Assembly (NCBI GenBank): GCA_038823825.1 | Contig: JAWBCC010000002.1 | Coordinates: 1-32,000 of the forward strand | DNA length: 32,000 bases | DNA from: Candidatus Hadarchaeales archaeon | Lineage (GTDB): Archaea; Hadarchaeota; Hadarchaeia; Hadarchaeales; Hadarchaeaceae | Direction: 5' to 3' | In this document: positions 1-32,000 of the stretch, piece by piece | Layout of the letters: every line of letters starts with the position of its first letter | How positions within the stretch are numbered: the stretch's first letter is position 1 | The notes under the pieces: model-generated | What the model was told of the DNA's origin: nothing | What the model saw: the letters and a program-made list of their open reading frames with translations, nothing else | Databases searched by the model: none | Made by a program: the position numbers and the translations under genes

Positions 1-2173
1 CGTTCTCGGCACTCGTCACATAGGGATTACCATAGTACATCCAGATCTCGTTGTCTGAGTTTTCGAGCCTGCGCACCCAGACGATGTTTGTGTAAGCATT
101 CTCCGCTTTCTCTATCCAATATGGAAGTGGCCCGGATCCTTTGTTCTCGAAAAATCTTATGCTCGGGTATTCAAGAATAGGAACGTCCTCTGGAAGGATG
201 ATTTTTATCTGGAAGTTCTCTGGATTTCTGGGCGAAATCGTTATTTTTCTCATGTACATCCAAGTGTTTTCCGATAAAACCAAAGCCGGGAACCTCAGAG
301 AAAACTTACTGTTCGAATCTGTCTCATACCTGTTGAGATTTGGAGAGTATGTCCTAACGTATATTCTGTTTTCTATCGGGACGAAGCGCATTATTCTCAG
401 AAAGCCGTTGCCGCCGTTTTCGTAGTCTTGGTAATTCGCCAGCAGTTGGTAGACTATTCTTTTATTGTCTATGACGTCCATCCTCATGGCCTCGCCATGA
501 TTGTGACCGCAAACAACTAAGAACACGTTGCTGTTTGGAACGACGAGGTTCTCCCATATATTATTGCCTATCGCGTTTCTTGTGCCATCGACTTCCAAGT
601 ACGAGTGTGTGGCGATTATTGCCAGTCTATCGTTATTATTCTCAAGAACGCTGTTAGCCCAAGCTATCACGTCTGAAGGCGGATTGTATTGTAGGTTAAG
701 CACGATGAAATCGAATCCACCTGCAGAGAATAACTGATAATTGTTCTTATTGTTCGCATAGCTGCCCCCCCAATACGGTTTACCGGCATATCTTGAGGCT
801 GGGAAATAACTGGAGTAATTCGCCCCATTATCCTGAAGATCATGATTGCCCGGAAGTATTCCATAGGGCATATTGTCATCATCCAAAATTCTCATGGCGT
901 TATCAGCTCTCTGCCACTGGATAGTGCTGTATGCGTTGTCGACGATATCTCCCACGTGAATAACAAAGACTATGTTGAGATTATCTCTGTTCTGAACGAT
1001 CCACCTCGTTTGATTTTCGAAAATCGTTGGATAGCTTGCGGAGTAATATTGCGTGTCGGGTAAAACAACTATTGTGAAGTTTTCTGGAATTCTCGTGAAG
1101 CTCCAGACTATCGAGTAGCTACTCAAGTTCCCAGACGCGTCCTTTGCCTGTACTCTCCAATACCATTCGCCAGGCTCTATATATGAGAGGTTCCAATAGT
1201 TCTCTTCTATCCAATCGGACGTGTATTCGATAGAGGAGAAGTTGACATCCCTGCTCACATCGACCTTGTATCTTACGGGGCGGCTATGGTCGTCAACTGC
1301 GGACCATCCAAACTTTACGTTTTCAGTTACAATTTCCGCTAAATTGTTGGGGAAAAGTGGATTGGGAGTTGGTGGAGGTGAGAGATCGATTACCCAATAC
1401 TCCATCTTTCCGGCGTTTTCACCGCTTGAGATGAATCTCACTCTGATTTTGAAACTTTCCGTTCTGTTTGCTGGGAATACCACTTTTATGTTCTTCGGAT
1501 CGCTGTCCCATGCTCCCCTATAAGCGACTCCATAATGCGGCATAGGTTGAGGTGTTCCTTCAAACTCCCATCCCCAGTTATAGACCTCCCAAGTGTTTCC
1601 CATTGCTATCTTGAAGTTTTCAACCCTCGGTCCCGTAACCGTGTAAGTTACGCTTTCCCAGTTGTCATTCCAGGGGTCTGAACCGAGAAGAGTCATATTC
1701 TCCCAGAGATTCCAGTTGTTATACGTCCCAGGAACGTTGAAGACTAGTCTTTTGAAAACTGCACGTTTTGTGTTATCATCAAACCAGAATTGAAAAACGT
1801 AATTATCTGTAGCTGTGAAAGGAAGACGTACCTTTATGTTTGTTCCCTCATCGCCCCAATTAACAAGATCCGTGCCAAAGGGGGTTCCATTCTCAGGAGC
1901 AGTTGTTCCCCACCACTTGTCCCCCCAATCACTAACGTATATTTTGAACTGGATGTTCTCTCCCGACAAAGGTCGAACTCTTTCCCAGACTTCACGCTGA
2001 ACACCGCCGGCTGTCCAGTTGCTGATCCATATCATGTTATCCACATCCTCCTGCCAACTATTGAAAGATCCTCGAACCTGAGGCATGGTGGGGCTCGCTT
2101 TAGCAGAAGGCATAATCAGAGGTAGAGCAAGAAGTAAACCAAACATCAGTAATGCTGCAAATGCTTTTCGCAT
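1..2173 (-). CDS. Secreted multidomain metallophosphoesterase (signal peptide, two CBM48/E-set-like modules, FN3-like module, calcineurin-type phosphoesterase core, DUF2341-like region). The C-terminal end runs off the window.
   Basis: The minus-strand frame is open from the ATG at 2173 to the window edge. It is absent from the ORF track because it has no in-window stop. My translation gives MRKAFAALLMFGLLLALPLIMPSAKA (signal), VRGSFNSW and VPGTYNNW, the phosphoesterase motifs LPDTQYY, HVGDIVDN, LPGNHD and VCGHNHGE, then LPYWIEKAENAYTNIVWVRRL...IWMYYGNPY (DUF2341-like). I checked frame consistency at three of these motifs. Confidence 0.8.
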   Translation of the reverse strand, partial: MRKAFAALLMFGLLLALPLIMPSAKASPTMPQVRGSFNSWQEDVDNMIWISNWTAGGVQREVWERVRPLSGENIQFKIYVSDWGDKWWGTTAPENGTPFGTDLVNWGDEGTNIKVRLPFTATDNYVFQFWFDDNTKRAVFKRLVFNVPGTYNNWNLWENMTLLGSDPWNDNWESVTYTVTGPRVENFKIAMGNTWEVYNWGWEFEGTPQPMPHYGVAYRGAWDSDPKNIKVVFPANRTESFKIRVRFISSGENAGKMEYWVIDLSPPPTPNPLFPNNLAEIVTENVKFGWSAVDDHSRPVRYKVDVSRDVNFSSIEYTSDWIEENYWNLSYIEPGEWYWRVQAKDASGNLSSYSIVWSFTRIPENFTIVVLPDTQYYSASYPTIFENQTRWIVQNRDNLNIVFVIHVGDIVDNAYSTIQWQRADNAMRILDDDNMPYGILPGNHDLQDNGANYSSYFPASRYAGKPYWGGSYANNKNNYQLFSAGGFDFIVLNLQYNPPSDVIAWANSVLENNNDRLAIIATHSYLEVDGTRNAIGNNIWENLVVPNSNVFLVVCGHNHGEAMRMDVIDNKRIVYQLLANYQDYENGGNGFLRIMRFVPIENRIYVRTYSPNLNRYETDSNSKFSLRFPALVLSENTWMYMRKITISPRNPENFQIKIILPEDVPILEYPSIRFFENKGSGPLPYWIEKAENAYTNIVWVRRLENSDNEIWMYYGNPYVTSAEN

Positions 2174-2197
2174 TGTATCAAAAACCTTCTCTCGGAG

Positions 2198-2208
2198 TTA
2201 TTTTAAAT
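2198..2208. promoter_or_regulatory. Near-palindromic TATA-like box (ttattttaaat) between divergent genes
   Basis: An AT-rich box lies about 25-35 nt upstream of the minus-strand ATG at 2173 and about 60 nt upstream of the plus-strand ATG at 2265. This spacing fits archaeal promoters. Confidence 0.3.
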
Positions 2209-2264
2209 CTTTCGATACATCACAGAAAAAGTGAAATCCAGAGAAAAAGAAAGAATTTCTGAAA

Positions 2265-2891
2265 ATGATGTCTACGGAGCTTCGAAATTTGCTCTCGTCC
2301 ATCCATACCTATTCGGAAGAGCTGGGCCTCGATGTTAGAAAATCTGAAGACAGGTTCGCCTGGTTGATCGCCTCCGTACTTTTCGCGAAGAGAATCTCCT
2401 CCGAAATCGCGAAAAAAACCTTCCTACTTATGAAAAAGGAAGGAATCACGAGCCCGGAGGCCATCATCTCCACCGGCTGGGACAGACTCGTGGAAATCCT
2501 CGATTCCGGCGGATACGTGAGGTATGATTTCTCCACCGCCACAAATCTGCTCGAGCTGGCAAAGGAGATAAAAAGACTTGGCGGGCTGGAAAAAATCCAT
2601 GAACAGGCGAAAGACTCCAAGGAGCTGGAGAAAAAACTAGAGAAGCTTCGCAGTGTGGGACCAACTGCGATCAACATCTTCCTCCGGGAACTCCGTGGAA
2701 TCTGGTCAAAAGCCGATCCAGAGCCCAGTACGCTTGCTCGAGAAGTCGCAGAAAGACTCAAATTTAAAGAAATCAAAAAATTCGAATCTGCGCTTGTCAG
2801 GATAAACTTGGAGTTTTGCAAGAGGAAACGTTGCAGGGAATGTCCAGTTAGAAAATTCTGCCGTTTCACTCGGGAGAAAGCAGAGCTTTAA
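2265..2891 (+). CDS. HhH-GPD / endonuclease III-like fold protein with a C-terminal Cys cluster
   Basis: 208-aa ORF. It has a helix-hairpin-helix-like segment LRSVGPTAINIFLRELRG. The C-terminal CKRKRCRECPVRKFC has spacing C-x4-C-x2-C-x5-C, close to the EndoIII/MutY 4Fe-4S loop spacing. Confidence 0.5.
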   Translation: MMSTELRNLLSSIHTYSEELGLDVRKSEDRFAWLIASVLFAKRISSEIAKKTFLLMKKEGITSPEAIISTGWDRLVEILDSGGYVRYDFSTATNLLELAKEIKRLGGLEKIHEQAKDSKELEKKLEKLRSVGPTAINIFLRELRGIWSKADPEPSTLAREVAERLKFKEIKKFESALVRINLEFCKRKRCRECPVRKFCRFTREKAEL

Positions 2892-3183
2892 GAGCGATCA
2901 GAATGCCGCCGACTATCCCACAGATGCCGCCAACTGTTTGTCCGAGGTAAACTCCCGCCCTCCTCAACTGCTCAGCAACTGAGATGTTACCATAAACTTC
3001 AAAGACATTTGAAAGGAGTTCGAAGCCAACACCGAGCAGGAGAAAAGAAACGGAAACTATCAGAAGTCTTACTCCGAGACCACCTTTTGCCACTACGCCG
3101 CCATATCTAAGGAGAGCCCCAATGATCGAGATGCCAACAGCCGTCAGAAGAATTTCGGTCAGACCGAGCGCCACAGTTTCCAC
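2866..3183 (-). CDS. Small Gly-rich integral membrane protein (about 3 TM), last gene of the surface-protein operon
   Basis: 105-aa ORF with a GTG start. It has three hydrophobic Gly-rich helices. Its start overlaps the MinD-like gene's 3' end by 25 nt, and its 3' end overlaps the convergent gene by 26 nt. Confidence 0.6.
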   Translation of the reverse strand: METVALGLTEILLTAVGISIIGALLRYGGVVAKGGLGVRLLIVSVSFLLLGVGFELLSNVFEVYGNISVAEQLRRAGVYLGQTVGGICGIVGGILIALKALLSPE

Positions 3184-3884
3184 CCTTTCAACCTAATCCT
3201 CTGAATTGGTCCCATCTTGAATTCCTCGCCACAAGTTTCTGCAGCAAGTTTCTTAAATGCAATGGAGGCCCTAGAGCCCGGATGGGAGAGAACACATGGC
3301 ATACCCTCCATCAGACTCTTCATCACGGACGTATCCTCTGGGATCGTCACGATGAGCGGAACGCGGAAAGTCGAAAGTATTTCCGCCTTGCTGACCTCAT
3401 AGCTTGCCACCCTCACTCTGTTCAAAACCACACCGATGACTTTCACATCCTTTTTCTCCGCTATCTTCGTCGCCTTCAGAGCCCTGGAAACCGCTGCGAT
3501 GTCTGGCGTTGTTGTGATGAGAGCACAATCGGAAGAGTTTAGAAACTCCGAGAAGCCTACCGGTGGTGTGTCAAGAATAACATAGTGATATCCGGATTTT
3601 CTAAGAATTTGTCCGAGCTTCTCTCCCTTCAGGCCCTCTATAGAGGAGGATGGCATGACATCGAGCCCTGGTCTGTAGGTGTATGCTTTCAGGTTCTCCA
3701 CTTTTTTCTCCCTCGATGGAATCGGTGGAAAGAGATTGAACCAAAGCGGGAGGTCTGGAGACTCGAGATTGCAGTCTACGAGAAGAACCCTCTTCCCAAA
3801 GTCGGAAGCGAGCGAAGCCCCGACATTTGCTACTACGGCAGTCTTGCCAGTTCCCCCCTTTCCGGATATAACACTTATTATCAA
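3159..3884 (-). CDS. MinD/ParA-family P-loop ATPase (archaeal MinD-like)
   Basis: It has the deviant Walker A ISGKGGTGKT near the N-terminus and ILDTPP. The C-terminal tail IQRIRLKGWKLWRSV is basic and amphipathic. The TTG start overlaps the upstream stop (TTGA at 3881-3884). Confidence 0.9.
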   Translation of the reverse strand: MIISVISGKGGTGKTAVVANVGASLASDFGKRVLLVDCNLESPDLPLWFNLFPPIPSREKKVENLKAYTYRPGLDVMPSSSIEGLKGEKLGQILRKSGYHYVILDTPPVGFSEFLNSSDCALITTTPDIAAVSRALKATKIAEKKDVKVIGVVLNRVRVASYEVSKAEILSTFRVPLIVTIPEDTSVMKSLMEGMPCVLSHPGSRASIAFKKLAAETCGEEFKMGPIQRIRLKGWKLWRSV

Positions 3885-5524
3885 GCCTCTTCACCTGCCC
3901 TCCTCAGGATTTCCACTATTTCCGGCCTACGGCTTGAACTCCATCTCCTCTTCATCAGAAGATATATCGCCAGACATATTGCGATTATGGAGAAGATTAT
4001 CGCGATTATCAGGAGGATGTTTGGCTGGGGAGGGAGAACGACGAAGGCTATTCCTCTCACGATTTCCTGATCCTTAAAGTAGATTCTGACCTCGCCCATG
4101 TACGTCATCGGTTCGACATACTCGGGTAATGTGACGTAAAAGACGAAGGCGCCCGACTTCGTCGGCTCAAGCTTCATGCTAACCCCGTCGGGCTGAACCG
4201 TCCAGCCTATTGGGAGTCGAAGAATGGCTGTCACGAGGAGATTTTCGCTGGAAATATTTCTGAGCGTGAGAATGAGTCTACCAGTTTTTGCTGGTTTCAG
4301 GAACTCCGACTTGAGCTCGACTATCCGGACTAGCTCCACAAGCTCATATATCATAACCACGCGCGGAAAAGCCCAGTAGAGATATCTCTGATAGACTGGA
4401 AGAATTGCTGGTAGCCTGTAAAGGATTTCCCTCTCTTCAAACGGCTGGACACTTTCCAATCTCCACGTCACACCTGAAAGCGAGATATCCTCTGGAAATT
4501 TATCTAGAAAGGCAATTCTGTCTAATACTCCTTGGAAATCGGAAAGAATGTTATCGGTTACGAGGAGAGCTTTGAGAAACTTGGAACCGTTCTTCGCGAC
4601 GAGCTTCACGACAGTTTCCTCGTTCTCCAAGTCCAGATCGATGTGCCTGACCACCATCACATATGGATCTGGAAATCTTGATCGAACCCTTAGAATGGAG
4701 ATCATTTCGGCTATCGAATTTTCCGCCCGAACGGTTATCTTGAAACCATAGTCTCCGGGAGAGACCGTTGCAGGAATCTTAAGAAGGAGATTTACGATCC
4801 TCCTCTCTCCAGCCTCAAGCGATAGGACGCTTGGAAACGACTCGATTGCTCTAAGCATCCAGTTTTCCGCAACCGTGATCCATATCCTCGCATTCTCGAT
4901 CTTACCTGGACCCTCGTTTAAAATCTCGAAGCTCGCGAGCGTCGTGTCACCGGCTCTTTCCTCGATCAGCAGGGGGAACCGCAGAACCCTCAGCCGATAG
5001 AAAACCGGTGGAGCCGGCGGGGGGAGCGGAGGGAGCGGAGGAATCAGCGGAAGTATCTCGAGCGTTGTCCAAGCTGTCTTGGTTGATGTGAAACCCGCCG
5101 AAATCCAGTCTATAACAAGACGACACTTGTAAAATCCGAGCGGAAAACCTGTGACATTCCACGGGATGAGGAAATCCATTCTCGCTCCGGGAGAAATCAT
5201 AACGGTAGGAACAGAAATTCGATGGACTATTTTATTATCTTTGTAGATTTCTATCCTAGAGGTCGGAAGGATGTCGAGATTATAAGAACCGAGATTTCGG
5301 ATGGTGAACGAAAGAGTTGTCGTTTCGTTCTCATGAACCACTGAAGGTATGGCTTGAAAGAGCTCTATGTCTATGCCGACCTCAAGCACCTCTACTGTTA
5401 GAATCGCCTGGGCTTCTTGAGCGAAAACAGGTGATTGGCTAAAAAAGAGAGTAAAGACGAGAAAAAACGTCAGAAGCGCGGTCTTCGAAAAACCACGATT
5501 TCTAAAAATCTGTTCATCCCCCAT
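3881..5524 (-). CDS. Exported CARDB/NEW3-like (COG1361-type) multi-beta-sandwich surface protein with a C-terminal TM anchor
   Basis: 547 aa with an ATG preceded by GGAGTGA. The signal peptide ends ...SPVFAQEAQA. Repeated segments (TLSFTIRNLGS, ASFEILNEGPG, LILTLRNISS) are typical of CARDB/NEW3 sandwiches. There is a Pro linker PLIPPLPPLPPPAPP and a C-terminal TM followed by KRR. Confidence 0.7.
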   Translation of the reverse strand: MGDEQIFRNRGFSKTALLTFFLVFTLFFSQSPVFAQEAQAILTVEVLEVGIDIELFQAIPSVVHENETTTLSFTIRNLGSYNLDILPTSRIEIYKDNKIVHRISVPTVMISPGARMDFLIPWNVTGFPLGFYKCRLVIDWISAGFTSTKTAWTTLEILPLIPPLPPLPPPAPPVFYRLRVLRFPLLIEERAGDTTLASFEILNEGPGKIENARIWITVAENWMLRAIESFPSVLSLEAGERRIVNLLLKIPATVSPGDYGFKITVRAENSIAEMISILRVRSRFPDPYVMVVRHIDLDLENEETVVKLVAKNGSKFLKALLVTDNILSDFQGVLDRIAFLDKFPEDISLSGVTWRLESVQPFEEREILYRLPAILPVYQRYLYWAFPRVVMIYELVELVRIVELKSEFLKPAKTGRLILTLRNISSENLLVTAILRLPIGWTVQPDGVSMKLEPTKSGAFVFYVTLPEYVEPMTYMGEVRIYFKDQEIVRGIAFVVLPPQPNILLIIAIIFSIIAICLAIYLLMKRRWSSSRRPEIVEILRRAGEEA

Positions 5525-5615
5525 AAATCACTCCGAACAAAGAGAATGTTTTTATTCCTTAATAATTTTTTGGGAAAAATAAAGAAATCTGATGCCTCCA
5601 CGTCCTATTTCTGCG

Positions 5616-6845
5616 CTAGATTTTCCTCAGCTCGATCTTCTTCTTCCTGACCGCCCACCAGAGGATGAAGAGCACTATCAGAATCGCGATTATCGCCAAG
5701 ATGGTGATGAGAACCGGAATTGGTATCGGAGGAGCTGGAGCAATGACTTTTATCTTTGGCTTGGCCTCTACCGAATAAGTCGCTCCTAAACCTCCACCGG
5801 CACCCCCTCTAACAGCCTGGGCAAAAACGTCAACATAAATCGTATATATTCCTCCGAGGGCTTCTTTCGAGACTTTCATCTTCAGGAAAACCCTTCTCAC
5901 GGGAATCCAAAGACCTTCTCCGTTGTCGAGATAATATGCGAGTGAATATGCATCAGCATAGTTCTCTATTTCCTTCGGGATCTTGGGTTGGGCTCTGGAC
6001 GTCCTCACATACTCCCGCAGGTTTGGAAGCAGAAAGTTTGCCTCAACCCTCATTCCAAGCCAAGCGCTGTACACAACCTCAAGCCTTGGCCAATCGGCAG
6101 TTTCTCCAGAGGCAAATATCGTCTCTCCCGAATTCTCTGTGAGGAGAACAAAGGAGATTATTCCATCTTTGTTATATTGTGAATAAACCCAAGGAGTAAC
6201 TAACCAACCTACGTCCACGCCCGGAGAAGGCATTACAGCTTGAGCTATTTGCTCTCCGAGGTTCTCCGGTTTCCTAGCCCAGTTTAAGGTATCTCCGTTC
6301 CACCCATCGTTGTCCAGTCCGTAAACCTTCACTATCTTTCCCTCAAAGTTTTCGTCCCTGTTCCGGAGATATAGAACTGCAGATTCTATTTTGCTTCCTT
6401 CAGGTAAATCGGTAAGGTCAAATTTTAAAAATATCATCTTTCTACTTCCCTCGGTTCCTCCTACAACGAGATTACGGCTTCCTCCAAAAGTTTGGTTTGG
6501 CTGTTCCTCCGAGATATACGTGTCGTCGACTGGTTCCACAGCCTTGGAGAGATAAGAACGCACGGGGATATTCTCGAGCGACGGGATTATTCGGATGTTT
6601 TCGAACCAGCCACTGGGGACGGGACTGCCATCCTCTTTTGTGATTTTCACAAACTGAACCCATACCAAGACGTTTTCTGCATTCTCGGCCCAATTCCATA
6701 CGTTTATCTCAACTGTGACATCTTGACCGTATGGAACGGGTATGGGGAGATCCGACCACTTGACTCCAACGCCTATTCCCGCCTCAACAACGCTTGGACT
6801 TATGAGTAAGAAAAGGAAAAAAAAGAAAAAAGACTTATAACTCAA
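5616..6845 (-). CDS. Exported DNRLRE-domain-like surface protein with a C-terminal PIPIP + TM + KKK tail
   Basis: 409 aa with a TTG start and signal FFFFFLFLLISPSVVEA. The segment VDDTYISEEQPNQTFGGSRNLVVG...IFLKFDLTDLPEGSKIESAVLYL...WNGDTLNWARKP matches my recollection of the DNRLRE pattern. The C-terminus reads APAPPIPIPVLITILAIIAILIVLFILWWAVRKKK. Confidence 0.7.
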   Translation of the reverse strand: MSYKSFFFFFLFLLISPSVVEAGIGVGVKWSDLPIPVPYGQDVTVEINVWNWAENAENVLVWVQFVKITKEDGSPVPSGWFENIRIIPSLENIPVRSYLSKAVEPVDDTYISEEQPNQTFGGSRNLVVGGTEGSRKMIFLKFDLTDLPEGSKIESAVLYLRNRDENFEGKIVKVYGLDNDGWNGDTLNWARKPENLGEQIAQAVMPSPGVDVGWLVTPWVYSQYNKDGIISFVLLTENSGETIFASGETADWPRLEVVYSAWLGMRVEANFLLPNLREYVRTSRAQPKIPKEIENYADAYSLAYYLDNGEGLWIPVRRVFLKMKVSKEALGGIYTIYVDVFAQAVRGGAGGGLGATYSVEAKPKIKVIAPAPPIPIPVLITILAIIAILIVLFILWWAVRKKKIELRKI

Positions 6846-6855
6846 GCTAATCCCT

Positions 6856-7419
6856 TTATGGGCCTGGGGCCGTGTTCTCTACGGCTTTGACTGTCAACGT
6901 ACCGGTGTAAGTTCCTCCGAGCTGGTCGGGAGCTGTGCTGAGGGCTGGGAAGACGTTGTATTCGTCGTAGCCAACGCCAGACGGTGGCTTTCTTAGGCCG
7001 ACCAACCACGGAATGGTTTCAAGCTCGTGTCTCGCGACCAAGAAGTTTTCATTTCCCTCTTCTCCAATAGCCAACTTCCAGAACTGGATGTTCTCGATGT
7101 TGTTGTCTCCTCCGGACTTGGCTAGATACATTCCAGCATACACCGCATCATATTCGGCCTTTGCCTGCAGATCTGTCTTGACCGTCGTGGTGTCGAGAAT
7201 CCTGATCCAATACTCATCAACAGGAGCCGGCGGTGTGACATTATGCGCGTTGACGCTTACTGTTCCCCAGTCGATGTCTCCCTCGATCGTTATGTCGATG
7301 ACGACTCCGATAGTCGCGCTGAGCGTAGCAGTTTGAGTGTCAACAGGCATCACCGCAGGAATGCTCAGAAGTGTTCCAAGCACTGCGAAAGCTGTTGCGA
7401 AACCCAACAATCTCTTCAT
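6856..7419 (-). CDS. Small exported beta-rich protein, a possible fibre or fimbrin-like subunit (function unknown)
   Basis: 187 aa with an ATG preceded by GAGGG. The Sec-type signal is MKRLLGFATAFAVLGTLLSIPA. An alternating T/A strand (TQTATLSATIGVVIDITIEGDIDWGTV) and the C-terminal GGTYTGTLTVKAVE recall beta-sandwich pilin-like folds. There is no C-terminal anchor. Confidence 0.6.
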   Translation of the reverse strand: MKRLLGFATAFAVLGTLLSIPAVMPVDTQTATLSATIGVVIDITIEGDIDWGTVSVNAHNVTPPAPVDEYWIRILDTTTVKTDLQAKAEYDAVYAGMYLAKSGGDNNIENIQFWKLAIGEEGNENFLVARHELETIPWLVGLRKPPSGVGYDEYNVFPALSTAPDQLGGTYTGTLTVKAVENTAPGP

Positions 7420-7520
7420 TCTTTCCCTCTGGATAACCTTCCTACATCCGTCTATTTAAGCTTTTCGCAAGTATGGGGAAGAATCGTACCTTTAAATCCT
7501 AATTGTGGGGTGGCTAAATT
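7420..7520. promoter_or_regulatory. Shared divergent control region between the surface-protein operon and the giant gene
   Basis: This is a 101-nt intergenic region. TATA-like boxes lie at 7452-7460 (cttaaatag on the minus strand, about 35 nt from the ATG at 7419) and at 7491-7497 (tttaaat, about 25 nt before the TTG at 7521). GGGGTGG at 7507-7513 could act as an SD for the TTG at 7521. Confidence 0.35.
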
Positions 7521-10500
7521 TTGTCGAAAAGAATAAATAGATCGCACGATAAAAGATTTCTGGTAAAGAAATTGAACATGTTTACATCTTATAACAGAAA
7601 GGAATTCACCCTCTTGCTCCTCGGGTTAGTGATTTCTGGACTTTTCGCCATTCTCTGGACGGGACTCGCAAGCGCAACGCCAGATATCACCATCTCAGTC
7701 TTTCTCAACGACGAAATCGTTAACCCAGAACAAACGATCGTTGCCTGGGGAATCGCCGAAGAAGACGGTGCCCCGCTAGACAACAGAATTGTCCGATTCT
7801 TCTTGGATGGGGCTTTTCAAACCTTGAGCTGGGGTATGCCTTCATCGGCCCCTTGGGAGGCTGGAATACGGGAAAACACGATCATCGAAGCAAATAGAAT
7901 AAAACTTCAGTACAAGCCGGACATGGACATCGTTTTCATAAACGAAAACGGATACATCAGCTGGATTGACCCATACCGAGAAGTCAAGACGCTCGGAGTG
8001 TATGCAGACAAGCTCGGCGGAGCTGGAGACATTGACGGAGACGGGAAAATCGATGTGGTTTTTACGGATGGACCTCAGGGTGCTCTGAAATATGTTGACG
8101 TTGACAATAACATTAGAACGCTTGTAGCTTCCGGCGTTGTTAACGTTGCAAAGGGGCTTGCGGATTTCGATGGAGACGGAAAGCTGGACGTTCCGTATGT
8201 CACCACTGCTTATGACTACAAAATTTATTTCGTAGACTATGAAGGACGAATCCGGAGCGTCGGACCACTGCCCATACATCCGCTTCTGCTTGGCGGAGTA
8301 GGAGACTTCGATAACGACGGAAAACCGGAGGTCTCGTTCGGATATATGAGCGACATCCGGCACGTGGACATAGACGGTCAAGTTATAAGCATGGGAGGGA
8401 GCGTACAGTTTCACCAGACGGATCGAAGATCTGATATTAGTCAGGCGGCCGACTTCAATGGTGACGGTCGACTCGACGTCGCATATAATCCTCCCTCGGC
8501 ATACTCTGACCTTTGGATAACAGACAACCGCGGAAACGTCAGACGGGTTCTTCCTACTGGTAATGTTTTCGGTGGACTCGGCACGGTCGGTGGAATGGGT
8601 GACTTCTACGGAGATGGAAGAATTGTTATAGCCTACAAAGCCTTCTTCACATCAACTGGTAATAGATACACACCATCTCACATCATGGTGGTTGACAATA
8701 CAGGGAGGATAGATAATCTCGGAGTTCTTGCGAGATACATCGGCCCAATTGTCGACTTTGACATGGACACAGGATACGTGCCATCAGGAAGCTACAGAAC
8801 ACCGGTGATCGACTGGAGATCTCCGACGATAAGAATCGAAAACATAACCTTGACAGTGGCCATACCCGTGGATACGAGACTCTGGGTGAACGTGCAGGTC
8901 TCCGACGACAACTTCTCAACCATTAAAGATAGCAATCTTCTGGTTCTCACCCCTGGTATGGGAGGCATCGACAGAACGTTTCCGCTCAGCCTAAAGCCTG
9001 CCAGATATGCCCGAGTAATCTTCTCCTTCTTCACAGACGACCTTTCCAGAACAGCAGTACTCACATCCTTTACCCTCAACACAAACATCGTTACTTTAGA
9101 AAATGGCTGGTACATGCGCACTTTTGAGGCTCCTTCAACGCTGGGTACGCACCAAATCAAATTCACAGTGGAGAGATATCCCTATCTAGGAGAAAACACA
9201 AAAACTTTCGACGTGCGCAGACTAGTTTTCGAACCGGCTGGCCTCCTCGACGAACACGGGCAAATAGACAACATCTTGAATCCGGGAGAAAGATACTACG
9301 TCCTTGTTAAAATCCAGGAAGAAAACGGAACTCACAGATATGATGTCACATCTGGTTCGTTTACCGAAAACATCGGCGGAACTCTCCATAGCCTGATATA
9401 CCTTGAGAATTCGATCTGGAGGACATCCCTCCAGCTCACCGCTCCAACGACGATCGGCACATACTCCTTCGGTTCAACAGTCTCCGGCTACTCTGCCGAA
9501 AACATAATAGGTTCTGGCAACGTTACACACACATACTATGTCAAGACTCTAGAAATCCAGCTCTTCTTCGAGCGTTCTTGGGTCAACCCGGGAGACAATG
9601 TTACGATTTATGGCCGGGTAAAGAAATGGCCCGACAACGTCTGGGTCGAGGACGCGGATGTTGACGTGTATGTGGCTGGGAACTATGTGGCGACAGTAAG
9701 AACTCAGAGTGGAGAAAACGCTGGAAGATATAAATATACCTTCCAGGCTCCGAGAACGCTGGGCGGATATCCGGTCAGGGTTTGGATATCCCACCAAGGA
9801 CTCGACAGAGAAAACACCTCCACCTTCTACGTCAAAACCCTCACGATCACCGTTAACATGGATCCGGCGAGCCATCAGGTCAGACCTGGCGTGAAGGTAA
9901 GAATCTATGGAGTCGTCAGGAGATGGCCCGAGGGAACTCCTGCGAGCTACGCGACAGTTAAGCTTAGAATGGGCCCGCTAGACAACTACGAAAACATAAA
10001 CTGGCCCGTTGCAGACAACATCGCGCGAGCCGACGGTTCCTACGACATTTACTTTACCGTCAGGGATGAATGGGTCGGAGAATTCAAGCTTGTTGTAATC
10101 GCGACAGACAACTACTTGTTAGAGAACGAGAACTCCACCTGGATGCTCAGCGAAACTATAAAAATATCCGTCTACTTCTCAAGAAGCAACGTCCCGCCCG
10201 GAACGCTCATCTACGTTTGGGGATGGGCAATATTCCAGCCGAGCGGGGTTCCGGTTTCTAACAATCCCGTCAGCATCTGGAAGTGGGAAGGTGCAGATGA
10301 AGACGCTACATTCACCGACGAGAACGGAAGATATGAATATTATTTCTACGCCCCACAGAACTGGGGTAACTACAACTTCAGGGTGAGAACTTCGAAAGCT
10401 GGACTGACTGGAGAAAACGTGTATCCATACAAGGTTAGCACAATCTTGATTTCATTGAACATAGACGATAAGATTGTAAACAAAGGGCAGGAGATAAACA

Positions 10501-13500
10501 TAAGCGGAAGAGCGGCGCTCTTCCCGGGCAACTTGCCGGTGGGCAATACTGTTTTCAGATATTCTGTCGGATGGAGACCGGGGTACAGCTACACACGAAC
10601 GGATGAAAACGGAAACTACACATTTGTTGAAACTGCCCCATCCGCAATCGGAAGATACACCATAAAAGTTGAAATCGCCCAGGGAGATTTCAGCGGGGAG
10701 AACGCCGATAACATCGAGACTAGGGACATGCTGATCTCCGTTTCATTGAGCAAAACAAAGGCTATCCCGGGCGAAAGGGTAAGAGTTAGCGGCTTGACAA
10801 CCGTGTTGCTTCCGGGCGGGGAAAATAGGCCTCCTCGCGGCGGAACAAGAGTAGATATATACATCGATGACGAATGGTGGGCATACACATACACCGATAC
10901 GAGTGGATATTACTGGAAAGACATAAACGCCCCTGACGTTGGACCACACGAGGTAAAGGTCGTTTGCGCAGATAACGAGAACATCATTGGAGAAAACGTC
11001 ACGTATCTCTACGTGGAACGCATTCTTATTTCCGTTAACGTTGACAGGGATCCTTCCAACCCAGGAGCTGCAAACAGAGTCTGGGGATATGCATGGTTCC
11101 AGTACAGCGGAGACCCTGTTGAGAACTATGTACAAATCCGTCTTAATGGTGTGCCGATCGCAACGGTTATGACAAACCGTTTCGGATACTACGAAAATAA
11201 CTTCACCTCACCAACCTCGCTTGGTGAGCACAGAATCGATGTCACAATGTTGCATGAAAACTTCAGGGGAGACAATACGCGGTGGTTCTGGGTAAGAACC
11301 CTGGACATTCCAGTGAATCTGAGCGATAAGATTGTGAGGAGCGGGCAGTACATAACGGTCAGCGGAAGAATAACCGTTCAACCTGGCGGATGGCCAGTTC
11401 CTCAGTATACAGTTGTGCGCATATATCCGAGCTGGACCTCTCCAATAATAACATCCACCGGCCCAGATGGTACTTACACGGCCGGTCTAAATGCCCCCGC
11501 AACTCTTGGGATCCACACGATAAGGGTTGAAGCGGAGGAGGGGGAGAACGGCATAATGGGAAGCAGGGAAAACACGATAGAGGTCCGAGAGCTCCGCTTC
11601 TCAGAGTTTAAACTTGTAGACAACCACGGGCAGGAGGACCGAATAATGAATCCGGGTGAATCCTACAGACTATTCATAAGAATTCAGGAATTCAATGGAG
11701 CCTCATATTTCGACGTTGAGGAAACTCATCCATCAAATCCGTTCAAGGTCACGATCGCGGGTCAAGACTACACCCTTGCATACACCGGAAGTTCTGGAAT
11801 ATGGAGAACTCCTTACCTCACAGCAGAGAGTTCGCTCGGGATGTATGTGGTCTCCGCATTCTTCTTCGGAAGTTCAGCTAACGATATCTATGGAAGCCAA
11901 TCAATCAACTATACATACGACGTGAAGACAATCTGGCTTTCGCTTGTCATAGATAATGTAGTCAATCCTATGGAAAACACAACAATTTCCGGCAGAGCTA
12001 TTCTATTGCCAGATGATGCCCCTGTCAAACGAGAAAACGTATTTATCTTCAAAGAAGACGAACTGCTTACAATCGTTCAGACCGACTGGGAAGGTTATTT
12101 CAGATATTCCTTCGTGGCTCCTGACCTGCTCGAAAATTACTTCCTGAAAGTTAGAATAACCGATGCCAACGGAATTGAGAGAGAAAACTCCAGAAGACAG
12201 TGGGTGAAAACAATTGAAATTTCCATATTCCTAGGCGAAGAGGTCGTCGGAATTTCTCCCACTGACAATGTGTATGGTTGGGTCATTCTACATCCAGACA
12301 ACATACCACAAAGCGGCTTGGCTGTGAGGATTTTCGGAACCGGTCTAGACAACGAACAAACTGTGTATACCAACGATGAAGGTTATTACTTCCTGCAGTT
12401 CAACGTTTCTGCATATGCTAGGAATTACGGATTTGGAGAGGTCAGAGTTCAAGTCAGGAATGCTGACAACATTTACAATGAAAACTCCGCGACCTACTAT
12501 GTCGGAACTCCGGTAAACGTGAGGGGATGGATGAAGAATGCTGAAGGAAAACCGCTTCCCGCAACTTTCGAGTTCACATCGATTTCGAAAGGTTATACCC
12601 TCAGAATTTCCGTAAAACCAGACGGAACATACAGTGGCGTAATAATAAAAGACGATTATCATATGACATTCAGACTCTTTGGGCATTCTATAACTTTCTA
12701 CTCCGTGAGGACTTTCTCAGAAGCCCAGCAATGGGAGAACTTTGATAATCTAATCCGAATAGACAATATACCGCGATCCGCAGCATACGTTTCAGACAAC
12801 GTGAACACGATATTCGCTATTGCTATAGAAATAGACAACAAGCTCGCGGACAATTTCCAGACTGCGACGATCGTTCTGGATTACACACCATGGCTCGGGA
12901 TGATAACAAACGAAAGCAACCTTGCCGTCTACAAGGCGAGCTGGGATATGGCGAGAAGAGAAAACACAAGTAAATGGACAAGGCTTGGAGGAACTATCAA
13001 CAAGATCGATCACACAATAACTCTCAGTGGAGTTACCAAATTCTCGGCATATGTGGTGGGCGAGAGTGTACCTTCCATGCAGGATGTCGTTGGACCGATC
13101 GTTGGGCCTTTAGTGGGGCCGATCGTTGGACCACTTAGAGGACCGATACCAGATTACAGCGGGACTCTGAGGAAGATCATGGGGCTCATCGCAGATATTC
13201 AGACGACGGTGGAGAACCTGCCTACTCTTGAAAATCTCCCGCAAACTCCACCAGTGGAGGTTACTCCGAGTCCTTCCGCCGGTGTGTCTCTCGATATGTA
13301 TCCTGGAGAAACGGCCAAAGTTCCACTTTCAATCAAGAACAACTCCAATGTTCCGATTATCGTCACCGCATCAAAAGTCGGTCAGACATCCGCCTTCATC
13401 TCCTTCGAAGAACCGTACATAACCGTTCAGCCAGGAGATGTAGGAAAAGTTATGCTTGTCGTTCATATACCTGAAAACACACCGAAGGGTCTTTACACAG

Positions 13501-15284
13501 GTTCTGTTTTCCTTTATCCTGGAGTCCTGCAGGCTCCGATTGAAATTCCTGTCAAGATTCGCGTTCTCTCTCCGGCCAGAAGTCTGCTTGATGTAAGAAT
13601 ATCTTCACTTCTCCCAAGCGTTAATCCTGGTAAACATCAGAAAGCCGAGGTTACACTCTACAACATGGGAGAAGAGAAGAGAGTCGATGCCGTGGTGAGA
13701 GTTCAACTCATTGATCCGGACACTTTAGCTGTTCTCAATGAGGTTGAGGAAACTATGGCGGTCGAGACTTCTTTGAGCAGAATCTTTAGCCTGAAGGTTC
13801 CTGAAAACGCAAAGGAAAAATATTACTACCTAAAAGCTTTGGCGACTTATCTGACAGGCGAAAACAGAGAGATGCAGGCAAGTGCTCTCGCCTCGATGTC
13901 TGTGATAATTCCATTCTGGGATAAAACAACCTGGGGGATTTCCAACAAGATATTCTACTCTGTGATAGCCGCTGCGATTGCCGCCGGAACGGCCGGTTAC
14001 CTGTACTACCGCAGGCTGAAGAAATTACGCGAAGCACAGAAGAGATATGAAAGGGTTCTATCCTTCACCGAACTTCCACAGCCTGGACCGAGAAGCGCCT
14101 TCATAGGAAAACTGGCTGAAACCCCGAGAAAGGCATATCTGTACCTAGATGACCTCAGAACTCACGCGATTGTTGCTGGAGCGACCGGAGCAGGCAAAAC
14201 CATAATGACGCAGGATCTTGCCGAAGAGGCACTCATGCACGGAATCGATGTCTTCGTTTTCGACCCGACAGCACAGTGGACTGGAATGCTCCAAAAGTGT
14301 ACCGAGCACGAGATGCTTAGACACTATGACAAGTTTGGAATGAAGGAGAGAGATGCAGCGGGATTCCCAGGATATATAAAGAGAATCAAGGATCCAACTG
14401 AGTATCTCAACCTAGGCAAACTGCTCAAGAGACCGAAGAAAGAAGGAGAGATGGGCAGGATATGGGTTTTCCTGATCGACCAGCTTGACAGCAGAGATCT
14501 TGACGTTTTCATCGCAAACACCATAAACGACATCTTCAAGAGCAATCCCGAGGAGAGCCAGAAGCTTAGGGCGCTCATAATCTTTGACGAGGTCCACAGA
14601 CTCCTACCCAGATTCGGAGGAAAAGGTCTGGGAATAACGATGCTCGAGCGCGCCGTAAGAGAATTCAGAAAATGGGGAATTGGTCTCGTGCTCGCTTCGC
14701 AAGTCATTGCTGACTTTGAAAAGGAAATAAGAGCAAACATAAGAACACAGATCCAGCTCTGGACGAGAGATGAGGAGGAACTCGAGAGGATAAAGGAGAA
14801 GTTCGGACTCGGCTACATGCAGTCGGTCGCCAAAGCGGCCGTTGGGACCGGAATGGTATTCAACTCCGACTACAACAAGGGTAGACCTTACTTCATCCAC
14901 TTCAGGCCCATTCTCCACAGATTGACCAGACTAGAAGAAGATGTGATAATAAAGTGGGACAAATACACCAGGAGACTTGAGGAGCTCCAGGAGAAACTCG
15001 ATAAGCTGAGAGAGGCTGGAGCTGACATTTTCGACCTTGAGATCGAACTCGGGCTAGCGAGAAAGAAACTAGAAGAGGGTGCGTTCGACGTCGTCGATCT
15101 CTACTTGGAATCTGTTGAACCTAGAATTGATAAAGAGTGTAAGGCGAGAAAAATAGAAATCAAAAAAGTCAGGGTTACTGAGGAAGAGCTGAAGAAGGCC
15201 GAGATGGAGGCTAAGAAAGAAAGAGTAAAAGCGGAGAAGGCGGAGGACGAGAAGGAATCCAGAAAGCCCGAAAAGAAAACATGA
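7521..15284 (+). CDS. Giant (2,587-codon) surface protein: signal/anchor, FG-GAP/VCBS propeller, Ig-like repeat stalk, CARDB/NEW3-like domains, one TM helix, cytoplasmic HerA/FtsK-superfamily ATPase, coiled-coil tail
   Basis: The ORF is uninterrupted. The start is either TTG 7521 (SD-like GGGGTGG upstream) or ATG 7578 (MFTSYNRKEFTLLLLGLVISGLFAILWTGLASA). Domain evidence is given in the sub-features below. Confidence 0.9.
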   Translation: MSKRINRSHDKRFLVKKLNMFTSYNRKEFTLLLLGLVISGLFAILWTGLASATPDITISVFLNDEIVNPEQTIVAWGIAEEDGAPLDNRIVRFFLDGAFQTLSWGMPSSAPWEAGIRENTIIEANRIKLQYKPDMDIVFINENGYISWIDPYREVKTLGVYADKLGGAGDIDGDGKIDVVFTDGPQGALKYVDVDNNIRTLVASGVVNVAKGLADFDGDGKLDVPYVTTAYDYKIYFVDYEGRIRSVGPLPIHPLLLGGVGDFDNDGKPEVSFGYMSDIRHVDIDGQVISMGGSVQFHQTDRRSDISQAADFNGDGRLDVAYNPPSAYSDLWITDNRGNVRRVLPTGNVFGGLGTVGGMGDFYGDGRIVIAYKAFFTSTGNRYTPSHIMVVDNTGRIDNLGVLARYIGPIVDFDMDTGYVPSGSYRTPVIDWRSPTIRIENITLTVAIPVDTRLWVNVQVSDDNFSTIKDSNLLVLTPGMGGIDRTFPLSLKPARYARVIFSFFTDDLSRTAVLTSFTLNTNIVTLENGWYMRTFEAPSTLGTHQIKFTVERYPYLGENTKTFDVRRLVFEPAGLLDEHGQIDNILNPGERYYVLVKIQEENGTHRYDVTSGSFTENIGGTLHSLIYLENSIWRTSLQLTAPTTIGTYSFGSTVSGYSAENIIGSGNVTHTYYVKTLEIQLFFERSWVNPGDNVTIYGRVKKWPDNVWVEDADVDVYVAGNYVATVRTQSGENAGRYKYTFQAPRTLGGYPVRVWISHQGLDRENTSTFYVKTLTITVNMDPASHQVRPGVKVRIYGVVRRWPEGTPASYATVKLRMGPLDNYENINWPVADNIARADGSYDIYFTVRDEWVGEFKLVVIATDNYLLENENSTWMLSETIKISVYFSRSNVPPGTLIYVWGWAIFQPSGVPVSNNPVSIWKWEGADEDATFTDENGRYEYYFYAPQNWGNYNFRVRTSKAGLTGENVYPYKVSTILISLNIDDKIVNKGQEINISGRAALFPGNLPVGNTVFRYSVGWRPGYSYTRTDENGNYTFVETAPSAIGRYTIKVEIAQGDFSGENADNIETRDMLISVSLSKTKAIPGERVRVSGLTTVLLPGGENRPPRGGTRVDIYIDDEWWAYTYTDTSGYYWKDINAPDVGPHEVKVVCADNENIIGENVTYLYVERILISVNVDRDPSNPGAANRVWGYAWFQYSGDPVENYVQIRLNGVPIATVMTNRFGYYENNFTSPTSLGEHRIDVTMLHENFRGDNTRWFWVRTLDIPVNLSDKIVRSGQYITVSGRITVQPGGWPVPQYTVVRIYPSWTSPIITSTGPDGTYTAGLNAPATLGIHTIRVEAEEGENGIMGSRENTIEVRELRFSEFKLVDNHGQEDRIMNPGESYRLFIRIQEFNGASYFDVEETHPSNPFKVTIAGQDYTLAYTGSSGIWRTPYLTAESSLGMYVVSAFFFGSSANDIYGSQSINYTYDVKTIWLSLVIDNVVNPMENTTISGRAILLPDDAPVKRENVFIFKEDELLTIVQTDWEGYFRYSFVAPDLLENYFLKVRITDANGIERENSRRQWVKTIEISIFLGEEVVGISPTDNVYGWVILHPDNIPQSGLAVRIFGTGLDNEQTVYTNDEGYYFLQFNVSAYARNYGFGEVRVQVRNADNIYNENSATYYVGTPVNVRGWMKNAEGKPLPATFEFTSISKGYTLRISVKPDGTYSGVIIKDDYHMTFRLFGHSITFYSVRTFSEAQQWENFDNLIRIDNIPRSAAYVSDNVNTIFAIAIEIDNKLADNFQTATIVLDYTPWLGMITNESNLAVYKASWDMARRENTSKWTRLGGTINKIDHTITLSGVTKFSAYVVGESVPSMQDVVGPIVGPLVGPIVGPLRGPIPDYSGTLRKIMGLIADIQTTVENLPTLENLPQTPPVEVTPSPSAGVSLDMYPGETAKVPLSIKNNSNVPIIVTASKVGQTSAFISFEEPYITVQPGDVGKVMLVVHIPENTPKGLYTGSVFLYPGVLQAPIEIPVKIRVLSPARSLLDVRISSLLPSVNPGKHQKAEVTLYNMGEEKRVDAVVRVQLIDPDTLAVLNEVEETMAVETSLSRIFSLKVPENAKEKYYYLKALATYLTGENREMQASALASMSVIIPFWDKTTWGISNKIFYSVIAAAIAAGTAGYLYYRRLKKLREAQKRYERVLSFTELPQPGPRSAFIGKLAETPRKAYLYLDDLRTHAIVAGATGAGKTIMTQDLAEEALMHGIDVFVFDPTAQWTGMLQKCTEHEMLRHYDKFGMKERDAAGFPGYIKRIKDPTEYLNLGKLLKRPKKEGEMGRIWVFLIDQLDSRDLDVFIANTINDIFKSNPEESQKLRALIIFDEVHRLLPRFGGKGLGITMLERAVREFRKWGIGLVLASQVIADFEKEIRANIRTQIQLWTRDEEELERIKEKFGLGYMQSVAKAAVGTGMVFNSDYNKGRPYFIHFRPILHRLTRLEEDVIIKWDKYTRRLEELQEKLDKLREAGADIFDLEIELGLARKKLEEGAFDVVDLYLESVEPRIDKECKARKIEIKKVRVTEEELKKAEMEAKKERVKAEKAEDEKESRKPEKKT
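7960..8790 (+). repeat. FG-GAP/VCBS-type repeats (integrin-like beta-propeller) within the giant protein
   Basis: At least six spaced Ca-binding-type motifs are present: GDIDGDGKIDVVF, ADFDGDGKLDVPY, GDFDNDGKPEVSF, ADFNGDGRLDVAY, GDFYGDGRIVIAY and VDFDMDTGY. Confidence 0.75.
9538..12505 (+). repeat. About nine to ten diverged ~95-100-aa Ig-like (carboxypeptidase-regulatory-like) repeats, interrupted by a second copy of a distinct ~110-aa module
   Basis: Each unit starts V(K/R)T(L/I)xIx(V/L) and carries ...PG..v.i.G......P.g.pv....V......TDenG.Y...f.aP...G.y...v......GEN. Examples are YVKTLEIQLFF..., YVKTLTITVNM..., KVSTILISLNI..., YVERILISVNV..., WVRTLDIPVNL..., DVKTIWLSLVI... and WVKTIEISIFL.... 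Confidence 0.75.
13089..13148 (+). repeat. Five tandem 12-nt units encoding (VGPx)5: VGPI VGPL VGPI VGPL RGPI
   Basis: The units are gttggaccgatc / gttgggccttta / gtggggccgatc / gttggaccactt / agaggaccgata, read directly from the sequence. Confidence 0.9.
13950..14009 (+). other. Single predicted transmembrane helix of the giant protein
   Basis: IFYSVIAAAIAAGTAGYLYY is followed by RRLKKLREAQKR. By the positive-inside rule the downstream ATPase lies in the cytoplasm. Confidence 0.7.
14100..14920 (+). other. HerA/FtsK-superfamily (DUF87-like) P-loop ATPase domain of the giant protein
   Basis: Walker A is HAIVAGATGAGKT (GATGAGKT at 14178-14201). Walker B is LRALIIFDEVHRLLP (about 14573-14596). 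REFRKWGIGLVLASQVIADF...IRTQIQLWTRDEEE resembles the HerA eGRKfGvgl.l.sQrP...l.lrl pattern. Confidence 0.7.
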
Positions 15285-15324
15285 TAAGGGTTTTTGAATA
15301 TAATAACGATATTTTTGATGGTTG

Positions 15325-16017
15325 GTGAATTTGCCCGAAAAAAAGAAGAAAGAAACTCTTGCAGATAGGGTCGAAAAGCTGAGCGCACAAATGGAAGCTT
15401 TCGGAAAACTCAGGGAGAGCTTAGATATGAGGATCTCCATGCTGAACGAAAGAATCGGAGAGCTCAGAGCGATGGTTCTGAGAACCGAAAAAGATATGAT
15501 GGAGATCCGTGCGAAAACCGAAAGGACTACCGGGATAATCGAAGAGCTCGACCCAAGCAAAATAATGGGAGAGATCAGGAGGATGCAGGCGCGGGTCGAG
15601 ACGCTGGCGGCGAGGATAGATGCAACCGATGCTAAGCTTGACGCAATTAGTTCTGAACTTAGAGAAGTTAGGAGAGAGATTGGAAAGTTCCGTGGGGTTG
15701 AAAGCGTACTTTCCCTCTCCGAGGAGGTCAGGGCTGACTTGACGGAGATGGAAAAGATTGCGGCAGATGTCAGGAGGCAGGCGGACAGGGTGATGGCCAT
15801 CTTCGCGGAGCTGAGGGATAGGATGGGAAAAACCGAAAGGTTTGTAGCTAGGCTCGAGGCGCTCGAGGATTCGACAAAATCACTAAATAAGGGACTGAGC
15901 GAGCTTGCACCGAAGGTCGAAGAAGCTCTTGCTAGAATAGAAGAGCTGAGGGCGACGGCAAAAGCGACAAATCCTGAAGCCAAGGAGGAAAAACCCAAAG
16001 AGGAGAAAAAGAAATAA
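15325..16017 (+). CDS. Charged coiled-coil protein, paralogue A (function unknown)
   Basis: About 230 aa with heptad-rich E/R/K/L composition. It is collinear without gaps with the 23876..24442 product (MEAFGKLRESLDMRISMLNERIGELRA vs METISRLRESYDTRLSTISESIGSLKA; FRGVESVLSLSEEVRADL vs FKGIEELLELAKEIREDI). I prefer the GTG at 15325 as the start by alignment with the paralogue's ATG; the track uses TTG 15322. Confidence 0.75.
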   Translation: MNLPEKKKKETLADRVEKLSAQMEAFGKLRESLDMRISMLNERIGELRAMVLRTEKDMMEIRAKTERTTGIIEELDPSKIMGEIRRMQARVETLAARIDATDAKLDAISSELREVRREIGKFRGVESVLSLSEEVRADLTEMEKIAADVRRQADRVMAIFAELRDRMGKTERFVARLEALEDSTKSLNKGLSELAPKVEEALARIEELRATAKATNPEAKEEKPKEEKKK

Positions 16018-16045
16018 CACGGGTTAGAGAAGGAATTTGAAATCT

Positions 16046-17224
16046 ATGAAGGTTGCGTGTGTCTTCGGGACGAGACCGGAGATAATCAAACTCTCGCCGG
16101 TGATTGAAGAGTGTGGAAAAACCGGGCTCGATGTGCTTCTTGTGCACACGGGACAACACTATGATTATGAGATGAGTGATATCTTTTTGCAAGAGTTGGG
16201 TGTTCCAAATCCGAATTACCATTTGGGAATCCGGACGGAAAATCCTTTGGAAAGATTTTCGGAGATAATCACAAGATTGGAAAGAGTTTTGAAAAAAGAA
16301 GAGCCAGATTTTATGCTCGCGCAGGGAGATACCGACACTGTTCCAGCCTCGCTGTTCGTCGCTAGGCGCTCCGGGATCCCTGGAGGGCACGTGGAGGCAG
16401 GGCTTAGATCGTTTAATCAAGCGAGCCCAGAGGAGCTCAACAGAAAGTTGGCCAGCCGGCTCGCCCTTTTGCATTTTGCACCGACCGAGCTTAACAGAGA
16501 ATTCCTTCTGTCTGAGGGAGTGGACCCGGCGAATATTTTCGTGACCGGAAATACCATCGTCGATGTTGTCGGAAAAGTCAGAAAAAGACTCAAATCTGAA
16601 ATCCTGAGCGAACTTGAAATTCGGGATGAGAAGCCGATTCTACTGGTTACGGTTCATAGACCAGGAAACGTTGACAACAAAAATAATCTTTCCGAGATCT
16701 TCGGTGCTCTCTGCGATCTCAAAGAATTCCAGATAGTATTTCCGATTCATCCGCGCACAGAAAAGAGAGCTGCCGAGTTCGGACTTTTGCAGAGCCTTCA
16801 GAGAGCCGAGCATGTAAAGGTTATAAAACCTCTTGGTTATCTAGATTTCCTTTCTCTTATGTCAAAGTGTGATCTCATTCTGACAGATTCTGGGGGACTA
16901 CAAGAAGAAGCTTGCGAATTCAAAAAGCCCGTCGTAGTGATGAGGGAAACCACGCCTCGGTGGGAATCTGTTCTAGCTGGTTTTGCATTTTTAGCCGGGA
17001 CAAAGAGAAGCAGGATAACTGCAACTGTTCAACGCATTGCAGCAGATGATGGTCTCAAAAAGAAATTGAGGAAAACAAAGAATCCCTTTGGAGATGGAAA
17101 GGCCTCAAAGAGAATCGCTCGGATTCTGCGCAGACTAGGGAATAAAATAGGATATCCCGAACCGGACGAAGCTATGGCTAATAGTATCTTGAGAAAAATA
17201 CGGAGGATGACGCGTGCCAGTTGA
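16046..17224 (+). CDS. wecB: UDP-N-acetylglucosamine 2-epimerase (non-hydrolysing type)
   Basis: MKVACVFGTRPEIIKLSPV...HTGQHYDYEMSDIFLQELGVP...DSGGLQEE are family hallmarks. I prefer the ATG at 16046 to the track's TTG at 16037. Confidence 0.9.
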   Translation: MKVACVFGTRPEIIKLSPVIEECGKTGLDVLLVHTGQHYDYEMSDIFLQELGVPNPNYHLGIRTENPLERFSEIITRLERVLKKEEPDFMLAQGDTDTVPASLFVARRSGIPGGHVEAGLRSFNQASPEELNRKLASRLALLHFAPTELNREFLLSEGVDPANIFVTGNTIVDVVGKVRKRLKSEILSELEIRDEKPILLVTVHRPGNVDNKNNLSEIFGALCDLKEFQIVFPIHPRTEKRAAEFGLLQSLQRAEHVKVIKPLGYLDFLSLMSKCDLILTDSGGLQEEACEFKKPVVVMRETTPRWESVLAGFAFLAGTKRSRITATVQRIAADDGLKKKLRKTKNPFGDGKASKRIARILRRLGNKIGYPEPDEAMANSILRKIRRMTRAS

Positions 17225-17906
17225 GGCGGTTCTATTCGACATAGATGATACCATTTACGACCATAAAGAATGGCTCGCTGGTGCTTTCCTCAAGGTCGGC
17301 GAACTCCTCGAATCTCTCTTCGGTCTAAATAGGAAGGAGGTTAGAGACATCCTGCTCCAGCTTACAGAAAAGTATACCTCGGCTGCCGGAAATCTTTTTA
17401 ACCTTCTTTTACGTCAGATCGGCCTGCCCGAAGAGGAAAAACTCATAAAAAGAATTATAGAATCTTTTTACTCCTACATGCCGGATAGACTCACTCCTTA
17501 TCCTGCAATGTATGAAGTTTTAAAAACTCTGAAACAAATGGGAAAAAAGCTTGGCATAGTTTCAGATGGAAGAAGAGATGTTCAACTCCAAAAATTGAAA
17601 GCTCTTGGGTTAGAGGGATTTTTCGATGTGGTTGTGATATCTGATGAATACGGAAGAGAAAAAAGAAAACCCAACACTTTTCCATACGAATTGGCTCTAA
17701 AGAAGCTTGGGGTAGAAGCTAAATGTGCGGTCTACGTTGGGGACAACCCAAACAAAGATTTCATCGGAGCTAAAAAACTGGGCATGAGAACCATCAGACT
17801 CCTGATGGGGGAGTACGCCAACGTTCGGACGAGTATCGAGCTGGAAGCCGATTTCTCGGTAAGAAATCCAATTGAGATACTTTCTGTGCTCGATAGAATA
17901 AAATAG
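17214..17906 (+). CDS. HAD-superfamily hydrolase/phosphatase
   Basis: Motif I is LFDIDDTIYD, motif II IVSDG, motif III KRKPN and motif IV YVGDNPNKDF. The GTG start has GGAGG 8 nt upstream and overlaps the wecB 3' end by 11 nt. Confidence 0.85.
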   Translation: MPVEAVLFDIDDTIYDHKEWLAGAFLKVGELLESLFGLNRKEVRDILLQLTEKYTSAAGNLFNLLLRQIGLPEEEKLIKRIIESFYSYMPDRLTPYPAMYEVLKTLKQMGKKLGIVSDGRRDVQLQKLKALGLEGFFDVVVISDEYGREKRKPNTFPYELALKKLGVEAKCAVYVGDNPNKDFIGAKKLGMRTIRLLMGEYANVRTSIELEADFSVRNPIEILSVLDRIK

Positions 17907-17929
17907 TTTTTCTTTCAAATATTTAAAAT

Positions 17930-18936
17930 GTGGAAGACAAAATCCTCATAACCGGAATTGGCGGTGCTGCTGGCATATCCGTTGCAAAGAGTCTAAACGA
18001 GTTTTATTTAGTGGGTGTAGACGCTAATCCAAATGCACCTGGAAAAGTGCTGGTGAATGAATTCTATCAGATACCCTATGCTCGTGAGGAAAACTTCGTC
18101 GAAGAGCTCGCGAAAATCGCGAAAGAATGTTACTGCATGTTTTGCACGGTCGATGAGGAACTTCCAATCGTTGCAAAAAACATGGATGTTTTCGGCTGTA
18201 AGGTGCTTGTTTCACCATTAGAAAGCATAGAAAGATGTCTTGACAAGTTTGCGCTCCATTCATACCTTCGTGATAGAGGACTACCGACTCCCAAGACAGT
18301 GTTGCTAGAAAACCAGAGTTTTGAAGAACTAATGACGGAGCTTGGACCTTTCATCGTGAAGCCTAGAAGAGGAAGAGGTAGTAGAGATTTTTTGAGGTCA
18401 AAAATGAAGATTACTTTAGGTTTATTTTGAGCGCAAAGAATTACTTAAAGAAAGAGTTCATCTGTCAGAAAGAATTGAAGGGCAAAGAATACTCGGTTGA
18501 CGTTCTGCTAGACGAAAATGGAAAATTTTTGATTGCTGTTCCACGCGAGAGAATCTTAACCGATAGCGGAATTTCGATTGTTGGGAAAACTGTCATAAAT
18601 CCAAAACTCCAGGAGATCGTGCCGAGGATTGTTGAAGCGCTGGGATTAAAATACATAGTAAATGTTCAACTTAAAGAGGACGAGAATGGTGAACCCTACG
18701 TAACGGAAGTTAACCCCCGACCCGCTGGAACACTTTATCTAACAACGCTGTCCGGAGTGAACATGCCAAGACTCCTAATTAAGCTACTCGCAAAGGAGAA
18801 AATTGAGCCGTGGGGGTTGAGATACGAGGAACTTATCATGTATAGACTTTTTGAAGAGAAGATTTACCGGAAAAAAGGAAGAGGAGGAAAACAGAAAAGC
18901 AAAATATACAGGCATGATGACGTCTATCTGAAATGA
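17930..18936 (+). pseudogene. ATP-grasp ligase (carbamoyl-phosphate-synthase-like ATP-grasp fold) split into two ORFs by a -1 frame change in a T6 run
   Basis: ORF1 (17930-18430) carries ILITGIGGAAG...DKFALHSYLRDRGLPTPKT...IVKPRRGRGSRDF. ORF2 (frame -1) continues upstream of its listed start as FFEVKNEDYFRFIL...EYSVDVL...VTEVNPRPAGT. The frames join at tttttt 18388-18393. The ORF2 stop overlaps the GT2 start (ATGA at 18933-18936). Confidence 0.75.
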
Positions 18937-20294
18937 ACAAAGATAAAAATCAACATTTTGAAATCCTCAAAAGAAGGTATAGGAAGAAAGAAGGCAGAAT
19001 ATTCGCGTTTTCTATCCTTATTCTCTTTCTGATATCCCTGCTTGGGTTTGCCAGATTTGACGGAAGAAATTTCGCGGCGTATCTTACAATTGCGATTCAA
19101 GCCGTCTTCATCGCTTATCTTCTCAGACATATGGCGTTTGCATATACAGGATTGCAGATGAAGTGGGATCGTGAAGAATTTTCCGATTACGAACCACCCA
19201 TAAGCATTCTGATTCCCGCAAGAAATGAGGAAAAAGTCATTCGAGGACTAATAGAAAGCCTCGCGGAGGTTGACTATCCTAGGGAAAAATTTCAGGTTAT
19301 CGCCGTCGATGATGCAAGCGATGACAAAACCGGAGAAATTTTGGATGAACTCGCCAGAAAATACGATTGGTTAATTGTCATCCACAGATCTAAAAAAGAC
19401 CATGATCTGGCTCCTGGTAAGAGCTCGGTTCTGAACGATGCTCTCAGATTTGCTAGTGGAGAAATAATCTTTGTCTACGATGCGGATCATCAGGTGAAGA
19501 AAGATACGATAAAGAAAATTGTTAGACATTTCAAGGATCCGAAGGTTGGAATGGCAATGGGCAGATGTGTTGTTAGAAATGCGGACAAAAACATTCTCAC
19601 CAAACTCATTTACATAGAATTCCTAAGCGGCTATAAGGTCAATCAGTATGGAAGAGAGCTTCTACATGGGCTCGCTGCTTATGGTGGAAGTAACTGTGCC
19701 ATAAGACGATCTCTTTTAGAAGAGCTTGGTGGTTTTAACATAAGCAGCGTGACGGAAGATACGGATTTAACAGTTCGCGGGGTTCTTGAAGGTTATCGAG
19801 TAGTTTACGATGACGACGCTGTTTCGACTGAATTAGCGGTCACAAATCTAACAAGATATTGGAAGCAGAGATATCGCTGGGCCTATGGCCATCAACATGT
19901 CTTCTACGACTATTGGCTTGATGTCGTAAGATGCAAGCATCTTGGAATTCTTGACAAAATCGAATTTTTGATGTTTCTTTTCATCTATCACATGCCGGTT
20001 GTCATGTTCCTTGGTCTTCTCTTAACTTTCATGTGGGCTTTCGGAATTTTCCTTCCTAGAGATCCGTTTATCGGGCTTACACTCTGGATAGTTTTGCTCC
20101 TCGGACCTCTTTTGGAACTCGCAGCCGGACTCGTGTTGGCTAGAGAAAAGGGAAAGATGGCATTCTATCTAATACTCTTCCTTCCGCTCTTTTTCCTATC
20201 AATTATGATATGTACAAAGGCTTTCCTAGACGGAATAATCCGGGGAATAACAAAAGAGAGATATGTGTGGGTAAAAACTGAGAGGGAGATTTGA
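18933..20294 (+). CDS. Membrane-embedded family-2 glycosyltransferase of the processive synthase type (PgaC/IcaA/NodC/cellulose- or chitin-synthase-like)
   Basis: The D,D,D,QxxRW signature is present: AVDDASDD, VYDADH, VTEDTDL and QRYRWAYG. There are N-terminal TM helices and several C-terminal ones. Confidence 0.85.
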   Translation: MNKDKNQHFEILKRRYRKKEGRIFAFSILILFLISLLGFARFDGRNFAAYLTIAIQAVFIAYLLRHMAFAYTGLQMKWDREEFSDYEPPISILIPARNEEKVIRGLIESLAEVDYPREKFQVIAVDDASDDKTGEILDELARKYDWLIVIHRSKKDHDLAPGKSSVLNDALRFASGEIIFVYDADHQVKKDTIKKIVRHFKDPKVGMAMGRCVVRNADKNILTKLIYIEFLSGYKVNQYGRELLHGLAAYGGSNCAIRRSLLEELGGFNISSVTEDTDLTVRGVLEGYRVVYDDDAVSTELAVTNLTRYWKQRYRWAYGHQHVFYDYWLDVVRCKHLGILDKIEFLMFLFIYHMPVVMFLGLLLTFMWAFGIFLPRDPFIGLTLWIVLLLGPLLELAAGLVLAREKGKMAFYLILFLPLFFLSIMICTKAFLDGIIRGITKERYVWVKTEREI

Positions 20295-20830
20295 TGAAGA
20301 GATATGTTAGAATTAAAGCGGTAAAATTCTTCGTAACATTCTTTCTGATTTTGTCCGTTGCTCTCGTCTTTGCATATCAGATAAATGATGAGTTTAGGGA
20401 AATTGAAACAAAATTCATCGTGAGACTTACTAGAGCTTTGGGTTTAGAGACAAGTAGAGCTCCTCCTCACAAAATTTTTGCATATTATCCAGAAGGAGCA
20501 TTCATTCTTGAAATGACATTGTCCTGCTCGGCTCTTTTCCCAATTGCCACTTTCTTGTTTTTGGTTCTCTTGACGCCGGGTATATCTTTGAGAATGAAGC
20601 TTCTAGCTGGAATATTAACATGTCCGATCCTTTATCTCTTGAACGCTCTCCGCGTAGTGCTAGTTTTTTACGCCGGAAAAGTTTTGGGTAAGGGAGCTAT
20701 TCTTCTATTTCACGATTGGATGGGCGGCGCGATAATGTTTTTTGCCGCTCTCACTTCTTATTCAGTATGGCTCTTTCTCGTTCTGACAAGGCCAAGTGAG
20801 ATAAAACCAAGAACTTTATATCCTGAGTAA
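20294..20830 (+). CDS. Minimal archaeosortase/exosortase-family protein (about 178 aa)
   Basis: The protein is polytopic. ALGLETSRAPPHKIFAYYPEGAFILEMTLSCSALF matches the exosortase pattern ...lG.......i....g..l.v...CSG. NALRVV and LFHDWMGG follow, giving Cys79/Arg121/His141 in track numbering. The Cys-to-Arg spacing of 42 compares with 41 in Haloferax ArtA as I recall it (C173/R214). The ATG at 20294 overlaps the GT2 stop (TGATG). Confidence 0.65.
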   Translation: MKRYVRIKAVKFFVTFFLILSVALVFAYQINDEFREIETKFIVRLTRALGLETSRAPPHKIFAYYPEGAFILEMTLSCSALFPIATFLFLVLLTPGISLRMKLLAGILTCPILYLLNALRVVLVFYAGKVLGKGAILLFHDWMGGAIMFFAALTSYSVWLFLVLTRPSEIKPRTLYPE

Positions 20831-21442
20831 GAATTTGCTGGCCCAGAATACCTCGGCATATTTTACCCCGACAGCTAGACCCCGATATGCGGCGGTCTTT
20901 TCAACGTAATCGCACAGGTTTGCCCTCGGACCGGAGAGCTGAGAGCGATGAATTTTCAGAGCACGAAGTTTGAGTCGGAGTTCCTGCGATATGTCCACAT
21001 AAATGCATCCGATGGAAGGTTTTATGATTGAGGAAGGGGTCTCGCCAAAGAGAATTCTGTTGTGTCTGCGAGCCGCAGATATTGTTGAGTGTCCGGTTGC
21101 TTTGTGATCCTGGTGACTGTCCCAAGGAAGATGGGTTACTACAATATCTGGTTCAACTTTCCTTAACCATTCTTCGATAAGGTGAACTGTATCGACGTCG
21201 TGCTGGATCTTGCCGTCAGGCAATCCTCCAAACAAAACTTTTCTGATTCCGAGAATCTTGGCAGCTCTTTCTACCTCTCTTCTCCTTTGACCCGGTCTTC
21301 CACCGAGCTCGCCGTTGGAGAGAATCCCTGTAGTAACCTCTGTCCCCAGCTTTGACAATTTTGCGATTGTTCCTCCAGCTATGAGCTCCGGATCATCTGG
21401 ATGTGCTCCAATGACTAACACCGATTCAGGTATGATTGGCAT
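20816..21442 (-). CDS. PIG-L/LmbE-family N-acetylglucosaminyl deacetylase
   Basis: VLVIGAHPDDPELIAGG, HLPWDSHQDH and the overall length fit the family. The gene converges on the archaeosortase-like gene with a 15-nt 3' overlap. Confidence 0.85.
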   Translation of the reverse strand: MPIIPESVLVIGAHPDDPELIAGGTIAKLSKLGTEVTTGILSNGELGGRPGQRRREVERAAKILGIRKVLFGGLPDGKIQHDVDTVHLIEEWLRKVEPDIVVTHLPWDSHQDHKATGHSTISAARRHNRILFGETPSSIIKPSIGCIYVDISQELRLKLRALKIHRSQLSGPRANLCDYVEKTAAYRGLAVGVKYAEVFWASKFLLRI

Positions 21443-21500
21443 CCTATCATCTCAAAGTAGGAAGAAACAATAAAAGATTTTTGCCGTCATTTTTTGATTC
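21417..21500. repeat. Direct repeat copy A (~80 bp): the PIG-L start, its upstream leader/promoter, and a remnant of a gene 3' end
   Basis: aacaccgattcaggtatgattggcatcctatcatctcaaagtaggaagaaacaataaaagatttttgccgtcattttttgattctt aligns with 22571-22648 at roughly 85% identity with one 6-7-nt gap (aligned by eye). Confidence 0.8.
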
Positions 21501-21570
21501 TTCTTCTGGTGGAATACATACAACCAGCTTGGGGCTTTCCTATACCCACACAAGGTTGGCAATGCATTTT

Positions 21571-21966
21571 TCATGGAAGCAGAGATTCTCTCGTCCAGCC
21601 AGACATCTTTTTCAGTTCCTCCCCACCCACGTACACGATGGCATCTACCTTTCTCCCATCCTCGAGCTCGACTTCCACGACCTTCTTTGTAAAAAGTCCA
21701 AAAGAAACTCCCTCTATCTCATCTAACTTCCTGATGATTTCATCCGGAACGCATTGATAGAGCTCGCCCTTAACGCTTCCTGATGGGTCCTCTTTGATGA
21801 ACGGAAAGTTTAGCTCAGAAGGCCAGACGAGTCTGAAACCCCGAATTCTACCTAAAACAGGCTGATAGCAGGCCAATACATTGGATCTAGGATGCGTGAT
21901 AACCTCCCCGCTCCTGGGGTCTCTGAATTTCCTCATCAAGGTCCCATAAACAAAAACGTTCGTCAT
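21571..21966 (-). CDS. GGACT/AIG2-like gamma-glutamyl(amine) cyclotransferase-fold protein
   Basis: VFVYGTLMRKF...VKGELYQC...LDEIEGV...DAIVYV matches the family pattern. Confidence 0.75.
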   Translation of the reverse strand: MTNVFVYGTLMRKFRDPRSGEVITHPRSNVLACYQPVLGRIRGFRLVWPSELNFPFIKEDPSGSVKGELYQCVPDEIIRKLDEIEGVSFGLFTKKVVEVELEDGRKVDAIVYVGGEELKKMSGWTRESLLP

Positions 21967-22481
21967 TTTGTCGGAATCGATTTCAGCTTCTGAATGTAGT
22001 CCTTTGGAAAGCCGTTCTTAACCGCGGAACGAATCAACAGATTTAAGTACTCTGGGGTCGGTGGTACGAACTGGGCTGCTGGCTGCTTTACAACAAATGT
22101 TATTGCCTCCTTCACCAAGCCATCACGCGTCATCACGCTCACCCGCTTTTCTTGGTAAACCTTTGGGGCTCCCTCCTTCTTCCTGAGTTTCTCAAAATCA
22201 TCCTTCGTGAGCTCCATCAAAAGCCCCCAGACTTCCTCTCCCTCACATCTTTGAATGTTGGCCACCCCTCCGCATCTGGTTGCGGAGTAATAGTTAAAAA
22301 CAAGCTTCCAACCTTTTAGCACTGCTACTTCTTTTACAAGTGGCTTGACGGGCTGATAGTTGTGCATTCGACACCAATTTTCCAGATCCTCCTCGTCCAT
22401 GTTGGATCCATAAGCAAAGTAAAGCACGCGATCTTCATTAGAGCAGATTTGAGCAAACAATCCTGACCTTACTGATAACAC
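21963..22481 (-). CDS. GGCT-like (gamma-glutamylcyclotransferase, AIG2_2-type) protein
   Basis: YFAYGSNMDEEDL...GWKLVFN...GGVANI...VWGLLMEL...KKEGAP..Y matches the family. The start is uncertain (GTG 22481 or an internal start). The stop overlaps the downstream gene's start (ATGA). Confidence 0.75.
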   Translation of the reverse strand: MLSVRSGLFAQICSNEDRVLYFAYGSNMDEEDLENWCRMHNYQPVKPLVKEVAVLKGWKLVFNYYSATRCGGVANIQRCEGEEVWGLLMELTKDDFEKLRKKEGAPKVYQEKRVSVMTRDGLVKEAITFVVKQPAAQFVPPTPEYLNLLIRSAVKNGFPKDYIQKLKSIPTK

Positions 22482-22570
22482 ATTAACAAGTGTTTCTTTT
22501 CACATTTAAAATATTTGTTTCCAAAATTTAGTGATGTCCGAAGAATCCACGATTGTTTTCTAGTTAATCT

Positions 22571-22648
22571 AGCACCGATTCGAGTATGACGGGCATCTTA
22601 TTATCTCAAAGTAGAAAGAAACAATATTTGCCGTTATTTTCTGGTTCT
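22571..22648. repeat. Direct repeat copy B: the 3' end of the 231-aa gene, a spacer, and a degenerate PIG-L-like start (MPVILESVLD-stop)
   Basis: agcaccgattcgagtatgacgggcatcttattatctcaaagtagaaagaaacaatatttgccgttattttctggttctt. The minus-strand ATG at 22596 opens a 10-codon remnant that matches MPIIPESVLV of the intact PIG-L gene. Confidence 0.8.
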
Positions 22649-23329
22649 TATGTAGAGACCCAGAAATGCAAACAAAAGCACAACAGAAAGCGTGAACAAG
22701 CCAGCCATGCTGATCGGGATAGCTGAAGATTCTATTTCATACATCTGAGTTGAGTCTTGGGGATTTGTGAAACTGGAAGTAGACCACTGGAAGTAAACGT
22801 TATCATATTGGATATCCATGTTTTCCACCCCTATCGAGAAAACTAGATAGTTGTCTCCTATTTCATAGTACGGTTGAGTTGTTGTTTTAATTAAGCTTCC
22901 ATCCTCGGAGAATTCAACGATTGACGGAATCAAGTACCATGGGGGAGCGTACGGCTCGATGGGTGGAGGTTTGGGAGGCGGAATAAATATCAAAAGAGTC
23001 CAAGTCAAAAGGTAATCGACCCCAGTTCCCGATTGTCCACCTGGCCTGCAATCAATGTTTATGTTGTAAGTATACCTCGATACTCCAAATAATATATCTC
23101 CGTCACCGCCCGATGGAAATGGTCCATGATACTCCGATCTGAATAACCACAGTCCGTTTTCCACTTTATATCCATGACCCCGTATGTCGAGCCACGCTGG
23201 AATTCCGGGGTCTTGTCCATCATCTCCTAGGTAAGTCCACCCTTCCCAGTTACCGAAGACTGGTGTAGTAAATAAGACTAATGCTAGCAGAGGCACCATC
23301 GCTGCCGCAACTTTTTTTGTCCTTTTCAT
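22634..23329 (-). CDS. Exported protein of unknown function with a C-terminal IPIS + TM + RTRK tail
   Basis: 231 aa with signal MKRTKKVAAAMVPLLALVLFTTPVFG and an internal PPPKPPPIEPYAPP linker. The C-terminus is SSAIPISMAGLFTLSVVLLFAFLGLYIRTRK. A TATA-like tttataaa lies about 25 nt upstream. Confidence 0.7.
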   Translation of the reverse strand: MKRTKKVAAAMVPLLALVLFTTPVFGNWEGWTYLGDDGQDPGIPAWLDIRGHGYKVENGLWLFRSEYHGPFPSGGDGDILFGVSRYTYNINIDCRPGGQSGTGVDYLLTWTLLIFIPPPKPPPIEPYAPPWYLIPSIVEFSEDGSLIKTTTQPYYEIGDNYLVFSIGVENMDIQYDNVYFQWSTSSFTNPQDSTQMYEIESSAIPISMAGLFTLSVVLLFAFLGLYIRTRK

Positions 23330-23593
23330 ACTTGAAGAAGTATTCCCAAGAATCCTTTATAAAGCTTTCTATTTTTCGCTAAACCGAAAAAGAGTTTTTC
23401 TTTAGAATTTTTGGTTAAAATAAAAAAAATTTGTAACTTTTTGTCTAAAAATGTCTGACTTTTATCTCTCTTTTGTTATTGTTAAAAAAGCAAAACAGAG
23501 CGTTGACATGCAAGAAAATCCATGCCCGTAAATATTCTTCAATTTCGCCTGTAGGGTGACGCCACCTGACCCAAAAACTAAAGAATTCAAAAC

Positions 23594-23833
23594 ATGAAAA
23601 CTCTTGTGGTTGAAATGGACTTCCTCACAAAGAAGGCGATTTCGGCGGCCATAATAATCGCATGCGGAGTTTTCCTGATAGTCTTCAGCTTTTTCCTGCC
23701 CCAAGAGCTTATGGCAGTCACGCTCTTACCGGGATTTTTCCTCATAGCCGTGGGATCTCTCGAACTCCGAGAATATCGAGAGCTTTCCAAGATAATAGAG
23801 ATGGGTAAAAAAGCCCTGAAAAGAAGACAATAG
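23594..23833 (+). CDS. Small two-TM membrane protein
   Basis: 79 aa with two hydrophobic helices and a basic tail KKALKRRQ. It lies directly upstream of coiled-coil paralogue B. Confidence 0.5.
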   Translation: MKTLVVEMDFLTKKAISAAIIIACGVFLIVFSFFLPQELMAVTLLPGFFLIAVGSLELREYRELSKIIEMGKKALKRRQ

Positions 23834-23875
23834 TCAACTTAATTAAAGAGTTCAAAACCATTTTATAATGGTTGG

Positions 23876-24442
23876 ATGCCCAAAAAGGAGCCCGTCTCGC
23901 CAATTATGGAAACTATTTCCAGATTAAGAGAAAGCTATGATACCCGCCTTTCGACAATTAGCGAAAGCATCGGAAGTCTGAAGGCAAGGCTCGATGAACT
24001 TGAGCAGATTTTTTCCGAGCTCAAGGGGGCGAGCAAAGAAGCTCTCGATTTCCTCAGAGAAACTAGGCCACAAATACTTCTCTCCAACATGAAAAAACTC
24101 GAAATAGAAATTGAGGAAATTAAAGGGAGGCTCAGAGTCAATGAGGAAACACTCACAGAGCTCGGAAGGGATCTCAGAGAGGTAAAGCAGATGGTAAGTG
24201 AATTTAAAGGAATAGAGGAGTTATTGGAACTCGCGAAAGAAATAAGGGAAGATATAAGAGAAGTTGAGGAACTAAGGAAGAAAACAGAGGCGCATGCGGA
24301 TAAAATAGAAGCCATTTTTGTTGACATACACCGGAAAACCCGTGAAATAAAGGAATTGACTGCCTATGTGGAGGGGTTGAGAGAACTTGTTAGGGATCTC
24401 GAGAAAAAAGTCACAAAGCTCGAAATTTCGAGGAAAAAGTAG
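23876..24442 (+). CDS. Charged coiled-coil protein, paralogue B (function unknown)
   Basis: 188 aa, collinear with the 15325..16017 product over about 170 aa. Both genes have ATGGTTGG immediately 5' of the start codon. Confidence 0.75.
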   Translation: MPKKEPVSPIMETISRLRESYDTRLSTISESIGSLKARLDELEQIFSELKGASKEALDFLRETRPQILLSNMKKLEIEIEEIKGRLRVNEETLTELGRDLREVKQMVSEFKGIEELLELAKEIREDIREVEELRKKTEAHADKIEAIFVDIHRKTREIKELTAYVEGLRELVRDLEKKVTKLEISRKK

Positions 24443-24464
24443 TCCTGCAAAGAGTGGTGGTAAA

Positions 24465-25016
24465 GTGGCCAAGAGAAAAGCGGCCATTAAAGAGAAAAAA
24501 TTAGAGAAACGGCAAGAAAAAACGCCAAATCTGGAACCGATTCTCGAAACCGTCGGCTATCTCGTCGGCGAGAAAGGGGAAAGAGTGATACGAGCGCTAA
24601 CGAGAGGAGAAATGACAGATGAGGAGCTGGCGAAAAAAACGAATTTACAGGTAAACCAAATCAGGAGCATTCTCTATATTCTTCACGAAAACAGAATCGT
24701 TTCGTATAGAAGGGAGAGAGAGGAGAACAGCGGATGGTATGTTCACTATTGGAGACTCGAACCGGAGAGAGCTCTCGACTACATAAAAGAACAAAAAGCA
24801 GAACTCCTTAGAAAACTCGAGGAAAGGCTAGCGGAAGAAGAGAGCAAGATATATTTTACCTGCGAGAAAGAATACGCACGTGTTTCCTACGAAAATGCGA
24901 TGGGTACGGAGTTTAAATGTCCGACCTGCGGGGGCACGCTTAAGCCCTACGATAACAGTGCCATCGTAAATTCTCTTAAGGCACAGATCGAGAGGCTGCG
25001 CAGAGAGCTTTCCTGA
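24465..25016 (+). CDS. tfe: Transcription factor E alpha (archaeal TFIIE-alpha homologue)
   Basis: It has a winged-helix region (GEMTDEELAKKTNLQVNQIRSILYILHENRIVSYRRERE..SGWYVHYW) and a Zn ribbon (YFTCEKE...FKCPTCGGTLKPYDNS). The start is uncertain. The track's ATG at 24387 overlaps the upstream gene by 56 nt, so I prefer the in-frame GTG at 24465. Confidence 0.85.
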   Translation: MAKRKAAIKEKKLEKRQEKTPNLEPILETVGYLVGEKGERVIRALTRGEMTDEELAKKTNLQVNQIRSILYILHENRIVSYRREREENSGWYVHYWRLEPERALDYIKEQKAELLRKLEERLAEEESKIYFTCEKEYARVSYENAMGTEFKCPTCGGTLKPYDNSAIVNSLKAQIERLRRELS

Positions 25017-25040
25017 ATTTTTCCTTTGGAGGAGATAATT

Positions 25041-25598
25041 ATGGACGTTGATGAGGCTATCAGGATTCTCCGCAGCGTGGGGTGTCCAGAAGACGTTATC
25101 GAACATTGTCTGACGGTTCGAAATGTCGCTCTCGAGCTTGCAGACAAAATCGAAAAAAACGGATATTCAATCGACAAAAAGCTTGTGGAGCTGGGAGCGC
25201 TCTTTCACGACATAGGAAGAGCAATAACGCATGGGATTTCGCATGGAGTCGTGGGAGGAAGAATCTTGCGAGATCTCGACCTCGATAGACTGGCACCATT
25301 TGCGGAAAATCACATAGGCGGTGGAATACCCGCAGAGGAAGCCGCAAATCTGGGGCTCCCACCGAAAGACTACTTCCCAAATACGATCGAGGAAAAAATC
25401 GTTGCGTACGCCGATAAGCTCGTGGAGGGTGGAAGAGTTGTTAATTTCGAAAGGTCTCTCGAAGAATTCAAAAAGGAACTCGGGAAAGATCACCCGGCGA
25501 TTGAGAGACTCCTCAAACTTCATCGGGAGATGAAAAATCTAATCGGAAAATCATATCCTGAACCTGCGTCTGACGAAGCTCTTCGGGAAAGTCCATAG
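25041..25598 (+). CDS. HD-domain (HDIG-type) phosphohydrolase
   Basis: LGALFHDIGR...HGVVGGRIL...YADKL are present. The ATG at 25041 has GGAGG 8 nt upstream; the track uses TTG 25026. Confidence 0.8.
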   Translation: MDVDEAIRILRSVGCPEDVIEHCLTVRNVALELADKIEKNGYSIDKKLVELGALFHDIGRAITHGISHGVVGGRILRDLDLDRLAPFAENHIGGGIPAEEAANLGLPPKDYFPNTIEEKIVAYADKLVEGGRVVNFERSLEEFKKELGKDHPAIERLLKLHREMKNLIGKSYPEPASDEALRESP

Positions 25599-26870
25599 CG
25601 GCCTCTTGGGTTTAACCTTCTTTACCTCGCTCAGATGAGGAAGCAAAAGCAATGAGATCACAAGTCTCAAAATTCCAGAAAGAAGGAAAACGGATAGTAT
25701 CGGCTTAAGACCAAGGGAAAGCTTGGTCGCGAACAGACCACCTAACGTTGCCCCGGCGAAGATTCCCATGCCGTTGAGCGCGTTAAAATATGAAAAACAT
25801 ATGCCCCTCTTCTCCCGGCTGACAACATCGTAAACAAACGTGAATGAGGCAAGGTCAAAAGCCGCCCAAGCAAATCCACCGAACATCTCTATAATAGATA
25901 GATGGATTGGATTCGTGGTGAGTAGCCAAAGAATAGGCACCCACGGAATTAAAAGTCCACCGATTCTCAGAGTCCTGAGACGCCCATATCTGTCAGAAAA
26001 TTTCCCCCACCAGACCATGCTCAGAAACCTGACAGAGGATGAAGAAAGAACTATCCCCACATAAGTGATGTAGCTGAACTTCAGATCTCTGAGCATATAA
26101 ACGGCGAAGAAGGGAGCGGCGATGTTTGTGGCAAAGGCCATCAAAGTCGTGTAAAGCGAAAACCTACCAAATCTATTCGGTCTTTTTCCTCTTCTCCAGA
26201 TTTTCCTGAGAAACTCGAAAAATCCGAAATGGTATTCTTCCTTCTCCTCAAACTTTGGTTCATAGTGTTTGAGCAAAAAATATCTGGAGATAAGACGAGC
26301 GAGCATAGCACCTAGAAAAAGCAGAGAGAATCCAAGAAAGATTACCCCCAATCTTCTGGATAGATCCAAGAAGATTCCAGCAATCATGAATGCTATGAGG
26401 TTCGCAAACCCGATTATTCTGTTTCTCCTTCCAAAGAAACTTCCCATCTCCTCTTCTGAAACAAGATCACCTATCCAAGATGCCCAAGCGGGGCCATTCA
26501 GAGCGCCGAGCGTTAGATATGCGGCATAGAAAAGCATGACGATGAGTGGTAGAAAAGTGCTACTGACGCCCGTCAGAAATACTAGCATGGCTAAGATGGA
26601 CATGGGAAGCCACACCATCGCCTGCATAAAAACAAGCTCCGTTACAAGCTTCTTCCTGCTTCTGCCCTCCATCAGCCTCGGCGTGGCTAGCTGCGACAAA
26701 TTCGCTGCCAAATTTGGAACCGATGTCAGAAGTCCGATTTGTGCTTCGCTGGCTCCAAGAGCTATCGCAAACGGGGAAACATAATATGCTCCTAAGGCCT
26801 CGTTAACAGACCATGCGACGCCGTCCTTTATACTATACTCCAGACTTTTCTTTCTCTTCTCTTCCTCCAA
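25551..26870 (-). CDS. MFS-type transporter (about 12 TM)
   Basis: 439 aa and highly hydrophobic, with two six-helix halves separated by a basic loop (KIWRRGKRPNRFGR). Confidence 0.7.
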   Translation of the reverse strand: MEEEKRKKSLEYSIKDGVAWSVNEALGAYYVSPFAIALGASEAQIGLLTSVPNLAANLSQLATPRLMEGRSRKKLVTELVFMQAMVWLPMSILAMLVFLTGVSSTFLPLIVMLFYAAYLTLGALNGPAWASWIGDLVSEEEMGSFFGRRNRIIGFANLIAFMIAGIFLDLSRRLGVIFLGFSLLFLGAMLARLISRYFLLKHYEPKFEEKEEYHFGFFEFLRKIWRRGKRPNRFGRFSLYTTLMAFATNIAAPFFAVYMLRDLKFSYITYVGIVLSSSSVRFLSMVWWGKFSDRYGRLRTLRIGGLLIPWVPILWLLTTNPIHLSIIEMFGGFAWAAFDLASFTFVYDVVSREKRGICFSYFNALNGMGIFAGATLGGLFATKLSLGLKPILSVFLLSGILRLVISLLLLPHLSEVKKVKPKRPLWTFPKSFVRRRFRI

Positions 26871-26929
26871 TGTCTCTGCCTCCCTTTTAAGTCTTGAACT
26901 AAAACTTCAGCTTTGAACGACTATAAAGG

Positions 26930-27002
26930 TGGGCCCGCTGGGATTCGAACCCAGGCTCTCCACCTCGTAAGGGTGGCGTCATGCCAACTAGACCACGGGC
27001 CC
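26930..27002 (-). tRNA. tRNA-Val (anticodon UAC)
   Basis: Hand-folded cloverleaf: acceptor GGGCCCG/CGGGCCC, anticodon arm CCACC-CUUACGA-GGUGG, T arm CUGGG-UUCGAAU-CCCAG, discriminator A. Two C residues follow (26928-26929), but there is no full CCA. Confidence 0.9.
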
Positions 27003-27040
27003 TCAGAAAGAGCTTAACATAACTTAAGAAAAGGATAACG

Positions 27041-27601
27041 CTAAACCCAGACGATTTTGGAGACCAGCAAGAGGGTGAGGACTCCAAGTGCGTCGCCAAT
27101 AGAGGTTATCAGAGGTCCCACGATGTTATCCGGATCTAGTCCCTTCACATATGATATTACGGTAACCATCATCGAAGAAAGCACAATCAGAGGTACGAGA
27201 ATCACACCGGTGAGGATGAAGGTCGCAGAAAATCTGAAGGGATCAGAGAATCCTCTGACAGACCCCAAAAAAATCAGAACAATCGACACGAAAAGAAATG
27301 AGAAGAGCCCTGAAGCAGTTGCCTCTATCAGATTTTCGCTTAGAACTTTTTGTTTTTTCAGTTTTGGCTCTATTAGACCAAGATGGAGAGCAGAACTCAG
27401 CCTGGCTCCAAGAATGCTCCCTATGTTTCCGCCCATATCGTTTATGGGTGGAATCAATGCCAACAGGAAAGGCAGGGCCAATATTTTCTCGACTTCGATC
27501 TGTAAGAACAATCCAGCCAGTACAGAAACAGTAGCACTTATGAGTAGGGCAAAAAGGCTCTCTTTCACAATTCTTTTCGTAGATGCTACCATCTCAACCA
27601 C
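27041..27601 (-). CDS. MgtE/SLC41-type divalent-cation transporter, membrane domain only (paralogue 2)
   Basis: 186 aa and about 5 TM. Motifs are PPINDMGGNIGSILGARLSSALHLG and GLDPDNIVGPLITSIGDALGV. Confidence 0.8.
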   Translation of the reverse strand: MVEMVASTKRIVKESLFALLISATVSVLAGLFLQIEVEKILALPFLLALIPPINDMGGNIGSILGARLSSALHLGLIEPKLKKQKVLSENLIEATASGLFSFLFVSIVLIFLGSVRGFSDPFRFSATFILTGVILVPLIVLSSMMVTVISYVKGLDPDNIVGPLITSIGDALGVLTLLLVSKIVWV

Positions 27602-28155
27602 CCCAAGAGAGATACCGATAGGAATATGCAGAAAATCGCGACGATATCTCCGATTGTCGTCATAACCGGACCTGTGATGTTATCTGGATCCCAGCCCCTC
27701 TTAAAGGATAAAATTGAAACGAGAACAGCTATGGGAGTCAAGATTATTCCCGAGAGAACTCCGGAAAAAAGCGCAATGAAAAGGAAATTAAAAACACTCA
27801 TGGCCTCTACGCCGGCCAGAAATGTGAAGATAAAAGACATTATTCCTACGGCAAGAGATCCAAGGACACTGACGATGATCGCGGAAATAACGTTAATTTT
27901 CATTTCCCTCGAAAGGAAGAATCGCGGTTTTATAGTTCCAAGATGAAGAGCTGTGCCAAGCCTTGAACCCAGCGCACACCCGATGTTTCCTCTGAGGTCT
28001 ATCAAGGGGGGAATCATCACCACAAGTCCGGGAAGAATCTCTATATTTCTCCGCATTTCCTCAAGCATCGACCCTGCAAACAAGTCAAAGATTGCACAAA
28101 CACTGAGCACGAAAATCTGCTGAAATATGATCGATTTTTTGGATCTCGCTATCAT
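27586..28155 (-). CDS. MgtE/SLC41-type divalent-cation transporter, membrane domain only (paralogue 1)
   Basis: 189 aa. Motifs are PPLIDLRGNIGCALGSRLGTALHLG and GWDPDNITGPVMTTIGDIVAI. It overlaps paralogue 2 by 16 nt. Confidence 0.8.
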   Translation of the reverse strand: MIARSKKSIIFQQIFVLSVCAIFDLFAGSMLEEMRRNIEILPGLVVMIPPLIDLRGNIGCALGSRLGTALHLGTIKPRFFLSREMKINVISAIIVSVLGSLAVGIMSFIFTFLAGVEAMSVFNFLFIALFSGVLSGIILTPIAVLVSILSFKRGWDPDNITGPVMTTIGDIVAIFCIFLSVSLLGWLRW

Positions 28156-28196
28156 CGTATAATTTTCCGAGATGATTCATATATATCTCAAAAAAC

Positions 28197-29351
28197 CTAA
28201 CCAACGACCATCAGAATCTCAAGAAAAACCATTATCAGAATCAAGATAAAAACCAGCAGTTCGAGCGTTATCCCTCGCTGAACGTCAACTCTCTCCATAA
28301 GGGTGTTGTAAATCTCCCGGAGTCGTTCTAGCTTCCTGTCTACGAGAGATAACCAGTCGCTTATCCTGAAGCGTTCGTTTGCCAGTCTGTAAAGCTTTCC
28401 GAGATACCACTCGCCTGTCAGCTTCGTTATATTTCTGGCGCTTTCCACGAGATCTGTCACTTGAACGCTGAAGCTCGAGATCTCTCCAAGAGTCCCTAGG
28501 AGTTTTCGATATCTCCTGCTCGTGATCCAGAAACTCAGCCTGGAGGTTCCCAGAAATCCGCTGAGTGAGGAGACCACCTCCCTCGTCTTCATATCCAGTA
28601 GTCTGTCATACGTCTTGAGGACCAAAAGCTGGACGAGAGCAAGCTCGATTATCCTGACCATATCATCCATATAATCAACAGAGCCGCTGATCAGAGCCGC
28701 ATACCAGTCGACTATCGCTATATCGTCTTCGGAATATGAGAGATACGGTTTGAGCGCATCTTCGACTTCTTTTTCGCTTAACGTCATCCACTCCCTTTCA
28801 CCCCTTAACACCCCTGCTGTCTGCTTTCTGTACTCTTCTAGGAAATCTCTCGCCCCGAGCCTAGGTTCCGTATCGGCAATCAAGATCATGAGATACACGT
28901 GGGGCTCATCCATCGGAGGATAGGAAGGGATTAACGCTGGAGATATTTTTTCCTTCAGTTTTTGGAAGAATTCTCTTGGGATCTCATCGAAGTTCTTTTC
29001 CTCCTTTCCAACCTTCACTCTACCTTCGCTGAGCGAAATGAGTTTTATCAAACGAGAAAAGGTCAGCCTTCTGAACTCAACAATTACGTATATCCCGATT
29101 ACCCCTATCGGAAATATTCTACCTTCCACCCTAGCCTTCTGGCGGCCAACAGTGATATCCCCCAAATCGATGACAATGGACGAAAATTCAAACCAGCCGT
29201 ATCTTGGCGCAATCAAACGCTCCTTTTTGGGAGGTGGGATTTCTACTATCTGGAGTTTTTCCTTCGGAATTCTCTCGCTCTCTATCTTCCCGCCAACATC
29301 GTAGAAATATTGGAAGATCAATCTGCCGGTGAGAAAGGGTTCTTCCACCAT
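28197..29351 (-). CDS. Hypothetical protein with a large cytoplasmic domain and a single C-terminal TM helix (possibly DUF155/RMD1-like or CorA-like topology)
   Basis: 384 aa. The C-terminal LELLVFILILIMVFLEILMVV is preceded by long helices. A TATA-like atattttag lies about 30 nt upstream. The family assignment is only an impression. Confidence 0.55.
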   Translation of the reverse strand: MVEEPFLTGRLIFQYFYDVGGKIESERIPKEKLQIVEIPPPKKERLIAPRYGWFEFSSIVIDLGDITVGRQKARVEGRIFPIGVIGIYVIVEFRRLTFSRLIKLISLSEGRVKVGKEEKNFDEIPREFFQKLKEKISPALIPSYPPMDEPHVYLMILIADTEPRLGARDFLEEYRKQTAGVLRGEREWMTLSEKEVEDALKPYLSYSEDDIAIVDWYAALISGSVDYMDDMVRIIELALVQLLVLKTYDRLLDMKTREVVSSLSGFLGTSRLSFWITSRRYRKLLGTLGEISSFSVQVTDLVESARNITKLTGEWYLGKLYRLANERFRISDWLSLVDRKLERLREIYNTLMERVDVQRGITLELLVFILILIMVFLEILMVVG

Positions 29352-29390
29352 ACGTAAAACACTCTGCGGAAACTCGCTAAAATATCTGGC

Positions 29391-29479
29391 TGGCGCCGGG
29401 GGTGGGATTTGAACCCACGCAGCGCGTATGCGCTAACGGCTTAGCAAGCCGCCGCCGTACCTGGCTGGGCCACCCCGGC
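29391..29479 (-). tRNA. tRNA-Ser (anticodon GCU), class II with a long variable arm and genomically encoded CCA
   Basis: Hand-folded: acceptor GCCGGGG/CCCCGGC, anticodon arm GCGGC-UUGCUAA-GCCGU, variable arm AGCGC-AUAC-GCGCU, T arm GUGGG-UUCAAAU-CCCAC, discriminator G plus CCA. Confidence 0.9.
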
Positions 29480-29523
29480 TCCAAAATAGTATCGCAGTCG
29501 AAGGATAAAATAACATGATGAAC

Positions 29524-29839
29524 GGCGGCGAGCGTGTCCGAAGTGGACGCCTTCCCCGACGCCGTTTGCCGTTCCCCCATCTCCACCCCGTTGATCGCCA
29601 GCGCCGGACGTCCTGCCTACCGCTGCTCCCTTCCGGGCCTAACGGGGTTCAGCAGGCAAAGGCGGTTAGCCAACGACCCTCCGGTCGCGACCCCGCCACC
29701 GCCGGCCCAGCGAGACGAGGCTTCAACGTGGAGGAACGGCGCGTACGTGCGGTTCCAGCGCCGCCTCCGGACTTTCGGCCCACCGTAAGCCCCGTTTGTG
29801 GCTACAGGGGAGGGGCAGCCCCCCGCCTAGCTCGCCGCC
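29524..29839 (-). ncRNA. Signal recognition particle RNA (archaeal 7S RNA, about 316 nt)
   Basis: The minus strand contains CCUGCUGAACCCCGUUAGGCCCGGAAGGGAGCAGCGGUAGGCAGGACGUC. This is nearly identical to the conserved helix-8/S-domain sequence I recall from Methanocaldococcus SRP RNA. The 5' GGCGGCGAGC pairs with the 3' GCUCGCCGCC. The segment is very GC-rich relative to its flanks. Confidence 0.85.
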
Positions 29840-29871
29840 AAAAAGGCTTTCTCCCTCAATCGGAATAAGCT

Positions 29872-30840
29872 TTATCCTTGCAGCTCTCGGAGAAGCTCAC
29901 ACTTTTTACACACCTCAGATGGAGAGGGTTCACCACAAATTTTGCAGAACTTCATCTCGAATTCGCCAACTGCCTGCTCGAGATAAGGTCTTATCTTCTC
30001 ATACATCCTGAGAATCATAAACTTTGAATTTGGATGATTTTCTTCAAGTCTATTCAAGAAGTCCTCGACCTCAACGTGAATCCCTTTTCTGTATGGACAT
30101 TTCCCCCAATACACTTTGAATCCTTTCAGAAGAGCATATATTGCTATTTCCTTCTCTGGAATCTCGCGCATCGGCTTTATTCTGGGAACAAATCCTTTCA
30201 TGGGTTTAAGAATGGGCCCAAGCCTGTAAAGTCTGTAAATGTCGCTCCTGATGTAGTTGAGCATTATTGCCTGCACCTCATCGTCCAAGTTGTGCGCGGT
30301 CGCGAGCTTGTCTGCTTCTACCTCTTTAGCCGTTCGATTGAGAAGCGAGCGCCTCAAAACTCCGCAGTATGTGCACGGACCAAGAGACTTTCCTTTTTCG
30401 GATGCCTGCCGCAAAATCTCATCGAGCGTGAGTCCGAACGAGTCCCTGAAACTTACGACAAATAATTCGACATCAAGAGATCTCGCATTCTCTTTCGCGA
30501 CCTCCACGCCAGCTTCTCGATAGCCAGATATCCCTTCATCTACCGTTATCGCGACAACTTCGCACCTTTTTCTTTCCGCAAATCTTTTGATGAGATGAAG
30601 ACACGTGACCGAATCTTTCCCTCCTGAAACAGCGACAGCGATCCTTTCTCCCGGTTCTATCAGCCGATATTCTCTAATCGCCCTAAGGAATCTTTTCTCC
30701 ACGCTCTTGCATAGACATCTATCGCAGAGGAAGTCACCCGTGTACCTTCTGTGGTAAACCGCCATCCTTCCGCAAAAAGAGCAGCGCTTCTCACCCTCCG
30801 CTGACAATCGGATGGATGACAACCTCATCTCCCTCCTCAA
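29872..30840 (-). CDS. ttuA: TtuA/Ncs6-family tRNA 2-thiolation PP-loop ATPase
   Basis: It has an N-terminal CSFCG...CDRC zinc finger, the PP-loop VAVSGGKDS, PCTYCGVLRR (Fe-S ligands) and a C-terminal CKICG...CKKC finger. The listed start overlaps the upstream Ubl gene by 50 nt. Confidence 0.8.
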   Translation of the reverse strand: MRREMRLSSIRLSAEGEKRCSFCGRMAVYHRRYTGDFLCDRCLCKSVEKRFLRAIREYRLIEPGERIAVAVSGGKDSVTCLHLIKRFAERKRCEVVAITVDEGISGYREAGVEVAKENARSLDVELFVVSFRDSFGLTLDEILRQASEKGKSLGPCTYCGVLRRSLLNRTAKEVEADKLATAHNLDDEVQAIMLNYIRSDIYRLYRLGPILKPMKGFVPRIKPMREIPEKEIAIYALLKGFKVYWGKCPYRKGIHVEVEDFLNRLEENHPNSKFMILRMYEKIRPYLEQAVGEFEMKFCKICGEPSPSEVCKKCELLRELQG

Positions 30841-30991
30841 GCGAATTCTCCTCAGGGACTATCCTACCGTTTACAAAGACCACAACCGTCTCCCTGAGGA
30901 TCCCATATCTTTTGAGTAAATCCAAGATTGTCGCTCCTTCTTCGATTTCTTTATCTTCTTTTCTCCCCTGCCATCTAACAGTAACCTTCAC
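30791..30991 (-). CDS. ThiS/MoaD-family ubiquitin-like sulfur-carrier protein (TtuB/SAMP-like) ending in Gly-Gly
   Basis: 66 aa with beta-grasp-like length and pattern, ending ...VVIHPIVSGG-stop. It lies immediately upstream of the TtuA-like gene. Confidence 0.75.
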   Translation of the reverse strand: MKVTVRWQGRKEDKEIEEGATILDLLKRYGILRETVVVFVNGRIVPEENSLEEGDEVVIHPIVSGG

Positions 30992-32000
30992 GCTCTCACA
31001 ATCATGGGTAGGAGGTTCAGAATAATTAAGAGTAATATGAAGAAGGAAAATGCCTTAACAAAACCTCTCGCAAATCTCTTTGAATATCTGACCTCAAGAA
31101 GCGCTTCGAGCATGTATCCGCCGTCCAAGGGCTTCGCCGGGAGTAGATTGAATAAACCAATACCAAGATTTAGGGCAAAAAGCCACTTCAGGAGATCTAT
31201 AAGAAAAGGTGGAACATAAAAATGATAAAGATATGGATGAAAAACCGGACTGCCGAAAATCGTTGCATACATGAGAATTACCGTGTTTATCGGATGGAGA
31301 TATACTAAATTGGAAGGAGCTTGCGCTGCAATAAAAGGTAAATGACTCTCTCCATTTTCCTGTCTAATTTTGGCATGGAAAGTACCTCTATCGGTTACCA
31401 GTTCAAATTCTGTTCTCCGACTGGCATTCAAATAGTTTTTGAAATTTTTCACATCTTCTATTGAGCTTATTTGAAAGTTGTCCAGTGCAAGGATTTTTGC
31501 CCCGAGAATGTTTTCCTCCGCGAGTGGACTGTTCTCCGCCACTCCCCAGATGTAAACCCCCTGCTTGGGAGTCAAAACAGATAGAAGGATGAGCAAAAAT
31601 AAAAAAGATATCAAGATGTTCGTAACCGGTCCGGCAGCAAACATTCGCATTCTCTTTCCCGGACTGCTTCTAATCACCTGTCTTTCATCTGGCTCAACGA
31701 AGGCTCCCGGGATGAAGAGAAACAAAAGAACTCCCGCCGATTTCGTCCGTAGGCCTTGGGATCTCAAAAGGAATGCGTGGAAAACTTCGTGGAAAATCAA
31801 AACTACACCAACTACGATAAACCAAATGGTAATTGTAAGACCTGGAGCCGTGCCCGGAAGAATGAATCTCACACCCGGGATTGCCTCGCGTGGTCGCAAC
31901 AAAACGAAGATCGAGTTAGACAGCAGACCAGCGAAGACCGAAAACATCAGAAGAAATCCCAAACATGCGGCGATGGTTCCGTAAAAAATCCACCATTTTC
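30988..32000 (-). CDS. Site-2 protease (peptidase M50) with an internal PDZ-like insert; the 5' end is possibly outside the window
   Basis: HEVFHAF (HExxH) and NLLPAKPLDGG (NxxPxxxLDG) lie in TM helices. The track starts at TTG 31962, but the frame stays open to nt 32000 (KWWIFYGTIAAC..., TM-like). The stop overlaps the Ubl start by 4 nt. Confidence 0.8.
   Translation of the reverse strand, partial: KWWIFYGTIAACLGFLLMFSVFAGLLSNSIFVLLRPREAIPGVRFILPGTAPGLTITIWFIVVGVVLIFHEVFHAFLLRSQGLRTKSAGVLLFLFIPGAFVEPDERQVIRSSPGKRMRMFAAGPVTNILISFLFLLILLSVLTPKQGVYIWGVAENSPLAEENILGAKILALDNFQISSIEDVKNFKNYLNASRRTEFELVTDRGTFHAKIRQENGESHLPFIAAQAPSNLVYLHPINTVILMYATIFGSPVFHPYLYHFYVPPFLIDLLKWLFALNLGIGLFNLLPAKPLDGGYMLEALLEVRYSKRFARGFVKAFSFFILLLIILNLLPMIVRA

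Follow-up and report, generated by a model that had tools for sequence, protein, structure and literature searches.

Back to back with one giant gene, five co-oriented genes lie in a 32,000-nt window of DNA from a Candidatus Hadarchaeales MAG, representing an uncultured hot-spring archaeon. The locus raises the question of whether these genes specify a common surface structure, and what part a MinD-like ATPase encoded among them might play. ORF and domain checks re-found the five minus-strand genes with the coordinates, gaps, overlaps and domains given in the initial annotation (Table 1), spaced from the 187-aa gene onward by gaps of 10 nt and 91 nt, followed by overlaps of 4 nt and 25 nt, and their divergent arrangement with the giant FG-GAP/Ig/HerA gene was also right. 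All five proteins are retained in relatives at 62-76% identity, and on account of this protein-level retention the ORFs are real genes and not chance. Topology was read from hydropathy. The 187-, 409- and 547-aa proteins each begin with a signal-like segment, the two larger ones carry a TM anchor at the C-terminus and the small protein has three hydrophobic segments, matching the earlier calls of Sec-type N-termini, C-terminal anchors and a 3-TM small protein. The five genes had also been described as a single operon. The 91-nt gap is, however, a possible terminator plus internal promoter, since it holds a T-run followed by an A/T-rich TATA-like element, and the 41-nt gap of the related locus L008 likewise has a TATA-like TTTAAAAAAT; the genes may thus form two transcription units and are probably not read as one transcript.

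Table 1. Features of the locus, with positions in the 32,000-nt window.
Feature	Position	Strand	Basis
Giant (2587 or 2568 aa) FG-GAP/Ig-repeat surface protein, TM helix, cytoplasmic HerA-like ATPase domain	7521-15284	+	Pfam, PDB, synteny
BRE/TATA-like element of the 187-aa gene, CGAAAAGCTTAAATAG, conserved, then conserved GGAGG leader	7452-7468	-	Intergenic alignment
187-aa Sec-secreted pilin-like beta-sandwich, candidate fibre subunit	7419-6856	-	ORF, HMMER family, AF2, Foldseek
Candidate donor strand, TATLSATIGVVIDITIEG, the conserved strand at the N-terminus of the mature 187-aa protein	7279-7332	-	Family alignment
409-aa signal-peptide protein, DNRLRE/CBM96 insertion, C-terminal PIPIP + TM + RKKKIELRKI anchor	6845-5616	-	ORF, domains, hydropathy
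91-nt intergenic gap, possible terminator and internal promoter	5525-5615	-	T-run, then A/T-rich TATA-like element
547-aa signal-peptide protein, CARDB + NEW3 Ig-like domains, one C-terminal TM helix, conserved cytoplasmic tail	5524-3881	-	ORF, Pfam, hydropathy
Candidate MinD-docking peptide, KRRWSSSRRPEIVEILRRAGEEA, the cytoplasmic tail of the CARDB protein	3884-3952	-	Alignment
241-aa divergent archaeal MinD-family ATPase	3884-3159	-	ORF, family matches, solved relatives, motifs
Candidate membrane-targeting helix, PIQRIRLKGWKLWRSV, the basic amphipathic tail at the C-terminus of the MinD-like protein	3162-3209	-	Hydrophobic moment
Small membrane protein (102-105 aa), Gly-rich, three hydrophobic segments, accessory, non-universal	3183-2866	-	ORF, hydropathy, relatives

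The 241-aa protein is a member of the MinD/ParA group (CbiA E 2.7e-18), and its closest solved relatives are the archaeal MinD structures 1G3Q, 1HYQ and 1ION (E about 1e-23). It carries the deviant Walker A motif SGKGGTGKT, and in its Walker A' motif the canonical D-x-D is replaced by D37-C38-N39, which is invariant in its clade. With a score of 136.7 bits against the archaeal MinD model TIGR01969, below the cutoff of 201.75, it is by sequence a divergent archaeal paralogue. The basic amphipathic tail noted earlier was borne out, its helical hydrophobic moment of 0.55 exceeding the maximum of 0.47 reached elsewhere in the protein (calculated over 16-mers). Related archaeal MinDs bear similar tails, that of P0003 and P0004 being much shorter.

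The 547-aa protein encoded immediately upstream matched CARDB (1.5e-6) and NPCBM_assoc (NEW3; 1.8e-8) in Pfam and has its TM helix at about residues 491-526; only 12 close homologues were found among 5.8 billion clusters. The CARDB and MinD genes overlap by the 4 nt TTGA, with a GGTGA Shine-Dalgarno sequence 7 nt upstream, a configuration that marks them as translationally coupled. They are adjacent in the window and in L001-5, L008, L009 and L010, and the order CARDB then MinD holds down to 42-53% identity (L009 and L010). The cytoplasmic tail of the CARDB protein keeps the pattern R-W ... RP-E-(I/V)-(V/L)-E-(I/L)-L-R in L008, L005, L010 and L009, at an overall identity of 43-73%, and may be the site at which the MinD-like ATPase docks. 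In the next-closest MinD clade (L006, about 40% identity), a gene for a signal-peptide protein lies 5 nt upstream of MinD. Its product combines a beta-propeller, DUF11, a single TM helix and a cytoplasmic tail; the ectodomain is unrelated.

The 187-aa protein, which had no Pfam or NCBIfam match, founds a small, unannotated, Pfam-less family, with 16 relatives recovered by an exhaustive HMMER search. An AF2 model made from a 14-sequence alignment (A4) reached a pLDDT of 80.9 and a pTM of 0.70, with residues 1-36 below 50. The top 50 Foldseek matches of this model in the PDB were dominated by donor-strand-exchange pilins, among them CS20 (E 1.3e-3), FimA, CfaB/CfaE, HdaB, PapA and Caf1, and the archaeal cannula protein CanA was also matched (E 1.4e-2, probability 0.97). 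These matches to a single AF2 model are modest (E 1e-3 to 5e-2, TM-score 0.35-0.5, identity 9-16%), and family and sequence searches detected no sequence relationship to TasA/AbpA, CanA or thread pilin. The initial annotation had seen no recognisable pilus components at the locus; that view is outdated, because the predicted fold of this small beta-rich protein is of the donor-strand pilin type. Conservation within the family peaks in a C-terminal Q..G.Y.G.L.V strand and in the N-terminal strand, whose alternating hydrophobic pattern is kept family-wide and most of which is left by the monomer model without confident placement. The latter is thus put forward as a candidate donor strand. One family member occurs as a C-terminal fusion to a 549-aa Ig-rich protein, which resembles an adhesin-plus-pilin-domain layout, and another carries a Laminin_G_3 insert.

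The 409-aa protein matched CBM96 (E 4.5e-27) and DNRLRE_dom (3.5e-22). Its distant orthologues in L095 (242 aa) and L098 (236 aa) are shorter, retaining both terminal domains and an end that is again Pro-rich/TM/basic (...LRI); the DNRLRE domain is absent from both and is a lineage-specific insertion. CBM96 is an alginate-binding module that binds acidic polysaccharide (PMC9971899). The small membrane protein, with 17% Gly, had no family match. Its start is mostly annotated 3 codons later (102 aa), its N-terminus nonetheless being conserved in relatives, and its counterparts in L005 and L008 match it at 76% identity across residues 2-105. In L009 an unrelated soluble protein takes its place downstream of MinD.

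The giant matched the Pfam domains FG-GAP_3, Invasin_D3, CarboxypepD_reg, DUF87 and HerA_C and, in the PDB, the HerA-like YjgR (1.1e-7). A divergent, conserved intergenic region, aligned between the window, L092, L008 and L007, does separate it from the 187-aa gene as initially annotated; the length of 101 nt is less certain. Orthologues of the giant are mostly annotated at 2568 aa, 19 residues short of 2587 aa, and if this difference is N-terminal the giant would start at M20 (ATG 7578) and the shared region would be about 158 nt long. The giant is divergently paired with a 187-like gene in L007, L008, L091/92, L095 and L097/98, and the pilin-like gene is its constant partner.

The synteny expected across relatives held for the most part, and the initial interpretation of the locus is supported in part. 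The full gene set adjoins the giant in L092 (187-aa orthologue 87% identical) and L008 (75%). The order of giant, 187-like gene, anchored protein and CARDB-like protein, common to the window, L092, L008, L095 and L097/98, persists at 33-40% identity (L095 and L097/L098), the contigs of L095 and L097 stopping short of where MinD would be. In contrast, L007 (giant 71% identical) keeps the giant, a coiled-coil gene, wecB and the 187-aa gene, and the DNRLRE, CARDB, MinD and small-TM genes are absent within the following 3.2 kb. The MinD block is thus not obligatorily tied to the giant and, as L009 is also without the tiny membrane protein, the gene set is modular. The wider context comprises wecB, HAD and ATP-grasp genes, a PgaC-like GT2 synthase (PgaC_IcaA 8e-42; XrtG-associated GT 2.4e-26), a PIG-L deacetylase and an archaeosortase-family protein with Cys/Arg/His motifs.

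Taken together, the five genes next to the giant resemble a module for surface fibres or anchoring that has not been described before, with its assembly possibly directed from within the cell. To the specific reading of a Sec-dependent surface-fibre or matrix module, with a CARDB anchor organised by a membrane-binding MinD-type ATPase, we give an even chance. Counting against it are the modest fold matches, the lack of sequence relationship to known donor-strand pilins, the gene content of L007, the short MinD tail of P0003 and P0004, the non-universal small TM protein and a GTDB scan that gave no orthologue among the matches listed. The 187-aa subunit would most likely use its conserved N-terminal strand as a donated strand, either to polymerise or to dock with a partner, by the donor-strand complementation known from chaperone-usher pili and, in archaea, from threads, bundling pili and cannulae. 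The two single-pass proteins would form a cell-proximal base or adaptor, the first a two-domain protein with its carbohydrate-binding CBM96 insert and the second the CARDB/NEW3 Ig-like protein. Made in stoichiometric coupling with the latter, the MinD-family ATPase would use its amphipathic C-terminus to bind the membrane and would probably also bind the conserved CARDB tail, its ATP-dependent dimer acting in the cytoplasm to cluster, place or stabilise the anchor. Having Asn for the second Walker A' Asp, it would act as a slow switch or scaffold and not as a fast oscillator. The 3-TM protein would be an optional accessory, and the whole stands back to back with the giant within an envelope/exopolysaccharide island.

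We consider it unlikely that the locus is instead a loose neighbourhood of independent S-layer-associated or glycan-binding proteins, with MinD and the small membrane protein serving general cell organisation and adjacent by accident. Archaeal MinD paralogues are numerous and their neighbours diverse, and none of the 80 GTDB loci listed with related MinDs carried CARDB, 187, DNRLRE or small-TM homologues. The gene content of L007, the loss of the small TM gene in L009 and the probable terminator/promoter in the 91-nt gap point the same way. Accidental adjacency is, however, hard to square with a CARDB/MinD start/stop overlap and Shine-Dalgarno sequence that survive divergence to 42-53% identity, a conserved CARDB tail, the enduring order beside the giant and the parallel arrangement in L006.

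It is improbable that a single large structure around the giant is positioned by MinD together with the 105-aa protein, with the MinD-like and HerA-like ATPases in the same machine. The appeal of this reading lies in the conserved back-to-back promoter region, in the co-occurrence of all the genes in the window clade, L092 and L008, and in Haloferax MinD4 and MinD2, archaeal ParA/MinD ATPases that position cellular cargo (10.1101/2020.04.03.021790, PMC11588486), by analogy with which a positioning role may be envisaged here. L007, however, carries the giant but no MinD block beside it, the pairing that is conserved is that of MinD with the CARDB protein rather than with the giant, L009 does without the 105-aa protein, and no link was found from MinD to the cytoplasmic domain of the giant.

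There is only a slim chance of an exopolysaccharide module, in which the ATPase would partner the PgaC-like synthase and archaeosortase locus as BcsQ or a BY-kinase does, the CARDB protein acting as co-polymerase or activator and the CBM96 protein binding the polymer: the nearby glycan genes, the affinity of CBM96 for acidic polysaccharide and partial ATPase matches to BcsQ (PF06564, 25.1 bits), eps_fam and XrtA-associated tyrosine autokinase speak for it, but the BcsQ-type matches span only the N-terminal P-loop third (1e-9 versus 7e-40 for MinD models), the 7.8-kb giant gene separates block and synthase, L007 has wecB and HAD beside the giant with the MinD block absent, and the distant anchor orthologues are without DNRLRE/CBM96.

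Compared with known systems, the locus shares with BcsQ and activator/BY-kinase loci a MinD/ParA-superfamily P-loop gene directly after that of a membrane protein with a cytoplasmic tail, and a processive GT2 synthase in the region. In Firmicutes activator/kinase pairs, the TM protein with its cytoplasmic tail is likewise encoded directly upstream of the P-loop protein. The similarity to these systems is at P-loop level only, the C-terminal tyrosine cluster is absent, and the 241-aa gene lies about 15 kb from the synthase on the opposite strand. The best sequence relatives of the 241-aa protein are the archaeal MinD paralogues (P. furiosus MinD 1G3Q; Haloferax MinD4/MinD2), and it has in common with them a Walker A of the deviant type, Walker B and an amphipathic tail at the C-terminus. 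It departs from them in its TIGR01969 score, the D-C-N of Walker A', a deletion after switch I and the translational coupling of its gene to that of a single-pass surface protein; domain searches found no archaellum or chemotaxis genes in the window.

In structure, the 187-aa model matches the bacterial chaperone-usher pilins (FimA, PapA, CfaB, CS20 and Caf1) best, at a probability of up to 1.0. An N-terminal extension and a C-terminal G.Y.G.L.V strand pattern are typical of donor-strand subunits, and the 187-aa protein has both. In contrast to those systems, identity and TM-score are low, the host is an archaeon, and there is no PapD-like chaperone, usher or outer membrane.

The archaeal donor-strand-complementation filaments compared were Sulfolobus threads (Saci_0406), Pyrobaculum bundling pili (AbpA/AbpB), Pyrodictium cannulae (CanA/CanX) and haloarchaeal tafi. 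Cannulae polymerise without a chaperone. The present locus differs in that its 187-aa protein has no detectable sequence homology to their pilins and in having both a MinD-family ATPase coupled to a CARDB anchor and, in addition, a giant HerA-fused surface protein; across the texts searched, the term 'ATPase' occurs in none of the ABP, tafi and cannulae papers and once in the thread paper, and 'MinD' and 'ParA' do not occur in the tafi paper. For threads and ABP, the route of filament assembly is unresolved (PMC9715654, PMC9245690). The ABP locus encodes its pilin alongside a roughly 410-aa beta-rich accessory and small multi-TM proteins (PMC9245690), much as a secreted, anchored beta-rich partner of about 410 aa and a small multi-TM protein are encoded here. 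Shared with the archaeal filaments are a small beta-rich subunit with a Sec-type signal peptide and conserved N-terminal strand, a predicted pilin-like fold with CanA among its matches, and a locus without chaperone or usher genes. Those filaments polymerise, and the predicted fold of the 187-aa protein suggests that it may do so too.

The five minus-strand open reading frames proposed in the initial annotation, running from 7419 down to 2866, were all present, and their spacing was as described, with a 10-nt gap, a 91-nt gap, a 4-nt TTGA overlap and a 25-nt overlap. Upstream of the TTG start of the MinD-like gene stands AGGAGG...GGTGA, which provides a good Shine-Dalgarno sequence at a distance of 7 nt. 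Family scans agreed with the domain calls made earlier (DNRLRE, CARDB/NEW3 and MinD/ParA): the 409-aa anchor protein matched DNRLRE/CBM96 (E 4.5e-27), the 547-aa protein matched CARDB (1.5e-6) and NEW3 (1.8e-8), and the 241-aa protein matched CbiA (MinD/ParA; 2.7e-18) and TIGR01969 minD_arch (136.7 bits, E 7.4e-40), the latter falling below the curated cutoff of 201.75 bits but still by far the best model. The 187-aa and 105-aa proteins matched no Pfam or NCBIfam family. Hydropathy analysis was likewise in line with the earlier topology: three proteins have a signal-like segment at the N-terminus, two have a TM anchor at the C-terminus, and the small TM protein (17% Gly) has three hydrophobic segments. 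The divergent giant gene encodes FG-GAP and Ig-like repeats with a C-terminal HerA/DUF87 ATPase.

Features of the five-gene set (from ORF reading) and of the neighbouring DNA
Feature	Positions	Strand	Remark
Long ORF	2-2197	minus	runs past window start
208-aa gene	2265-2891	plus	convergent with small TM gene
105-aa small TM gene	3183-2866	minus	
241-aa MinD-like gene	3884-3159	minus	
547-aa CARDB gene	5524-3881	minus	
Anchor protein C-terminus	5616-5740	minus	PIPIP + TM + RKKKIELRKI
409-aa anchor gene	6845-5616	minus	
187-aa gene	7419-6856	minus	
BRE/TATA-like element	7452-7468	minus	for 187-aa gene
Giant gene	7521-15284	plus	
Coiled-coil gene	15322-16017	plus	231 aa, immediately 3' of giant
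WecB			3' of giant
HAD hydrolase			3' of giant
ATP-grasp enzyme, two ORFs	17930-18430, 18427-18936	plus	3' of giant
PgaC-like GT2 synthase			3' of giant
179-aa archaeosortase-family protein	20291-20830	plus	CSA, NALR, FHDW motifs; 3' of GT2 synthase
PIG-L deacetylase		convergent	3' of giant
Two tandem gamma-glutamyl-cyclotransferase-like genes	21571-22481	minus	
231-aa secreted protein C-terminus	22634-22730	minus	IPIS + TM + RTRK
Coiled-coil gene	23876-24442	plus	

An exhaustive HMMER search with a profile of the 187-aa family returned 16 proteins, most of them secreted, 163-209 aa long and 24-40% identical; none of the 16 belongs to a Pfam family, and a PDB sequence-profile search gave nothing meaningful. 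The N-terminus of the 187-aa protein is Sec type I-like. An AF2 model built from 8 close homologues only reached a pLDDT of 29, and one built from a 14-sequence alignment that included distant HMMER members reached 80.9 (pTM 0.70). Residues 1-36 of this model lie below 50 pLDDT; they take in the signal peptide and the beginning of an alternating N-terminal strand (TATLSATIGVVIDITIEG) that is strongly conserved in the family and is left without a confident placement in the monomer. When the model was compared with the PDB by Foldseek, nearly all top matches were donor-strand exchange (DSE) pilins and CanA (probability 0.9-1.0, E 1e-3 to 5e-2, TM-score 0.35-0.5). CS20 was in the list (E 1.3e-3, probability 1.0), as were FimA and FimG of the type 1 pilus, CFA/I CfaB/CfaE, HdaB, PapA and Caf1, and the archaeal cannula fibre of Pyrodictium stood at rank 12 (E 1.4e-2, probability 0.97). 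By this comparison the predicted structure has the Ig-like fold of DSE pilins, a similarity that is modest in strength and very consistent in kind. Since the fold matches are consistently of pilin type and the N- and C-terminal strands are conserved, the best reading of the 187-aa protein is that of a candidate donor-strand subunit, its polymerisation being hypothetical.

The 187-aa domain is found, too, at the C-terminus of P0192, a 549-aa Ig-rich secreted protein encoded at 1873-3522 of locus L096, in a layout resembling an adhesin plus a pilin domain. In another homologue, P0204, an inserted Laminin_G_3 domain separates the N-terminal half of the 187-aa domain from its C-terminal half.

The best solved relatives of the MinD-like protein are archaeal MinDs (E ~1e-23). 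A deviant Walker A motif with the signature lysine (SGKGGTGKT, residues 7-15) is invariant in alignments A2 and A5, and a Walker B motif is present. At Walker A' the protein has D37-C38-N39 in place of D-x-D, and this triplet is invariant in the MinD-like clade; the nearest archaeal relatives have DGN, DCN or DCS at this site, and the Methanoperedens MinD (P0093) has the canonical DAD. We take the D-x-D to be D38/D40 of E. coli MinD, with the second Asp (here N39) corresponding to D40, the loss of which impairs hydrolysis in E. coli. The presence of Asn at the D40 position, together with the invariance of DCN in the clade, suggests a slow ATPase or a switch. The C-terminal 16-mer has a helical hydrophobic moment of 0.55, against a maximum of 0.47 in any other 16-mer of the protein, and is a candidate membrane-targeting helix. 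This amphipathic tail is found in the window protein and at 67% identity, and is short in the 50-53% homologues (P0003 and P0004).

The cytoplasmic tail of the CARDB protein, RW...RPE(I/V)(V/L)E(I/L)LR, is kept in orthologues 43-73% identical. At L006, the locus of the closest outgroup MinD (~40%, 407 aa), a signal-peptide protein ends 5 nt upstream of MinD and consists of a beta-propeller, DUF11, one TM helix and a cytoplasmic tail of ~120 aa. The occurrence of two unrelated ectodomains in the same layout 5' of one MinD lineage supports a model in which the ATPase would read the cytoplasmic tail of a single-pass surface protein. Neither MinC/MinE genes nor genes for known MinD cargo (archaellum, chemosensory array) were found in the 32-kb window.

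Other surroundings of related MinD genes were also seen. In the region 10001-13678 of L006, the 407-aa MinD has a C-terminal extension, and the genes after it encode a 349-aa coiled-coil protein, then a prepilin peptidase (Peptidase_A24) and a Lon_C protein; this is a different MinD-linked surface context. At three loci of DPANN-type archaea (L019, L020 and L024) a related MinD lies between a conserved 140-154-aa protein upstream and an Sm-like protein downstream, a recurring neighbourhood that may mark another MinD partner.

The proteins of the set are rare. For the MinD-like protein there are only four close cluster representatives (98, 67, 53 and 50% identity), the next being at ~40%. A word-based homologue search gave 7 matches for the 187-aa protein and 12 for the CARDB protein, all from the same narrow clade.

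Gene content of related loci
Locus	Identity to window proteins	Genes in order or in common
L001-L005	MinD 98% / 67%	CARDB, MinD, small TM, convergent 208-aa gene
L008	187-aa 75%	all five genes beside N-terminus of giant
L092	187-aa 87%	giant, 187, DNRLRE, CARDB; contig end inside CARDB
L009, L010	MinD 50-53%	CARDB-type C-terminus (42-47%) immediately 5' of MinD
L095	187-like 40%, giant 33%	giant-like, 187-like, anchor orthologue without DNRLRE domain, CARDB-like N-terminus
L097/L098	187-like 38%, giant 36-37%	gene order as in L095
L094	187-like 39%	187-like gene, anchor-like N-terminus, contig end
L007	giant 71%, 187-aa 70%	HAD, wecB, coiled-coil, giant, 187, then GPN-loop GTPase, AsnC, Sua5

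The gene 3' of MinD in L009 encodes an unrelated soluble protein instead of the small TM protein, and the contigs of L095 and L097/L098 stop short of the MinD position. In L007 the anchor, CARDB, MinD and small TM genes were looked for and no trace of them was found. From these contexts the set splits into a giant/pilin-like pair and a block of anchor, CARDB and MinD, with or without the small TM gene; the two usually travel together, yet are separable, and the tightest link within the set is that of CARDB with MinD. Conservation of the neighbourhood, on which the original proposal depended, was seen in L008, where the full set adjoins the giant gene, but not in L007, which keeps the giant and 187-aa genes without the MinD block. 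A GTDB scan with the MinD alignment gave no Hadarchaeales orthologue among the matches listed, the best of which was an Aenigmatarchaeota MinD (41%), and homologues of the other locus genes were absent from all 80 GTDB loci among the matches listed; the scan is thus usable only as a negative control. A metagenome scan with the CARDB C-terminus returned a single locus (99%).

At L007 (10555-10652 and flanks) the GPN-loop GTPase, AsnC and Sua5 genes replace the DNRLRE/CARDB/MinD/TM block after the 187-aa gene, and several MAG assemblies break exactly at the 187-aa/DNRLRE junction (L091; partial proteins). Together these hint at strain-level presence/absence variation at the junction.

Alignment of the intergenic region revealed a conserved BRE/TATA-like element for the 187-aa gene, CGAAA(A/G)nCTTAAA(T/A)AG, and a conserved GGAGG leader. 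The 91-nt gap 5' of the CARDB gene contains ATTTCTTTATTTTT, then AAAAAATTATTAAGG, and a TATA-like element is also found in the shorter gap of L008, making it plausible that a second promoter drives the CARDB, MinD and small TM genes. A sigma-70 and hairpin-terminator scan, uninformative for an archaeon, gave counts at or below shuffle expectation. Annotations disagree on where the giant gene starts: it is TTG 7521 (2587 aa) in the window and in some MAG annotations, and the length given for most orthologues is 2568 aa, 19 residues fewer, which a start at M20 (ATG 7578) would fit. The 101-nt control region said to be shared by the divergent units thus holds with the TTG start, and becomes ~158 nt if the giant gene starts at ATG 7578.

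The envelope genes 3' of the giant gene put the locus on the margin of an island of envelope and exopolysaccharide genes. The nearest models of the 179-aa archaeosortase-family protein, which has Cys/Arg/His motifs, are ArtF and XrtG. The C-terminal tail of the anchor protein is kept as PP.P.P, TM and a K/R-rich ...LRI in L095 and L097, and the 231-aa secreted protein of the island ends similarly in three parts; known CTERM models gave no match in an NCBIfam scan. The tripartite tails of these two proteins may serve as an uncharacterised sorting signal, and the archaeosortase-family protein may be the corresponding sortase.

Further features of the surroundings were noted. The ORFs of the ATP-grasp enzyme (carbamoyl-phosphate-synthase-like; 166 and 169 aa, 4-nt overlap) correspond to the N-terminal and the C-terminal half of one set of models, and are either a genuine split gene or the product of a frameshift or assembly error. 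The tandem gamma-glutamyl-cyclotransferase-like genes and both coiled-coil genes lie within the envelope island, and the coiled-coil gene next to the giant gene is conserved in L007 and L091. On the other side, the ORF that runs past the window start has an orthologue of at least 729 aa in L001, with a calcineurin-like phosphoesterase and DUF2341, and is a probable further surface protein, just beyond the convergent 208-aa gene. The latter shares 26 nt with the small TM gene at the 3' end of that gene, and its product ends in a Cys cluster (CKRKRCRECPVRKFC) and has a weak MutY-type match; it is kept beside the block in L001-L005 and L008, and looks functionally unrelated to it.

The most likely reading of this locus, to which we give about even odds, is that of a surface-fibre or matrix module, in which a pilin-like subunit would be combined with membrane anchors, one of them organised by a MinD-type ATPase. 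The initial annotation, which had envisaged a positioned surface structure with two ATPases, is partly supported in its interpretation and confirmed in its observation. It had not recognised the gene set as a described system, and the combination was indeed not found in the literature searched, but its parts, taken singly, are all of known kinds. A bolder proposal, which we consider rather improbable, is that an archaeal donor-strand-type surface fibre would here have an energy-coupled machinery for its assembly or anchoring, the first candidate of this sort, comprising a new pilin-like family, anchor tails read by MinD and a giant protein with a cytoplasmic HerA/FtsK-type motor domain. If this were true, some archaeal non-type-IV fibres would not be self-assembling but would be built or placed under the control of cytoplasmic ATPases.

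Archaeal filaments held by donor-strand complementation (DSC), namely threads, bundling pili, cannulae and tafi, are a recent discovery. No assembly machinery is known for threads and bundling pili according to the papers describing them (PMC9715654, PMC9245690). The present locus offers a concrete candidate for anchoring or organising such filaments from inside the cell; in it, a pilin-like subunit is conservatively coupled with membrane anchors, with a MinD-type ATPase and with a giant surface protein fused to HerA. The locus also points to a cargo of archaeal MinD paralogues that has no mention in the literature searched, the cytoplasmic tails of single-pass surface proteins. For the Hadarchaeota, which live in the subsurface and in hot springs and resist cultivation, it gives a first functional hint on the cell surface.

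Several known systems were weighed and rejected. For the MinD-like protein, similarity to BcsQ and eps_fam is at the level of the P-loop only (matches span residues ~2-90), and a BY-kinase is contradicted by the lack of a tyrosine cluster, the last 40 residues being without Tyr; the archaeal Dip oscillator, described in a preprint, concerns a GTPase and not MinD. For the locus, a type IV pilus or archaellum was dismissed as there are no class III signal peptides, PilB/ArlI, PilC/ArlJ or prepilin peptidase among the window proteins, in agreement with the claim that such components are missing. A defence system found no favour either: none of the five genes had a PADLOC match, and the ATPase of the giant protein had only HerA-type matches of a generic kind.

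No PapD-type chaperone or usher gave a Pfam match in the window, and in this the locus is like the archaeal DSC filaments, which are likewise without chaperone or usher genes. The authors of the work on Sulfolobus threads and Pyrobaculum bundling pili (ABP) found no chaperone or usher candidate and regarded the assembly pathway as unknown (PMC9715654, PMC9245690), and cannulae are described as chaperone-free. The word 'ATPase' does not occur in the ABP, tafi and cannulae papers and occurs once in the thread paper; 'MinD' and 'ParA' do not occur in the tafi paper. Searches of Pfam, NCBIfam and PDB profiles gave no homology of the 187-aa protein to TasA/AbpA (PF12389), CanA or Saci_0406. The ABP operon encodes a pilin, the 410-aa beta-rich AbpB, 4-TM proteins and a GTPase, and thus, while differing from the present locus in sequence, resembles it in the outline of its layout.

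What the first reader, a model, noticed from the sequence alone, without database searches (positions are those of the whole stretch)
7521..15284. Giant integrin-like ectodomain fused through one TM helix to a cytoplasmic HerA/FtsK-type ATPase
Seen in sequence: one uninterrupted 7,764-nt ORF, about a quarter of the window. From N to C it encodes a signal/anchor and at least 6 FG-GAP/VCBS motifs (DxDGDGkxDv), followed by a stalk of about 10 Ig-like repeats with two copies of a distinct module. A (VGPx)5 hinge and two CARDB/NEW3-like domains come next. A single TM helix (13950-14009) is followed by RRLKKLR. The cytoplasmic part is a P-loop domain with Walker A GATGAGKT, Walker B IIFDEVHRL and a HerA-like RKWGIGLVLASQ...IQLWTRDEEE segment, ending in a ~120-aa highly charged coiled coil. 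Established: HerA/FtsK/VirB4-superfamily ATPases are ring-forming translocases of DNA or protein. The 'TM + HerA/VirB4-like ATPase' topology is that of CedB in the crenarchaeal Ced DNA-import system. Inference: covalent coupling of an adhesin-like, integrin-style ectodomain to such a motor is unusual. It suggests either (a) a contact-dependent DNA or macromolecule transfer device in which adhesion and the motor share one polypeptide, or (b) an ATP-driven inside-out/outside-in mechanotransducer. A hexameric ATPase ring would cluster six ectodomains into a rosette. No polytopic channel partner is obvious nearby.
Basis: partly seen in the sequence, partly recalled or inferred. Interest (0 to 1): 0.85.

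Follow-up and report, generated by a model that had tools for sequence, protein, structure and literature searches.

The report
SPEARE-type giant adhesin–ATPase of Hadarchaeales
The 7.7-kb gene is real and encodes a giant surface adhesin joined through one membrane helix to a HerA-type ATPase, but this design is already known as the 'SPEARE' protein family of tiny symbiotic archaea, so this is a new member in a different archaeal group, and its function is still untested.

Summary
One ORF (7521-15284; probable ATG at 7578) encodes a signal peptide, an Ig domain, an FG-GAP propeller, an Ig-repeat stalk, two membrane-proximal Ig domains, one TM helix, a HerA-type P-loop ATPase and a coiled-coil tail.

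The claim that the architecture is unusual does not hold. [quoted passage not shown] The ATPase module has 353 representative clusters at E<=1e-30, mostly in DPANN archaea. Fifty-five of 143 top representatives exceed 2,000 aa (maximum 6,253).

Three results add to the papers I could read. The window is from a Hadarchaeales archaeon, which is not DPANN. Sequence and fold place the ATPase with HerA, not ResIII or VirB4/TraG as published. A cytoplasmic coiled-coil partner gene follows the SPEARE gene in 57 of 72 loci (here 15322-16017), sometimes with a MinD-like ATPase. No conserved channel partner was found.

Function is untested. Most likely a ring-forming motor bundles the adhesin stalks at cell contacts.

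Verdict: new member of a known kind, moderate interest.

The parts
7578..15284 (+). SPEARE-family gene. The ORF is open from TTG 7521; the probable start is ATG 7578. It encodes 2568 aa from the ATG.
   Evidence: [quoted passage not shown]
7578..7676 (+). N-terminal signal peptide or anchor: MFTSYNRKEF-TLLLLGLVISGLFAILWTGLASA, with an AxA-type end.
   Evidence: Hydropathy scan. The same N-terminal hydrophobic segment is present in most full-length family members. Cleavage is inferred, not shown.
7683..7961 (+). First copy of the ~95-aa Ig-like repeat (aa 55-147), placed before the propeller.
   Evidence: Repeat HMM, E 1.5e-27.
7968..8930 (+). FG-GAP beta-propeller head (aa ~150-470) with six DxDGDG-like motifs spaced ~48 aa apart.
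   Evidence: Pfam FG-GAP_3 2e-6 and FG-GAP 1.3e-4, both above their cut-offs. Motif positions. The number of blades (6 or 7) was not determined.
8931..9218 (+). Unassigned beta-rich region (aa 471-566). Its last ~60 residues match the C-terminal half of the Ig-like repeat.
   Evidence: partial repeat match at aa 504-566, E 7.7e-8. Only a sub-threshold Invasin_D3 match (no individual stretch passing; best at protein aa 503-532) touches it.
9219..9548 (+). Distinct ~110-aa module, copy 1 (aa 567-676).
   Evidence: 42% identical to copy 2, E 6e-25.
9546..11588 (+). Seven tandem Ig-like repeats (aa 676-1356).
   Evidence: Repeat HMM, E 1e-27 to 7e-36 per copy. Pfam CarboxypepD_reg, Invasin_D3 and MG4 hits.
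11589..11930 (+). Distinct module, copy 2 (aa 1357-1470).
11928..12506 (+). Two more Ig-like repeats (aa 1470-1662).
12507..13088 (+). Unassigned ectodomain region (aa 1663-1856).
   Evidence: No Pfam family at E<=1. Sequence read.
13089..13145 (+). VGPIVGPLVGPIVGPLRGP hinge, encoded by a short tandem DNA repeat.
13284..13904 (+). Two membrane-proximal Ig-like beta-sandwich domains (aa 1922-2128). This is the first part of the conserved family core.
   Evidence: AF2 model strands 3-209. They are collinear with the whole ectodomain of the ~770-aa short family members and with SPEARE. Homologue P0003 carries Pfam NEW3.
13950..14009 (+). Single transmembrane helix, followed by the basic stretch RRLKKLR (14010-14030).
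   Evidence: Conserved position in the family.
14094..14933 (+). HerA-type P-loop ATPase (aa 2192-2471). It retains Walker A, the FDPTAQW motif, Walker B (DE), the REFRKWG arginine-finger motif and the SQ sensor. All of these are invariant across 40 homologues.
   Evidence: Pfam HerA_C and DUF87. Invariant columns. PDB profile: HerA 4d2i, 2.8e-11. Foldseek: HerA, 3.6e-12.
14937..15284 (+). C-terminal charged helical (coiled-coil) tail, aa 2473-2581, plus the stop codon.
   Evidence: AF2 helices 554-662. Conserved in the family and in SPEARE.
15322..16017 (+). Conserved partner gene: a 231-aa cytoplasmic coiled-coil protein with no TM helix. It starts 37 nt after the SPEARE stop codon.
   Evidence: The family is present in 57 of 72 related loci that have room downstream. 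In 39 loci it starts within -60..+150 nt on the same strand. The family HMM scores members >=161 bits and all other ORFs <=26 bits. The model is three long helices.
23876..24442 (+). Second copy (paralogue) of the coiled-coil partner family, 188 aa.
   Evidence: 161 bits to the family HMM. Shares the F-x-G-x-E ... AD-x-x-x-x-IF motifs. Whether it works with this system is unknown.
3159..3884 (-). MinD/ParA-type ATPase. This is a facultative neighbour of SPEARE-like genes.
   Evidence: Pfam CbiA and ParA. Homologues sit next to the SPEARE-like gene in 6 other loci, including both other Hadarchaeales loci, where the gene is co-oriented with the coiled-coil partner. Its membership of the system is inferred.
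3881..7419 (-). Divergent cluster of three signal-peptide surface proteins: 547 aa CARDB/NEW3 with a C-terminal TM helix, 409 aa CBM96 with a C-terminal TM helix, and 187 aa.
   Evidence: This is context only. A functional link is suggested by similar surface proteins (Disaggr_repeat, PKD) beside SPEARE-like genes elsewhere, but it was not tested.

Best explanation
The gene encodes a member of the SPEARE family of archaeal giant surface proteins, here in a Hadarchaeales archaeon.

Shown:
- A Sec-type signal leads a ~2,100-residue ectodomain. It consists of one Ig domain, an FG-GAP propeller head, a stalk of Ig-like repeats and a hinge.
- Next comes the conserved family core: two membrane-proximal Ig domains, one TM helix, a HerA-type ATPase with every catalytic motif (including the trans-acting arginine-finger motif) and a coiled-coil tail.
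- The gene is followed by a conserved cytoplasmic coiled-coil partner gene.

Inferred mechanism:
- The ATPase assembles into a ring (probably a hexamer) directly under the membrane. Its N-terminal face points at the bilayer, so several adhesin stalks are tied into one bundle at a site of contact with another cell or surface.
- The tails and the partner protein form a cytoplasmic coiled-coil platform. In some genomes a MinD/ParA ATPase may position it.
- ATP hydrolysis most likely moves a polymer through the ring at the contact site. DNA is the default substrate of HerA/FtsK relatives.

My probabilities: family identity and architecture about 0.95; ring formation about 0.7; polymer (DNA or protein) translocation across or at the membrane about 0.35.
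For: - Homology to the type SPEARE protein over both Ig domains, the TM helix, the ATPase and the tail: 36% identity, E 5e-133.
- Collinearity of the last ~660 aa with complete ~770-aa family members.
- Family topology is conserved: an N-terminal hydrophobic segment, a ~230-aa ectodomain, a TM helix, then Walker A.
- Family size: 585 confirmed stretches in species-representative genomes, and in 39 of the 80 best loci the frame carrying the ATPase stays open for >=2000 codons. There are 353 representative clusters at E<=1e-30, and 55 of 143 top representatives are >=2000 aa.
- HerA assignment: Pfam HerA_C and DUF87; PDB profile HerA 2.8e-11 against DotL 8e-4, FtsK 0.07 and TrwB 0.12; the Foldseek top hits are all HerA for the ATPase part.
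- Walker A and B, the REFRKWG motif and the SQ sensor are invariant in 40 homologues. The REFRKWG stretch aligns with HerA's AREGRKFG.
- The partner gene is conserved and adjacent. A MinD-like gene recurs in 7 loci.
- The window is archaeal and chromosomal (SRP RNA, tRNAs, TFE). It is from Hadarchaeales: a neighbouring protein is 100% identical to an NCBI Hadarchaeales protein.
- Published work: SPEARE is expressed in Ca. Nha. antarcticus (proteomics, PMC6642349).
Against: - No biochemical or genetic test of any family member exists in the papers I could read.
- There is only one TM helix per chain after signal cleavage, and no conserved polytopic membrane partner in 84 loci. A six-helix bundle is narrow for DNA.
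- No NurA, nuclease, pilin or T4SS component is conserved next to the gene.
- The oligomeric state was not modelled.
- Hamm 2019 found peptides from the ecto and cytoplasmic parts in different gel fractions. The two halves may therefore be separated after synthesis, which would weaken the idea of force or signal coupling along one chain.
- Hadarchaeota are not known symbionts (my background knowledge), so the host-interaction role proposed for DPANN may not transfer.
Confidence: 0.8

Rival explanations
1. Cytoplasmic anchoring and positioning platform with no transport. The ATPase ring, its coiled-coil tails, the coiled-coil partner and (where present) the MinD/ParA ATPase serve only to cluster, localise or mechanically brace the adhesin stalks. 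This could act as an inside-out or outside-in switch. Nothing crosses the membrane.
For: - The conserved coiled-coil tail and the conserved coiled-coil partner.
- A MinD/ParA-type gene co-oriented with the partner gene in the Hadarchaeales loci L045 and L065, and adjacent in L032 and L058.
- No conserved channel-forming neighbour, and only one TM helix per chain.
Against: - All characterised HerA/FtsK/VirB4/VirD4 relatives move or act on a polymer (established knowledge).
- Strict conservation of every catalytic motif argues for real mechanical work rather than a passive scaffold.
- The MinD-like gene is present in only 7 of 85 loci.
- No direct evidence shows that the tail binds the partner.
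Confidence: 0.3
2. Part of a type IV secretion-like 'straw' that injects effectors into a host cell, with the cytoplasmic domain acting as a VirB4/TraG-type secretion ATPase (proposal of Reva et al. 2023, PMC10266531).
For: - Weak matches to T4SS ATPases, confined to short P-loop-region stretches: TrwB_AAD_bind 20.9 bits, TraC-F-type 29.9 bits, VirB4_plasma 25.6 bits.
- DotL at 8e-4 in the PDB profile search.
- Tandem short paralogues follow the giant gene in L004, L007, L049, L062, L072 and L080.
Against: - HerA outranks every T4SS ATPase by sequence and by fold. No VirB4, VirD4 or FtsK appears in the Foldseek top 50.
- The NCBIfam T4SS scores are 20 to 25 times below their cut-offs.
- No VirB4 N-terminal domain, VirB6-like, VirB2-like or CedA-like gene was seen in this window. 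None was conserved in related loci.
- In four nanohaloarchaeal loci the genes after the partner that I scanned are unrelated or unassigned (peptidase M3, Na/H exchanger, DUF5794, three with no match), not ATPases.
Confidence: 0.1
3. The cytoplasmic domain is a type III restriction-enzyme-like module that degrades imported DNA (original reading of Hamm et al. 2019).
For: Pfam ResIII matches at E 9.9e-6 over aa 2192-2342 of the ATG-numbered protein. Many homologues carry the same precomputed hit.
Against: - The ResIII match covers only the generic P-loop/helicase core.
- HerA_C and DUF87 score better, and the fold is HerA.
- No nuclease domain or motif was found in the protein.
- Reva et al. 2023 also found no endonuclease domain.
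Confidence: 0.03
4. Assembly or annotation artefact: two separate genes (a surface protein and a membrane-anchored ATPase) joined by a sequencing error.
For: Short (~700-800 aa) stand-alone versions of the core exist. In some loci a large surface protein is a separate upstream gene (L002: a 1361-aa PKD protein before the 787-aa P0039).
Against: - The junction lies inside the conserved core. The short forms already contain ectodomain, TM helix and ATPase in one chain.
- The extension sits between the signal peptide and the core, and the frame is open throughout.
- The same giant layout appears in dozens of independent assemblies.
- No repeats that could mislead assembly.
Confidence: 0.02

Closest known systems
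SPEARE proteins of Nanohaloarchaeota (Ca. Nanohaloarchaeum antarcticus NAR1_1133, 5,998 aa; Ca. Nanopetramus SG9; Ca. Nanohalococcus occultus SVXNc_0300, 9,409 aa): Hamm et al. 2019 (PMC6642349), Reva et al. 2023 (PMC10266531)
   Same: - Same overall order: signal peptide, huge adhesin-like ectodomain, one TM helix near the C-terminus, conserved cytoplasmic P-loop domain, coiled-coil end.
- Direct homology over the last ~620 aa (36% identity, E 5e-133).
- An 'Ig domain then beta-propeller' head is also described for SVXNc_0300.
- Short ~650-720-aa versions exist in both.
- The taxa I found (Woese-, Aenigm- and Micrarchaeota, Altiarchaeales) match those Hamm listed for relatives of the intracellular part.
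   Different: - The host lineage is Hadarchaeales, not DPANN.
- The protein is shorter (2,568 aa).
- The head is an FG-GAP propeller rather than WD40/PQQ-like.
- No laminin-G, serine-protease or toxin-like domain was detected.
- My data classify the ATPase as HerA-type rather than ResIII or VirB4/TraG.
- The conserved coiled-coil partner gene is not mentioned in the passages of the two papers I read.
HerA (archaeal/bacterial HerA-NurA DNA-end-resection translocase; anti-phage Sir2-HerA and DUF4297-HerA)
   Same: - Best sequence and fold match for the ATPase core.
- Shared Walker A, DP-x-x-x-(Y/W) motif, Walker B and the AREGRKFG/REFRKWG motif with the SQ sensor.
- A ring-forming, trans-arginine-finger enzyme is expected.
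   Different: - No HAS-barrel N-domain. A TM helix and Ig ectodomains take its place.
- No NurA, Sir2 or DUF4297 partner.
- Membrane-anchored.
- Has an extra coiled-coil tail and a coiled-coil partner.
CedB / VirB4 and type IV coupling proteins (VirD4/TrwB/DotL); FtsK/SpoIIIE
   Same: Membrane-tethered ring ATPases of the same FtsK-HerA superfamily, with the motor on the cytoplasmic face. This is what the protein may 'work like'.
   Different: - Only P-loop-level similarity: NCBIfam CedD (the only Ced-system model matched) 26 bits against a cut-off of 600, TraC 30 against 567, TrwB E 0.12, FtsK E 0.07.
- No VirB4 N-domain, no all-alpha domain, no FtsK gamma domain, no polytopic TM domain.
- No associated CedA or VirB6-like channel.
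Integrin alpha subunits and bacterial FG-GAP/VCBS adhesins
   Same: An FG-GAP propeller with calcium-binding DxDGDG loops sits on top of an Ig-like stalk, followed by a single TM helix.
   Different: There is no beta-subunit partner, no I-domain and no short signalling tail. The cytoplasmic part is a 420-aa ATPase. The resemblance is limited to the head-and-stalk design.

Membership tests
SPEARE proteins (Hamm et al. 2019) | Conserved intracellular C-terminal portion homologous to that of NAR1_1133 | tested here: met
   BLASTP against the NAR1_1133 C-terminus printed in Fig. S18 of PMC6642349: 36% identity over 625 columns, E 5e-133.
SPEARE proteins (Hamm et al. 2019) | Most of the length is extracytoplasmic, with a single TM helix near the C-terminus and the C-terminal region in the cytoplasm | tested here: met
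   Signal segment at aa 27-52. The only other hydrophobic segment is at aa 2144-2163, followed by RRLKKLR (positive-inside). The AF2 model shows one long TM helix.
SPEARE proteins (Hamm et al. 2019) | Very long, with multiple adhesion domains in the ectodomain | tested here: met
   2,568 aa, with 10 Ig-like repeats and an FG-GAP propeller. It is shorter than the named examples (3,315-9,409 aa) but within the family range.
SPEARE proteins (Hamm et al. 2019) | [quoted passage not shown] | tested here: not met
   No Laminin_G, peptidase or endonuclease family at E<=1 in Pfam or NCBIfam. Reva et al. 2023 dispute that these domains exist even in the type proteins, so I treat this as a weakness of the name, not of the homology.
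SPEARE proteins (Reva et al. 2023 description) | C-terminal coiled coil after the ATPase | tested here: met
   Helices at model residues 554-662. They align with the SPEARE tail.
HerA (HerA-NurA helicase/translocase) | HerA-type RecA-like core with Walker A and B, an arginine-finger motif and a sensor | tested here: met
   Pfam HerA_C 33.4 bits (cut-off 22) and DUF87 27.9 bits (cut-off 23.2). PDB profile 4d2i, 2.8e-11. Foldseek 4d2i, 3.6e-12. Invariant motifs.
HerA (HerA-NurA helicase/translocase) | N-terminal HAS-barrel domain | tested here: not met
   The residues before the core are a TM helix and an ~18-aa linker. There is no barrel in the model.
HerA (HerA-NurA helicase/translocase) | NurA (or Mre11/Rad50) gene neighbourhood; full-length equivalog score | tested here: not met
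   No NurA, Mre11 or Rad50 in the window. NCBIfam helicase_HerA scores 16.6 bits against a cut-off of 970.
HerA (ring assembly) | Hexameric ring with a central pore | not testable with these tools
   Only monomer prediction was available. Ring formation is inferred from the conserved trans-acting arginine-finger motif.
VirB4 / CedB-type conjugation or DNA-import ATPase | VirB4 N-terminal domain, family-level score, and T4SS/Ced partner genes (VirB6/CedA-like polytopic protein, pilins) | tested here: not met
   TraC-F-type 29.9 bits (cut-off 567), VirB4_plasma 25.6 (cut-off 590), CedD 26 (cut-off 600). No such neighbours here or conserved in 84 loci.
Type IV coupling protein (VirD4/TrwB/TraG) | Two N-terminal TM helices, a nucleotide-binding domain and an all-alpha domain | tested here: not met
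   The TrwB_AAD_bind match covers only 42 residues around the P-loop (20.9 bits). TrwB E 0.12 in the PDB profile search. T4CPs are absent from the Foldseek top 50. The 'TM, loop, TM, ATPase' topology would be mimicked only if the signal segment is not cleaved, which was not tested.
FtsK/SpoIIIE | Polytopic N-terminal membrane domain, FtsK alpha/beta motor, gamma domain | tested here: not met
   No FtsK_SpoIIIE Pfam hit at E<=1. FtsK E 0.07-0.6 and P-loop only.
Integrin alpha-like FG-GAP propeller | FG-GAP repeats above the Pfam threshold | tested here: met
   FG-GAP_3 28.7 bits (cut-off 26.9), 3 stretches. FG-GAP 22.2 bits (cut-off 22.1). Six motifs. A seven-blade closure was not modelled.

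The most novel reading that the evidence does not exclude
The conserved SPEARE core (two Ig domains, TM helix, HerA-type ring ATPase, coiled-coil tail), its adjacent coiled-coil partner and a facultative MinD/ParA ATPase together form a widespread, so far unrecognised archaeal two- or three-component membrane motor. This motor would carry out contact-dependent uptake or exchange of DNA (or another polymer). The giant ectodomain would be only a variable targeting add-on. Because the module also occurs in Hadarchaeales and Altiarchaeota, it would be a general archaeal cell-cell transfer device rather than a parasitism tool specific to DPANN.
Probability: 0.2. Interest if true: 0.75.

Novelty: new member of a known kind. 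Interest (0 to 1): 0.4.

Why it matters
SPEARE proteins are cited as the main candidate for how nanosized DPANN archaea grip and exploit their hosts, yet their mechanism is unknown. The two published readings of the cytoplasmic domain (restriction enzyme; VirB4/TraG) disagree.

This case adds four things:
- The family reaches a non-DPANN lineage (Hadarchaeales). A purely parasitic role is therefore too narrow.
- Sequence, profile and fold evidence place the motor with HerA. This predicts a ring with a trans arginine finger and a polymer substrate.
- A conserved, adjacent coiled-coil partner gene (and sometimes a MinD-like gene) defines a small, testable module. The partner is not mentioned in the passages of the two SPEARE papers I read.
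- The ~770-aa short forms show that the conserved machine is the core, not the giant stalk.

None of this changes the basic picture. It sharpens which experiments to run in the cultivable nanohaloarchaeal systems.

Tried and rejected
- Exact look-up of the 2,568-aa product found no record, probably because a different start codon was called.
- The word-indexed protein search with the C-terminal query returned only proteins <=797 aa. That wrongly suggested the giant form was rare. The genome scan and the exhaustive representative search corrected this.
- Literature: 'HerA + DPANN + transmembrane' and 'FtsK-HerA superfamily' searches gave nothing specific. Iyer et al. 2004 is not held. A bare 'SPEARE' search was swamped by surnames. 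'HerA + adhesin + DPANN' and 'Hadarchaeota + surface protein' gave nothing relevant.
- Partner protein: the PDB profile and NCBIfam gave only generic coiled-coil matches such as SMC, Rad50 and MCP. The word-indexed search gave only 6 homologues. The AF2 model from 7 sequences is three long helices at pLDDT 72 and pTM 0.27, and Foldseek found no match. The idea of an ESCRT-III/PspA-like fold, prompted by a 21-bit PspA_IM30 hit, is therefore unsupported.
- Defence-system reading: the PADLOC best hits are mad8 (5.8e-17) and HerA models (3.5e-13), which are generic HerA-like similarity with no defence partners nearby. PHROGs gives only weak terminase or unknown hits. Rejected.
- I looked for the 'second VirB4/TraG ATPase downstream' reported by Reva et al. 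in four nanohaloarchaeal loci. The genes I scanned after the partner are a peptidase M3, a Na/H exchanger, a DUF5794 protein and three with no Pfam match. A short SPEARE paralogue does follow the giant gene in other lineages.
- I looked for a conserved polytopic channel partner and found none.

Full report
**1. Observation**

The window holds one uninterrupted frame, 7521-15284 on the + strand, of 2587 codons. The first ATG is at 7578 (MFTSYNRKEF...). It is followed by a 21-residue hydrophobic stretch ending in ASA, which is typical of a Sec signal.

Pfam supports FG-GAP_3 and FG-GAP above their curated cut-offs. It also gives HerA_C, DUF87 and a ResIII/TrwB-type P-loop match at the C-terminus.

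A repeat HMM built from the protein itself finds ten complete ~95-aa Ig-like repeats. One lies before the propeller (aa 55-147). Nine lie in the stalk: seven at aa 676-1356 and two at aa 1470-1662. The stalk is interrupted by two copies of another ~110-aa module, 42% identical to each other.

Six DxDGDG-type loops spaced ~48 aa apart mark the propeller.

The gene has no long near-identical DNA repeats. The description is therefore correct, and the ORF is far beyond chance.

**2. Where the window comes from**

The window carries an archaeal SRP RNA, two tRNAs, TFE-alpha and other housekeeping genes.

A TtuA-like protein at 29872-30837 (-) is 100% identical to an NCBI protein of a 'Candidatus Hadarchaeales archaeon' on a 53.7-kb contig.

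The closest relative of the giant protein's C-terminus (84-86% identity) is a fragment on a 2.6-kb Hadarchaeota contig. Its reading frame stays open to the contig edge, so it is a truncated orthologue.

**3. The architecture is a family trait**

The C-terminal 458 aa have hundreds of homologues at E<1e-88, mostly in Woese-, Pace-, Nano-, Aenigm- and Micrarchaeota and in Altiarchaeales.

Full-length short members (~770 aa) share one layout: an N-terminal hydrophobic segment, a ~230-aa ectodomain, a TM helix at ~260-280, and Walker A at ~335.

The last ~660 residues of the window protein are collinear with the whole mature short protein. The giant protein is therefore the family core with ~1,850 residues inserted behind the signal peptide.

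A scan of species-representative genomes confirmed 585 related stretches. In the 80 best loci, the frame carrying the ATPase is open for >=2000 codons in 39. It often runs to the locus edge at >4000 codons.

An exhaustive HMMER search of 1.84 billion representatives gave 353 clusters at E<=1e-30. Of the 143 new proteins in the top 150, 109 are >=1000 aa, 55 are >=2000 aa and 6 are >=5000 aa (maximum 6253). The ATPase is always at the C-terminal end.

**4. It is already named**

Full-text search led to Reva et al. 2023 (PMC10266531) and Hamm et al. 2019 (PMC6642349).

They describe the 'SPEARE' proteins of Nanohaloarchaeota, up to 9,409 aa. The layout is a signal peptide, an Ig domain and beta-propellers, tens of Ig-like domains, one TM helix near the C-terminus, a conserved cytoplasmic P-loop domain and a terminal coiled coil. 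Short 655-717-aa versions exist. Relatives of the intracellular part are reported in Woese-, Aenigm- and Micrarchaeota and in Altiarchaeales.

The supplement of Hamm et al. prints the NAR1_1133 sequence. Its last 611 residues align with window aa 1922-2537 at 36% identity, E 5e-133. The alignment runs without a break through both membrane-proximal Ig domains, the PFWDK juxtamembrane motif, the TM helix, the ATPase and the tail.

Membership in this family is therefore established.

**5. What kind of ATPase**

Hamm et al. read the domain as a type III restriction enzyme. Reva et al. read it as VirB4/TraG-like. My tests place it with HerA:

- A profile of 40 family members against all PDB sequences gives HerA 4d2i at 2.8e-11, other HerAs and YjgR at 1e-10 to 1e-6, DotL at 8e-4, and FtsK and TrwB only at ~0.1.
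- An AF2 model of aa 1920-2587 (pLDDT 90) matches HerA structures first in Foldseek: 4d2i at 3.6e-12, HerA-NurA 9x1m, then the Sir2/DUF4297-HerA complexes. No VirB4, VirD4 or FtsK appears in the top 50.
- The NCBIfam T4SS and Ced models score 20-25 times below their cut-offs.
- Walker A, FDPTAQW, Walker B (DE), REFRKWG (which aligns with HerA's AREGRKFG) and the SQ sensor are invariant in the family.

An active enzyme that works as a ring is therefore expected, but the ring itself is inferred.

The domain lacks HerA's HAS-barrel. The TM helix and an ~18-residue linker lead straight into the core. The face that binds NurA in HerA would here face the membrane.

**6. Neighbourhood**

I called ORFs in 84 related loci and the window and clustered them.

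- **Coiled-coil partner.** The second most widespread family after the SPEARE-like genes is a cytoplasmic coiled-coil protein of 190-790 aa with no TM helix.
  - It is present in 57 of 72 loci that have room downstream. In 39 it starts within -60..+150 nt of the SPEARE stop on the same strand.
  - It has specific motifs (ERFS..SE.IGELR; V.PEKL; F.G.E...KLN.E.K..L....K.....ADKVE.IF).
  - Its HMM scores members >=161 bits and every other ORF <=26 bits, including other coiled coils.
  - The window copy is at 15322-16017, 37 nt after the giant gene. A paralogue lies at 23876-24442.
  - Databases give only generic coiled-coil matches.
  - A shallow AF2 model shows three long helices broken at the invariant Pro and Gly. 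It has no fold match.
- **MinD/ParA-type ATPase** (window 3159-3884). It recurs in 7 loci, including both other Hadarchaeales loci, where it is co-oriented with the partner gene.
- **Short core-only paralogues.** They directly follow the giant gene in six loci.
- **Other large surface proteins** (PKD, disaggregatase-repeat/CBM96-like, NEW3). They are frequent neighbours.
- **Not found.** No polytopic membrane protein, nuclease, pilin or T4SS component is conserved.

**7. How it most likely works**

Shown:
- An exported adhesin-like ectodomain.
- A single TM helix.
- A catalytically intact HerA-type domain in the cytoplasm.
- A conserved coiled-coil tail.
- A conserved adjacent coiled-coil partner.

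Inferred:
- The ATPase forms a ring under the membrane and thereby bundles several stalks.
- The tails and the partner build a cytoplasmic platform.
- ATP hydrolysis moves a polymer at a contact site.

I rate polymer (DNA or protein) translocation at about 0.35 and a pure anchoring or positioning role at about 0.3. The published T4SS 'straw' is at about 0.1, and the restriction-enzyme reading is below 0.05.

Against transport: there is only one TM helix per chain and no channel partner.

Against a passive scaffold: every catalytic residue is strictly conserved, and all characterised relatives act on a polymer.

The ectodomain heads differ between members. They include Big_13, Ig_Rha78A_N, NEW3 and WD40/PQQ types, and FG-GAP here (PMC10266531). 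This fits a variable targeting part on a constant engine.

**8. Verdict**

However, it is a new member of a described family, not a new kind of system.

Three items go beyond the papers I could read: the occurrence in Hadarchaeales, the HerA assignment of the motor, and the conserved coiled-coil partner (with an occasional MinD-like gene).

Function remains experimentally untested for the whole family. Interest is moderate.

Noticed in passing
window 23876-24442 (+): A second, 188-aa paralogue of the SPEARE-associated coiled-coil partner family (161 bits to the family HMM). It lies 8 kb downstream, directly before (and overlapping) the TFE-alpha gene at 24387-25016. It is unclear why there are two copies, or whether this one serves another (unseen) SPEARE-like gene.
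   Followed up: partly
window 2866-7419 (-): A divergently oriented run of five genes: three signal-peptide surface proteins (187 aa; 409 aa CBM96 with a C-terminal TM helix; 547 aa CARDB/NEW3 with a C-terminal TM helix), a MinD/ParA-type ATPase and a 105-aa protein with three predicted TM helices. Together with the SPEARE gene this looks like a cell-surface island.
   Followed up: partly
window 1-2173 (-), runs off the window start: An ORF of more than 724 aa with a signal peptide, a calcineurin-like metallophosphoesterase domain and a DUF2341 domain at the truncated end. This is another secreted protein next to the island.
   Followed up: partly
window 17930-18430 and 18427-18936 (+): An ATP-grasp enzyme appears split into two ORFs that overlap by 4 nt (PylC-like N-domain, then ATPgrasp_Ter/ATP-grasp_3 C-part). 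It sits inside a glycosylation-type operon: UDP-GlcNAc 2-epimerase, a HAD hydrolase, a GT2 and a PIG-L deacetylase on the other strand. It is either a true split gene or a frameshift.
   Followed up: no
window 20291-20830 (+): A 179-aa protein with a sub-threshold match to the C-terminal half of Exosortase_EpsH (24.2 bits against a cut-off of 25.7), right after the GT2 gene. It may be a short archaeosortase-like protein. No PGF-CTERM-type sorting signal was seen in the giant protein.
   Followed up: no
window 29526-29837 (-): Archaeal SRP RNA (160 bits). The mechanical ORF 29515-29868 (+) lies over it and is therefore spurious. tRNA-Ser(GCT) at 29391-29479 and tRNA-Val(TAC) at 26928-27002 are nearby.
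   Followed up: yes
L004 1-10181; also L007, L049, L062, L072, L080: A short (~660-840 aa) core-only paralogue sits immediately after the giant SPEARE-like gene, sometimes overlapping its end, and before the coiled-coil partner. This raises the possibility of mixed rings made of giant and short subunits.
   Followed up: partly
L013 14485-18069 (-) and 12 other Woese-/Pacearchaeota loci: A ~1,150-aa surface protein lies convergently downstream of the SPEARE-partner pair in 13 loci. It has a disaggregatase-related repeat at the N-terminus, a NEW3-like domain, a coiled coil and a C-terminal TM helix. It is reminiscent of the CBM96 and NEW3 proteins upstream in the window.
   Followed up: partly
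L002 3455-7908; L050, L069, L074, L076, L078, L084: In the subfamily with ~1,300-1,580-aa SPEARE-like proteins, a ~90-140-aa protein and a ~930-1,360-aa PKD-domain protein with a C-terminal TM helix precede the ATPase gene as separate genes. Here the adhesin and the motor appear to be split between two chains.
   Followed up: no
L032 12494-15810 and L058 12452-15621: Here the gene after the SPEARE-like gene is the MinD-like ATPase. It is followed by a 770-820-aa coiled-coil protein that matches the partner HMM only weakly (E 1e-4 to 7e-3). This may be a divergent, longer form of the partner.
   Followed up: no
Homologous-protein output: The word-indexed protein search listed no hit longer than 797 aa for the ATPase query. 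The exhaustive representative search and the genome scan found many relatives of 2,000-6,000 aa with equal or better scores. The best-120 list from that tool (from the 8,000 candidates it scored) held none of the giant relatives for this query.
   Followed up: partly

Follow-up and report, generated by a model that had tools for sequence, protein, structure and literature searches.

A stretch of 32,000 nucleotides from a Candidatus Hadarchaeales archaeon (assembly GCA_038823825.1, contig JAWBCC010000002.1), referred to below as the window, contains a cassette of six genes encoding a GT2 synthase, a small exosortase/archaeosortase-family protein (the sortase-like protein), an ATP-grasp ligase, WecB, a HAD phosphatase and a PIG-L deacetylase, and this cassette appears to represent a new cross-domain variant of the exosortase-type sorting systems. 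In 62 of 80 actinobacterial loci all six families lie together inside about 7 kb, the median span being 5.5 kb, and clustering of this kind is far beyond chance. The functional coupling of the glycan genes with the sortase-like genes is well supported, and no paper or curated family model that we found describes the cassette. The system is not confined to archaea: most of the members found belong to Actinomycetota, and the cassette presumably came to be common to Hadarchaeales and many Actinomycetota by horizontal transfer.

The proposal that the GT2, sortase-like and PIG-L genes form a conserved functional unit was borne out by their co-location in relatives, both in the actinobacterial loci and in three archaeal contigs. 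Two of the latter, L001 and L002, are near-identical to the window and carry the same six genes, as does L089, a divergent Hadarchaeales-like contig of 59% G+C in which the cassette is arranged differently. The actinobacterial cassettes show at least four gene orders. Of the loci with fewer genes the majority run into the end of a contig, and a few are real variants without PIG-L or without wecB and HAD nearby.

In the window all six genes were found at the positions given in the initial annotation, and the junctions described there were confirmed: an 11-nt overlap of wecB with the HAD gene, the ATGA and TGATG overlaps and a convergent PIG-L gene. The wecB gene (16037..17224, forward strand) codes for a non-hydrolysing UDP-GlcNAc 2-epimerase producing UDP-ManNAc, which matched TIGR00236 with 385 bits (cutoff 210) and stayed under the cutoff of the hydrolysing NeuC model. 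It is followed by the HAD-IA phosphatase gene (17214..17906, forward strand; Pfam HAD_2, 1.2e-33; 159.6 bits against TIGR02253, slightly below the cutoff) and by the ATP-grasp ligase gene (17930..18936, forward strand), whose product has a PylC-like N domain and an ATPgrasp_Ter domain. One part of the annotated gene set did not stand, namely the ATP-grasp ligase as a single intact gene: in the window assembly a -1 frameshift leaves two ORFs, 17930-18430 and 18427-18936. One T is missing from a homopolymer (T6 at 18388-18393, T7 in L001 and L002), and in these two contigs the gene is intact and codes for 333 aa. No signal peptide was predicted for WecB, the HAD phosphatase or the ATP-grasp halves. 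Two tandem GGACT/AIG2-like genes (21571..22481, reverse strand; Pfam GGACT, AIG2_2) lie between the PIG-L gene and the gene of a secreted 231-aa protein; they occur neither in L089 nor in any of the 80 actinobacterial loci, so that they are specific to the lineage and it is doubtful that they belong to the system.

The sortase-like gene starts at the ATG at 20294, in a TGATG overlap with the GT2 gene, and extends to 20830 on the forward strand. Its product of 178 aa (179 aa in the initial annotation) is a putative Cys transpeptidase, and its proposed affiliation held in the profile comparison: it scored 43.7 bits (cutoff 23) against the exosortase/archaeosortase signature model TIGR04178, which all 28 aligned relatives also match, and 24.2 against Pfam PF09721, marginally under the threshold of 25.7. 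C79, N118, R121 and H141 are invariant among the 28 relatives. The AF2 model has a pLDDT of 93, and hydropathy predicts four TM helices; under this topology and the positive-inside rule the Cys, Arg and His would face outwards, with the C-terminus inside. By the signature and the conserved residues the protein belongs to the exosortase/archaeosortase superfamily. The named subfamilies were considered and rejected (scores versus cutoffs: ArtF 35.6 vs 150, XrtG 23.4 vs 102.75, XrtR 22.3 vs 150, ArtD 21.2 vs 125, ArtA 19.7 vs 75), the protein remaining below the cutoff of every model of ArtA-ArtF, XrtG, XrtR, XrtS and XrtX. The signature model was likewise the sole match of the actinobacterial member from L015.

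Directly upstream is the gene for the membrane-embedded GT2 synthase (18933..20294, forward strand), which shares the ATGA overlap with the ATP-grasp gene. The protein has a cellulose-synthase-like fold, with five TM helices predicted, and carries the D,D,D,QRYRW signature, of which D127, D131, D183, D185, TED274-276 and QRYRW312-316 are invariant in 28 homologues. Homologues of 41-51% identity precede the sortase-like gene directly in all six metagenome contexts examined, and the GT2 is present in 77 of the 80 genome loci. In the AF2 model (pLDDT 87.6) a GT-A domain is packed on a TM bundle, and the best Foldseek matches were PcManGT, BcsA and the HAS of Chlorella virus and Xenopus (E 1e-15 to 1e-19, TM-score up to 0.68). 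With PgaC/IcaA, CelA and NodC as the nearest profiles and PcManGT, BcsA and HAS as the nearest folds, the enzyme does not resemble the Dol-P-sugar synthases, in agreement with the original assignment. Among solved structures the top match by sequence is PcManGT, a mannosyltransferase according to its deposition, and we take it to act in N-glycan synthesis rather than as a polymer synthase; the fold by itself is therefore no proof of processivity, and polymerisation and export are predicted functions.

The PIG-L/LmbE-family de-N-acetylase gene (20816..21442, reverse strand; PF02585 93.7 bits, cutoff 28.2) converges on the sortase-like gene with a 15-nt overlap. The metal-binding motifs AHPDD and HxxH are present (…VIGAHPDDPE… and …SHQDH…), and the nearest relatives of solved structure are annotated as diacetylchitobiose deacetylases from archaea, enzymes that deacetylate chitobiose at its non-reducing end. 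Neither a signal peptide nor a TM helix was predicted from the sequence, so that the enzyme is probably cytoplasmic, unlike PgaB, and probably acts before export as in the GPI pathway or with NodB. The initial annotation had cited the pairing of PgaC-type synthases with a de-N-acetylase; action on an exported polymer, as with PgaB, is improbable for such a protein. Assignment of the GT2 as the PNAG synthase PgaC/IcaA (equivalog TIGR03937) was also rejected, the score being 143.6 bits against a cutoff of 422.3 and the partner not being a CE4 enzyme. The likeness to PgaABCD/IcaADBC lies in the synthase paired with a de-N-acetylase and in PgaC/IcaA being the top profile match of the GT2; the PNAG deacetylases, however, are extracytoplasmic CE4 enzymes, and WecB here points to ManNAc. 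For the sugar, the Listeria Pss poly-ManNAc is a nearer precedent than PNAG. The Nod factor core (NodC, NodB, NodA) is similar in combining a QxxRW membrane GT2 that makes a HexNAc oligomer (81.8 bits for the GT2 against the NodC profile) with a cytoplasmic deacetylase exposing the terminal amine and a following N-acylation, and the kinship of PIG-L with diacetylchitobiose deacetylases is a further likeness, but it uses a CE4 deacetylase and an acyltransferase where the cassette has PIG-L and an ATP-grasp ligase, and it involves no sortase-like enzyme and no protein substrates.

Another possible product is a soluble small molecule, an amino-sugar conjugate of the mycothiol or bacillithiol kind (glycosyltransferase, phosphatase, PIG-L deacetylase, ligase), formed by the cytoplasmic enzymes, with the membrane proteins as unrelated neighbours. 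The enzyme set does parallel MshA, MshA2, MshB and MshC, and BshB1 is the top NCBIfam match of the PIG-L protein; nevertheless we regard this as highly improbable, since the scores are far under the cutoffs (BshB1 99.4 vs 182.5, BshB2 65.5 vs 195, MshB 21 vs 224, so that these identities were rejected), the glycosyltransferase is a five-helix channel-type GT2 and not a soluble GT4, and the membrane genes are conserved in the cassette like the soluble ones.

Among the actinobacterial cassettes PIG-L occurs in 70 of 80, and ATP-grasp (77), WecB (75) and HAD (71) are conserved to the same degree. Furthermore, the predicted proteins P0040, P0069 and P0083 carry both ATP-grasp and sortase-like domains in an apparent fusion, and in seven genome loci the two lie in one stop-free ORF. 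This conservation and the fusion make it likelier that the amine exposed by PIG-L is acylated, probably by the ATP-grasp ligase, and that the sugar is probably ManNAc-derived, as WecB indicates. The chemistry suggested initially, in which a free GlcN amine would serve as the nucleophile of transpeptidation, needs to be amended. Four loci have a reduced variant with the order substrate, GT2, PIG-L and sortase-like gene, PIG-L thus sitting between GT2 and the sortase-like gene; wecB and HAD are lacking, and downstream there is only a weak ATP-grasp-like match. In L023, the example looked at most closely, the four genes sit close together, and at three junctions start and stop codons overlap by 4 nt. 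In three Acidimicrobiaceae loci no PIG-L was found within 10 kb.

The cassette is accompanied by candidate substrates. In the window the 231-aa secreted protein (22634..23329, reverse strand) has a signal peptide and a C-terminal tail consisting of …SSAIPISMAG, a TM helix and RTRK. In L089 a homologue (41% identity, E 5e-57) is operonic with PIG-L, and in L008 the gene of a more remote homologue immediately follows the sortase-like gene, so that the family adjoins the cassette in three lineages (window, L089, L008). Within the family tail P205, G210 and T213 are invariant. The suggestion that the tailed proteins encoded nearby are substrates is plausible for this family on account of its conserved Pro/Gly tail and its position in L089 and L008; the counter-example is L092, a Hadarchaeales relative in which the homologue has been kept, tail included, although up to 10 kb away there is no cassette. 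In the archaeal window itself the 231-aa family is only suggestive of a cognate tripartite signal.

In the actinobacterial loci the cognate tripartite C-terminal signal that marks the superfamily is present. Here the tail is composed of a proline-glycine motif (LP[AE][DE]G), a hydrophobic helix and an arginine cluster, and 77 tail-bearing ORFs were found in 59 of the 80 loci, the other 21 showing none. As many as 65 of the 77 end at most 500 bp from the cassette and none is more than 3 kb away, and their mature parts belong to several families, including the NCBIfam choice-of-anchor P family. The tails match no known sorting-signal model. An HMM built on them fails to detect the archaeal proteins, and a single common signal across the two domains is therefore unsupported.

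These tails bear on another explanation, in which the sortase-like protein is an accessory of the synthase that releases or transfers the glycan or its acyl or peptide decoration, the tailed proteins being merely membrane-anchored or handled by other enzymes. It would account for the 21 loci without a tail protein and for a sortase-like gene that is always coupled to GT2 and sometimes fused to ATP-grasp, and LP[AE][DE]G is superficially like LPXTG. The motif, however, is without the Thr of LPXTG, and at the BLASTP level any gene family outside the cassette, and hence any sortase, is found in about 15 of the 80 loci at most. Unrelated mature parts with tails within 500 bp of the cassette are the hallmark of a cognate sorting signal, and the sortase-like protein invariably carries the Cys, Arg and His that mark the protein-sorting family; we consider the accessory role quite improbable.

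We tentatively favour, with a confidence just short of even, the reading that the locus is a self-contained exosortase/archaeosortase-type sorting system in which a glycoconjugate made by the cassette accepts the tailed proteins. WecB would supply UDP-ManNAc. At the inner membrane face the membrane GT2 would assemble HexNAc into an oligomer, a polymer or a glycolipid, and then export it. Before export, PIG-L, probably cytoplasmic, would strip an N-acetyl group and the ATP-grasp ligase would acylate the freed amine, probably with an amino acid, following the logic of NodC, NodB and NodA; the HAD phosphatase would take a phosphate off an intermediate. At the outer face the Cys/Arg/His site of the sortase-like protein would cleave the tail signal from the substrate proteins and pass their new C-terminus to an amine on the glycoconjugate; of these steps, covalent transfer to the glycan is the least secure. 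Counted against the system are L092 without a cassette, the three Acidimicrobiaceae loci without PIG-L, the split of the tail HMM, PcManGT as the best solved GT2 match and the frameshifted ATP-grasp in the window assembly.

Alternatively, the glycan and the sorting may be co-regulated but chemically independent, the glycan enzymes making a modified ManNAc/GlcNAc exopolysaccharide or envelope polymer and the sortase-like enzyme separately cleaving tails, with transfer to an ordinary membrane lipid, as proposed for ArtA, or release into the matrix. Exosortase genes typically occur in EPS loci, and we know of no demonstrated glycan-protein linkage for exosortases. The substrates of ArtA are apparently lipid-anchored by an archaetidylethanolamine-dependent route, an amine-bearing lipid thus seeming to be required (PMC7157517). 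The tail protein kept in L092 also speaks for independence. The apparent fusion of the sortase-like domain to a cytoplasmic ATP-grasp, on the other hand, is a tighter linkage than co-regulation usually gives, and the reduced operon with its 4-nt overlaps in L023 argues in the same direction, which leaves this alternative somewhat unlikely.

The ArtA/PGF-CTERM system of Haloferax volcanii resembles the proposed sorting system in the enzyme superfamily and the tripartite C-terminal signal. ArtA, a larger protein, works with the lipid enzymes PssA and PssD and not with glycan enzymes, and the cassette shows no PGF motif and falls short of the ArtA model (19.7 bits vs 75). The XrtG system of Firmicutes (TIGR03110, GT2 TIGR03111, Firmicu-CTERM), whose make-up is described in PMC12854382, is also comparable: in both cases single-membrane organisms combine an exosortase-family protein of about 180 aa with a multi-pass PgaC-like GT2 and a dedicated protein that bears its signal at the C-terminus. 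Against the XrtG-system models the window's sortase-like protein and GT2 both give matches, but with scores far under the cutoffs (23.4 vs 102.75 and 92.5 vs 363.95); the cassette adds PIG-L, ATP-grasp, WecB and HAD, its tail motif is another, uncatalogued one, and it occurs in Actinomycetota and the archaeon.

Eukaryotic GPI biosynthesis (PIG-A, PIG-L, GPI transamidase) is alike in that, on the cytoplasmic side, a PIG-L-family enzyme de-N-acetylates the GlcNAc once it has been transferred, and that a Cys enzyme exchanges a hydrophobic C-terminal signal for a glycolipid amine. It employs a GT4 where the cassette has a GT2, the sortase-like protein is unrelated to the C13 peptidase PIG-K, and the attachment amine is that of ethanolamine phosphate. 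The GlcN amine is not the attachment site in that pathway, which counts against the proposed acceptor. Membership of the cassette in the GPI pathway was rejected, there being neither a GT4 PIG-A-type transferase nor a PIG-K; PIG-L alone is shared, and the relation is one of analogy. It is tempting to speculate that the cassette is a prokaryotic counterpart of GPI assembled from unrelated parts, with the protein C-terminus amide-linked to a de-N-acetylated sugar or to an amino acid added by the ATP-grasp ligase, on a glycan or glycolipid made and exported by the cassette GT2, although we rate this as rather unlikely.

To our knowledge, the acceptor of the exosortase-family enzymes, and the reason why their genes are located in polysaccharide loci, have long been unknown. 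The cassette is compact, with six archaeal genes against seven conserved actinobacterial elements, is self-contained and brings its own candidate substrates, and the predicted chemistry of a de-N-acetylase with an amide-forming ligase points directly at the making of an amine acceptor. Its occurrence in culturable genera (Geodermatophilus, Modestobacter, Blastococcus, Catenulispora, Pseudonocardia, Micromonospora) makes the acceptor question directly testable. If the GPI-like reading is right, an exosortase-family enzyme would for once have a dedicated acceptor, the first to be identified, and this in hosts open to cultivation and genetic work. The cassette may be a hitherto undescribed route for fixing proteins to the cell surface, and it represents a surface-biogenesis module common to Actinomycetota, including many soil members, and an uncultured subsurface order of archaea.

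The cassette opens with wecB (16037-17224, plus strand), whose product matched TIGR00236 at 385 bits and is therefore of the non-hydrolysing type. On the same strand follow a HAD phosphatase gene (17214-17906), which overlaps wecB by 11 nt, an ATP-grasp ligase gene (17930-18936), a GT2 synthase gene (18933-20294) joined to it by an ATGA overlap, and a gene for an exosortase/archaeosortase-family protein of about 178-179 residues (20294-20830), joined to the GT2 gene by a TGATG overlap. A PIG-L deacetylase gene (20816-21442, minus strand) is convergent with the latter. The genes and junctions listed in the initial annotation were thus recovered, except that the ATP-grasp ligase is not a single gene in this assembly: the loss of one base from a T run (T6, 18388-18393) splits it by frameshift into two ORFs. 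The near-identical metagenome contigs L001 and L002 carry T7 at this point and an intact gene of 333 aa, and the frameshift is either an assembly error or a strain-level inactivation.

The archaeal origin of the contig was confirmed by ordinary genes for the archaeal SRP RNA (29526-29837), tRNA-Val(TAC) (26928-27002) and tRNA-Ser(GCT) (29391-29479), all on the minus strand. The GT2 protein has 100% identity to a protein assigned at NCBI to a 'Candidatus Hadarchaeales archaeon' MAG. The window also contains a TFE-like gene, and the TFIIE_alpha domain was found in syntenic genes of L089, a divergent Hadarchaeales-like contig, and of L092, from a Hadarchaeales relative. Contamination of the metagenome-assembled genome was ruled out by the SRP RNA, the TFE-like gene and the occurrence of the cassette in three other archaeal contigs.

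The assignment of the small membrane protein as archaeosortase-like held in profile searches, where it passed the TIGR04178 signature model (43.7 bits, cutoff 23); the named subfamilies ArtF (35.6 against 150) and XrtG (23.4 against 103) were not reached. The protein is rare and divergent. A word-indexed homologue search returned only two near-identical relatives, and an exhaustive HMMER search of 1.84 billion representatives gave 136 relatives, mostly of 160-210 aa, with 22-35% identity; the contigs of one predicted homologue, P0003, are of about 1 kb and showed no informative neighbours. In an alignment of 28 relatives, C79, N118, R121 and H141 were invariant. The AlphaFold model is confident (pLDDT 93), and no counterpart was found among solved structures, either by sequence profile or by fold. 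In the topology suggested by hydropathy and the positive-inside rule, the Cys, Arg and His residues would lie at the external face of the membrane, and the C-terminus would be cytoplasmic.

The GT2 has five predicted transmembrane helices, and its D127/D131, D183/D185, TED274-276 and QRYRW312-316 positions are invariant. The nearest profiles were PgaC/IcaA (143.6 bits, under cutoff), CelA, the XrtG-associated glycosyltransferase and NodC, and the model (pLDDT 87.6) matched the structures of PcManGT, BcsA and hyaluronan synthases. The concern that the closest relatives might be dolichol-phosphate sugar transferases was not borne out, dolichol-phosphate-mannose synthase being a distant match at 34 bits. 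The best solved match is PcManGT, deposited as a mannosyltransferase and not known to be a polymer synthase, and the processivity of the GT2 is for this reason only putative. The sortase-like gene was directly preceded by a GT2 gene in all six metagenome contexts examined, and a rather unlikely reading takes the small protein as an accessory of the synthase with no protein substrate of its own; tail-bearing secreted proteins accompany the cassette, and the sortase-type protein is apparently active.

The metal-binding motifs of PIG-L are intact and its closest solved structures are archaeal diacetylchitobiose deacetylases. No transmembrane helix or signal peptide was predicted in PIG-L, WecB or the HAD phosphatase, nor was any seen on reading the two halves of the ATP-grasp ligase. 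Extracellular deacetylation of the PgaB type was ruled out, since PIG-L has no signal peptide. As an unlikely alternative, these soluble enzymes would form a small-molecule pathway of the thiol-cofactor type; their genes recur together with those of the GT2 and the sortase-like protein in the genomes described below.

Conservation was studied with an alignment of the actinobacterial relatives of the sortase-like protein, which was used to scan genomes, each species being represented by one. The scan returned 80 loci, a count that is biased by the alignment towards Actinomycetota and says nothing on other phyla, from Catenulispora, Geodermatophilus, Modestobacter, Blastococcus, Pseudonocardia, Micromonospora, Pilimelia, Acidimicrobiales and Solirubrobacterales. 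When the window proteins were compared with the six-frame ORFs of these loci, GT2 was found in 77 (E 1e-100 to 1e-119), ATP-grasp in 77, WecB in 75, HAD in 71 and PIG-L in 70. The expected co-location in relatives was thus observed: all six genes are present in 62 of the 80 loci, most of the incomplete ones being cut by a contig end, and the archaeal contig L089 (59% G+C), whose GT2 is 51% identical, carries this gene set too, ATP-grasp and PIG-L having moved to the other strand. The cassette has a median span of 5.5 kb. Its order is PIG-L, GT2, sortase-like gene, ATP-grasp, wecB, HAD in 31 loci and GT2, sortase-like gene, ATP-grasp, wecB, HAD, PIG-L in 27, with other orders in 4; such variation indicates that selection, rather than recent common descent of one arrangement, holds the genes together. 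The grouping is strongly meaningful, and the cassette is a conserved unit. When stop-to-stop ORFs were compared all against all and clustered by single linkage, the whole cassette fell into one cluster together with its antisense shadows, and at the BLASTP level no other family, hence no sortase, recurred beyond about 15 of the 80 loci.

The sortase-like and ATP-grasp domains are found together in the predicted proteins P0040, P0069 and P0083, the ATP-grasp domain being of the operon's kind, and in one uninterrupted ORF at seven genome loci; because stop-free stretches are common in high-G+C DNA, these are called apparent fusions. In Actinomycetota a seventh conserved element of about 110-180 residues lies between the two proteins at essentially every locus, directly downstream of the sortase-like gene (loci L009-L091, at about nt 10500-11100 of most). 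It either forms a gene of its own (L091:11877-12587, L090:11804-12343) or is joined to one of its neighbours, the sortase-like protein or the ATP-grasp ligase, and in the two query proteins it starts with a transmembrane helix followed by an Arg-rich stretch. It has no Pfam match and was not detected in the archaeal contigs. A reduced variant in four loci contains a substrate gene, GT2, PIG-L, the sortase-like gene and one further protein, and neither wecB nor HAD; in L023, the locus of these that was studied closely, the genes are densely arranged and at three junctions start and stop codons overlap by 4 nt. From this variant, GT2, PIG-L and the sortase-like protein look like the core of the cassette.

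The actinobacterial loci also encode, in 59 of the 80 cases, a total of 77 secreted proteins that share one tripartite C-terminal signal, composed of C..[LVM]-P-[AE]-[DE]-G-N-G-x-G (or xPVGxxG), about 20 hydrophobic residues and RxRRxR. A strict regular expression caught only 14 cases and was replaced by jackhmmer and an HMM. Within the 10 kb searched on each side, 65 of the 77 genes end at most 500 bp from the cassette and all lie within 3 kb of it. The mature parts belong to several families, including the NCBIfam 'choice-of-anchor P', and a tail common to several families and clustered at the cassette is what one would expect to see with a sorting signal. The Thr of LPXTG is absent from the motif, and none of the catalogued sorting-domain models recognised the tails. 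In a rival and somewhat less likely reading, polysaccharide synthesis and protein sorting are co-regulated and chemically separate; against it stand the apparent fusions of the sortase-like protein with a ligase of the cassette's own kind.

The initial annotation had proposed C-terminally tagged surface proteins as substrates in the archaeon, which stood in part; for the 409-aa candidate neither supporting nor opposing evidence turned up. A secreted protein of 231 aa (22634-23329, minus strand, the direction of PIG-L) has a signal peptide and ends in SSAIPISMAG, a transmembrane helix and RTRK. In L089 the gene directly upstream of PIG-L encodes a homologue with 41% identity, and in the unrelated contig L008 the sortase-like gene is directly followed by the gene of a distant one (22% full-length identity, E 3e-5 for one pairwise comparison); P205, G210 and T213 of the tail are invariant in a five-sequence alignment. 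The conserved tail and the adjacency to the cassette therefore hold for this family, but the L092 homologue, 82% identical and with its tail kept, has no cassette within 10 kb. The actinobacterial tail HMM matched no window ORF, and no single signal is claimed for both domains. In L092 (10001-15633) the homologue is followed by a largely helical protein of 1647 aa with a terminal transmembrane helix and basic tail, which occupies the place of the cassette in the window; as the right-hand syntenic gene is kept there, the region may be a strain insertion/deletion difference.

Several other neighbours were recorded. A 2587-aa protein (7521-15284, plus strand) has FG-GAP and Ig-like repeats outside, one transmembrane helix and a C-terminal HerA/FtsK-like ATPase domain, and is followed, directly upstream of wecB, by a 231-aa coiled-coil protein (15322-16017, plus strand); both keep their position in L001 and L089. 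The coiled-coil protein is 82% identical between the window and L089, whereas the GT2 is only 51% identical, and a paralogue (23876-24442, plus strand; about 25% identity, E 8e-23 via the L089 homologue) lies on the other side of the cassette region. In the minus-strand run 3159-7419, a 241-aa MinD/ParA-like ATPase is accompanied by three secreted proteins, one of 547 aa with CARDB/NPCBM_assoc, one of 409 aa with CBM96/DNRLRE and one of 187 aa; the first two have a C-terminal transmembrane helix and basic tail; ParA/BcsQ-like ATPases likewise adjoin the cassette in L007 and L089. Between PIG-L and the secreted-protein gene lie tandem GGACT/AIG2 genes, gamma-glutamyl-cyclotransferase-like (21571-21966 and 21963-22481, minus strand), which occur in no other cassette examined and are not conserved. 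GGACT-family enzymes cleave gamma-glutamyl-amine bonds, and their position beside an amide-forming ligase is curious.

It is tempting to propose a scheme in which WecB would supply UDP-ManNAc and the GT2 would build and export a HexNAc chain or glycolipid. PIG-L, placed on the cytoplasmic side by its lack of an export signal, would act ahead of export; the ATP-grasp enzyme, of the amide-forming ligase class, would acylate the amine so freed, and the HAD phosphatase would take phosphate off an intermediate. At the outer face the sortase-like enzyme may then transfer cleaved proteins to an amine on the glycan product. The order of steps resembles that of NodC, NodB and NodA and the topology that of GPI synthesis, unlike the PgaC and PgaB scheme. 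A bare GlcN amine as the nucleophile, as initially suggested, is possible, and is less likely than an amino-acylated sugar because the link between the ATP-grasp ligase and the sortase-like protein is so close. The GlcN amine is not where attachment takes place in GPI.

Among known systems, the nearest is that of XrtG in Firmicutes. It combines a small exosortase with a PgaC-like GT2 and with Firmicu-CTERM proteins (PMC12854382); unlike the cassette it has no PIG-L or ATP-grasp, and all XrtG membership scores fail for the cassette. ArtA of the ArtA/PGF-CTERM system belongs to the enzyme family of the sortase-like protein, and an acceptor lipid that carries an amine has been put forward there as well (PMC7157517). 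Neither the NCBIfam models (June 2026 release) nor the searchable literature yielded a description of the cassette itself. Because the cassette is compact and present in culturable organisms, it is well suited to testing which acceptor proteins are joined to by enzymes of the exosortase family.
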